Source: a virus (Duplodnaviria; Caudoviricetes). Taken from it: a DNA stretch of 46,961 nt. Both the position numbers and the translations under genes were made by a program. Below, in pieces: positions 1 to 46,961 of the stretch. The notes beneath the pieces were generated by a model. The model did no database searches. It was not told the DNA's origin and saw only the letters and a program-made list of their open reading frames with translations. Location: positions 1-46,961 of the IMG/VR virus record IMGVR_UViG_3300014208_000533; one strand, given 5' to 3'. The stretch's first letter is position 1, and each line of letters opens with the position of its first letter.

Positions 1-151
1 CCTGACCTCGCCGGTTGCATGGCACACCTCCTTTCATGCAGTTCGTTGTCACGCGGCTCGTGGCCGCGTTGCCTGGAAACGGGGCTGTCACACAAACGCC
101 ATCACAAAACAGATGATTGCACCGCACAGCAAGTACACGGCCAGCTCGATG

Positions 152-427
152 TCAAGTTCGCTTGGACCGCTTCGTGGCCGCCCATGCCGCACGACAACGT
201 ATCTGGAACGCCTCTCGCTCAGTCGTCGCGTCGTCCGATCCCGCCTGGACGGTCTGTGTTTTGAGGGCATCGTAAGCCTCCTTGTAGCCGGCCATGGAAC
301 CGTGGTTCCAAGCTGATTTGATCCAGTCCCGCAACCTTGCCGCGTCGATCACCATGAGGTGTGCCGGCGGGTGGTCGGCAAGGCCGAGATGCGCGATGAG
401 GTCGGGTAAAGAGTTGATGGTCGCCAT
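152..427 (-). CDS. hypothetical phage protein (start may extend to 478)
   Basis: ORF 152..568; the ATG at 427 (MATINSLPDL) follows AAGGAG; an alternative ATG at 478 overlaps the upstream stop (ATGA). Confidence 0.55.
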   Translation of the reverse strand: MATINSLPDLIAHLGLADHPPAHLMVIDAARLRDWIKSAWNHGSMAGYKEAYDALKTQTVQAGSDDATTEREAFQIRCRAAWAATKRSKRT

Positions 428-474
428 TAGGAGACTCCTTTCTTCCTTGTATCCGTAACTGTGAAGCGGCTTGG

Positions 475-696
475 TCATTTGTCGCTCGTTGAAATGCGGA
501 TGACTCTCGACATGCAGCCAGGGTAGTCGCCATCTGAAAAATGAAACTTCCGCGAATTGCCATCCCAAAAAGCTGAGCGGCGTTCGACGAGCACAACCAG
601 CCTACCTGCGAGCGTATTGCCGACAACCACATGGTCGTCCCCGTAGCCGTCGGCCATCATCTCGGTCAGTTGCTCGTGCAATTCGCGGACGTTCAT
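475..696 (-). CDS. small hypothetical phage protein
   Basis: 73-aa ORF MNVRELHEQLTEMM..., preceded by the SD-like ACAGGTGA; resembles common small phage proteins. Confidence 0.6.
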   Translation of the reverse strand: MNVRELHEQLTEMMADGYGDDHVVVGNTLAGRLVVLVERRSAFWDGNSRKFHFSDGDYPGCMSRVIRISTSDK

Positions 697-908
697 AAGT
701 CACCTGTTAAATCCACCCCGCCGGTACGCAGACCATCCGCGTGAAAACCGACGGGGTGCCGATGAAGGGCGAAAAGATGCCGTGGAACGGCTGGTAACGC
801 TCCACGGCTGCGGCATAGAGAACTTGCAGATTTGCCGCGAAGATAGGGACGCTTGTCTCGGGTGAAAAGCCGCCAGGCCCTCGGCCACCATGCGTTGGGC
901 CCGGCAGC

Positions 909-993
909 AAAAAACCCGCCAGTCGCGATGCGGTGCCAACCACAGAAGCGACGGCGGGTTTGGATCGTTGGGTTTTCATGGTTGGCACCTGTC
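909..993 (-). promoter_or_regulatory. attenuator-like leader: terminator hairpin whose loop is complementary to the upstream RBS region
   Basis: minus strand GGTGCCAACCA (989-979), then AAACCCGCCGTCGC-ttctgTGGTTGGCACCgcatc-GCGACTGGCGGGTTTTTT. Confidence 0.6.
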
Positions 994-1007
994 AGATTGG
1001 TGCGGTC

Positions 1008-1037
1008 AAAATAGCCGATTCTCCACGAGGCCGTCAA
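1008..1037 (-). promoter_or_regulatory. putative sigma70-type promoter
   Basis: TTGACG-18 nt-TATTTT just upstream of the structured leader. Confidence 0.4.
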
Positions 1038-1145
1038 TCCCAGTTTTCAGAATGACGAAAAATCGTAAGATAGACTCCGGTTTTTCTCTACACCTTGCGG
1101 GAGAGCCCGCGGAATCCGGTTGTGCCGCTTGTGCCTCCGCGCACG

Positions 1146-1168
1146 AAAAAGCCGGGCGAACCCGGCTT
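1146..1168 (-). terminator. Rho-independent terminator of the head/modification operon
   Basis: GCCGGG-TTCG-CCCGGC followed by TTTTT, immediately after the 1185..1523 gene. Confidence 0.85.
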
Positions 1169-1184
1169 GGGGACGACTGGTCGC

Positions 1185-1523
1185 TCAGTACGAATTCGTC
1201 GGCGTCCCGATGCGGAAGAGCTTGAGTACGGCGTCCGCACCCGCGGTCGACTTCACGTACAGGTTGCCGATGCCAGGTCCGAAGGTCTCGCTGGTCCCGT
1301 CGGTCAACTGGTACTTTTCGTCCTCGACCGTCCCATCGCAGGTGATCGTTGCCGACAGCGTCGACAGCCATGCGGACAACGCCGATTGGGCATCGTCGTT
1401 TCCGGCCGCGTCGGCGCCGGTGTGGGTGATCTTGTATTGGTAGCGCACGTCCAGCGGCAACGTGATCTCCGTGGCTGCTGTCAGCGACACCATCCCGAAG
1501 ACGTCTTCGACTGCAAATGTCAT
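1185..1523 (-). CDS. hypothetical, probable minor virion protein
   Basis: 112 aa, A/T/G/D-rich beta-type composition, AAGGAG RBS, last gene before a terminator. Confidence 0.7.
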   Translation of the reverse strand: MTFAVEDVFGMVSLTAATEITLPLDVRYQYKITHTGADAAGNDDAQSALSAWLSTLSATITCDGTVEDEKYQLTDGTSETFGPGIGNLYVKSTAGADAVLKLFRIGTPTNSY

Positions 1524-1534
1524 GGGTTTTCTCC

Positions 1535-2491
1535 TTATTCCTCGTCATCGTGCCAAGACGGCACAGGCGCAAAATGCTCCACCAGCCAGGAAAGCGGACG
1601 CACCGCTTGCGGCCACTTGTCGTTCAGCCACAAATCTCGCGAGTAGGATCTGGCCGCGTCGACCTGTTTCACGGAGATTGGGTACGGCCAGGACTCGCCC
1701 CCATCCCTACTGAAATTGCCTGTGCGGAAAAGATGAGCGACCCAGGTGCCGAGATGAGTGACCATCTTGCCGCCGGAGAGCCAGCTTTTGCACGCAAGCT
1801 CGGTTCCGTACTGTCCCCACGAACCATGCTGCTCGTCCATGCCTCCCAGCTTCCAGAATCGCTCCCGCTCCATCATGAAGCAGCACCCGATGCAGGACAT
1901 CGTCTCGATGATGCCTGTTTTTGCTTCCTCCACGACTTCCGGGCGCCTATGGTACTTTCGCCAATACTGGAAGTGCATTTCCTTGTCAAATCTCCACGCC
2001 ACCGTGGCCTCGTACTGAAATCTCGGCTGCCAGACCATGTGCATGTAGAATTCAGTTCCGCCGCACTCTGAACACTTAACGGGCTTTGTGCCTTGATAGA
2101 CTCGCTCCCCGCATTCGCTGCATGCCCAGTCGAAAATATGCAAGCGATGCATAGACGGTATCATTGTCCAGTCCGGCTGCATGTCCGCCATCAGCTTGAC
2201 GTCAAAGCCGTCTTCCGTGGAACAATGTGCGTCCATCTTCATTATGTACTTGGCTTGACTAAGCCTCGCTCCGGCATTGGTCGCCGCACGCTGCCCAATC
2301 GCCTCGGTAAAGTGGATCACCTGGAGCCGTGGGTGATCCGGCAATGGCGGATCAGGCCACCAACCGTCGCAAACGCAAATGCACTCTGTGTCTTCTCCGC
2401 TGTGAGATAGAACATCGTCGACAGTATTCAACATGAACTGTTCATTGCGACCTGGAACGATCACAGATAACGCCTTCGCGAGTCCCATCAT
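1535..2491 (-). CDS. GT-A/GT2-family glycosyltransferase with an inserted Zn-ribbon
   Basis: LSVIVPGRNE, GQRAATNAGA, KMDAHC (DxH), GCCFMMERERFWKLGGMDE, WGQYGTELACK; insert CSEC...CSEC. Confidence 0.85.
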   Translation of the reverse strand: MMGLAKALSVIVPGRNEQFMLNTVDDVLSHSGEDTECICVCDGWWPDPPLPDHPRLQVIHFTEAIGQRAATNAGARLSQAKYIMKMDAHCSTEDGFDVKLMADMQPDWTMIPSMHRLHIFDWACSECGERVYQGTKPVKCSECGGTEFYMHMVWQPRFQYEATVAWRFDKEMHFQYWRKYHRRPEVVEEAKTGIIETMSCIGCCFMMERERFWKLGGMDEQHGSWGQYGTELACKSWLSGGKMVTHLGTWVAHLFRTGNFSRDGGESWPYPISVKQVDAARSYSRDLWLNDKWPQAVRPLSWLVEHFAPVPSWHDDEE

Positions 2492-3132
2492 TTGTCCTTT
2501 GCTAGTACAAATACAACACCATCGCGGCCGACAACGTCCTCACGTCGAGGACTCCTGATGTGCGTCAGGGTGTCCACTATACTATAGTCAGCGATCTTCC
2601 CCCAGCCCGTCAGTAACTCCATGCACCCTTCAACTGTCGCGCTGAAGCAATCGACTTCTACAGACTTCGGGAACGGTGGCTGCCACCATTCGATGAAGCA
2701 GAATCCGGGAGTCTTGAGCGATTGCATCCACCTCGAAACAGCCAGTTGTGGATCGTAGGCATGATCCAAGCTGTTGCTGTAAACGAAGTCCGCCGCACCG
2801 ATCCATTCCGTCTTGATCTCGTGGTAGTCCCACTGGATCGTGTCAGGGAACTGCGTAGCCGTGGGCGAGATTTCCGTACCCAACACAACGCACCCAGGGA
2901 AGCGATCCTTGAAGTAGGATTGCTCTACGCCACGCCGTGTCCCGTGGCATAGTCCGAACGTCGGCGAAGGAATGCGACTCCTCAGATAGCGCGATACCTT
3001 CCCTATGGTGCGAGGACGAGCCCACTGGTGCCTCAGCTTCCTGACATTGGCAGCGCTCTGGCTCTTGACATACGCATCGTAGTCGAACGTGCCATCGGGC
3101 TTCAGGTAGTGATACTGGGCGTAACCGGTCAT
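2488..3132 (-). CDS. class I SAM-dependent methyltransferase-like protein
   Basis: GLCHGTRRGVE, VLGTEIS, ADFVYSNSLDH, LKTPGFCFIEW; ATGA overlap with the upstream gene. Confidence 0.7.
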   Translation of the reverse strand: MTGYAQYHYLKPDGTFDYDAYVKSQSAANVRKLRHQWARPRTIGKVSRYLRSRIPSPTFGLCHGTRRGVEQSYFKDRFPGCVVLGTEISPTATQFPDTIQWDYHEIKTEWIGAADFVYSNSLDHAYDPQLAVSRWMQSLKTPGFCFIEWWQPPFPKSVEVDCFSATVEGCMELLTGWGKIADYSIVDTLTHIRSPRREDVVGRDGVVFVLAKDK

Positions 3133-3680
3133 CGGACTCGCATCTGGAAGTGTCTCAGATCGTGCAGGTTGCTCGCGACTGTCGTCGCTGGACCGTAAGT
3201 GCATTTGTACTTGTACTGATACTTGTACCCGGCAATGGCCCTGCCAAAACGATACTTACGCTGCTTTGAATCGTCGGTGTCGTGAATGACGACGTAGTGT
3301 GCGTGCGCCAGTCGAGGAATATCGTGCCGTCTCCTTTCGTTGGGAGCGTGATCCACGAAGGCCACTTCGCACTCTCCCGACAGATCCACCTTGTCCCAGT
3401 CCTCCACGAAGACGGCCGTGTGGAAGTCTGTGGAGAAACGTCTGGCGAAGGCATACCACGCCGGATTGTTTTCAAAGGTCACGAGTTTCCGCTTCGACAC
3501 GAAACAGGCCCAGTGCAGGTAGGGCGTGGACACGTATCCGCATCCCAGTTCAAATACCGGACCAGCGGTCATCTCCATGATCCGCATCAAGACTGGCATG
3601 TACGAGCCACGACCCAGCTGTACCTGCGCATCAGTGTCCAATTGATCTACGATCACTGGCCGCCCTTCCTGTCTACGCAC
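3129..3680 (-). CDS. class I SAM methyltransferase-like protein (paralog of 6463..6987); start uncertain
   Basis: GPVFELGCGYVSTPYLHWAC, LVTFENNP, VAFVDH, YVVIHD. Confidence 0.7.
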   Translation of the reverse strand: MRRQEGRPVIVDQLDTDAQVQLGRGSYMPVLMRIMEMTAGPVFELGCGYVSTPYLHWACFVSKRKLVTFENNPAWYAFARRFSTDFHTAVFVEDWDKVDLSGECEVAFVDHAPNERRRHDIPRLAHAHYVVIHDTDDSKQRKYRFGRAIAGYKYQYKYKCTYGPATTVASNLHDLRHFQMRVR

Positions 3681-4906
3681 ATTACCCCCTCGGCCGTATA
3701 AGTCCAGTCCTTGTATGTTGTCTCAAAATGCTTCCATGCGTCGACGATCTGCTGGTTCGTCAGAGACGACGTGCGTATGTTGCCGTAATACTCGCCTGGA
3801 CGACCCTTGTAGAAGGAGTATTCCAGCGGCACTGAATCCCACTTGATGTCGTACTTGTCCCTGTTCTCGTAAATTGGGCTCCCTGGATACGGCTGGAATA
3901 TCTTGCAGTCGATGTCGTCGAGCTGTGCCTCGCGGAGAAAGGTTTCCGTCTCCTTCAGTGTCTCCTCGCTCTCGCCCGGCAATCCGACGATGAAAAACGC
4001 CTTCACGAACATGCCCCGATCCTTGAGCATGGCTATGGCTTCACGCATCTGCGACGTCGTCTCGGATTTGTTGATGTTCTTCAGGATGGTATCCGAGCCC
4101 GACTCGACTCCAATGCCAACACCGACACACCCGGAGTCAATCATCATGTCGATGAAGTCGGCTCCGTATTTGACAACCAGATCCGCCCGAACGAGGCAGC
4201 GCCAGATAATCCCCTGCTTCTTCAGGTAGTGGCACACCTTGATTGTGCGTTGCTTGTTCAGTGTGAAGATGTCTTCCGGAAAGGCGATCGCATCGTATCC
4301 ACACTCGTTGTGCAGTATGCCCAGTTCCTCGATGATTCGTTCTGCGCTATTCAGCCGCACCCTGTCATGGTTCTTTGAGCAGAACCCGCAATGAAATGGG
4401 CAGCCACGGGAACCCATAACAGTGGTGGCTTGCCTGTCGTGTAAACGAAACCGATAGCTCTTGATGTCCACTAGAGTTCTGTCGGGAATCGGGTATTCAT
4501 CCAGCGGCAAGCTCTCTGCGTAAATGACGTTCTCTTTCCCGAAGAATGCCTCAGACGCCGCATTCTCTCCGTCGCCGACGACCGTGCAATCAAATCCACT
4601 AATCCACGGATCCAGCGGCACCAGGGTGGCGTGAGGGCCTCCAATCACCACCCGGGCCTTCTTGTTCGCGTGTTTGATTCTGGCCAGGCAGTCCACGGCC
4701 ACGGGGTACTCTGGACTCGTTGGGCCGAATCCGTAGTAGTCATAGCCCAACGGAAGTTGCTCGATGTCGCCATCGTAGAGCACGACATCGTGACCGTCGC
4801 GTTTCAGGCCAGCGCCTACGGCCATTAGGCCGAGCGGAGGAAATGCACGCTCGTCAATCAGGAATGGAGACGGGCATCGTACCAAACATATCGTCATAGT
4901 TGGCAT
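3653..4906 (-). CDS. B12-binding-domain radical SAM protein
   Basis: PPLGLMAVGA, VIGGPHAT, GDGE, SRGCPFHCGFC (CxxxCxxC), GVESGS, FFIVGLPGES, PYPGSP. Confidence 0.9.
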   Translation of the reverse strand: MPTMTICLVRCPSPFLIDERAFPPLGLMAVGAGLKRDGHDVVLYDGDIEQLPLGYDYYGFGPTSPEYPVAVDCLARIKHANKKARVVIGGPHATLVPLDPWISGFDCTVVGDGENAASEAFFGKENVIYAESLPLDEYPIPDRTLVDIKSYRFRLHDRQATTVMGSRGCPFHCGFCSKNHDRVRLNSAERIIEELGILHNECGYDAIAFPEDIFTLNKQRTIKVCHYLKKQGIIWRCLVRADLVVKYGADFIDMMIDSGCVGVGIGVESGSDTILKNINKSETTSQMREAIAMLKDRGMFVKAFFIVGLPGESEETLKETETFLREAQLDDIDCKIFQPYPGSPIYENRDKYDIKWDSVPLEYSFYKGRPGEYYGNIRTSSLTNQQIVDAWKHFETTYKDWTYTAEGVMCVDRKGGQ

Positions 4907-4916
4907 ACCTCGTCGT

Positions 4917-5669
4917 CTATTGCGTGTAGCGAGGATGTCTGAACCAGTAATTACGATCCGTTTTTCTCGTCAGTCCGTGAAACAAATCAAACGGGTTGTA
5001 ATCCACATCCCCGCAGAATTGTCCGTTCGGGAACATATAAAGCACGGGCCGCTCCGTTTCGGACACCCGCAGCTTCCCCTGAACCTGGAGCGTCCTCCAT
5101 GTCCTCTTGAAGAGATTGTCTTCACCTTGAGGGTAGCATGCACGGAGAACACGCGCCTCGTCGTATCCGCCTATCTGCTCATACACCGCCTTCCGCATCA
5201 CGTAGTGGTTTGGATGCGGAGGCAGTTTCGCGCCTCGCGATTCAATTCGGTTTCGCGGAAGGCCGTATTCCATCAGGACATTGCGATCTTGAGTCAACGT
5301 CCCGTCTTCTTTCAGGACCCCGAATTCCCTGCGGCAGCCCAGACGATCTTCGTCAAAACGCCTGGCTATTTCTACCGCCTCTCTGGATATGATGTAGTCG
5401 CCGTCCACCATGAACAGGTATTCGCCGCGGGCCAGCTTTGCCCCTGTGTTTCTGGCGATCGACGACGTCCATTCCCGGAAGTCGTTCGTCGCATGCATCC
5501 TGAAATTCTTCGGAGGATTCTCCGGCATCTCCAGGGGCGGAGTGCTGCCGTCGTCCATGAAGATGATTTCCACGTCGTCCGGATAATCCTGCTGGCGCAT
5601 GTAGATCAACTGCCTGCGGACAATCTCATGACTGTTCAGGAATGGCATGATAATCGACAGTCGGATCAT
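4917..5669 (-). CDS. GT2-family glycosyltransferase
   Basis: LSIIMPFLN, IIFMDDGS, ARNTGAKLARGEYLFMVDGD (DxD), IGGYDE, GED; ATG at 5669 overlaps the upstream TGA. Confidence 0.88.
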   Translation of the reverse strand: MIRLSIIMPFLNSHEIVRRQLIYMRQQDYPDDVEIIFMDDGSTPPLEMPENPPKNFRMHATNDFREWTSSIARNTGAKLARGEYLFMVDGDYIISREAVEIARRFDEDRLGCRREFGVLKEDGTLTQDRNVLMEYGLPRNRIESRGAKLPPHPNHYVMRKAVYEQIGGYDEARVLRACYPQGEDNLFKRTWRTLQVQGKLRVSETERPVLYMFPNGQFCGDVDYNPFDLFHGLTRKTDRNYWFRHPRYTQ

Positions 5670-6439
5670 TGCGGGTTGCCTTCTCCGGAACAGTCCGGTG
5701 CATTCTGAACCACGGTCACATACTCCTTGGCGCTTCCACGTAAGCACGTACAGCAGTACGGATGGTTTCTTCGCCCGGTTGTATGCGCCAGGACTTCGTT
5801 CAGCTTCTGTTTACCATTCCAAAGTTTTTCCAGTGGAGAGTCGTATACGTTCCCGAGACCGAAGTGTGGAATCATCTCCTGGCAGCAGGCGAGGAAGTCA
5901 CCACGATGATTGACGGCTAGATTGCGAGATGGATTTGGGCACCGCCTGTCTATGAGCGTGCCCAATTCCTCGTCGTCGCCCTCGAAACAATGCACTCCGA
6001 AATGCAGGCCGTTCGTAAAGCGAATGCGTGTCTTGGCAAACCAGCTTTGGGTCATTGACTTACGAGCTTCGCTATTGTCGTCATACGGTGAGACGTTGAT
6101 GTAATCGAAGCATGCATCAAGCGATATGGCCATCGCTTGATTTAGAAAGTCGCCGTTCGTAGCGAACATCACGGGACTGAATCCGAGTTGTTTCGCATAC
6201 CGGCCGAAAGCTGGAAGTCGCGTGTCAAGAAGTGGTTCGTTGTAAAAATTGAAGCAGATTTTCCCGCGATACCCCATGCCAACTGCTTGGCCGAGAATTC
6301 CATACACCATGGACGTCGGCATAAAGTTCTGCGTGAACCACGGCTTTATGTCGTCGCGTTGTGGGTATATCTGGCGCAGGCAGGTAGCGCACCTACGATT
6401 GCAGTACGACGACGTTTCGATCGACAGTCTGTAGAACAT
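5666..6439 (-). CDS. radical SAM protein with SPASM/twitch-like C-terminal domain
   Basis: IETSSYCNRRCATC, YNEPLLD, ATNG, C-terminal CPNP...GDFLACC...LGNV...CCTC. Confidence 0.88.
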   Translation of the reverse strand: MFYRLSIETSSYCNRRCATCLRQIYPQRDDIKPWFTQNFMPTSMVYGILGQAVGMGYRGKICFNFYNEPLLDTRLPAFGRYAKQLGFSPVMFATNGDFLNQAMAISLDACFDYINVSPYDDNSEARKSMTQSWFAKTRIRFTNGLHFGVHCFEGDDEELGTLIDRRCPNPSRNLAVNHRGDFLACCQEMIPHFGLGNVYDSPLEKLWNGKQKLNEVLAHTTGRRNHPYCCTCLRGSAKEYVTVVQNAPDCSGEGNPQ

Positions 6440-6462
6440 CAGAGTGCCTCAATAACAACACG

Positions 6463-6987
6463 CTACCGCTGAAGAAAACCAGTGACATCGTGCAGATTGC
6501 TGAAGATGCTCGTGTGGGGAAATGCGTCCTTGTACTCGAACTGGTATCGAAATAGTGAACTAGACTTCGACAGGCCGTACTTGCGGTCGTTGCGACCCTC
6601 CGAGTCATGGCAGACGACGTATTCGGCATGTGCCAGTCGGCCAAGTTCGATTCCGCGTCTCAGGCCGGGTTCATGGTCAACGAATGCCACGGACCAGGGG
6701 GCGCTGATGTCAATGGCGTCCCAGTCGTCGATGCAGTGCACCTCGTGAAAGTCCGTTTCATACGCTTTCAGGAAATCGAAGAACTGAGGGTTGTTCTCGT
6801 AAGTGACCAACTTCCGTTTCGGAACCCAACACGCCCAGTGCAGTGGCGTCGTCGAGTACAGACCACACCCGAGTTCAAGTATCGGTCCTTCTGTTTCGGC
6901 AACTGCCTTCATCAACATCGGCAGATGGCTGCCGCGGTATGGTCCGAACCTCAATCCCACTTGGTTGCTCCTTTGTGTCGCTTCCAC
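6463..6987 (-). CDS. class I SAM methyltransferase-like protein (paralog of 3129..3680)
   Basis: GPILELGCGLYSTTPLHWAC, LVTYENNP, VAFVDH, YVVCHD. Confidence 0.7.
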   Translation of the reverse strand: MEATQRSNQVGLRFGPYRGSHLPMLMKAVAETEGPILELGCGLYSTTPLHWACWVPKRKLVTYENNPQFFDFLKAYETDFHEVHCIDDWDAIDISAPWSVAFVDHEPGLRRGIELGRLAHAEYVVCHDSEGRNDRKYGLSKSSSLFRYQFEYKDAFPHTSIFSNLHDVTGFLQR

Positions 6988-7628
6988 ATGCCCCTGGCCG
7001 ATCCCCAGGTCGGTAGTACATGCCTATCGGAACGGTTTGTGTGCGGGCTCGTGTAGTGCATTCCACGGTCGGTTTTAAGCGTTACCACTGCACCAAGATC
7101 AACCGACTCCACCCTTCCCAGTCCAGCAATGACTTTGTCGATTCGAAGCGTTTCGTCGCGACCGCTGAGTACGGCACGATCAACGGCGTTGGACTCTTCC
7201 TGCATCACGTCAAGAATTCGCAGCAGATGTTCGCGTGCCACAATGCCGGTCAGTTCGCGCATCCGCTTGCCGTGATATACGGCTTCGCCGCTCCAGGTGA
7301 CATATCCGTCCCGTGGATAGTAATAGGTGTCGTCGCGTGACGGCTGGAATTGGAAAAACGACGGAGGATATAGCGTGTCTGCCTCGCACACTGCCAGGAA
7401 ACGGCTTTTTGCAATCTCTGCACCGATCCTCAGTTGCATAAAGACATGCTCCGGCGACTGTTCGATCATCCCGACGCTAATGTTGTTGCCAAACTCGATG
7501 CGCTTGTGCGACACCGATACGATCGGCAGGTCTCCAGAATTCCTGCGAATCGTCTTTCGTACCGCTTCTTCAAGCAATGGATACTCTCTGTTGCAGGTGT
7601 AGTAAACCACCGTCATGTCTCGTAGCAT
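6951..7628 (-). CDS. GT-A fold glycosyltransferase-like protein
   Basis: TVVYYTCN, LPIVSVS, FLAVCEADTLYP (ExD); similar to the adjacent 7613..8362. Confidence 0.7.
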   Translation of the reverse strand: MLRDMTVVYYTCNREYPLLEEAVRKTIRRNSGDLPIVSVSHKRIEFGNNISVGMIEQSPEHVFMQLRIGAEIAKSRFLAVCEADTLYPPSFFQFQPSRDDTYYYPRDGYVTWSGEAVYHGKRMRELTGIVAREHLLRILDVMQEESNAVDRAVLSGRDETLRIDKVIAGLGRVESVDLGAVVTLKTDRGMHYTSPHTNRSDRHVLPTWGSARGMWKRHKGATKWD

Positions 7629-8362
7629 TCCTGCTCCATATCCATGATGCCCCGGTTGAACACGTCTGCGATGTCGGCCGCTCTTCCCCAGTATGGAATC
7701 TCGATCGCTTTCAGTTCACCCTGCTTCCTCCTCCATGTGGGATGCTCCATGAATGTCGAGGACAATGCACAAGTGTGTGCGAGATTGACCATCCCAAAAT
7801 GGCTCCACCACTCAACGTGCTTGTGGTGCGACACTCCCATCCGTCGTTCGGAATCCTCTCGCCCTATTTCTCCTGGCCTCCTAAAGCCATTTGGGTATTT
7901 CTCTTCTCGTTCGTCCAGTGCCTCGATCATCAACTTTCGTGGGCATATCTGCGCGAATCCTCCCAGCGATCGAATCAGGGAAAACGTAGGTTCGGCGTGC
8001 CAGGACATAACCGTCCACCGCCCCATGTGATACGCCACCTCGTCAGGTTTCGGCCTGAATTTGCTGAAGTGGTCTGGGTGGTAAAGCGTGTCGTCCTCGG
8101 CTATCGCAACAAATTCCGTCTCAGCGACCTTGGCGGCTCGGTTCCATTCGCAGAACGTGTTCCAACTGCCCCACTCTGAAGTCTGAATGAGTTTGGTTTC
8201 CCCGACTCCGAGATCCATCGGCTTCATTGAGACGGTGATAAGTGGATAGTCGCCAATCGCCGTCAAGAGATGCCCGAGGTGGTAATCGACCCACCTCTTG
8301 GGCATCCGATTGGCGGTGAGGTAAATCACAGTCAAGTCTTTGACCATGGCTGAATTCGCCAT
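7613..8362 (-). CDS. GT-A fold glycosyltransferase-like protein
   Basis: LTVIYLTAN, YPLITVS, FVAIAEDDTLYHP; start overlaps the upstream stop (TAATG). Confidence 0.75.
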   Translation of the reverse strand: MANSAMVKDLTVIYLTANRMPKRWVDYHLGHLLTAIGDYPLITVSMKPMDLGVGETKLIQTSEWGSWNTFCEWNRAAKVAETEFVAIAEDDTLYHPDHFSKFRPKPDEVAYHMGRWTVMSWHAEPTFSLIRSLGGFAQICPRKLMIEALDEREEKYPNGFRRPGEIGREDSERRMGVSHHKHVEWWSHFGMVNLAHTCALSSTFMEHPTWRRKQGELKAIEIPYWGRAADIADVFNRGIMDMEQECYET

Positions 8363-8571
8363 TACGTTGATGATGGCGACTGAGTGTGCGACGGCGTCTG
8401 GGACGGCGTGCGGGAGACCGTGTGCGACGGGGTCGCCGATACCGTGTGAGACGGAGACTGAGTATGGGATGGAGTCTGCGAAGGAGTGCGGGACACCGTG
8501 TGGGATGGGGTAGCCGAGACGGTGTGGGACGGCGTGGCCGACACCGTGTGGGACGGTGTATTGGATGCCGA
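8362..8571 (-). repeat. coding tandem repeat (TPSHTVSA/R)n containing a duplicated 26-aa block
   Basis: translation ...SASNTPSHTVSAT[PSHTVSATPSHTVSRTPSQTPSHTQS]x2PSST*. Confidence 0.95.
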
Positions 8572-8979
8572 CGTATCGACGGCGATGGTCACGGCTTCCT
8601 GAGTGATCGGCAGGACGATCCAGCTCGTCCCATCGCAGATCGCAAGCAGACCGGCACCGATCCTCTCGTTTGCCGTTATGATGCCGAAGGTGTCTGCCGT
8701 CAGGTCGTTGAAGACGACAAGTTCACCAGTAGCTCCGGCGACGACCATGTCATAGTTGGCGACGTTCAAAAACAGCACCCAGTTGCCGGAGTACACCGAC
8801 GATACGGTAGGCAGAGTGAAGATTGTCGTTGTGGTGCCGCCGCGGGTCGTGAACACCGTTCCGAAGTCGCCCTCAGTAATGGTGTAGCTGGCAGTTTTGG
8901 CCGCAACCTTCATCTTCGGACGAACGAATCCGCCATCGACAGCGGCATTCCACAAACGCATGATATTTTCGTGAGACAT
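8362..8979 (-). CDS. virion (decoration-type) protein with an (S/T)-X repeat C-terminal tail
   Basis: MSHENIMRLWN... is a clear paralog of 9006..9419, plus a 69-aa TPSHTVSA tail. Confidence 0.8.
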   Translation of the reverse strand: MSHENIMRLWNAAVDGGFVRPKMKVAAKTASYTITEGDFGTVFTTRGGTTTTIFTLPTVSSVYSGNWVLFLNVANYDMVVAGATGELVVFNDLTADTFGIITANERIGAGLLAICDGTSWIVLPITQEAVTIAVDTSASNTPSHTVSATPSHTVSATPSHTVSRTPSQTPSHTQSPSHTVSATPSHTVSRTPSQTPSHTQSPSST

Positions 8980-9005
8980 GGAAGTTGTCCTTGTATTGGA
9001 GATGG

Positions 9006-9419
9006 TTAGGCCGAAGTGACGGCAATGGTCTGCGTTTCCATGGAAAACGGGACCACCACCCAACTCGTTGAATCGGAAATCGCCAGAAACGCGCCGCCGA
9101 TCTTTTCACTGGCTTGCGAGAAGGCGATGGCGTCAGCGGTCAGGTCGTTAAACACGACCAGCCCCTCGTCTGCGCCGGCGACGGTCATGTTTTGATCGGC
9201 CACGTTGACGAACAGCACCCAGTCGCCCTTGTTCACCGCAGATGCCGCAGGCAGAGTGAACGTGACGGCAGCACCAGCGCCACGAGTCGTGAGCACTGAG
9301 CCGAAGTCGTCCGGCGTCACGGTATAGCTGGCTGTTTTGGCGATGATGTTGAGTGCGGGACGGACGTTCCCGCCGTCAACGCAATCGTTCCACATCCGCA
9401 TGGTATTTTCGGCACTCAT
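9006..9419 (-). CDS. virion (decoration-type) protein, tail-less paralog
   Basis: AKTASYTVT..DFGSVLTTRGA..VTFTLPAA beta-rich domain; AAGGAG RBS; downstream of the capsid gene. Confidence 0.8.
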   Translation of the reverse strand: MSAENTMRMWNDCVDGGNVRPALNIIAKTASYTVTPDDFGSVLTTRGAGAAVTFTLPAASAVNKGDWVLFVNVADQNMTVAGADEGLVVFNDLTADAIAFSQASEKIGGAFLAISDSTSWVVVPFSMETQTIAVTSA

Positions 9420-9509
9420 GTTCCATGTCTCCTTTTACATCCCACGATTGGATGGTTCGGTTGGCGTAATGCCTGGCCGCGTCTTCAGCCAAACGAGAAC
9501 CGACACTCG

Positions 9510-9550
9510 AAAAGCCCCGGCAGCCCGCGATGAGAAGACGGGCTGCCGGG
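9510..9550 (-). terminator. putative intrinsic terminator
   Basis: 12-bp perfect stem CCCGGCAGCCCG/CGGGCTGCCGGG with a short T tract on the minus strand. Confidence 0.65.
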
Positions 9551-9579
9551 TTGTGAGGCCGCTACGGGCGGCAAGATGA

Positions 9580-10440
9580 TCAGTCGACAGAAATCACGCC
9601 TAGAGCCCACCAGTCCATGTACAACGGATGGACCGCGGGAGTCCCGTCGCCGTTCTTGGTGAGAAGAACGAGCGTCATTTCTTCATCGGTCGGGAACGCC
9701 GTTCCGGCAGCGATGATCGCATCGGTCACGGAATCGCCAAGCTCCACGCCGTCGATGAAGAACTTCAACTTGTGGTTGGCCTCGGCCCGCGGGTCGTAGA
9801 CGCAACCGAGCTTGATCCAGGTGTCGGCGACGGCCGTGCCGGCATTGTCCTTCACCTGGTTGACCGTGGCGGTGCTGCCGATCGTGTAGATCGTGTCGAT
9901 TTCCTCGTTGCTCGCGCAGAGCGTCTGGAAACCGATGAAATCCTTTCCGGCAGCCACCATGGCGCCCGTGTTGTCGACCAGGGCGTTGTCGGCACAGAAT
10001 GCCGGTTCGCCGATTCCGAACGCAAACGCCAGGTGGTCGTCGGTCACGGTGGTCCGCTTGATGCGGGCCTCCCAGGCGACCACGGCACGCTCGCCAGCCG
10101 TCGGGTCGATACGCACCAGGCCATGAACGCCGGCTCCGAGTTCGATGCTGGCTTCGGCATTGTCGGTGCCGTTGCCGGCAATTTCCAACACGCCGAACTC
10201 GCCTTCGCTGTTGTCGGCGGAGGCACAGCCTTGAATCGTTGAACTGTCGCCTTGGTAGGTGTAATACGGTCCCTGAGCGGTCGCAGTCGCCATTTTCGGC
10301 AACCCGGCAAAGTCGTCAAAGAAGAACCCGCAGTAAGACGGGTCGAGCGCTCGTGCGCCAAGGAAGCCGTAAGCCTGCCAAATGGCCGGGCTCAACCCGC
10401 GTCCAATGGCACCCTCGGCTTCATGTCGAAGAGAAGTCAT
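9580..10440 (-). CDS. minor capsid/virion protein, beta-sandwich (lectin/LamG-like) type
   Basis: directly after the MCP; FFFDDF, WIKLGCVYD, LKFFIDGVE, LYMDWWA. Confidence 0.65.
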   Translation of the reverse strand: MTSLRHEAEGAIGRGLSPAIWQAYGFLGARALDPSYCGFFFDDFAGLPKMATATAQGPYYTYQGDSSTIQGCASADNSEGEFGVLEIAGNGTDNAEASIELGAGVHGLVRIDPTAGERAVVAWEARIKRTTVTDDHLAFAFGIGEPAFCADNALVDNTGAMVAAGKDFIGFQTLCASNEEIDTIYTIGSTATVNQVKDNAGTAVADTWIKLGCVYDPRAEANHKLKFFIDGVELGDSVTDAIIAAGTAFPTDEEMTLVLLTKNGDGTPAVHPLYMDWWALGVISVD

Positions 10441-10496
10441 GGGTTATACTCCTGTTTCAGACTGTATCAATGTACGAACCGATCCCGAACGCCTGC

Positions 10497-11549
10497 TTAC
10501 GCAGGATCAGACTTGGCAGCCACGATGGACCGCCGCGGGTCGACGTTCAGGAAGTTGTAGGTCAGGTCGGTGAAGCAGTTCCAGGCGTTGTGCTGGTCCG
10601 TCGCCGCATCGGGCCCGCTCTCGCGGAGGTAGTCGCCCTTGAGGCAGACGGGGTAGAACGTCGCGTGATCGATCGCGTACACCGGGTCGCTGGACGAGTC
10701 GTTGTCCAACTGCGGGCAGTAGATGATCGGGTAGCCAGCGATGTAGGCCGCCCCATCGAACATGGCCAGATCCTTGCCGAGGTTCGAGTTGTGGCTACGA
10801 ACCACGTCCTCGAATGCGGTCATGGTCTGCTCGTTGCAGTAGACCCGGTATCGGTCCCGAATCTGTCCCCGGTAATCGGGGTGCGCGATCGGGCTGACGA
10901 ACCGGCACTTACGGAACGCCGTCCGCAAGCTCTTCACAAGATCGTTGTCGCTCACCGAGGTGTAGGTGATCGAGTAGTTCTTGAAGTTCGGCGTGTTGGT
11001 CGGATTCACGCCGCCCTTGGTCGTGTGACCGGACGGGGCACCGCCGGTGAAGCCGTCGGTGGCATTGTAGACCACCCAATACTTGACGGCCCACGGATTG
11101 ACCGTGTCGCTGGCGCCCGGAGCGGACCCGAATCCCAGTTCCTCGATTTCCTCAACCAGGCCGAGCAGCGAAGCGATTCGCCGCGGCTTGATGACGTTGA
11201 GGATCAGGTCCTTCCCGCTGTTCATCAGAACGTCGGTCTGGTAGATGATGCCCCACGACGTCAGGGCGTGAACCCACTCGACGCTCATGGTTTCCAGGAC
11301 GTCGATGATGTTGACGGCATCGGGCTCCAGGAACCCAACGTGCTTCGCGGCGGCACGATTCAGCTTCGTCATCAGTGTGCGCTGGATCTTGTAGCCGCTG
11401 GAGAACATGACCTTGTCCCGCTTGAACCAGCGGGAAAAGATTTCGTAGAAGGGCAGGTTCTGGGCGATCTGCTGGAACCGCAGAGGGCCTTCTTCCGCTC
11501 TTGTAGTGGTGACAATGTCCCCAATGTCACCGGGCTGAATAGTTGCCAT
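10497..11549 (-). CDS. major capsid protein
   Basis: 350 aa after a scaffold-like gene in portal-scaffold-capsid synteny; DIVTTT N-terminus and GYPIIYCPQLD pattern seen in HK97-fold podovirus capsids. Confidence 0.8.
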   Translation of the reverse strand: MATIQPGDIGDIVTTTRAEEGPLRFQQIAQNLPFYEIFSRWFKRDKVMFSSGYKIQRTLMTKLNRAAAKHVGFLEPDAVNIIDVLETMSVEWVHALTSWGIIYQTDVLMNSGKDLILNVIKPRRIASLLGLVEEIEELGFGSAPGASDTVNPWAVKYWVVYNATDGFTGGAPSGHTTKGGVNPTNTPNFKNYSITYTSVSDNDLVKSLRTAFRKCRFVSPIAHPDYRGQIRDRYRVYCNEQTMTAFEDVVRSHNSNLGKDLAMFDGAAYIAGYPIIYCPQLDNDSSSDPVYAIDHATFYPVCLKGDYLRESGPDAATDQHNAWNCFTDLTYNFLNVDPRRSIVAAKSDPA

Positions 11550-11564
11550 TGAAACTAGCTCCTA

Positions 11565-12722
11565 TCATATTTCGCCCTCGAACTCGCCGTCCGAGCCCAT
11601 ATCCAGGCCGGAGCCGTGCTTGGCGCGCAGTTTGGCGTCCACGGCGGCCAGCAATTTGTCGTTCTTGCTGGAGAAGGGGGCCTTCCTTGCAGTCGGTCGA
11701 CTGGTCTGGACGCCCCGCCTGTTTTTGGCCTTGTTGACGGTTTCCAGGCGAAGTACCTGTTGGAATTTGTCTGGATAGCGCTGCATGAGTGCCCACTGCA
11801 CTTCCTGTTCCAGCGCCATCGGCTTGAAACCTTGTTTCGCATTCGCCTCACGTACAGCCTCCACGGCGGCAAATACCATCGCCCGGTGGTTGAACGCGGT
11901 CATCGCGGCCGGATCACGCTGGCCGGCAGAAGCCAACTCTCGGCCATTGCCCTTTCCGAACACGTCTTGCCATGTCTCGCCCAGGCCCTGAATGGCTTGG
12001 TCGAACTGCGATTCTTCGTCAATCTGCTGCTGCTCTTGCGTCCTGTCGTCTCTCGCCTGGACCACGGAGGCAAACCGCTCCTGTTGCTGGCGGAACTGAT
12101 CCGCGAAATGCTCGTTCTGCTGACGAATCAGATCGAGCAAGTCTTCGTCCAGCGTTTCGGAGTTTTTCGGCTGAAACGGCTTGAACCCATTCGGGTCGGT
12201 GGCTGCTTCAGTCTGCGGTTGCTTCGGCTGGGTCTGCGGGGGCGGCTGCCGATACAGGCTTCCGCCGGCGGTCGCCGGGGTCGCCTGGGGGTTCAGCAGT
12301 TGTCCTCGCCATTGCACGGCAGCGAACAGGGCCTCTGGGTCACGAAAACCCGCTTGTTGCGCCTGTTCGGGCGTGGCATATCCCGCCATTTGCAGCAGCG
12401 CAGGCGGGAACTCAGGGACGGCCGGCTCGTCGGGAACTTGCGGCTGCTTGCCGCTCTCGCCTTTCGCGAGCGGAGCCGGTTCGGGCTCGCTGTCGGCGGA
12501 ATTGTCCGGCGGAAGAGTCTCGCCGGGAGGTGTTTTGGTTGCGGTGGTCGACGTGCCGTTGACGATGTCCGCCTCAAGCGTGGAACTGGCAGGTTCGGCC
12601 TGCTTGCCCTTCTCGCCGCCCAGTCCCATCGGCAGGCCGTCGTCAGGGCCTTCGCCGAAGTTGTCGAGAATCTCGTTGTCGCTGAAATCCTGGGTATTCC
12701 CGGAAAGCACTGTCTCGCTCAT
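11565..12722 (-). CDS. capsid scaffolding protein
   Basis: acidic P/E/Q-rich disordered N-half, coiled-coil middle, basic C-terminus; immediately before the MCP. Confidence 0.7.
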   Translation of the reverse strand: MSETVLSGNTQDFSDNEILDNFGEGPDDGLPMGLGGEKGKQAEPASSTLEADIVNGTSTTATKTPPGETLPPDNSADSEPEPAPLAKGESGKQPQVPDEPAVPEFPPALLQMAGYATPEQAQQAGFRDPEALFAAVQWRGQLLNPQATPATAGGSLYRQPPPQTQPKQPQTEAATDPNGFKPFQPKNSETLDEDLLDLIRQQNEHFADQFRQQQERFASVVQARDDRTQEQQQIDEESQFDQAIQGLGETWQDVFGKGNGRELASAGQRDPAAMTAFNHRAMVFAAVEAVREANAKQGFKPMALEQEVQWALMQRYPDKFQQVLRLETVNKAKNRRGVQTSRPTARKAPFSSKNDKLLAAVDAKLRAKHGSGLDMGSDGEFEGEI

Positions 12723-12755
12723 CGTTTGGCCTCACAAAAGAAACAGAATCGCCAG

Positions 12756-13289
12756 TTATCCCGTATTGTCCTCACTTGGAACGATGTCGTATTCCCGGAG
12801 AACATCGTTCACGGCACTCGCCGTACTGTCCTCAGGCATGGTTTCCAGTGTATTGATTGCCCGGCGGACCTTCGCTCGTCCCGCGGCCACCTCGTCGGCC
12901 CGGCGTCGGCCGCTGTTGTGGAATCGACCGAGTTCGTCCGTGTGGCCGTATCCGTCCCTGCCTGTCTTCATTCCCAGGGCCGTAGCCAAGTCTGAGCATT
13001 GCTTGGCGCTTTCGATGATCGGACATCCGGCCCGGTCGAACTCCACGAAGATGCCTTCCTTCCGGAGTCGCTCCGACACGGCGGGGACTTCCGAAGGATC
13101 AACCGCCATCTGGACCGATCGGTACGGGAACATGGACCGGCCGGGGACCACCGATGGTTTGTGCGTCTCGACCACCTGCTCGCCGTTGAAACGAAACGTC
13201 TTCGTGGACGAACTTCGCAGCTGAACCTGCGACAGGCCGGCGGTGATTGTCCTGATCTTCTCCCGGGCTTCGTCCGTCAACCAACTCAT
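12756..13289 (-). CDS. hypothetical protein (portal-adjacent)
   Basis: MSWLTDEAREK... with an ATGA overlap to the portal stop. Confidence 0.7.
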   Translation of the reverse strand: MSWLTDEAREKIRTITAGLSQVQLRSSSTKTFRFNGEQVVETHKPSVVPGRSMFPYRSVQMAVDPSEVPAVSERLRKEGIFVEFDRAGCPIIESAKQCSDLATALGMKTGRDGYGHTDELGRFHNSGRRRADEVAAGRAKVRRAINTLETMPEDSTASAVNDVLREYDIVPSEDNTG

Positions 13290-15169
13290 GCCGACTCCCA
13301 TTTCCCGTTCCCGGTCGACATCATCTGGGCCAACGCCTGCTGGCCCAGCGCCGGCTGCTGCCGACCGCTGCCGACGTTTCGGCGGATGTATTCGTGGGGC
13401 ACGCCAGCGACGTTCGTGCCCGACCGTTGCTGCTGCTTCGGATCGCCCGTGATTGGTTGTCCGGACGCCCGGAGCAGTTCCGAGAACTCCGTCAGGCCAC
13501 TGTAGCGAGTGAATAGCCGCCACATGCCTTCCATGTCCAGTTCCATGCCACTCTGGGCCAGGGCAGCCTGTAATTGGGCCATCTGGAGCGATACGGGCAT
13601 CATCTGGACGACGAGTTGCAGCCGCTCGCTCGGCGTTCTGGCATGAACGCTGAACGGGTCAATCTCGAACTCGAACAGGAAAAACTCCCTCGTCCTTCGT
13701 TCCGGCCCCCAGTCGACCGTCGTCTGGAACGACGTGCCCTCCAGACGCTTCACCAGCTTCCGTGTGCCAATCGGATCGCTGTAGAGATACCAGGCCAAGT
13801 CGGTCATCACGCCCGCCAGGAACGACGTCACCTTGGCGTCCAGGTCGCTGATGAGGCTGTTCCCGCCCTCGGCCAGGAGTCGCTCTTGGCCGACCGTGTC
13901 CGAACTGGTCGATAGGCCGCCTATCGTGTCGATGTTTCCGGCCAGCCAGGAGAAGATGTCTCGCAAGCCAAGCGTGGCCGCGTAGGACTGCTGGTCAATC
14001 CCGCCCGTGCGGATCTCGCCGACGTTCTTCGGGTCCATGACCGTCAGCACCTGCCCGTCGACCGCGTCTTGAATCGTGTTGCCGTCGCCGGCATTCTGAG
14101 CCGCCGGGGTGATGGTCGGATTCGTCTTCTGGCGGTCCAACTGGTTGCCGAGCTTCCGAATCGCCCGGTTCAGTAGTTTCGCCAGACTCTCCAGGTGCGA
14201 TCCGGGCGCCACGGGCATGATGTTGCCCGGGATCGGATCGAAGCACAGGAGGTGGTACGGGCCATTCTCCGGGCCGTCCCATCGCTGGATCCGGAGCGGT
14301 GGTCCGTTTCCGTCGGGCAGTGTGACGATCATTCGTTCACGGGGCAACCAGATGTCCCAAAGCGTGGCGTAGCCTCGAATCTCGTTGGGGAATGGATTCG
14401 ATTCCGCCCCAAGCCGCTGAACGCTCCCCTCCTCGTTGCCCTGTTGGAGATCCTCGTCCTTCCGCGTTTCCGACTTCCCGAGCAGTGCGACCGACTCCTG
14501 GTTGAACAGCGGGTTGTTCCGGACGTCTTCCAGGGGAACCCGGTATCGATCACCACACCAATCGATCTCTTCCCACCGCTTGGCGTTCGTGTCGTAGGCG
14601 AAATTCTCCAAGAGCACCGCATCGCAGAACGGCTGTTCGGAGTCGTGAAGAAATCCGATCGACTCGTCCATCTGCTGCGGGGAAACCGCCACCTTGACGA
14701 TTCCCACACTCAGCAGCCCCTGAAGCACCACCTCCCTCATGGTGTCCTTCAGGCGAATCTCGCGAAACAACTGCTCGCAGGCCAGGGCCAGTTCGTAGGC
14801 TTCGGCCTGCAAGTCGGGAGACCTGGACCGGACAAGAACGCGAGGCTCGCCACTGATGAGCCGTCGCTGGTAGATTCGCAGGGCCAAGCTGTAGCAGTTC
14901 AGGGGGGTATCGACATTTTCGTCGTTCGTCCCATACCCGTGGCCCGCGTAGAGTTCGAGCCGGCGCCGGTAGCCTTCGCGATGCGACCGAAGGTCGGTCA
15001 CGGAGTTCTCGATCGAGTCGCGAAGGCGCTTGATGAAATCCGCGGACAGAGAGTCCGTCGATTCCTCCATAGAGGCCGGCATTCCACCGACTGGCTCCGG
15101 AAGAGGCAGGCCAGCACCTACGGCGGCGGAGACGCCGCCACCGAGTAGCGGATAGGCGGAAGAAACCAT
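13286..15169 (-). CDS. portal protein
   Basis: 627 aa downstream of TerL; GLLSVGIVKV, LWDIW, GPYHLL..PIPGN..P, TVGQERLL helix, FEIDPFS, Q-rich C-terminus (P22-like portal pattern). Confidence 0.85.
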   Translation of the reverse strand: MVSSAYPLLGGGVSAAVGAGLPLPEPVGGMPASMEESTDSLSADFIKRLRDSIENSVTDLRSHREGYRRRLELYAGHGYGTNDENVDTPLNCYSLALRIYQRRLISGEPRVLVRSRSPDLQAEAYELALACEQLFREIRLKDTMREVVLQGLLSVGIVKVAVSPQQMDESIGFLHDSEQPFCDAVLLENFAYDTNAKRWEEIDWCGDRYRVPLEDVRNNPLFNQESVALLGKSETRKDEDLQQGNEEGSVQRLGAESNPFPNEIRGYATLWDIWLPRERMIVTLPDGNGPPLRIQRWDGPENGPYHLLCFDPIPGNIMPVAPGSHLESLAKLLNRAIRKLGNQLDRQKTNPTITPAAQNAGDGNTIQDAVDGQVLTVMDPKNVGEIRTGGIDQQSYAATLGLRDIFSWLAGNIDTIGGLSTSSDTVGQERLLAEGGNSLISDLDAKVTSFLAGVMTDLAWYLYSDPIGTRKLVKRLEGTSFQTTVDWGPERRTREFFLFEFEIDPFSVHARTPSERLQLVVQMMPVSLQMAQLQAALAQSGMELDMEGMWRLFTRYSGLTEFSELLRASGQPITGDPKQQQRSGTNVAGVPHEYIRRNVGSGRQQPALGQQALAQMMSTGNGKWESA

Positions 15170-15180
15170 TGGAGGTGCCC

Positions 15181-15366
15181 TCAGTTGGCGTCCCGGCGGG
15201 GAGACTCCCAGCCTCCCATTTGCGTGGAAGCCCGTTCGTCGAGGGTCTCTCTGTCCAGCGGTGAATCCAGATCAGGTTCCTCGAAAAAGAATGGACCGTC
15301 AGCCTGACCGGCGCCGGATCGAGCATCCTCCACGGCCTTGCGGACGCGATCGGATGCTTCGCTCAC
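15181..15366 (-). CDS. small hypothetical protein
   Basis: GTG start overlapping the upstream TGA; 61 aa. Confidence 0.5.
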   Translation of the reverse strand: MSEASDRVRKAVEDARSGAGQADGPFFFEEPDLDSPLDRETLDERASTQMGGWESPRRDAN

Positions 15367-15527
15367 TTCTTCGTCCCCGGCATCATGTTGCCCGAGGTTC
15401 CGGCCGACGGAGCGCTGTCGTGGCCGAAATTCTTGGGCGGCTCGCTGCCAACGTCCTTGGCGCTGCCCTGTTCGCTCATGACTCCGGAAATCTTGTCCTT
15501 GACGGCCTGTGTGGCTTCATCACCCAT
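15363..15527 (-). CDS. small hypothetical protein (54 aa, not in the ORF track)
   Basis: AAGGAG-9 nt-ATG, MGDEATQAVKDKISGVMSEQG...MMPGTKK*. Confidence 0.65.
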   Translation of the reverse strand: MGDEATQAVKDKISGVMSEQGSAKDVGSEPPKNFGHDSAPSAGTSGNMMPGTKK

Positions 15528-15602
15528 GAGAATGTACTCCTTGCAAGGTACGTGCTCAAGAAATAGGCTATCCGGATCCGGAGAAGCCTACATTCGCACC
15601 TC

Positions 15603-15630
15603 ATGATACCCACAATTTTGGGGTAGTCAA
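15603..15630 (-). promoter_or_regulatory. sigma70-type promoter for the portal-capsid operon
   Basis: TTGACT-16 nt-TATCAT; a TACCC...GGGTA inverted repeat spans the spacer. Confidence 0.6.
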
Positions 15631-15705
15631 TACAAGGATTTCCCGAGAAACAGGCAGACTGCGATTGATTCAGGCGTGGCTTGCGGCCTCACGCCGGCCG
15701 TCCTT

Positions 15706-18624
15706 TCACCAGTTCGTCTCCTGCTTCTCCTGCCGAAGCAGTTTCAGATACCGTGCCCGACGCCACGCTGCGGAATCTGGTGCGACTTGCTCCTCTCGCA
15801 CGTTCATCACGTTCACCCTGTTCTGGTGATCCATGCCGAAATGCTGGTCACCAAACGACATGGATGCGTGCCATGCCAGGGCGTCCGAGATGCAGTTGTG
15901 GACAAGAACTCCCTGTGCGAAGTATTCCGGGATGTCAGCTACGCTCAGGTTGTAGACAGCGTGCCTTCCTGGAACGGGGAGGACGGATAGAACCATGGTA
16001 CGTATTCCCGCACTTATGGCTACAGAAGCGAGTTCTGGTCTTCCTCCACGACTCGTACTCACTGCCACACTGTTCGCATACGTGGACTCTCTTGCCTCCG
16101 CGGCGAATCTTTCGACTCTCGCACAAATGCTTCGTAGCACACTCTGGGCTGCAAAATCGTGTCTTCCGCTTTCTCCATGACTCGTACACGGACCCGCACT
16201 GCTCACACTTGTGCCGATATATCCTCTGGTGCGTGTGTCCGGCGAGGTTTTTGCCGTTTCCGTGGATTTTCCCGTGTTCTGACGGGGTAACGCATTCGAG
16301 ATTTTCGATGTCGTTGTTGAGAGGGTCGTGATCCCTGTGATGGCACTGATACCCTTCCGGAACAGGCCCATTGTGAAACTCCCAAATCGCGACATGAAGC
16401 GCGATCTTGTTTCCGTTTCCGGGCTTTCGACGCCCCCAAAAATACCGTTGCCGATGTTTTTGCTTAGCGTTGGGGTTTCGGTGATACTCTCTTCCATTGA
16501 ATACGATGGTTTCCGTGCTCGGGTCACACTGGTACACACGGCCTCGAAATTCTGACATGGGCGCACCTCGCATTCGGATTGTTGTTGGTACGCCAATAGT
16601 GTATCGCAACTCGTCAGCGATGACAAGAGACACCATCCTCTGTTTATTGTCCATACAGGATGATTTCCGGTTCCGACCAGCGAACGACCGTTTGATAACT
16701 GCACACTAAACACTGGCTCTTCGCCCGTCTTTCCACATGCGATCACTGGCCGCAAACCCTTCCTGGTCCAAACAAGGTCGCCCGGCTGCATCTGTTCAAT
16801 AGGTCGCTCTCCACAATCCGTCAGAATCATCGTCCCCGCGACAAAACAACGATCTCCGTGCGCCGCCCCCGCCCCGCTCGGGTCACTCTTGTTCTTCTCG
16901 GCAACATGGTACGGTTCGCCGTCTGCCCCCATCTGGTACTGCCGAAGCTCGTCAATCGAATCCTTGTCCGGATTGTCGAATCGCCCCTCCAGGAGTGCCT
17001 CCCGGTACGGGCCAAGCAGAAGGCTCCGCATGTAAGTCCAGTAGCCGGCCTTCCCGGAGTCGCGAGCGAACATAGAACTGTCTTTCGGCTTCCGCCGGTA
17101 GTAGTATTGGAAGTCGCTCCGCTCCACGCGGGTCTTGAACTCTCCTCCGTAGCCATTGGCTTCCCAGATCAGAAACCCCGGATCGCCATGATAGTCCACG
17201 AACCAGCGGCACAGAGCAATTGCGATTTCCGCCAGTTCGTAGGGCAGGATCACGGACGACGCGAAGCCGAGCACTTTCTGGCCGGTCCTCCGGTTCAGGA
17301 CGCTGATGCTCGAATTGCTGCTGCCCTCGCCGCCGGTTCCGGCTGCAACGTCCGCCCCCACGATGTACTCGCCCATCGGTGGCCGACCACGGATGTCCAG
17401 TTCGGTCCACAGCCGGAAACGTCCATCCACGTTCTCGGACCACTTCCCGATCAGGGTCTCCGGGTTGATGTGGAATTCCCCGAAGGCAGGACGACGGACG
17501 GACTGATTCAGTAGCCGGTTCACCAGGGCGTCGGCGAAGTACCGAGACACCGACGAACTGAAGTTCATGTCGTACTCTTGGGCGATCAGGACCGGCCCGG
17601 CACCGATACGAAGGCACTCAAAGTCGTACCATCGCGAACGGAACTTGTGGTTGGTCAGATCGTAGCCGCGTTCTTCGAGCTTGTTCCGAAGCGAAGCCCA
17701 GGAGTCTCGGTCGAGATATTCGGGGAACAGCGGCCCGTACAGCTTCTCGTCCACTGCGACCGGCTTGCCCTTCACGACCTGATACAGACCGCGGTTCTGG
17801 GTCGGATTGTCCCACCACGCCAGCCTGAGAACCGGCTCCTCGATCGAGTCATCGTGGATGATGTCGTGGAAAGCGCCGTCCTGGCCCTTCGGGGTCGAAA
17901 TGCAGATTCGGCACCGGGTGATAGGCTGCGTTGCGGCCATCGCATCCTTGTCGGCACCGCGTGGATGCTTGGCGTGCTCGTCCATGATGAAGACCAAGGC
18001 ACGGCCACCGGACGCGACGTCGCCCGTGCAAGCGTAGCCAGCCATGGCGGTAACGCCGTCCATTCGGAACAGGGTATGGTCGCTGTAGTTCCGGTTCCAG
18101 TCCTTCCGCTGCCTGCCAACCATCCAGTCGGGAAGCCGCTCCAGCAGCCAGTCGGCTTTCGGCATCAAGGCGTCCATGTCGCCCTTGCGATCCACCGCCG
18201 ACTCGTTCATGGAGACGAAGTTGCACTTCGACCCTGGCCGGAACAGCCAGAGCCATGTGCAGATCAGGATGACGATCCAACTCGCACCCTGTGCCCGAGA
18301 CTTCACAATCCGCAAGTCTCGCTTCCCCAGGACTTTCAGAATCCGATTGATGACCGGGATCTGATGCGGCCATGGCAGGAACGGAACTTCCGTCTTCAGG
18401 CCCGCCTCCTCGTCGACGCCACCGGCATCGTCGTCCAGGATGCGCGGCTCGAAGACGTAGGCGAAACCCATCGACCAGTACCAGAAGTCCTTCCTGCATC
18501 GGTCGAGAAGCTGGTTCTGGAACCGCTCGCTGCCGGCCGCCATCTTGAGCGTCTTGGCCCGCCACGCCGCGTTTTCGGCCGGATCGTCCGGAACCGTCGT
18601 GTAGTCGTACTTGCGGTCAACCAT
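15706..18624 (-). CDS. terL: terminase large subunit, intein-containing
   Basis: FLPWPHQ, KSRAQGASW (Walker A), FIMDEHA (Walker B), ISTPKG, GADVAAG, WEANG, HGDR|CISDALA nuclease motif; likely start MVDRKYDY at 18624. Confidence 0.92.
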   Translation of the reverse strand: MVDRKYDYTTVPDDPAENAAWRAKTLKMAAGSERFQNQLLDRCRKDFWYWSMGFAYVFEPRILDDDAGGVDEEAGLKTEVPFLPWPHQIPVINRILKVLGKRDLRIVKSRAQGASWIVILICTWLWLFRPGSKCNFVSMNESAVDRKGDMDALMPKADWLLERLPDWMVGRQRKDWNRNYSDHTLFRMDGVTAMAGYACTGDVASGGRALVFIMDEHAKHPRGADKDAMAATQPITRCRICISTPKGQDGAFHDIIHDDSIEEPVLRLAWWDNPTQNRGLYQVVKGKPVAVDEKLYGPLFPEYLDRDSWASLRNKLEERGYDLTNHKFRSRWYDFECLRIGAGPVLIAQEYDMNFSSSVSRYFADALVNRLLNQSVRRPAFGEFHINPETLIGKWSENVDGRFRLWTELDIRGRPPMGEYIVGADVAAGTGGEGSSNSSISVLNRRTGQKVLGFASSVILPYELAEIAIALCRWFVDYHGDPGFLIWEANGYGGEFKTRVERSDFQYYYRRKPKDSSMFARDSGKAGYWTYMRSLLLGPYREALLEGRFDNPDKDSIDELRQYQMGADGEPYHVAEKNKSDPSGAGAAHGDRCFVAGTMILTDCGERPIEQMQPGDLVWTRKGLRPVIACGKTGEEPVFSVQLSNGRSLVGTGNHPVWTINRGWCLLSSLTSCDTLLAYQQQSECEVRPCQNFEAVCTSVTRARKPSYSMEESITETPTLSKNIGNGIFGGVESPETETRSRFMSRFGSFTMGLFRKGISAITGITTLSTTTSKISNALPRQNTGKSTETAKTSPDTRTRGYIGTSVSSAGPCTSHGESGRHDFAAQSVLRSICARVERFAAEARESTYANSVAVSTSRGGRPELASVAISAGIRTMVLSVLPVPGRHAVYNLSVADIPEYFAQGVLVHNCISDALAWHASMSFGDQHFGMDHQNRVNVMNVREEQVAPDSAAWRRARYLKLLRQEKQETNW
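15895..16848 (-). mobile_element. intein (318 aa) in the TerL nuclease domain
   Basis: N-terminal CFVAGTMILT, block B GTGNHPVWT, C-terminal VYNLSV...YFAQGVLVHN followed by Cys+1. Confidence 0.93.
15935..16558 (-). CDS. HNH homing endonuclease nested out of frame inside the intein
   Basis: own RBS GAGGTG-5 nt-ATG; LHVAIWEFHNGPVPEGYQCHHRDHDPLNNDIENLECV..EH; two CEQCG...FCSxxC Zn-finger repeats. Confidence 0.88.
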   Translation of the reverse strand: MSEFRGRVYQCDPSTETIVFNGREYHRNPNAKQKHRQRYFWGRRKPGNGNKIALHVAIWEFHNGPVPEGYQCHHRDHDPLNNDIENLECVTPSEHGKIHGNGKNLAGHTHQRIYRHKCEQCGSVYESWRKRKTRFCSPECATKHLCESRKIRRGGKRVHVCEQCGSEYESWRKTRTRFCSHKCGNTYHGSIRPPRSRKARCLQPERS

Positions 18625-18994
18625 CCTTGCCGTTCTTCTTTTTGGGTGACTTTCTGATGGTACGCCAGTAGTGGACGTCGAATGTCCTTCGGCAACTCTT
18701 GCACCATGGAAAGTCTGTCTGCGGAAGAGTGCCAAGATCACGCGAACCACAGTACGGGCACCACTTCACCGGGTGCGGATTCTTAGACCACTTCTCCATC
18801 GCTTCTCCCTTGAATATCACGTAAGCAGTGTAGCCCAGGGCACCGGCGAGCTTCTGAATCGTCCTCCAGGTGGGCGAGACGCGGCCGGTCAGAATCTTCC
18901 AGAGGGCCGTGCGGTTGCAGTCGCCAACGTCGCCCGGATTCAGGCCCTCGGCTGCCAGGATTCGCTTGATTTCGCTTGCGGGATCTTTTTTCAT
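18617..18994 (-). CDS. XRE-type HTH regulator fused to a CxxC-CxxC Zn-ribbon
   Basis: RTALWKILTGRVSPTWRTIQKLAGALG (HTH); CPYCGS...CKSCRR; an internal GGAG-preceded ATG (MEKW) is possible. Confidence 0.75.
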   Translation of the reverse strand: MKKDPASEIKRILAAEGLNPGDVGDCNRTALWKILTGRVSPTWRTIQKLAGALGYTAYVIFKGEAMEKWSKNPHPVKWCPYCGSRDLGTLPQTDFPWCKSCRRTFDVHYWRTIRKSPKKKNGKDG

Positions 18995-19000
18995 GCCATC

Positions 19001-19044
19001 AGCCTACCATAGCTGTTGCATTTGTGCAACAGACGCGGTACAAT
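19001..19044. promoter_or_regulatory. divergent overlapping sigma70 promoters with a palindromic operator
   Basis: plus TTGCAT-17-TACAAT (19016-19044); minus TTGCAC-17-TAGGCT (19029-19001); perfect CTGTTGCA-N4-TGCAACAG at 19013-19032. Confidence 0.75.
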
Positions 19045-19157
19045 CACGGCGGTATGGCCAAAGTACCCGTGGGGCTAGGGACGTGCACCCCGAACCCCGG
19101 AAGCCTGACCGGCCCGCCCCACGCTCTTTCCTCTCAGGCACCAGAAAGGCACTGGAA

Positions 19158-20006
19158 ATGGAACCGCAGCCACTCAGCCGTGATGAAGTCAAGAAGCTCC
19201 TTCTCGCATGCAGGAACACCACTGTCGGGATCCGCGACCGGGCCGTCCTGACGCTCCTCTACCGCGGCTACATGCGGATCGCCGCCACGCTAGAGATCCG
19301 GCCGACCGACATCGACTGGGACCGGAATCTCGTCACGGTCCACTCCGACAAGGGCGGCAAGGGACGCACCGTCCCGATCGACGACGGGGCCATGAACGTC
19401 ATTCGCCTATGGGCGGAACGCCGGACGAAGCTCGGCATCAACGGCCACCATCCGTTCTTCTGCGCCACCGACAAGGACTGCCTGGGCAACGCCCTCAACT
19501 CCAGCCACTTCCGACGCAAGATCAAGACGCTGCAAGCCAAGGCCGGCATCGAGAAACGCTGCCACCTGCACGTACTCCGGCACACCGGGGCCTCGGAACT
19601 CCTGGAAGAGGGATTCGACATCGCCACCATCGCCGCCGTGCTCGGCCACGACAACATCTCGACCACGTCCCAGTACCTGCACCGGCTTCGGCCAGACGTG
19701 ATGGACGAGAAACTGAAGGCACGGGTCTGGAGCGATCTGGAAACCGTGAAATTCGAGAAACCGCCCATGACCGAATCAGCAGCGTTATCCGAACTCAAAC
19801 AGCACCTGACCGAACTCGGCCAGAAGTTCAACGAGGCCAACGAGGCCCACGCCGCCAACTACACGGCACTCCTCATCGCCCTCATGAACAAGGGCCTCAT
19901 CACGCTGGAAGACTACGAATTCGCCAGGACGAAGGCTATGCACCTGGCCGAGCAGGAGTTCGCCAGGAAACGGGATGAAATCCAGAAGGAGAATGAAACG
20001 CCATGA
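19158..20006 (+). CDS. tyrosine recombinase (catalytic domain only) with a helical C-terminal extension
   Basis: RDRAVLTLLYRGYMR, KGGKGRTVP, HVLRH, LGH, TTSQY: R-K-H-R-H-Y catalytic set. Confidence 0.9.
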   Translation: MEPQPLSRDEVKKLLLACRNTTVGIRDRAVLTLLYRGYMRIAATLEIRPTDIDWDRNLVTVHSDKGGKGRTVPIDDGAMNVIRLWAERRTKLGINGHHPFFCATDKDCLGNALNSSHFRRKIKTLQAKAGIEKRCHLHVLRHTGASELLEEGFDIATIAAVLGHDNISTTSQYLHRLRPDVMDEKLKARVWSDLETVKFEKPPMTESAALSELKQHLTELGQKFNEANEAHAANYTALLIALMNKGLITLEDYEFARTKAMHLAEQEFARKRDEIQKENETP

Positions 20007-20260
20007 CCGAACCGCTCCTCGAAAACGAGATGTCGTTGGCCTACAAAGAGCTTCTGCGAAAGGATTGCCTCGTCAGGTCAATGCACATGGCAGGAGTCCC
20101 GCTCCAGCAACAAGTGGTGGTCCTGTCGGCCACGCTAAAAACGATTCGTGAACAATACCTAGAACAGTCCATGCTGGTCCCGTTCCTGGTGAAAACCGAT
20201 AACGGACAAACACTCAGATGGGATCCGCCAAACGATAGACTCGAAGTGAGGAGCCTATAA
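20003..20260 (+). CDS. hypothetical protein
   Basis: 85 aa, ATGA overlap with the recombinase stop. Confidence 0.55.
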   Translation: MTEPLLENEMSLAYKELLRKDCLVRSMHMAGVPLQQQVVVLSATLKTIREQYLEQSMLVPFLVKTDNGQTLRWDPPNDRLEVRSL

Positions 20261-20340
20261 CCATCTTCGACCTCGCCAAGAACCTGCCCAAGAGCACCGC
20301 CTGGAAGTACCTCATCCTCAACAGCACCCATATCGAGGAA

Positions 20341-20613
20341 ATGCGGAAAGCCATCCAGGATGCATCAGACAAGTCCGCCGGGCTCGCCTCGGCCGCATAC
20401 TTGTTCGGCATCAACGTCATCCAGGAGGACGACCCGTCAACCAGGAAGTGCATGGCGGTCGCTATGTCCGCCACGTCCGGCCAGCCAGCCTGCTACGAGG
20501 ACCAAGACGGCAACCTGATCGTCGTCGAAATGCCGGCCAGCGAATCCTCGTTCGCTAGGTTCCTTAAGCCCAACCTAACCCAGCCCAGCCCAGCCAAGGA
20601 TTCCAGCCAGTGA
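20341..20613 (+). CDS. hypothetical protein (frame open from 20257)
   Basis: 90-aa ORF; C-ending codon bias continues upstream to an ATA at 20257. Confidence 0.55.
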   Translation: MRKAIQDASDKSAGLASAAYLFGINVIQEDDPSTRKCMAVAMSATSGQPACYEDQDGNLIVVEMPASESSFARFLKPNLTQPSPAKDSSQ

Positions 20614-21011
20614 AATTCAAAGACTACCTCGCCGCCATCACCAACTCGACCGGATCCATCCCCCTCCCGCACCTCCGCTGGATCATCCGCAAGAACACCC
20701 GCAATACGGCCAGGGAGGAAGCCATCGCCGCCGAGGTGCTCCGGCAGGCTAACCCCCGCGAGAATATCTCCGGCCACTTCGGCTGGGGCCCCGAAGAACA
20801 AACGGTCCTCCAGCAGCTCTGGATGAACCCCGGCCAGGAAGTCTCCGAGTGGCGGGACGTGCCCACCCACGACACCGCCAAACTCTTCTCCACCGAACAA
20901 ACCAAGTACGGACCCATGCCCGTACCAAACGCCATCGACCAGCCAGGACAAATCCACCACGCCGATTTCCACGAACGACTCAAGGAAATCCTCGGAGATG
21001 ACTTCGAGTAA
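20610..21011 (+). CDS. hypothetical protein
   Basis: 133 aa, GTGA overlap, strong C3 codon bias. Confidence 0.6.
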   Translation: MKFKDYLAAITNSTGSIPLPHLRWIIRKNTRNTAREEAIAAEVLRQANPRENISGHFGWGPEEQTVLQQLWMNPGQEVSEWRDVPTHDTAKLFSTEQTKYGPMPVPNAIDQPGQIHHADFHERLKEILGDDFE

Positions 21012-21918
21012 CCCGATCCCGACCAGCCACACACACAGCCACACACACCCAACCACCCCAACCCACACACCCAGCCCTGCCAGGCACCACACCAGCCCCG
21101 CAGGGCTTTCTCGTCGACACACACACCAACACCTAACCCCATGGCCCCGCAGGGAATCGATAGGGGGCAGATGGGTAAAGCCTGCGGCAGCAAGGGGACC
21201 CAAGCCTCCGGCGGAAATGAGGAAATGGATGGGAGGAAAGGTGGGCGAAAATGGCAAATGAGGCGGGTCAGCGAGAACAGTTAACCGCGACCCGCTCGCT
21301 CGCGAGCCGGTGGGGTCCTGGTAAAAAAGCGTGGCCGCGGGGGGCCCCAATGGCTCGCTAACCTGCCTGGTCGCCGGTCGAAGATGGCCAAGCTGTCACG
21401 CATCACCCCCAACTGGCTATGAACGGGCCCTGATGAGTCCTAGGACTGTTACGCTTCCCTATGGAACCGTTACACATGCCCTCGCGTAGCCTGCCATGCC
21501 CTGCCTGAGCACGCCCCCTCTGCTGCGAGCGTGTATAGGGTGCTATACAGTGTACAAATGAACGATGGTTGCGCAGCGGCTCACGTATCCTATACCTCGA
21601 CATGCACAATTCATCCTTCCCTCCCCTCTGTCTAGGCGATCTGCCTTGTTCTGCCCTGAGAATGCGTAGGCGTAATTGTGTCGCTGCCGCGGGCTGCGTG
21701 TGTGTCCTGGGTGTGCTGGTGGCTGGCGATCCTGCCGGAGGCTCTGGTGACTGAGGGCGCGCGCAGTAATAGGAGGGCGCGCGCAGGAGGCGGGGTGTGC
21801 TTGGCTGCCGCAGGCTGGGAGGGGATGAGCGGGGACTGGTGACCGAGGTCGGAATGCTCGCCGCAGGCGTGGCCCTTGACCGGAGTGCGCGCGCGTGGGG
21901 TGGCTGATTTCCGGGGGA

Positions 21919-22266
21919 TTACGGGTGTGCGGGCGGGAGATTCCCGGATTCCAAGGTGTCTAGTTTGGGGGCGGGCGGAAGCGGGAGCGGAATTTCGGAG
22001 ATTGTTTCTGGGGTAGCTGGTGGCTGGGCGCCGGGGTCTGGCTGGCCGATGAGGGGCAGGCCGGCGGCGGCTCGGCGGGTGTTGATCCAGGAGAGGACGG
22101 AGTCGAGATCGCGGGGGTTGTAGTGTTTGCGGGCTCCGTAGGCTCGGGCAGTGGCCAGGGTGAGGCCGGAGAGCTTGGCGATTAGGGAGTAGGTGATAGA
22201 GAGGAAGCGTCGCTCCCCGCGTGTCTTCTTGGTGTCCTGGTCCTTGTCCTTGGCTTCTGTTACCAT
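21919..22266 (-). CDS. hypothetical, possible HTH-like DNA-binding protein with a Pro-rich tail
   Basis: AAGGA RBS; TYSLIAKLSGLTLATARAY resembles a HTH; divergent from the early promoter. Confidence 0.55.
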   Translation of the reverse strand: MVTEAKDKDQDTKKTRGERRFLSITYSLIAKLSGLTLATARAYGARKHYNPRDLDSVLSWINTRRAAAGLPLIGQPDPGAQPPATPETISEIPLPLPPAPKLDTLESGNLPPAHP

Positions 22267-22302
22267 GTTCTCGATTCCTTGGCTTTAGCTGAATTTTGGG
22301 CA

Positions 22303-22330
22303 TTGACTATTCCGAAGAAGCCCATATACT
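22303..22330 (+). promoter_or_regulatory. sigma70-type early promoter
   Basis: TTGACT-16 nt-TATACT. Confidence 0.75.
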
Positions 22331-22352
22331 GATCATATCAGAACGCTCTACA

Positions 22353-22454
22353 GGTGGCAACCAAATGAGCACAACGACAGACAGACCTATCGCCCTGCTC
22401 GCTCCCCAATCTGCTGGTTGCCACCGCTCTATGGGGAGTGGGCGGGGCTTATTG
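22353..22454 (+). promoter_or_regulatory. attenuator-like leader RNA
   Basis: GGTGGCAACCA (22353-22363) is complementary to TGGTTGCCACC (22415-22425) in the loop of a 17-bp stem (with G-U pairs) followed by TTATT. Confidence 0.6.
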
Positions 22455-22469
22455 ATGAGAGGTGAGAAC

Positions 22470-22730
22470 ATGAGCCAGAACAACTCTTTCGACTTTGGGA
22501 TTCGGCTGCCCAACGGGGCAACGGTGATTCAGGCAAGGCGGATCGACATCGACGCGCATATCGTGCTTGCCCGGTTCGATAACGGGTATGTGACCTGGCA
22601 GGCGGATAACTCCGGCTGCACCTACTGGGGGCACTACTTCGGGGACACCGATTGCGACTTGGCTTGTGCCCTCCAGGACTTCCAGACGCGAGCAGCCGGC
22701 GCTTGCAGGCTCCATGAGGTGACGACGTGA
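22470..22730 (+). CDS. small early-type phage protein
   Basis: GAGGTGAGA RBS; YVTW...YWGHYF motif typical of small phage proteins. Confidence 0.7.
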   Translation: MSQNNSFDFGIRLPNGATVIQARRIDIDAHIVLARFDNGYVTWQADNSGCTYWGHYFGDTDCDLACALQDFQTRAAGACRLHEVTT

Positions 22731-22963
22731 CCAAGATCATTCACGCGTGCGACCGGGCGTTACAACTGATTGCCGATGGGCGGACTGACGTAGCCCCGGC
22801 TTGGGTCGAGGAGTTCGACGGGACCGTGCGAGAGGCCCGACGCGACATCTTCACGCTGTACGGCCGGCCTGAGCGGATCGACGGGCAGGTGTTCCGGTTC
22901 GATGGCTTCACGTTGACGGTTGTCGAGGATGAGGCGGCCGAGGTGGGCGAGGTGACGGGATGA
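22727..22963 (+). CDS. small hypothetical protein
   Basis: GAGGTG RBS, GTGA overlap. Confidence 0.65.
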   Translation: MTKIIHACDRALQLIADGRTDVAPAWVEEFDGTVREARRDIFTLYGRPERIDGQVFRFDGFTLTVVEDEAAEVGEVTG

Positions 22964-23154
22964 GCACCAGCGACCAGCGATTACTACCGATCGACGACGA
23001 CGAGACCCGGGCGAAGGTCGAGCAGGCCGAGGCCCGGGAGGAGTTTGAGCGGAGAAGATGGAAGGGTGGGCAGAAGCCGGCCAGGGGCAGGCAAGGGAAG
23101 CTGTTTGACCACCTGGACGATTTGCCGGACCAGAATTACCTATTTGGGGAATGA
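22960..23154 (+). CDS. small hypothetical protein
   Basis: GAGGTG RBS, ATGA overlap; RQGKLFD...QNYLF resemble clamp-binding QxxLF motifs. Confidence 0.6.
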   Translation: MSTSDQRLLPIDDDETRAKVEQAEAREEFERRRWKGGQKPARGRQGKLFDHLDDLPDQNYLFGE

Positions 23155-23753
23155 CCATGTGCAGCATATCAGACGGAAACGTGAAGCTGGGAACGATTCA
23201 CTCCTTGTCGCTCCCGCCGGTTCTGACCTGCAACCCTGACGCACCGTGCCGACGCAAGGGGCAGTGCTACGCTATCGCCATGACACGCTACGCCCCGGGT
23301 GTGGTCAAGGCATGGGGCGGGAATCTCGACCAGTGGCAGACCGACCCCGCGGGGTTTGAGGCCGAAATGATGGACTACTTCGAGGGGATCAACGCGCCGC
23401 GGTTCTTCCGGTGGTTTGTTGGCGGGGATGTATGCGATGGCGCATTCTGGCAGATGATTGTCAGGATAGCGGCCAAGTGCCCCGGTGTGCGGTTCTTGAT
23501 GTTCACCAAGCAATACGGGATTGTGGGCGGCCGGACTCCGGGGAACTTGCAAGTGGTCGCCAGTGGGTGGCCTGGCTTGCCGATTCCCCGACGCATTCGG
23601 CGGCAGTTTCGAGTGGCGTGGATGCGAGACGAGAAGAACCCCGACCCGCGGATTCCGGCCGACGCAATCGAGTGTCCCGGGCACTGCGACAAGTGCGGTA
23701 TGTGCTGGGACCTGGCGGCCATCGGGCGCGATGTTGTTTTCGAGAAACATTGA
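23151..23753 (+). CDS. GP88-like Cys-rich (putative Fe-S) phage protein
   Basis: SLSLPPVLTC..APC....CYA, FRWFVGGD, FLMFTK, C-terminal CPGHCDKCGMCW. Confidence 0.75.
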   Translation: MTMCSISDGNVKLGTIHSLSLPPVLTCNPDAPCRRKGQCYAIAMTRYAPGVVKAWGGNLDQWQTDPAGFEAEMMDYFEGINAPRFFRWFVGGDVCDGAFWQMIVRIAAKCPGVRFLMFTKQYGIVGGRTPGNLQVVASGWPGLPIPRRIRRQFRVAWMRDEKNPDPRIPADAIECPGHCDKCGMCWDLAAIGRDVVFEKH

Positions 23754-23778
23754 CAACCATTTGATGCGAGGTGAGACG

Positions 23779-24222
23779 ATGGGATACTGCTACACCAAGG
23801 GCGGCGGGTTGGTTTGTGATTCGTGTGATTCTGACGCGAACGTCAAGAAGCGGCATTGCCCGCACACGGTCGACGGTTTGCCGTACTGCCCCGCCCCCGC
23901 GCTCTGCAATGCGTGCTGGGAGAAGTACGGAAAGAACAAAATACACGCCGGATGCAAGGAGCCGGCCGCGGCGAGGCAACAGGAGATGGACGACGAACGG
24001 GCCGCAATCGACGGCGGCGCGTTGATCGTCACCACGGCATGGGGTGACTGGGATTCTTGCGTGCCGTCCGGTTTCGTGGGCGTGCTGTTCAGGGGCAAGG
24101 GCATTGACGCATTCCGTTTGATCCGCAAGACGGACTACGACCCCGGGCGAAAGAAGTATTTGAGCGATTACCCCGACGCCAGGATCTGGGAGGCGCCGCA
24201 CCCGGCCTGTTTTGTTGCTTGA
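23779..24222 (+). CDS. Zn-binding hypothetical protein
   Basis: GCGAGGTGAGA RBS; CDSC, CP..YC, CNAC, H..C. Confidence 0.7.
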   Translation: MGYCYTKGGGLVCDSCDSDANVKKRHCPHTVDGLPYCPAPALCNACWEKYGKNKIHAGCKEPAAARQQEMDDERAAIDGGALIVTTAWGDWDSCVPSGFVGVLFRGKGIDAFRLIRKTDYDPGRKKYLSDYPDARIWEAPHPACFVA

Positions 24223-24331
24223 CGATCACCCGCCGACTCCCCCGCCCTCCGGCTGGACGGTTGCCAGACCGGAGAACGGGCGCGCCGCTGGGCGAGCCAG
24301 AAACACTACCCTAATCATGCGAGGTGAGAGA

Positions 24332-24730
24332 ATGAACGCCGACCTATTTAAGACTGACCCGAGATCGTATGCCCTGGAACTGGTGGCGGATGGATTGCAG
24401 ACCGCCGACCACCTGCTGCTGTGCGCCTTGAAGTATCTCAGCCATGACGATTGCCGGGAGATGCTTGACATGAACGAACTGTCTCCCCGGTTCTACGAGG
24501 AGGAGGAGGAAGAGGACCAGGAGGAGGCCGAGGACTTCGAGCTTTCCGACGAGGAGGAAGTCAGGGAGGCATTCTGGGAGGAGCACCCGCGGCTTGCGAA
24601 GTACCGCGACGACGCTAAGAGCCAGAACGACTACAACGCCGACATTCGCACGGCCTTCGTTGATTGGGTCGATGTTGCGAATCGCGACGGCCGCATGAGT
24701 GGCGACCTGGCGAGGGAGGTGACGCTGTGA
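24332..24730 (+). CDS. acidic hypothetical protein
   Basis: GCGAGGTGAGA RBS; EEEEEEDQEEAEDFELSDEEE linker. Confidence 0.7.
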   Translation: MNADLFKTDPRSYALELVADGLQTADHLLLCALKYLSHDDCREMLDMNELSPRFYEEEEEEDQEEAEDFELSDEEEVREAFWEEHPRLAKYRDDAKSQNDYNADIRTAFVDWVDVANRDGRMSGDLAREVTL

Positions 24731-25011
24731 ACGCTGAAACACTGACCACCGCCGCCATGAACGACCGGCACGACTGGGCGCGTATCACCCATCTTGTGGG
24801 TCAACTCCGCCTTGTGATCGACCACACGGCCCAACGGGCCGCCCGGGAGAATTCCGCTTGGCATGACGACCCGGAAGCCGAGGGCCACGCCAAGTACCAC
24901 GCACCCGCGGACGTGCAATTTCCCCGGGACGTGCGGGACGCGGCTGTATTGGAACTGGTTCGGCACTACCTGACCGAGATTACGTTGAGCGAGCAAGCGC
25001 GGCCCGCCTGA
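24727..25011 (+). CDS. hypothetical protein
   Basis: GGAGGTG RBS, GTGA overlap. Confidence 0.6.
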   Translation: MNAETLTTAAMNDRHDWARITHLVGQLRLVIDHTAQRAARENSAWHDDPEAEGHAKYHAPADVQFPRDVRDAAVLELVRHYLTEITLSEQARPA

Positions 25012-25175
25012 CCGTCCCCCGAGGAACTACGCCCCGCCCCGTGGCATCGTTACGGGGCGCCCGCCCGCTCCCTGGCTCAGGGGGCGAACGGGCCTTACCG
25101 CCGCCCAAGCAACCGCGCTCGGCGGCAGATCCACAACCCGCCCTCCGTGCTGAGGGCCAACCCCGAGGTGAGAGA

Positions 25176-25355
25176 ATGAGGGAACTCGAAACCACCGACG
25201 AACTAGCAGGGCGCGCCCACAACATCGGCCGTCGGCTAACTGAAATGCCATTCGGCGAATACGGATCCCAACAGCGCGCCGAGAGAGACCGACTGTGCGA
25301 CGTTTACAACGAACTGAATGCACGACTTCACCGCAGACTCTTTACCGAAGACTGA
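25176..25355 (+). CDS. small hypothetical protein
   Basis: GAGGTGAGA RBS; MRELETTDELAG... Confidence 0.65.
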   Translation: MRELETTDELAGRAHNIGRRLTEMPFGEYGSQQRAERDRLCDVYNELNARLHRRLFTED

Positions 25356-25447
25356 CCCCCCCACCCCCGCAGCGCACCGCCAGGAGCCGCGACCTGGCCG
25401 GGGACTTGCCGACCGACTACCGGAAGGCGTTTTCAGGAGGTGAGAGC

Positions 25448-25759
25448 ATGGGACGGCTTGCAAAAACATTGGCGCGATGGGACAGGACAGAAGGCGCGGC
25501 GACAAAGCTGGAGCAGGCAATCTACCGCCTGGCTCGCGACGTATTCGCTGGCGGTTACTACGACACGGCCCAGATGGACGCAGACGCGGCGGCGCGCAAG
25601 TACGCCAAGGCAGTCGCCCACGCCACGCACACTGGAGGCGATGAACTCATCCCCGAGATCGTAGCCGACCGGGTGGCGAGGACTGTCACTGTTCGTTGGA
25701 TCGACGCCTACGGAAACCCATACACGATCTGGACAATCACGCCCGAGACGATTGACTGA
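25448..25759 (+). CDS. hypothetical protein
   Basis: GGAGGTGAGA RBS; MGRLAKTLARWD... Confidence 0.65.
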   Translation: MGRLAKTLARWDRTEGAATKLEQAIYRLARDVFAGGYYDTAQMDADAAARKYAKAVAHATHTGGDELIPEIVADRVARTVTVRWIDAYGNPYTIWTITPETID

Positions 25760-25771
25760 AATCTCACCTCG

Positions 25772-25816
25772 CCCCCTGCCCCGTTGGCTCGTAGTCGGCG
25801 GGGCGGGGGGTTTATT
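25772..25816 (+). terminator. intrinsic terminator closing the plus-strand island
   Basis: CCCCCTGCCCCGTTGGCT-CGT-AGTCGGCGGGGCGGGGG stem (G-U pairs) then TTTATT, between convergent genes. Confidence 0.75.
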
Positions 25817-25827
25817 GCGTCCCGTCC

Positions 25828-26706
25828 CTACAGCACTCCCAACGAATCCAGGTAAGCATCTCCCTCACTGATCGGCGCTCTTCTCTCAATATCGGTGGGT
25901 GTTGCATGACCCTTTTCGGCAAACCCGATCAACCGGGTAAACAAATCCCGCCGGCTGCCTGGCGGGCACTGTGCGTATTCTTCCGCGATCATCACGGCCA
26001 GGGGTGTCGGGGGCGGAGTGCTGGCCTTGCTAAAATCCTGTGTCGTGTAGCCCTTTGCCTCGTCTACCGTAATCCGCCGGAACTCGAAGCCGACCCATAG
26101 CCACGAGTCGCGAATCCGTTTACCCGGGTCGGTCTCCGTATAATTGGGGTCGAGAATATCATTGATCGAACCAACGTATCCAACGAATCTTGGCGGTGGA
26201 CCCATGGCCTTCTCTAGTGCCTCCTGGAACGCTTTCGCGTTGATGTTGATTGTGTGGGTCTTTTCAATGCGTAGCTCCTCTTGCAGTTCTCGAATCCGCC
26301 TCGCTACGTCCGATTGCAGGGCCTCGACGAACATTACCGAGGTTTCCGCCGACGCCCACATTTCGGCCATGGATCGCTCGCGATCGTCCCTTGGTCCGTC
26401 CTCGCCCTTGCTTTCGGCTTGCAATAGCATCCGCTTGCGGATCTGGTGCCGGAGTGCCGCGGCCAGTGGGCGAAGGCCGGTCAGTCGCAGCCGGCGCTCG
26501 ATGCCGACTTTCCACGCCCGGTATTCTGCCGTCTCTTCCGGGTAGGGCTCGGGTTCTGTTGGCGGCTCTGGTTCGGGCGGCGGTTCCGGTGGCGGTGGGT
26601 CCGGCTCGGGCTCCGGCGGCGGTGGGTCCGGTTCGAGCTTCCAGCCGCGACGGTGGATTAGGGTATCGAGAATCGTTTGCATGGGTGCGGGGGATTGGCG
26701 GATCAC
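25828..26706 (-). CDS. hypothetical protein with an N-terminal EPDPPPP repeat
   Basis: 292 aa, GTGA overlap with the giant gene stop; Pro/Glu repeat at about 26545-26640. Confidence 0.7.
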   Translation of the reverse strand: MIRQSPAPMQTILDTLIHRRGWKLEPDPPPPEPEPDPPPPEPPPEPEPPTEPEPYPEETAEYRAWKVGIERRLRLTGLRPLAAALRHQIRKRMLLQAESKGEDGPRDDRERSMAEMWASAETSVMFVEALQSDVARRIRELQEELRIEKTHTININAKAFQEALEKAMGPPPRFVGYVGSINDILDPNYTETDPGKRIRDSWLWVGFEFRRITVDEAKGYTTQDFSKASTPPPTPLAVMIAEEYAQCPPGSRRDLFTRLIGFAEKGHATPTDIERRAPISEGDAYLDSLGVL

Positions 26707-29700
26707 TTCTGGGAGTAGAGCTTGCGCAGCATGGCCTTCCGTTCGCTGTAGCCCGGGTCGAAGTCGTTGGTGCCTTTAATGAAGTGCCCGCGGGGTTTCG
26801 CTCCGCCCTCGGTGTAACGAGACTTGAGCGCGGCCAGGGCGTCCTCGACCTTGGGGGCGTGGGTGCGACGATACTCCTCGAAGTCGGCCAGGTAGCGATC
26901 GTGACGATCGACCGCCTTTTGGTAGGACTCGTCGGACTTGTACTTCTTGCGATCGGGCGGCTTGCTGGCGGCGTTGAAGACCAGACCGGCCCGCAGTTCG
27001 TCCCGGCGCTGGTTGACCTGCTTGGTCTCGTCGGCGGACAACATCTCGCCGAATGCGGGTGACTCGTCCTTCCAGGTCATGCCGTATTCGAGGTAATTCG
27101 ACAGGAGCTTCTTGCGGTCCTCGGGTGACGCCTTGCGATACTTCGTCTTGGGTCCGTAGGTTGAGAGCCCGGTGCCGAAGAATGCCTCGATCGCGGCCAC
27201 GGTCCCCTGGGGCACGTTCAGTTCCTTCTCGGCTTCCCAGATGTCCCGCCAGGTCATCGGCGTCGTGCGGTCGCTGACGATCTTCCCAACCGTTGCCTTG
27301 TCGCCGACCACGTTCTCGCCGGCCATGTAGTCCAGCACGGCGGACGGGAACGGGGCGAGCTTGGTGTCCAGGAACCGGTGAATGACCTGCCGGGCGTCGT
27401 CGGCACCGTAGGGGACGTCGTCGCCGCGGATTGGGACGATCTCGCCCGAGGCCCGCTTGGTCTCTCCGGTGGCGATTCGGGCGGCCAGGGTGACAAGCTG
27501 GCTCATGCCGGTGCCGGAATCCAATCGGGTCTCGCCCAGCCGCATTTTCCAAAGATCGCTCGACCGTGGGTCGATTTCGTACTTCGGCTTCATTTCGTCG
27601 TCGTCGCCGGCCAGGAGTGAGTAGATGAGGTGCTTCAGGATCAGGAACCCGGCCAGCCCAAGCATCCCGCGGACGTAGACCTTGCCGATCGCAAGCCGGG
27701 TGGCCTTGTCGCCTTTCCACATCGGCTGGCCGGTGGCTCCCAGCACTCGCGACCAGACCCAGCGGGGGGCGAAGAATAACCACCCAAGGGCCTCGGCGTT
27801 CCTGATCGGTGCCCGGCCGCTGATGACGTTGGACGCATGGCCGAGAATCTTGGCGTCCTCTTCCGACCACGTTCCCGGGCGGGCCGACTCGACGCTGTCC
27901 TTCATGTAGTCGAACAGGTCTGCCCGCATGGTGTTCAGGAACGACCGGAAAGCCCGCTCGCTGCCAAGCAGCCCCTCGGCGGCCCACCTGGGCGGTGCCA
28001 GTGCCCAATGCTTGGTCCCGGCCATCCACGAGACGATACGCGACCGCAGAAATTCTTCCCGATGCGACAGAGGGCCATCGTCCGCGGTGGTTTCGAGCTT
28101 CCCGAGCACGTAGTCGATATGGTTCGGCCGCTGCATGAGATCGTCGTGCAGCGCGTAGTCCGCCCGCCGGCTGAAGGCGGCCTGGAGTGACTTGCCGATC
28201 GCTGGGATCGCCTGGAGTGGGAATCCGAGCGTGTAGGGGATTCCCTGTCGCAAGACGGCCGACGATTCGTAGCCGGTCATGATCATTCGTGCCACGTCGT
28301 GGAGATCGCCACCGAACCCGAGTGCCTTGCCAAGTCGGCCGCGCGCCGCCCGCTCCGCCTCCTCGATTTCAGCCCGGGCGTGCCGCTTGACCAACTCGAT
28401 CTGGTACTTCTTTTCGAGGATCTCGTTGTCCATCGGGGTCGGTTTACGCTTCGCCGGCAGCTTTCCCTTGATGGCGTCGTCTCGACGCTTCTCCCAGAAT
28501 TCCAGCCGCTTGTCGAGAGACTTCTTGTAGTTGGCCAGTTTGCGGGCTGCTTCTTTCGCTTGGTATGCCGGGCTGGCGAGTCTCGCCCGCTCGCGATCCG
28601 CCTTCAATTCCTTGAGTCTGGCCCGCTTGGCTTCCAGGGCGGGGGACGTCAGCGGGACCGCTTTCGCCTTCGGCCCGAGGCGGCCGGCGGCCAGGTCGGC
28701 TTCCATGTTGGTGATCTGGCGCTCCAGCATCTTCTCGGCCATCTTCAGCCGCTGGGCATCGCTCAGAACCGACTTCTTCGGCGGGAAGATTTTGTCGTAC
28801 TCGGCCTTGAGTTCGTCCCGCTTCGCTCGGCGCTCGGCCACCTGTTCGCGCAGTTCGGCCAGGTCGGCGTCGGGGGTCAGCTTGGTCCGTTCGCCGAGGG
28901 TTGTCCGCGGCGTCAGGTTCTTGATGCTGTTTTCGAGATCCTTGATTTCGTCGGCCAGGTCGGTCAGGCGATTGTTGGCGGCCTTCTTGGCCGTGCTCAG
29001 GGCGGATTGCAACTGCCCTTCCCGGGACTCCACGGGGACCGGCAGCTTCTTCTTGAGTTCGTTGACCTGGGCGATCAACTGGCGTTCGATGTCGTCGGGT
29101 GTAGCTCGCTGCTGGCCGGTCGACTTCGGCAACAGGTCTTCGTCCCGCAGCCTGGCGGCCACGTCGTCGGGGCTCATACCCTCGTCGAGCCACTGCTGGG
29201 CTTTGGCGATGGCGTTTTCCAGATCCTGGATCTTCAGTATCTGCCGGACTTGGCCCCTGATCTCGCGGATCGTGGCTTCCACTTCCCCGGGCGGAAGTTC
29301 CCTGAATTCCCCGTAGTTCGACATCCCCTGCATCACGTCCCAACGTGTGATGCCGGGCACTTCTTCCGATAGCTGATCGTGGACGGCGTCGGTAACGGCT
29401 TCCCGTTCTTCGATTCCGGACTCGACGGCCGCCCGCATCAACTCCCGGGCTCGCGCTCCGATCTGGCTCTTTTTGGGCGAGTCGCCCAACGGGGACGCGA
29501 CCTTTCCCTCCGCCTTGTGCGCCGCCCACGCCTCCTTGAACGCCTCGATCTGCTCCGCAGTGACAGTCGGAATCTCCTTCTTGACTTTCGCCATCAGTTC
29601 CAGGAGAGAATCGACGCCCATCTCCGCATACGCCTTGACAACCTGGCCGGCGGCCTTGGTGATCTTGACCCACTTCTCGCCCTCGCGCTTCGGATCGAAG

Positions 29701-32700
29701 GCGAAGCCGGTCTGGAACAGGGTGCCCCATTCGTTCTTGAATGCCGCGACCGCATCCGATGCCTTTTTCTCCAGTTCCGCCCGCTTGGCCTTCTTCTTCG
29801 GCGGCTGCTTCGGCGGCTGCTTCTCCTCCTTCACGTCGGCGATGGCCTGTTCGACCTTCTCCTGCAACAGCTTCTGCTCCAATGCGCCCCGCTCCGACTC
29901 CATCTGCTTGATCTGGTCGGCCATCTCCTCGTACTGGGCCATCTTCTCGTCGCTGGGCCGCTCGTTGACCGACCGCATATGCTGGCGAACGATTCCGGCC
30001 ACGGAGAAGTCGGCTTCGAGTTCGGTTTGCCGGGACACGCCAGACCGGCCCCAGATGGTTCCGACTCGCTCCGATGCCTCGATGGCGACCAGCAGTTCGT
30101 CCCGCACGTTGTCGCCTGCCCGGCGCTGGTTCTCCAGGCTACGGATGTGCCGCTCCAGCACGGCTTCTTCCACTTGGTCGATCGCACGGGGGTTGGCGGC
30201 CAGTGCGTCGGCCAGGCGGATCGGGTAGGACGGATCGGACGCGATGCGGTTGGCGGCCTCCAACTGCCACTGCTCGACGGACTCCTCCTCGTCATAGATT
30301 CGCACGGGCAGACCCGCTTTGGCCCGCAGTTCGTCGGTCTTGACGTTCTTCGTACCCGTGGTTGCGCCGGACGATGGGCGGGGCTGGACCGGCGGCGGCT
30401 GGACGGGCGGTGGGGTAACAGGAGGGGCGGCCGGTGGTGCTGCCGGCGGCGCTGCTGGCGGCGGCTGGACAGGCGGGGCGACAGGCTTCTCGGACTCGGC
30501 GGCCGGCTCTGGCTCACGGGGCTCCATGTTCCACTCGGGATGCTCGGCCCGGGTCTTGTCCCACGCGACCTCCATCGCGGCCCGGTACTGCTCAGCCACC
30601 GCAGCACTGAAGCGTGCGGCCAGCCGCTCCATGGCGACCGCGAACCGCAGCACCTTTTTCTTGACAAGCGCGGCAGTCAGCTTGACGGCTGCGTCGAGAA
30701 TCTCCGCCCCGATGGCCGCTTCCCGCATTGGGTCGTAGACTGCGCCAAGAGGCTTCTTTTTGTCCTGCGCTTTTTTGAGCCGCTCGGCGGCGGCGTCAAA
30801 CTCCTTGTCTGCTTTCTCGGAGGCTCGCGACAGGGTGGATTCGGGCGGCGGGAGCAAGTGCCCCTGTCCTGGCAGTTCCTTTACGAACTCGAACCCGGCC
30901 TGCTTGCCTTTCTCGGACGGATCGCCTTTCCATAACTTGGCGTTGGCTTCGGCCGCCTTGTCCTGCGCGGCTATCCGTTCCGCTTCCTCCGGAAGCAATA
31001 CGCCAGACTGCTGCTGCTGCTCCTGTTCCTGCTCCCAGGGGAACGGGACATCCTCTCCCTCCATGGCGTCTAGATCCTGGTCGCCTGACTCCTGGTCAAT
31101 CTGTTCCTGACCGCTCGTCTCCCGGTTGCCTAACTCCCGGTCGATCTCCTCCGCGAGGCCGGCGTCGACTTTGTCCTGTATCGCCTTTTCGTCGATCTCT
31201 TCGGAGAACGTCTCCGTGGCCAGCATGTTAAGCAAGTCAGACTCGTTGGTGGGCAAACTGAAACTGCCCTGTCTTTCAAGATTGAGATTGTCCTTGATGT
31301 ACTGCGGCAGTTGACCGAATCCAGGAATGCTGGTGAGGTCTTTTCCGCTACGGCCATACGCATTGAGAACCTGTAACTTGAACCTCCTGATGTTCTCGGG
31401 TCCGACGAAGTTCGCCAGCAACTCTCGGACGTCGGACTTTCGCTTCTCGACCACCTCCCTTTCGGCGTCGAAACGCTCCTTGCTCTGCTGCTCGAAATAC
31501 TCCGCCGCGTCGGGTGGTAGTTCGCCGATCCGCGTGAGTACGAGGCCCTTCGCTTTCGCGGCGGCCGCGCGTTCATTCCAGTCCGCCAGTTCGTTCAGTT
31601 CGTGAATGATCGCCGGGGTTGGGTCGCTCTCGAAGAGGATCCTCTTGCCGGCCTTCTGCCCCCGGTAGTCCGACTTGAGTTTGTCGCCCATTTCCTGCGA
31701 CAGGCCGCCGACGGACCACATTCCCTTCTTCGGCGTTTTCGTGATCGTGATACCCGCCGCCTTGAGAACCGCCACGTCTCGCGAGTCGGCCGCCGGTGCG
31801 TCGAAGTCGAAGTCCCGAATCTGCTTCGCCGCCCCACTCTTGCGACCCTGCACAGCCGCACTCATCGACCGCATCCGCGACCCAACCGTCCGACTCAATT
31901 CCCGATCGAACGGAATGTTTTCGGCGAAGATCCACTCTAGGGTGACGGGCTTGGCGGTCCCCAGCCGTGCCAACCGGCCACTGACCTGATCGACCTTGGT
32001 CCCGCTCCACGGCAGGTTCATGTTGACCTGATAGCGACTCGGCATCTTGCCGGTGGTGTCGTGGTAGGACAGGCCGGTCCCGCCCTTGTCCATCGTGGCG
32101 ACGATCACTTTGGCCTTGTTGGCCTTCCAGGCGGCAAGGTTCTTTTTGTTCTTCGCGTCCGACCTGATCCGTCCAGTGAACTCGACGGCCTGCCCGGGGA
32201 ACGCCTTCAGGATCTCGTCAACCGCGCTGGGCATTTTCTTCAGCACGCCGGCCCGGTCGAACGCCATCGCGATCTTGTGGATGAAACGTGCAAACGGCGG
32301 CGGCCCCACGCTGGCCCGACTCTCGCCCATCATCTCGGCGGCATTGGCGGCCTCCTCCCATTCCTGCATCATCCGGTCCATTTCGGCCGGCTTGTATCGC
32401 CTCTCGGCGGCCTTCCCCTTGATACCGTGCTGCTTGCGGTACGGGCCACTCAACTGGTACGTGCCCAGGTCCACGTCCTTCTTGGTGTTCACGAAGATGA
32501 TCACCTGCGGGTCTTCTTCGCGCCCCTCGCCGATGATCTCCTTGGTCCGGGCGATTGCCGCATCGACCTTAGCCGCCTCAAGTAGCCGATTCAGGACGTT
32601 GACCTTGTGAGCGGCGATCTGGCCCTTCTCGTGATCGCCCTGCGCTTCCGCTTCGGCGTCGGCGTAGATTTGCACTACCTCGTTGGAAACGTCCGCCCAG

Positions 32701-35700
32701 AACGGGTCGGCCATCACCGATCGCAGTTCGCTCAGGACCATGCCCGGCGGCAGGGTCATCGGGCGCTGGGTGAAGACACCTCGCTTCTTCAGCCACTCGT
32801 TGGCGGCGAACTGGTCAGCCTCTGCGGTCTGGTGTTTCGGCCACCAGATAACCGGGGCGGTGTATGTCTGGCCGGTCTTGCTCGTCTTCTTGACGAAATA
32901 GACATTGGCCCCGAACATCCACGCCCAGGCGTTGAATCCGTGCAGTTCGTTGCGGAACGGCCGACCGCCGGGCTTGCTGGACGGTCGGTCGAATTGGACA
33001 TGCAGGTCGTCGAAGATGCCGCTGGCGTCAAGGTACTCGGCCTCGACCACGTTCTCGAACGGAGTTGCGGTGGCGTACACCGTGAATCTGGCGGAGCGAA
33101 CCATCCCGCCGATGGTCTTGCCGGTGGTCCGTTCCTTGTTCTTCGCGGAATGGGCCTCGTCCAGTAGGAGTACAGCCCCAGACGCATTGACGGCCTTGCT
33201 GCGGATCTGGGCGTAGGTGGTGAACTCGACACCGTCCAGCCCGTAGTCTGCCAGGTCGGCCTGGACTTGGCCGATCAGATCCTTGTTCTGGGTGACGTAG
33301 ACGAACCGCTTGAATCCCCGCTTGCGTAACTCCTTGATCGCACCGCCCAGCACGAACGTCTTGCCGGTGCCTGGAGAACTGCCGACCACGAACACTGGCC
33401 GGCCGGCCTCGGCCGCATCCACCACTCGGCCGATGTCCTCGATCTGGTTATTGACCACCTCCTGCGTGATGTCGTGCTTCAGCCCTCGGGCGACGAGGTC
33501 TCGGGTGTCTTGTCCCACATTGGAAACATAATCGTCGCCAGTTCTTTGTACGTCGGCTCTTTCATCCTCTCTTCTTCGGGCGTCCTCGCGCGCCACCTGC
33601 TCAAGGCGTCCGCCAGCATCAACGGGTTCCTCTCCAGTTCCTCCGCGAGCGATTCGATCAGCAATGGCTCGCCGGGGATCTCCCTTAAAGGTCCACGCTT
33701 TTTCCTTCGGATCCCACCACCCACCAAGTTCGGACTCCTCTCGTTTGGCATCTCCGATCTCCTTTCTGTGCTCTCGGGTATTGCCGGTGATTTGCCACCG
33801 GCCGTCCGGCAGTTGCTTGACCGTCAGGCCGGCCTGGGTCAGCGCCTTGTCGACGGTGGCTGCGTCGGATTGGGCTGGGGCAGGTGCCTTCCGTTGCAGG
33901 TACTCGTCTATGGCGGCAAGTTTGGCGCGAGCCTCACGATCGGCCGTTCCCCTCATTTTAGACGCATTGTCACGACCAAACTTGATCCCCGATGTATCGC
34001 CCGTCTTGGACTTTCTTAGTTGGCGATCAGATCCGATCTCTCCACGCATTCGACTGGCCCAGTCCTGACGATCGGCGTCTGTTAACTGGACGTTCCTGTC
34101 CTCGCCAACACTCCAGTTGGTTCCTGAGCCACTCAAGGCAATTGGATGCAGCCCCAGAGGCGTCTGCGAGTAGTCGCGAGCCTCCGTGGCCTGGGTCGGC
34201 TTCTGGGTCGTGGGGGTCGATCCCAGTTCCATCTTTTCGATGGCCTTGTTTCCAACCCACGCGAGAATCGTGGCGTCTCCTTGATCACGGGCGGCTTTCA
34301 GGCGATTCTGCCCATCCAGAACCGCAACTTTAGGAAGGCCGCTTTCGTCTGAGTATCCGGCTTTTCTCCGGTTCGTTTCGATGACGATTGGGCCTTCCGA
34401 CTTTGCATCGTAAGCCTTTCCTCGGGTCGGCCAGTCGATCTGGTCGACAGGAACCTCCAGCAGCGTGAACGATTCACTATCCATCCAGTGATTTCGGAAC
34501 GCCTCGCCGCCTTTCGCTATTGGCGAGTAAGGATCGACATTGGGGTCGTCCTTTGCGGTAGCGGCAATCCGAGAAGCGATTTCAAGATCGGTCAGGGAAG
34601 ACCCTACTCCCTCGCGTCCCGGGGGTTCGCCTGCAACATTCGCCGGTTTCGGAACGCCCGGGGCGGGTTTGGTCGGACGCGGAGCGCCGCCCGTTCCATC
34701 GACCACCGGTCCTGCGGGCGGTCCCACTGTCGGAGCCACCGCACCAGATTGATCAGCCACCAGTTTGGCATCCTGATTCTCCTGTTCGAGTTCGTCGGCA
34801 AAGGCACTCAAATCGGCCGGAGGGACCGCTGACGGGGCCTGCTGTGGGGCCTGTTGCGTTCCTGGCGCTCCGGTCGGCTTCTGGGTCGTGTCGGCCAGAG
34901 GAGTCGCTGACGGGGCCTGGGCGGGCTTCTGGGCCTCCCGTTTCGTCAGCCAGTCCTTGAACTCCTGGGACTCGACGGGGGCTCCAGCCGGCCCGGCGGC
35001 GTTCGTCCAGGACGGAATCCCTCGACTGATCCTGACGCCATCGACAACTTCCTGGCCGATTCCAAGCTCGGCCGCGATCTGCTTGGCGGTCTTTCGCTGG
35101 GCGGCCAATTCCTCGATCTGGTCGGCCAGACCGGATTTCTCGGCACGTTCGGCCAGGGGACGCAGGTTGTTGGCGACCCACGATGGCACATTCGCCCACG
35201 GGTCCGGCTTCGCCGTGGTCTGCTTCACAGGCGGAGCGGCCTCCTGCTCGTCCACGGTAATCCCAAGTTTCTGGGCAATATCACGTTGCTGTTGCGGGTC
35301 GAGTTCGTCCCACTCCTTCGTGGTCAGCGATCTGTCGGACACGGACGCGCGGAAATTGTCTGTGCCGTTCTCCCAGAACGACTGGGCCTTCTGAAGGGGA
35401 GTCGCGAAGACCAGAGGCGGTGTCGCCGGGGCCTGCTGTTCGTCCACCTCGGGCGGTCCAGTGAATACCGGCCCGGTTGGGCCTGTCACTTGTGCTTCAG
35501 GGACTTCGCCCGCCGGCTCCGCCTGGACGGCCGGCGACCCTTGCTTGATCTCTTGAATGCGGGCCTCGACGGCCGCCTTTCTCGACTCTCGGTTCTTCAG
35601 TTCCTCCTCAGACAAGCCAAGGGCCTTACCTTCTTCTGCCGACACAAACCCCTTCCTGAGTGTGCCTCGCAGTTGCTCCAGGTTGGCAGGATCCCGGGCG

Positions 35701-37735
35701 TCGATCGCCGCCAAGGCAGTCTGCCCCGCCGGAATCACCGAGAACGCCAACGCCTCGACGGCCAGTTGCTCCCATCCCGCTGGATCGTTGACGAGCAGTT
35801 TGCCCGTGGTGCCGTAGTCCTTCTCGATCCCCGTGACGCCGCCGGCAACGTCGGCCACCCGCTCCTCGAATATTTCTCCGAACATGCCGTTCCATCCGGC
35901 TTTGTCCAGGATCTCCTGAGCCCGTGCGGCGGTCCCACCCTTCGCCAGGAAACGGTCCAGCACGGCCGCCTTCATAGCCGCTGCTCGCTGGGCTATGGGC
36001 ATCTTTGCAAACGCCTGACCGACCCGGCTTCTCGCCAGGGCCTTGCCCGCAACGCCGACCGCAGCCCCGGCCCGCTCTGACCCCATTTCGATGTACGCCG
36101 CCCCGAATCCTTTTCCGAGCGCTTCCATGAACGACGGATCGTCGCCGGTAATCGCCGCCGTAAGCTGGCCGGTCTCGTCGCGAGTCAGGTCGTATTCCGG
36201 CATCCACTTCTCGGAGACCTTTTGGGCGACCAGGGGCACATTCATGGCCGTCTGCGCCCCGATGCCGGCGGCATAGCCAGCGGTCTTCACGGCCGCGGTA
36301 CGCAGGGCCTGCTTGCCTACCTGTTGACCCAGTACCTTTGCGCCAAGCTCTCGGCCGCGGCCCTGCCCCAGGTGAACCCGCCGGCAGTCATGGTGAATTC
36401 GACACCCATCCCCGGAAGGTGCGATACCAGATCCCACACCTTCTTGCCCAAGCCGCGGTCCTTGTTCTTCTCGGCAACGTCGATGGCACTCGCAAGAGTG
36501 AACCAATCGGAATCGGTCGCTTTGTCGGCTTCGATGTTTTTGACGGCGCTACGCAACGTCAGGAGATCGGCCGCCTCGACGGCTGTCCCGGCAAACGGAA
36601 TCCGCTTCAGCACGTAGGGGACAATGTCCAGTTGCCCGATGTCGTAGGCGTGACGGGCCACCATCGCTTCCGACAGGCTATCGTAGTGGTTGCGAGCAGT
36701 CGGTTCCCGCCTCCGCTCCTCGGTCGCCTTCATCTCTTCCGGGTGCAGGATCGGGCGGGTTGGCTTGCTGCTCCGCCATGCGTCGAATTCCGGATCAGCG
36801 CCGGCTGGGTTGGCCTTCAACCACACGTCGTAGGCTTCGTTGGCCTTGTCGAACAGCGTCTTCTTGTCACGCGGCAGTTCGCTGCCGTATTTCTGCCGGT
36901 ACTCCCGCAATAGGTTCTCCGCCCAGAACGATTCGCGTGGCTGGTCTTTCCTGGCAACGTACCCTGGCCTGGAGTTCAGGACCGCCGCATCCCTCGCGGA
37001 GGCACTTGCCGTCGGCTTTACAGCCAGGGGGTCCAGCCCCTTGGCTGCGGCCAATCGCTGCTTGTGTTCCAGGGTCGTCTCGGTCGCCCAGAGGCGGCCC
37101 AGGTCCATCTCCATCGCCGCGGTGTCTTCGTTGAATTCGCGCAGCGCGAGTGGATCGGTGCCCGGTTCCTTGGCCGCCCGCTCGGCCTCCTTCTTCCTGG
37201 CGGCAACAACCGCGGCCAGTCCTGTCGGAGTCACCTCCTCGGGCTTCACGACCACGGGGTTTCCGTCGGCGTCCTTACCGGAGAGGAATTCGGCGTACTC
37301 CTTCAGGCCCTGCTGGCCAACTGGCGTCGACCTGCGGAGCTTCTGTTCTGGGTCGGAGTCGTAGGCTTGAGCCCGGCCAGTCGCCTGTTCGCGGGTCAGC
37401 TTTCGGCGTTCGGCCAGGACGTTCTTGTTGAACCACCGGGCGATGGATTCGGGCTTGTACTCCGGGCTGAACGAGTATCGCTGTCCCTCGAACTCAAATT
37501 CCGTCTGGGCGGGCTGGTTCTGTTGCTGCGGCGGCGGTGCGATTGCTGCCTGCTGCGCGGGTGGAGTGGTCGCCTGCTGCGGAGCCGGCTGCCGTGGCGC
37601 TGGCGGTTGCGTCGGCAGAGGTTCAGCACGGCGAGTCGACGGCGACGGCGGAGCGTCCTGGGCGAGTTCCCACCCTTCAGGGATTGGCGACTCGACGACT
37701 TCCCAGCCAGGAGGCACGGGTGCAAGTCTCGACAT
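26703..37735 (-). CDS. giant polyvalent internal virion protein (ParB-like + Strawberry-notch/SF2 helicase + long helical C-terminus), split by a frameshift near 36350
   Basis: ORFs 36317..37735 and 26703..36506 join sensibly at GCC GAG AG CTT; VLDGQNRLKAA (ParB/Srx-like), GSSPGTGKT, LLLDEAH, YATATPFE, KGGTGLSYHD, LPWSG...QVSGRLAR. Confidence 0.8.
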
Positions 37736-39234
37736 TACTGACTTCTCCTGCGAATGATTCGCCCGTCCGGGAGCATGACGGTGTTGTCGTCAATCCACTG
37801 GGCGCCGGGAGGAAGCTGGCTGCTACCGGACGATTGCTGAACGCGGGCCGCCCGATACTGCTCAATTGTCATTCCGCGACGACGGGCCTGGTGGGCGTCA
37901 GCCTCGTCTTGTCGATTGTTCGGCGTGCCGGCCGGATAGCGCTCCGTGTTGGCGAGGTTGTCTCTGACCGCGGCACGGGACGCTGCCCCAGGAGCAGCAA
38001 TATTCCACGGAGAATTCGCCTGCCAAGATCCCACCGGATTCCCCGCTATGTTGATCTCAGGTAGGTCCATTGCGCCAGCGATTACGGACGGAACGGATGC
38101 TGTCGCTGCCTCCTTCGCGTCGATCTCCCGCTGCAACCGCTCATTGTCGGCCTGTGCGTTGCGAACATCCGGCGCGACGGGCGGTGGCGGCGGCCCTACG
38201 GCGGGAGCGGTCGGCGAAACGGCCCCGGGCGTTGGGGTAACACTGACCGGCGGAGAACCATTGCCCCACCCGTCTCCGGCAGGCGGTGGCACTGCTGTCG
38301 CTGCGGGCGCCGCAACCGCTCTCCCGTCAGGCCCTATTTGGATCGGAGGCGGGGCGGACGGAGTGGTCGGGCTCCCGCCAGGGGTCGCACCGGGGGCGGC
38401 TCCGGCGGCCTGCCCACCAGGAAACGACACTTCCACATCCTTTGTGGCTTGGTCGTAGGCGTCCTTCCACGAGGAATACTTGGCTGTGTCGGTAGCTTCG
38501 TTTCGTTCCTTGTACAACTCCTTCGCATGGTCCCACACCATCTTGGCTCGATCCGCCTGGGCTTTGGCTGCCTTCTCCTGGGCGGCATTTTCGTCGGGCA
38601 TCTGGAACCCACGCGGCAGTTGAGGAACCCCGTCATCCCCCAACACCCACGGAAGATGCCTGTACCGCTCGTAATTGGCGCCGAGGGCCTGCCGTACCCC
38701 GTCCTCCATTGTCGGCTTCGTCGACGGCTTCGCGGATCGCTGAATATTCCTCCGCTCCTTCTCGATCTGCTGCCGAATGTCGTCTCTCTGCGGGCCTGTG
38801 AAATTCGGGTCCGCATCCAACTGCGACTCGCGATCTTCCAGTTGCTTGATCCGCGTCTGAGCCGCCGGCGACAACTCCAAATCGCCTTCACGCAACCCCC
38901 TAATGATGTCCGAATCGCGTTGCTGATCGCCCCTGATGCGAGCCTGTTCTTGCATCCTCTTGTCGGCTGCGTCTTGCGTCTGATCCTGCAACATTTGCCG
39001 CTGGCGGAACTGGGAGACGTCCTGGGAATAGTCCAGAGCCGCTTTCTGCCGGTCTCGCTGATCCATCCATCCCTGCTGCTGGATCTGCTCCTGCCGACGA
39101 GCCTCAATCATCTGCTTGTCGCGGTAGACGTTCAGGGTACGCTCCAAGGCCCGCTCCCGAGCCTTCCCCTGGCCTGCCGCGTAAGCCGCAAGTCCACCTG
39201 TGCCAATCGGCTGGTACTCAAATGTAATGGGCAT
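37735..39234 (-). CDS. putative internal virion / DNA-ejection protein
   Basis: 499 aa, Q/R-rich coiled-coil N-half and P/A-rich C-half; TAATG coupling to the giant gene. Confidence 0.65.
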   Translation of the reverse strand: MPITFEYQPIGTGGLAAYAAGQGKARERALERTLNVYRDKQMIEARRQEQIQQQGWMDQRDRQKAALDYSQDVSQFRQRQMLQDQTQDAADKRMQEQARIRGDQQRDSDIIRGLREGDLELSPAAQTRIKQLEDRESQLDADPNFTGPQRDDIRQQIEKERRNIQRSAKPSTKPTMEDGVRQALGANYERYRHLPWVLGDDGVPQLPRGFQMPDENAAQEKAAKAQADRAKMVWDHAKELYKERNEATDTAKYSSWKDAYDQATKDVEVSFPGGQAAGAAPGATPGGSPTTPSAPPPIQIGPDGRAVAAPAATAVPPPAGDGWGNGSPPVSVTPTPGAVSPTAPAVGPPPPPVAPDVRNAQADNERLQREIDAKEAATASVPSVIAGAMDLPEINIAGNPVGSWQANSPWNIAAPGAASRAAVRDNLANTERYPAGTPNNRQDEADAHQARRRGMTIEQYRAARVQQSSGSSQLPPGAQWIDDNTVMLPDGRIIRRRSQ

Positions 39235-39252
39235 GTTTATCCCTCAATCGGG

Positions 39253-39651
39253 TCATGTTTGGACCGTGCTCGCCGTATCGCTTATCTTTGCCCAGTGCGG
39301 GCACTCGTTACCGCCACATCCGAATTCAGCATCACTATTCAGCCTCGCCACCCACTCGCCCAGCCACTGGCATTTACTCCCAGGCATCCCCACGCACCTG
39401 GTTGACCCCTCCACCTGGAGCATGAGGCCGCAGGAGGCGGCACGGCATCGTCGGAGGCGGTCGACGCCGGTGGGGGTAAGGCGGGAGACGGCGGGTGCGA
39501 GGCTGCACTGCGCGCCAACAACCGATGCCACCATCACGCGGCACTGACGGACTGGTGGTCGAGAGCTTCGAGTGGGTCGCTTGCACCACTGGCACACCCA
39601 ACGCCCACCATCGTTCACAAACTGGCAGAGAACGCCGACGCGATCTGACAT
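39253..39651 (-). CDS. Cys-rich hypothetical protein
   Basis: MSDRVGVLCQF...; CQWC, RCRAASC, ECPHW; TGATG overlap. Confidence 0.6.
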   Translation of the reverse strand: MSDRVGVLCQFVNDGGRWVCQWCKRPTRSSRPPVRQCRVMVASVVGAQCSLAPAVSRLTPTGVDRLRRCRAASCGLMLQVEGSTRCVGMPGSKCQWLGEWVARLNSDAEFGCGGNECPHWAKISDTASTVQT

Positions 39652-40301
39652 CACGCGCCCCATGATATTATGGCCGTTCCTCCGACTCCGCATCCGCAGC
39701 CGCCGGCCATTTTGGTTGCAGTATACGTCTCTGTTCCAGACGCGGACGGCCACGGTCCCGTCGCCGATTCCCACTCAAGTGGGTTTGGTGTCAATGATGT
39801 TAAGCCGCCGTATGAAAAATAAATCATAGGCGTATTTGAGTATGCCATGCAGTTCGGGTAGCACATCCCGCCATTTTTATGGTTCATGGACACAAGGATC
39901 GCCCTGGTTTCCGCTTCTTGTGAGCAGTAGAAGTTGACTGTTATATCCCACGGAACAGCATTTATGCGGAATGTTCTGAAGCAATACTCAATTTGGTCTC
40001 CTGTGAATCCGCCATAATCACCCTGAACATCGATCTCGAATGTGCCATTGAACGGGCCGCAATCGCAAAGTCCGTCTACCACGCTTTCTACTGTCATAGA
40101 AATCGTGTCTGGAAGAGGCACGGAAAACACCTCGCATTCTTCAGTCCATGTTGGTGGTCCGGTGGTGCAGCAGCACTTAGCAGTTCCAAGTTTCGTGATG
40201 AAACGCCTTGTAGGAATCTGTATCGAGTTGCGTTGTTTTGCGCTCGCTGCACCAACTCTACCCCATCGGATGTCACGAGCGGTTTTACGCTTAGGGCTCA
40301 C
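39651..40301 (-). CDS. Cys-rich virion-associated protein (CCC motif)
   Basis: GTG start overlapping the upstream TGA; KCCCTTG, CDCG, GCGCG. Confidence 0.6.
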   Translation of the reverse strand: MSPKRKTARDIRWGRVGAASAKQRNSIQIPTRRFITKLGTAKCCCTTGPPTWTEECEVFSVPLPDTISMTVESVVDGLCDCGPFNGTFEIDVQGDYGGFTGDQIEYCFRTFRINAVPWDITVNFYCSQEAETRAILVSMNHKNGGMCYPNCMAYSNTPMIYFSYGGLTSLTPNPLEWESATGPWPSASGTETYTATKMAGGCGCGVGGTAIISWGA

Positions 40302-41023
40302 TGATCCACCTCGCACGCGAACGGGATCAACAGCACGTACTCGTCGTCGGCAAGGTCCATGTCGTGGTCTTTGAATATACGGCATTTTGTCCCACTGGCT
40401 ATCTTCTTCGCTGCCGTAATTGCTGTTGGCACGTCGTAGACGGTTATCACGCTTCCCGTCTCGTTCTTCAACGCACCAATAAGAAGTGTCGCGCCAGCAG
40501 AGCTTCCAGGAAGCAAGTCGGCAGTCAACGTGCAGGTGTATATCTTGACGCTTGATGAGTTAATGAACATCCAGTTGATGGTCTTGCCGTTCTCGTCGCG
40601 GAGTTCGTCAACCTTTTCGTTGAGATCGGATGGATGTCCAGTCGACGTTTCGGCTGTGCCGGGATTTTGCCCGACCCTCCATTCAACCGCCGTTGGACTT
40701 GGGTTGGCTGATTGCAGCGGAAGCAAGGCCGCGAAAATCTGGCCGATCTGAAATGAACCCTTTCTTCTACAGTCGTACGGCTTCGCTACCGGAATCCCGG
40801 GTTTGTTGGGATTTCCCGCCTCGTAGTCGATGAACTTGTTGATGCGTGTGTCAAACCCACGACACAGAACGTAGTCCTCTCGCGTGTCGTTCGCCGCCAC
40901 CTGATACATCGCACAGTATGGAGAGACTCCAGGCACCTGCAATGATGCCTGGAGTCCCGACATGGGCTGGTACGGTGGCGGGAGCTTGAAGCCCGGAGTT
41001 GGTTGTCTTCGTTTGCGGAGCAT
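40298..41023 (-). CDS. minor tail/virion protein
   Basis: 241-aa ORF within the tail operon. Confidence 0.6.
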   Translation of the reverse strand: MLRKRRQPTPGFKLPPPYQPMSGLQASLQVPGVSPYCAMYQVAANDTREDYVLCRGFDTRINKFIDYEAGNPNKPGIPVAKPYDCRRKGSFQIGQIFAALLPLQSANPSPTAVEWRVGQNPGTAETSTGHPSDLNEKVDELRDENGKTINWMFINSSSVKIYTCTLTADLLPGSSAGATLLIGALKNETGSVITVYDVPTAITAAKKIASGTKCRIFKDHDMDLADDEYVLLIPFACEVDQ

Positions 41024-41026
41024 GGC

Positions 41027-41176
41027 TTACGTTGCGGACGGCGACGTTGTGTGCGATGGAGTTCTGGACACGGTGTGGGATGGAGTGGCAGAGACCGTGT
41101 GGGATGGCGTAGCCGATACTGTATGCGACGGTGTAGCAGACGGTGTATGGGATACGGTACTAGACGGGGTGTTAGA
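41027..41176 (-). repeat. coding tandem repeat (TPSHTVSA/R)n
   Basis: 49-aa strictly alternating S/T-X tail. Confidence 0.95.
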
Positions 41177-41491
41177 CGCCTCGTCTCGGACAGTCTGTGC
41201 GCTGATGTCCGTCTCGCAAGTGAATGTGTAGCGGCTTTTGATCACGCTACGCACCATGTCCGCGGTCGCCGTCTTAGTGACCGTCAGTTTGGTTGGGCGA
41301 TCAGCCGCAGCCGTGGCGATGTACGTGGTATAGAACTTCTCCAGGATTGCAAACATGATGTCGCGAATGTCGCCAGTGGTTCCGTCTGCATTCGCGGCAG
41401 TCATCTCAGGGAAGGATGCAATCGGAAACGTAACATTCGTTCCGTCTTCAGACCAACTTGCAAACCAGACGTTGGGAGTTTTGTCGAACAT
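41027..41491 (-). CDS. virion protein with an (S/T)-X repeat C-terminal tail
   Basis: GAGGA RBS; 154 aa ending ...ASNTPSSTVSHTPSATPSHTVSATPSHTVSATPSHTVSRTPSHTTSPSAT. Confidence 0.8.
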   Translation of the reverse strand: MFDKTPNVWFASWSEDGTNVTFPIASFPEMTAANADGTTGDIRDIMFAILEKFYTTYIATAAADRPTKLTVTKTATADMVRSVIKSRYTFTCETDISAQTVRDEASNTPSSTVSHTPSATPSHTVSATPSHTVSATPSHTVSRTPSHTTSPSAT

Positions 41492-41605
41492 CTGCGTAAT
41501 TCCTCTTGTAAGTCACGTGGAGGCTGACAATAATGAAGCAAGCCGGCCGGAAGTGTGTAGCTCCCGAACGGCTCTAACCACCATAAACCTTCGAAGGAGG
41601 CTCAG

Positions 41606-42289
41606 ATGGCTGAAAGCAATTCTAACCAGTTGTCCTGCCACGCGAAAGACGAAACTGGCAACGTCTACGGGAAACTGACGGTAGTGGAGTTTGCAAGGTC
41701 GCAAAACAACATCTACTGGCTCTGTCGCTGTGAATGCGGGGCCATGACTACGGTATGCGGATCTAATCTCCGCACCGGGATCACAAAGTCGTGCGGTTGC
41801 GTACGGTATACCCAGGGAGGAGGGCATGGTACTACCGAGTATACGTCTTTGAGGGAGATGAAATCGCGATGCTATAACCCGAACGCAACCGGCTATGTGG
41901 ACTATGGCGGCAAGGGGACTGTTGTTTGCGAGCGATGGAGAACGTCCTTCGTCAACTTCCTGGCTGATATGGGGAAGAAGCCGTCTCCACGGCACAGCAT
42001 TGAAAGAATCGACAACGACGGACACTATTCGTGCGGCCACTGCAAGGAATGTCTTCGCAACGATTGGCCAGCGAACTGCCGATGGGCCACACGCGACGAG
42101 CAGGCTCGCAACAGAAGTAACACTCGTATGCTGACATTCAAAGGAGAAACCATGTGCCTTAAGGATTGGGCACGCAAGTTGGGAATATCGCAACACGCCA
42201 TAAGAGCGCGACTTGAGCGTGGTTTGCCACTCGTCGACGCATTGAGTTCCACAAAGTACGGAAAACGTCATAAAGTCTCTCGCAAATAA
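41606..42289 (+). CDS. free-standing HNH homing endonuclease, antisense to the tail operon
   Basis: AAGGAGG RBS; GKLTVVE..WLCRCECG..KSCGC, MKSRCYNP, YGGKG..VCERW..F..FLADMG, SIERIDND...NCRWAT..EQARN. Confidence 0.9.
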   Translation: MAESNSNQLSCHAKDETGNVYGKLTVVEFARSQNNIYWLCRCECGAMTTVCGSNLRTGITKSCGCVRYTQGGGHGTTEYTSLREMKSRCYNPNATGYVDYGGKGTVVCERWRTSFVNFLADMGKKPSPRHSIERIDNDGHYSCGHCKECLRNDWPANCRWATRDEQARNRSNTRMLTFKGETMCLKDWARKLGISQHAIRARLERGLPLVDALSSTKYGKRHKVSRK

Positions 42290-42296
42290 TACTCTA

Positions 42297-44960
42297 TCAG
42301 GGAGTAACCCACCCACCTCCAGAGTCAGCTAACGCGGTACTGAGTTGCGTCAATGCTTCAAACGAAGGATAGGCATCCGTTCGTCTCTCGGCAAAACCAT
42401 AAAGGCCGATGTACAACTGATTCCTCTCATCGAGCATATAGGCCATTAACTTCATCGTCTCCTCGTGCTTCGCCTGGATCCCCCTCAGTCGCTCTGCGGA
42501 TTCGGCCATCTTCTCCAGGATCGCCTTGTGCCTATGATCGGCCAGGGTGGATGCGTTCTGCATTGTCATGGACGAATAGCGTTCCTTGCCGGCGATAAAG
42601 CCCTTGACAGCGTCTTGGAGTTCGGACAGCACTTTGTCTCGCTCTGCCATTGCTACCCGGGAAATGTCCTGCTGGGCAGTGTGTTGCCTGTCGATGCCGG
42701 CGAGGTACTGCGCCTCGATCTGCTGCACCTGTTCGAGAAGCCGGTCTCGCTGGGTCGCCTCGGCCCGCCAGACGTCGACGGAAATCCCGTGCTCCTTCTG
42801 GATCCCGTCCAGCATCTGCAAAAGGACTCCCTGCACGGCCGCAAACAGTTGCTGCTCGACAGAAATGCCCAGCTTCGCAACGTCCGTCGTTGCTGCCCGC
42901 TCGCGGTCGAGCCCGTCCAGCACCAACCGGACCTCGTTCATCAATTGGTCGTGCAACTGAAGCCTGAGCGTCGAGTTAGCGACGATAATCTCCTGCTGAA
43001 CCGCGTGCTGCCGGTCTTCCGCCTCGGCGGCTTTGAGTCGCGTCTGCAACTGCTCGCCATAGAGCCGGTGCGTCTCTTCCTTCTCCCATTTCGCAAAGGC
43101 ATCCCTGAGTTGATACAGACGGTCGGCCGCCTCCATCGTGCGGACGACGACCTCGGTTGTCTTCACGTACAGTCCGGACTGAACCTCGATCCCCAGTCGG
43201 GAATTCGCGTCCTGAACACCCAAGATAGCCTGCTTGCCTCCCAGCGTGCGATTATGCACCTCCTGAAGCAGGGCATACGTTCCGGACACCTGGGCCGCCT
43301 GGTATCGCAGCATGTCCTGGCGAAGCGTATGGACACGCTCCTTGCCGGCCATGGTCTTATCCCGCATCTCCGCCTGTTGCCCGTAGAGGCGGTGCTGATT
43401 CTCCCACTTCTCGCGATTCAGCCGATCGTTCAGGGCTACGATCTCTTCGTTGTGATCGCGGGTGTTCCTGGCCGTAACGTCGATCGCCACTTGGCCGGAA
43501 TACAGACCCCTGTCTACCAGTTGTTGGAGTTGCGTCGATAGTGAGGCGGTGAACTTCTCGTTGATCCTCGCTAACTCTGTTGCACCAAGGTCGGTCAGGA
43601 ACGCCGTCGCCGTGTCAGAGTGAAAGTCATAGTCGGATTCCAGCAAGGCCAAGACCGTGTTGTAGTCCGTGGCGTGAGCAGTGAGCGTAGACGTGCCCTG
43701 GGCCACCAACGCATCGATTTCGGTCGATGTAGTGGTGTAGTCGGCCAGCATTGACGTCAGCAACGTCCCTATTTCCGACACGAACGAGTTCACGTCGTCG
43801 GTGGCCGTCGCCAGCAGGGCCGTTATGGTGGCCGCGTGGGCGGCGTATTGCGAGGCCAAGTCCGCCACCTGGACCGTGTAATCCGCAACGTGCGTTTCGA
43901 GGGTACCTTCTAGGTCCGATAACTCACCCAATGCCTTTTCTTCATGGTCCACGAAGTCGGTGGCCAGCAAGGCGATCGCGGTCGCATAGTCCAGCAGGAA
44001 CGCTGTAAGGGCCGTCTCCTTGTCGACGATCAGAGACTCCACCTCCGTTCGGGTAGTGTCTCCATACGTTTCCGGCTCCGCCAGCTTCGCGGCATGTGAC
44101 GCAAGATGCACGGACAGCGCCGCCACCTCGCCGGCCATCAGGGCCTCAATGGCCGTACCTGCCGCCTCCTGCTCCGAGTCCAGTTCCGTAAGTTTCGCGT
44201 CCTGATCTGAAATGAAGGTTGCCAACTGCGTCGTTGCGTTGGTGAGCAGCGTTCCGATCGTGGATGCGTGCGGAGTGTAGTTGGCGTCCAGTTCGAGTAG
44301 TTTCGCCGTGACATCGGCCAGGAAATCGGTGAGATAATTTCCCTGGTCGGTCAGCAGTGCTTCGATGATAGCGGTGTTGTCGGTGACGTTGTCTTCGAGG
44401 TCCGAGAGTTTCGCATTAAGCTCGAACAGGGCGCCGGAAGCGACTGCCGCTTCGGACACAAGCGTGCTCTGGTTTGTGTCGATCAGAGCGTCGACAGCAT
44501 CCATGTTGAAATCGAGGCTGGTGAGATAGATCATGGCGTGGTCATTCTGCTCCTCCGCCTGAGTGTCAAGATGCACTTGATTGGCAAGGATCAGTCCAGT
44601 CCAGTTTTCTATCACTTCGTTGTAGCGAACGGCGTTCGTTTCGGTCGCCAGGTTGTGCGCATCTGTCCAAGATTCTGTGAGTGACCGCAAAATACCAGCG
44701 GTTTGCAGCGACTCCCTAAACATCGCATAGTACGGCGTCTTCGGGGTCGTGGTCTCGTCGTAGGTAATGCCATGAATCTGCCAGCCTTGCGCCACCAGCC
44801 AACCAACCGCGTCGGCGGGAATGTTGTCGATATTCTGAGTCGCCCACCAAGCCGAATCATACGGATTGGCCACTATCATCGTCGGTATCATCAATTGACT
44901 CTGCGTAGGATGCAGAGCCGGCGGGGTCGTCACGCCTTCTTCCATTCCTGGTGTGCCCAT
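42297..44960 (-). CDS. long helical-repeat virion protein (tail needle/ejection-type)
   Basis: 887 aa, acidic A/T/D/L heptad-like N-half and Q/R/E-rich repeated C-half; follows the tail stabilisation gene. Confidence 0.6.
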   Translation of the reverse strand: MGTPGMEEGVTTPPALHPTQSQLMIPTMIVANPYDSAWWATQNIDNIPADAVGWLVAQGWQIHGITYDETTTPKTPYYAMFRESLQTAGILRSLTESWTDAHNLATETNAVRYNEVIENWTGLILANQVHLDTQAEEQNDHAMIYLTSLDFNMDAVDALIDTNQSTLVSEAAVASGALFELNAKLSDLEDNVTDNTAIIEALLTDQGNYLTDFLADVTAKLLELDANYTPHASTIGTLLTNATTQLATFISDQDAKLTELDSEQEAAGTAIEALMAGEVAALSVHLASHAAKLAEPETYGDTTRTEVESLIVDKETALTAFLLDYATAIALLATDFVDHEEKALGELSDLEGTLETHVADYTVQVADLASQYAAHAATITALLATATDDVNSFVSEIGTLLTSMLADYTTTSTEIDALVAQGTSTLTAHATDYNTVLALLESDYDFHSDTATAFLTDLGATELARINEKFTASLSTQLQQLVDRGLYSGQVAIDVTARNTRDHNEEIVALNDRLNREKWENQHRLYGQQAEMRDKTMAGKERVHTLRQDMLRYQAAQVSGTYALLQEVHNRTLGGKQAILGVQDANSRLGIEVQSGLYVKTTEVVVRTMEAADRLYQLRDAFAKWEKEETHRLYGEQLQTRLKAAEAEDRQHAVQQEIIVANSTLRLQLHDQLMNEVRLVLDGLDRERAATTDVAKLGISVEQQLFAAVQGVLLQMLDGIQKEHGISVDVWRAEATQRDRLLEQVQQIEAQYLAGIDRQHTAQQDISRVAMAERDKVLSELQDAVKGFIAGKERYSSMTMQNASTLADHRHKAILEKMAESAERLRGIQAKHEETMKLMAYMLDERNQLYIGLYGFAERRTDAYPSFEALTQLSTALADSGGGWVTP

Positions 44961-44963
44961 CGC

Positions 44964-46058
44964 TTATCTCCATCTTCCGAAGTACATGACTTCCAAAATG
45001 ATCTCTTCGTACGCCCAGTCACCGGCGGACTCTAGCCAGATGCAGCACCACATAGACCGTGCCCTCGGCCAGCCCGTGCTGCTCCGCCCGGCGCTCCACA
45101 CCCCTGAACTCGATATGTACTGGTCGTAGTCGTTCCCGGCCAGCGATGCGGTGATGGCCAATTTGCCGTTTGCACATGCTTCTTCGGCGGAAGTTCCGGG
45201 GACGATCCGCCACGCGACGTCATCGCCTCCGGAGGCCATGATGCCGTGGATCGTCTGGATGAGCCCGAACTGATTTGGTGCCCCAAGGCGGATCGGACCG
45301 ACCAGGAGGTGGCTGTCGGTCGATGTCAGGTCGAACGGCCAGAACTGCTCGCGGGCTGTGTCGTAGAACCACGACGGGCCGGTCGTCAGGTGAATGTAGA
45401 CTCCGCGGTCGGGGTGGTAGTAGTCCAACACGCACGCCGCGTCAGATACTCCGGTCAGGTGCTCCGGAATTCTGTCCTCCGAGAGTGCCGTCAGACCGCT
45501 CCCGTCTGCTCCGACCGAATACAGGCCGTGGGAGGACAGGAAGTAGATCGTGTCGTGATTCACACACCACGCACTCGCTCCGATGATTCCGATCTTGTCA
45601 GAGATCCGACGGCGGGCACCAGTAACCGGATCGCCAGAGCACACCCAGGTTTCGTTGGCCGTGAAGCACAAGAGGTGCGCGTCCTTGTGCGGGACCACGG
45701 CCACTACGTTAGCGCCCGTCTCGCCGGCCAGCGATAACGGGAACTTAGTCGGGCGGGCCGTGTCGGACAGGTCAGCGCTCACGTCCGTGTCCGTGGAGTC
45801 ACCCTGCCTCGACGCCGTAATGATGGCCCCGGAGAAGGTTATCGCCCGGTCCCGGTAGACGGGCGAGCTTTTCGTGCCGGCCACCTGGGCCGTGAACGAG
45901 CCGCCGCGGAGACGATTCGTCAGGGAGTCCTCAAGGCGGGCGTTGATCGACCAGGGACAAGGATAGTCCTGGGCGCTGTACGACCGTTCGTGCGAGTAGC
46001 GACGGACCACTCCCATGGACGGGAACCGCAACTCGAATGTTTTGGGCTTGGACGGCAT
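44964..46058 (-). CDS. tail/DNA stabilisation protein (P22 gp10-like beta-propeller)
   Basis: LLCFTANETW..SGDP..RRISDKIGI, IYFLSSHGLY, LSEDRIP, WFYD. Confidence 0.7.
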   Translation of the reverse strand: MPSKPKTFELRFPSMGVVRRYSHERSYSAQDYPCPWSINARLEDSLTNRLRGGSFTAQVAGTKSSPVYRDRAITFSGAIITASRQGDSTDTDVSADLSDTARPTKFPLSLAGETGANVVAVVPHKDAHLLCFTANETWVCSGDPVTGARRRISDKIGIIGASAWCVNHDTIYFLSSHGLYSVGADGSGLTALSEDRIPEHLTGVSDAACVLDYYHPDRGVYIHLTTGPSWFYDTAREQFWPFDLTSTDSHLLVGPIRLGAPNQFGLIQTIHGIMASGGDDVAWRIVPGTSAEEACANGKLAITASLAGNDYDQYISSSGVWSAGRSSTGWPRARSMWCCIWLESAGDWAYEEIILEVMYFGRWR

Positions 46059-46061
46059 CGG

Positions 46062-46820
46062 CTATACCTCGGTACCTCCGTTCCAGGTGGTGTATCCGTC
46101 CACCAAATCCAACACTCGCCGGATACTGGACCGGCCGCGCATCTGCACGTTTTTGCCGCCCATCGACCCCAGGTTCCGCGGCTGCTTGCGAAGGTCAATC
46201 GCGATATGGGCCATCAGGGAATCGCGGAACGCCTGCTCCTTTATAGTCTCCCCGTCTCGGAATTTCGTCTCCACCGCCGCCAGGCAGGCCGCCACGAACA
46301 ATTCCCCGTGGGCTGGCCCGCCAGGCGGATAGGGCCGGGCGTCGCTCAATTCGCGGACTCCGATCTGGTACACGGCCACCAGCTTGTACTCCGCATCCGG
46401 CGTGGGCTCCAGAACCAACTGCTGTTGCTGCTCCGACACACCATCGTGTGCGACCGACTCAATCGCAAAGCACGACGGGGTACCCTTGCTATCGGAATCG
46501 CCTCGCAACTGCATCAACCGGCTGGCGGGCAATTGACCAATTGAGCCGTATCCGTAGTGCTCTCCGTCAAAATGGATCACGTTCGGGATGAACTGCTCGA
46601 AGTCCAGGGGCAACGTGTACCGTCTCTGTCCGTCGGCGGTTTTCCACGACCATTTCGGACGCATCCACGACCATTGATGCTGCCCGTTGTGAATGACCCG
46701 GTCGACGCCCGTGCGGATGCAGTATTCCACCGCCGAACTCGTATTGCTGTCCCACGCGTCTTCGGCGGTTCCAATGTAGTAGGCGATTTCCGCCTTTATT
46801 GTGGAATATGTTACGCTCAT
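46062..46820 (-). CDS. head-tail adaptor / tail tubular protein A-like
   Basis: HQWSWMR, TADGQRRYTLPLDF, GTPSCF, LEPTPDAEY, HGELFVAACLA. Confidence 0.75.
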   Translation of the reverse strand: MSVTYSTIKAEIAYYIGTAEDAWDSNTSSAVEYCIRTGVDRVIHNGQHQWSWMRPKWSWKTADGQRRYTLPLDFEQFIPNVIHFDGEHYGYGSIGQLPASRLMQLRGDSDSKGTPSCFAIESVAHDGVSEQQQQLVLEPTPDAEYKLVAVYQIGVRELSDARPYPPGGPAHGELFVAACLAAVETKFRDGETIKEQAFRDSLMAHIAIDLRKQPRNLGSMGGKNVQMRGRSSIRRVLDLVDGYTTWNGGTEV

Positions 46821-46830
46821 TCCGATCTCC

Positions 46831-46959
46831 CTAAGTAGCAACAACCAAGCGGACTCTGGCTACTTCTGTGGAACTTTGGTTCTTGATCCAGATTTCGCCA
46901 ATTGTGGAAGCCGTCCCAGCCAGGGTGTCGATCGTCCCGTCTAGAAGTTGCGTATCGTC
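46831..46959 (-). CDS. 3' end of a truncated virion gene
   Basis: open frame ...DGTIDTLAGTASTIGEIWIKNQSSTEVARVRLVVAT* running in from the window edge. Confidence 0.55.
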   Translation of the reverse strand, partial: DDTQLLDGTIDTLAGTASTIGEIWIKNQSSTEVARVRLVVAT

Positions 46960-46961
46960 CG

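Follow-up and report, generated by a model that had tools for sequence, protein, structure and literature searches.

Alternating Ser/Thr tails on two proteins of an uncultured phage as candidate acceptors of phage-encoded O-glycosylation

Why do two phage proteins with unrelated folded domains end in tails that share an identical run of 27 residues? The question is raised by proteins A and B (Table 1), which are encoded in a 47-kb piece of the genome of a short-tailed phage, the whole of which was analyzed and is called the window here. The portal and scaffold genes, putative and named by position and weak hits, lie likewise on the minus strand. A search for circular closure of the window found none, and its end cuts a gene whose counterpart in the nearest relative comes before the adaptor gene; complete relatives have genomes of 68-78 kb. 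With respect to the host, a single member of the A-family cluster is labelled Planctomycetota, and the sole match in the genome collection was an untailed distant homologue in an Actinomycetota MAG.

Table 1. Features of the window discussed in the text, in order of position.
Feature	Coordinates	Strand	Description
c9	1535..2491	-	318 aa, GT-A; four-cysteine insert; candidate initiating transferase
c8	2488..3204	-	Methyltransferase-like by eye only
c7	3129..3680	-	c3 paralogue; 50% identical to c3 orthologue
c6	3653..4906	-	B12-binding radical SAM enzyme
c5	4917..5747	-	GT2 glycosyltransferase, PF00535 E 2.7e-11; PDB hits GT2 enzymes
c4	5666..6439	-	Radical SAM/SPASM protein; no match in any related locus compared
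c3	6463..6987	-	Small protein, putative methyltransferase; 93% identical in nearest relative
c2	6951..7628	-	Distant c1 paralogue; 25-28% identity to c1 homologues
c1	7613..8362	-	Virus-type GT-A-fold protein; start overlaps A stop codon; candidate second transferase
Protein A	8362..8979	-	205 aa: beta-sandwich domain and C-terminal (S/T-X)n tail
Tail of A	8365..8574	-	aa 136-205; alternating lane Ser/Thr in 35/35
27-codon stretch of A	8479..8559	-	Peptide same as in B
Tail-less paralogue of A	9006..9419	-	137 aa; 58% identical over 134 aa
Major capsid	10497-11549	-	Named by position and weak hits
Terminase	15706-18750	-	
Protein B	41027..41491	-	154 aa: 104-aa domain and C-terminal (S/T-X)n tail
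Tail of B	41030..41176	-	aa 106-154; alternating lane Ser/Thr in 25/25
27-codon stretch of B	41054..41134	-	Peptide same as in A
Head-closure gene	44964-46058	-	
SU10-type adaptor	46062-46844	-	

Some other features of the window deserve mention in their own right. The terminase gene contains an intein at aa 635-952, and a complete 239-aa HNH endonuclease gene (15935-16654, minus strand) is nested within it in another frame of the same strand, the intein frame remaining open across the nested gene. A plus-strand island (18870-25759) lies between the terminase and the large virion genes and encodes, among small ORFs, a tyrosine integrase-family protein and a GP88-family protein. A 3267-aa ORF (26703-36506, minus strand) with a helicase-like domain at its centre is preceded by two Pro/Gln-rich proteins and sits where internal virion (ejection) proteins would.

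The initial annotation reported the shared peptide, and the longest common substring of A and B is indeed exactly those 27 aa; both tails open with ASNTPS, B ending in SPSAT and A in SPSST. When the DNA of the two tails was aligned, 14 of the 81 bases of the stretch differed, all of them silently and with no non-synonymous change. Thirteen of the differences fall at third positions and one at the first position of an Arg codon, so that 13 of the 27 codons differ, and the longest exact DNA match between the A and B genes is 14 nt. The minus-strand frame is the only one fully conserved (27/27, the best other frame reaching 23/26). Among the eight repeat units, third-position agreement (2.7/7) was at the chance level expected from genome codon usage (2.59). 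When the tails were shuffled, 5000 times for each of four periods, the longest match never exceeded 13 aa; this null keeps composition and period and contains no model of two arrays built from one unit, a limit that leaves the real question of why A and B use the same unit.

Three trivial or special origins of the repeats were considered and rejected. An assembly artefact or recent slippage is contradicted by the number of base differences, by the shortness of the longest DNA run and by a second phage with the same arrangement. Coding on the opposite strand is ruled out because only the minus frame is fully conserved and because this frame is fused to conserved domains. Diversification by an adenine-specific retroelement does not agree with third positions at which all four bases are found, nor would a strict Ser/Thr lane survive random change.

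The N-terminal parts of A and B had been described as unrelated. This was confirmed, as BLASTP similarity appeared there only as an extension of the tail match and the predicted structures differ. A six-frame scan of the window for further tagged ORFs found tracts of at least 9 units only in A and B; the major capsid gene has none of this length, although a modification at a single site would escape such a scan. The distance of 32 kb between the two tails holds in this contig and is not general: in the nearest relative they are separated by 10.5 kb and belong to a single co-directional run, the enzyme cassette lying between the two. The tail-less paralogue of A sits directly upstream of A, and its model superimposes on the capsid spike of Pseudomonas phage Pa223 (9ny6_C) with Z 12.3 and rmsd 2.2 over 98 aligned residues; judging from this model, A is likely a capsid-spike-like head decoration. 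The model of B is well defined (pLDDT 92.7). Searched against the viral library, it found no counterpart up to E 0.001, which does not show a new fold; its best Z among 48,161 PDB chains was 3.5, and the family search gave no family hit. The earlier label of B as a tail-module protein is based on gene position only, its gene coming after the adaptor, head-closure and 887-aa genes. The last of these (42297-44960, minus strand) corresponds to a 389-aa version in the nearest relative, L001 (8149-9318), the two having their ends in common and a middle of variable length. Between the 887-aa gene and B an HNH endonuclease gene (41606-42289, plus strand) forms an opposite-strand insertion; in the nearest relative the counterpart of the 887-aa gene directly adjoins B, with no HNH gene between.

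Nine co-directional genes follow A, from c1 to c9. Structure matches of c1 in the Atlas were GT2 domains (TM 0.61-0.70). The c5 product is likely a chain-extending transferase from its sequence matches, and its PHROG label is GtrB-like. The c3 protein carries what we take to be a SAM-binding-like motif; it had no Pfam, NCBIfam or PDB hit, c8 had no family hit in the family searches, and neither c1 nor c3 gave a useful PDB sequence match. The c6 gene is present in 5 of 61 loci. When window positions 1535-8362 are set beside 12643-17788 of L001, the tailoring part is seen to be swapped while c9, c5 and c1 are retained. Twelve tailed relatives have a 203-aa methyltransferase-like gene that is absent from the window, which has c4, c7 and c8 instead.

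The product of c9 deserves closer attention. Pfam recognizes Glycos_transf_2 and Glyco_transf_7C in it. Searched as a single sequence against the PDB, its best hits were polypeptide GalNAc-transferases (E 2e-7), and with an 11-sequence profile the 15 best hits were all GalNAc-transferases (E 3e-12 to 2e-5), the best other transferase coming behind all of them at E 2e-4. Relatives of c9 are encoded in 232 viral stretches, and among the best 80 of these 232, which were examined, residues D87, H89, W225, H253, F255 and R256 are invariant (80/80). According to the available text of PMC4432651, manganese is bound in GalNAc-T2 by a DxH motif and a distal His (Asp224, His226 and His359); D87, H89 and H253 are their counterparts in c9. 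The Gal/GalNAc-T motif that includes Trp331 is also present: of 62 sequences, 61 have WG..G.E...K.W..GG and all 62 have HxFR, W225 being the invariant tryptophan. The peptide-pocket residues Phe280, Trp282 and Phe361 would correspond to F174 (74/80), Y176 and F255 (80/80), the Trp being replaced by Tyr; this mapping was made from sequence, by equal-length ranges and alignments with T1, T9 and T10, and the roles of the equivalent residues are those given in the available parts of PMC4432651 and PMC6994419. Glu334, a residue of donor-sugar specificity in the text available of PMC13071866, is replaced at position 228 of c9 by Tyr, Met, Phe, Gln or Val in 80/80. In addition, c9 has neither the lectin domain (no Pfam lectin family was detected) nor the N-terminal membrane anchor of GT27. 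Its catalytic domain begins near residue 8, and the part beyond the HLFR motif is only about 60 residues long, an architecture that recalls the lectin-less GT60 enzymes (PMC8724618, available text). From these sequence features c9 probably works like a mucin initiator but falls outside GT27. No cultured phage matched c9 among 50,697 records, and with an E limit of 1e-30 a search for c9-related protein clusters gave 300. Relatives of 500-1350 aa are frequent (P0137-P0142 and others), and several of them have more than one matched stretch, so that multi-domain fusions are common.

The tails of relatives show what is kept and what is not. Ser or Thr at every second residue is the constant, near-exact feature of 38 such tails: gaps between non-Ser/Thr residues are almost all even (32/32 in A and 21/21 in B), with p <=0.008 in each of the 38. 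The other, variable lane depends on the lineage, giving TPSHTVSA in the window, SPSTSPSD in L004 and TATSTAT types elsewhere. Consequently TPSHTVSA cannot be maintained as a fixed tag, since its His, Val and Pro vary even among close relatives. Histidine as a functional residue was dropped as a general feature on the grounds of its variation among relatives and its frequency, which is 26% of the variable-lane residues in L182 and no more than 3% in the remaining 60 loci. The tracts are portable, as had been proposed, with 100 tract-bearing ORFs in 55 sequence families, but they are not always C-terminal, being so in 48 of the 100 carriers. The initial annotation took the tail for a recognition tag that routes proteins to a modification machinery. 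With 35 and 25 hydroxyl residues in the alternating lanes of A and B, the tail is more likely the acceptor itself, and our favored reading, which the sequence evidence makes probable, is that the tail with Ser/Thr at every second residue is a dense O-glycan acceptor, copied between particle proteins and primed by c9.

Within a genome, tails on unrelated carriers resemble each other more than tails from different genomes do. The longest peptide common to carriers of different families has a median of 19 aa within genomes (15 pairs) against 5 aa between genomes (441 pairs), and in a wider set the values are 12 and 7 (53 and 4654 pairs). In the close set, 9 of 13 B tails had their best partner in the same genome, the four misses forming one group of related loci (L006, L007, L010 and L099) with a largely common signature; in the wider set the own-genome partner came strictly ahead of all others for only 19 of 65 carriers. 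In 8 of 11 genome pairs the shared stretches contain more identical codons than permutation would give, the window having 14 against 8.9 (p 0.026), and the range goes from 19/21 in L009, apparently a recent case, to chance level in L004. We read this as tails that were copied at different times and afterwards held by selection. Protein-level selection, which had been proposed instead of recent slippage, is thus upheld along with the silent differences, with the correction that copying at the DNA level is part of the story. The orthologous tails of L007 and L099 show pS 0.44 and pN 0.094, and their folded domains pS 0.49 and pN 0.068, so these tails are constrained about as strongly as the folded domain, and in nine orthologue alignments all six gaps are even in length and keep the phase. 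Compared with the window, the tails of several relatives diverge more than the folded domains (B against L187: pN 0.21 vs 0.13), mostly in the variable lane; tail alignments are uncertain owing to low complexity.

Tail type was then compared with gene trees, which were built with FastTree only. The c9 and c5 trees split six Pro-rich genomes from six Thr-rich ones (support 100 and 99), whereas the head-closure tree needs four changes of tail type, as shuffled labels do, and genomes G002 and G004 have a common capsid type and different tail types. Tail type, as far as these trees go, appears to follow the glycosyltransferases and not head closure. Because tail genes are often next to the cassette, agreement of the trees can result from linkage alone, yet matched tails also lie about 10 kb or more apart in L182 and L187 and far from the cassette in the window. 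The c1 gene is found in 42 of 51 Ser/Pro loci vs none of the 10 Thr-rich ones, the Thr-rich type being a single clade. The four Thr-Pro genomes with c1 (the window, L182, L187 and L196) make up a single clade of the c1 tree (support 100), in spite of being separated on the c9 tree and of having different head types. This association across different heads is one argument for a sequence-specific recognition tag, in which the exact unit would be read by an enzyme of the lineage such as c1, which then modifies the protein. Two others are the 55 non-repetitive residues common to different carriers in L094 on silently diverged DNA (25 codons changed), and the retention of TPSHTVS in L001/L002 as in the window, at a B-domain identity of about 70%. 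Nevertheless, residues of the variable lane change freely among close relatives (the His position to A, N or S), tail length goes from 8 to more than 100 units, half of the tracts are not C-terminal, three Thr-Pro loci (L217, L218 and L220) were seen without c1, and linkage could explain the c1 tree. We consider this alternative, the main refinement of the acceptor strip, unlikely.

Enzyme and tract largely occur together. A sense-strand tract of at least 10 units was found within 10 kb of the c9 relative in 71 of the 80 loci (the best 80 of 232) and in all 44 loci of at least 15 kb, vs none of the 132 control loci, 40 long ones included, the controls being loci of untailed A or B homologues and not random ones. 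After removal of near-copies, which left loci with a GC content of 0.35-0.69, the counts were 61/69 and, for those of at least 15 kb, 38/38. Phages with c9 in L255 (15026 onward), L226 and L233 carry 440-770 alternating units in very long proteins. The converse is weak: among loci with a Ser-Pro-Ser-Ala pattern a c9-like gene lies within 10 kb in 4 of 34, one of them a partial match, divided into 4 of 23 non-giant-virus loci and 0 of 11 giant-virus bins, and in whole records the figure is 4 of 27. The four positive loci have the longest tracts of the 23 (37-142 units vs <=28).

Tracts of a similar kind also exist without c9, which would suit tails that are structural strips, unmodified or modified by the host, and serve as spacers or homotypic A-B zippers, with a cassette acting on something else such as the host envelope or DNA and a co-occurrence due to linkage. 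Host surfaces or DNA are frequent targets of phage glycosyltransferases, the GtrB-like label of c5 points in the same direction, and identity between two proteins of one genome would suit homotypic pairing. On the other hand, the resemblance of c9 is specifically to peptide-acceptor enzymes, and the tracts accompany it on 55 carrier families over the whole GC range given above. Proline at each fourth residue would also speak against beta-zippers, and a C-terminal strip joins nothing. A purely structural role is improbable compared with that of glycan acceptor.

The tail is an addition that homologues may have or lack. The search with B gave 44 rows, consisting of 9 tailed homologues, 30 untailed ones, B itself, A and 3 tailed proteins of other families; in the A family 32 of 84 hits have a tail of at least 8 units. 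A tail on homologues in phages that lack glycosyltransferases had been named as the observation that would speak against the link. Instead, PF00535 was found in 10 of 13 tailed records, the three exceptions all being shorter than 10 kb, and whole-record searches of the untailed ones gave a match in 1 of 36, below the cut-off. In six near-complete records it was present in both tailed ones and in none of the four untailed. These counts support the proposed link of the tails to the glycosyltransferase cassette. On a quick tree of 123 rows the tailed B proteins fall into a single clade of 26 (support 98). Locus L100 encodes a B identical to that of L012, which is placed next to this clade, and has the same capsid-adaptor-closure-B order; this B is untailed, and the stretch from capsid to B holds no cassette gene. 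Tail and cassette thus appear to have been gained together, on the B tree in a single gain, so that the contrast represents one event. In L010 (1196-1624) a B homologue has a short tail whose end departs from the pattern, suggestive of a frameshift in the repeat or of an assembly error there.

With the tail as glycan acceptor, the locus could work as follows. The tails of A and B would be copies of one lineage-specific strip, in which alternation sets the hydroxyls on one side of an extended chain. In the host cytoplasm c9 would add the first sugar, of uncertain identity given the loss of the Glu334 equivalent, c5, c1 and c2 would extend the chain, and the methyltransferase-like and radical SAM proteins would tailor the glycan. 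The product would be a mucin-like brush on the capsid spike (A) and on a second particle protein (B), which most likely shields the particle or aids adhesion and hydration. A tail that suits the local enzyme set would occasionally be copied from gene to gene by recombination and then be kept by selection, and copying followed by selection would leave identical peptides on silently diverged DNA. Another modification of the hydroxyl lane (phosphorylation, methylation or acylation) or metal binding by the histidines is very unlikely: the resemblance of Thr-Pro and Ser-Pro motifs to kinase sites, the radical SAM and methyltransferase-like genes of the cassette and the frequent His in the lineage of the window speak for it, but no kinase family was found by Pfam among the 37 window proteins scanned, His is rare outside L182, and the tailoring genes vary, c6 among them, while c9 is constant.

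Few phages are so far known to glycosylate their virions with enzymes of their own. In mycobacteriophages the modified site is reportedly a terminal serine, and a study by Freeman et al. in 2023 reportedly describes O-glycosylation of capsid and tail. In mycobacteriophage Che8 and its relatives the capsid, the tail or the two together undergo O-glycosylation by phage-encoded glycosyltransferases, according to the available text of PMC11256854, PMC10877033, PMC11652166 and PMC12582341. The likeness to our case extends to one enzyme set for head and tail proteins, already described there. The acceptors named in those texts are the major capsid and tail tube proteins, whereas here the predicted acceptors are long (S/T-X)n strips on small accessory proteins, the major capsid having no tract, and the candidate initiator is GT27-like. 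In the serine-rich repeat proteins (SRRPs) of Gram-positive bacteria (Fap1, GspB, PsrP and SraP, with GtfA/B and SecA2/Y2) serine alternates with another residue as it does here, O-glycosylation is carried out by transferases of the same locus, repeats vary between strains and one species has three such proteins (PMC6973325, available text). The tails of A and B share with them a Ser, here Ser or Thr, at every second residue. No GtfA/B, accessory Sec, signal peptide or wall anchor was found among the 37 window proteins searched with Pfam and 12 with NCBIfam, in a contig that is incomplete, and the tails differ in being short, in using Thr and Pro and in ending the phage proteins A and B. The third comparison is with CAZy family GT27, the polypeptide GalNAc-transferases of eukaryotes, and the lectin-less protist GT60 pp-GlcNAc-transferases acting on mucin domains (PMC8724618, PMC4432651, PMC6994419 and PMC13071866, in their available text). 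Here c9 is alike in the DxH motif with its distal His, in the Gal/GalNAc-T Trp, in aromatic residues at the three putative pocket positions and in candidate acceptors rich in Ser, Thr and Pro, and it differs from GT27 in its length of 318 aa, without ricin lectin or anchor, in its four-cysteine insert, in the replacement of Glu334 and in the strict period-2 alternation of the candidate acceptor.

The feature is real and probably represents a variation on known phage virion glycosylation. Our literature search, which covered openly accessible papers, so that work beyond that scope, such as Freeman et al. 2023, may bear on novelty, found no paper that joins (S/T-X)n tails, a GT27-like phage enzyme and the sharing of tails between carriers. 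A bolder and more tentative proposal is that widespread uncultured phages use a portable peptide cassette as the acceptor of a cytoplasmic mucin-type O-glycosylation, each lineage having its own (S/T-X)n that can be copied onto any particle protein and that co-evolves with the transferases as a movable, orthogonal pair of enzyme and tag. If the tails are acceptors, many environmental phages, to judge from the number of viral stretches with the enzyme, coat their particles in this way, and the coating enzyme would be a soluble, lectin-less relative of the animal mucin initiators. Tails of 50-70 residues that are naturally portable would then offer a way to make mucin-like glycopeptides in the bacterial cytoplasm and to learn how acceptors are read by GT27-like enzymes.
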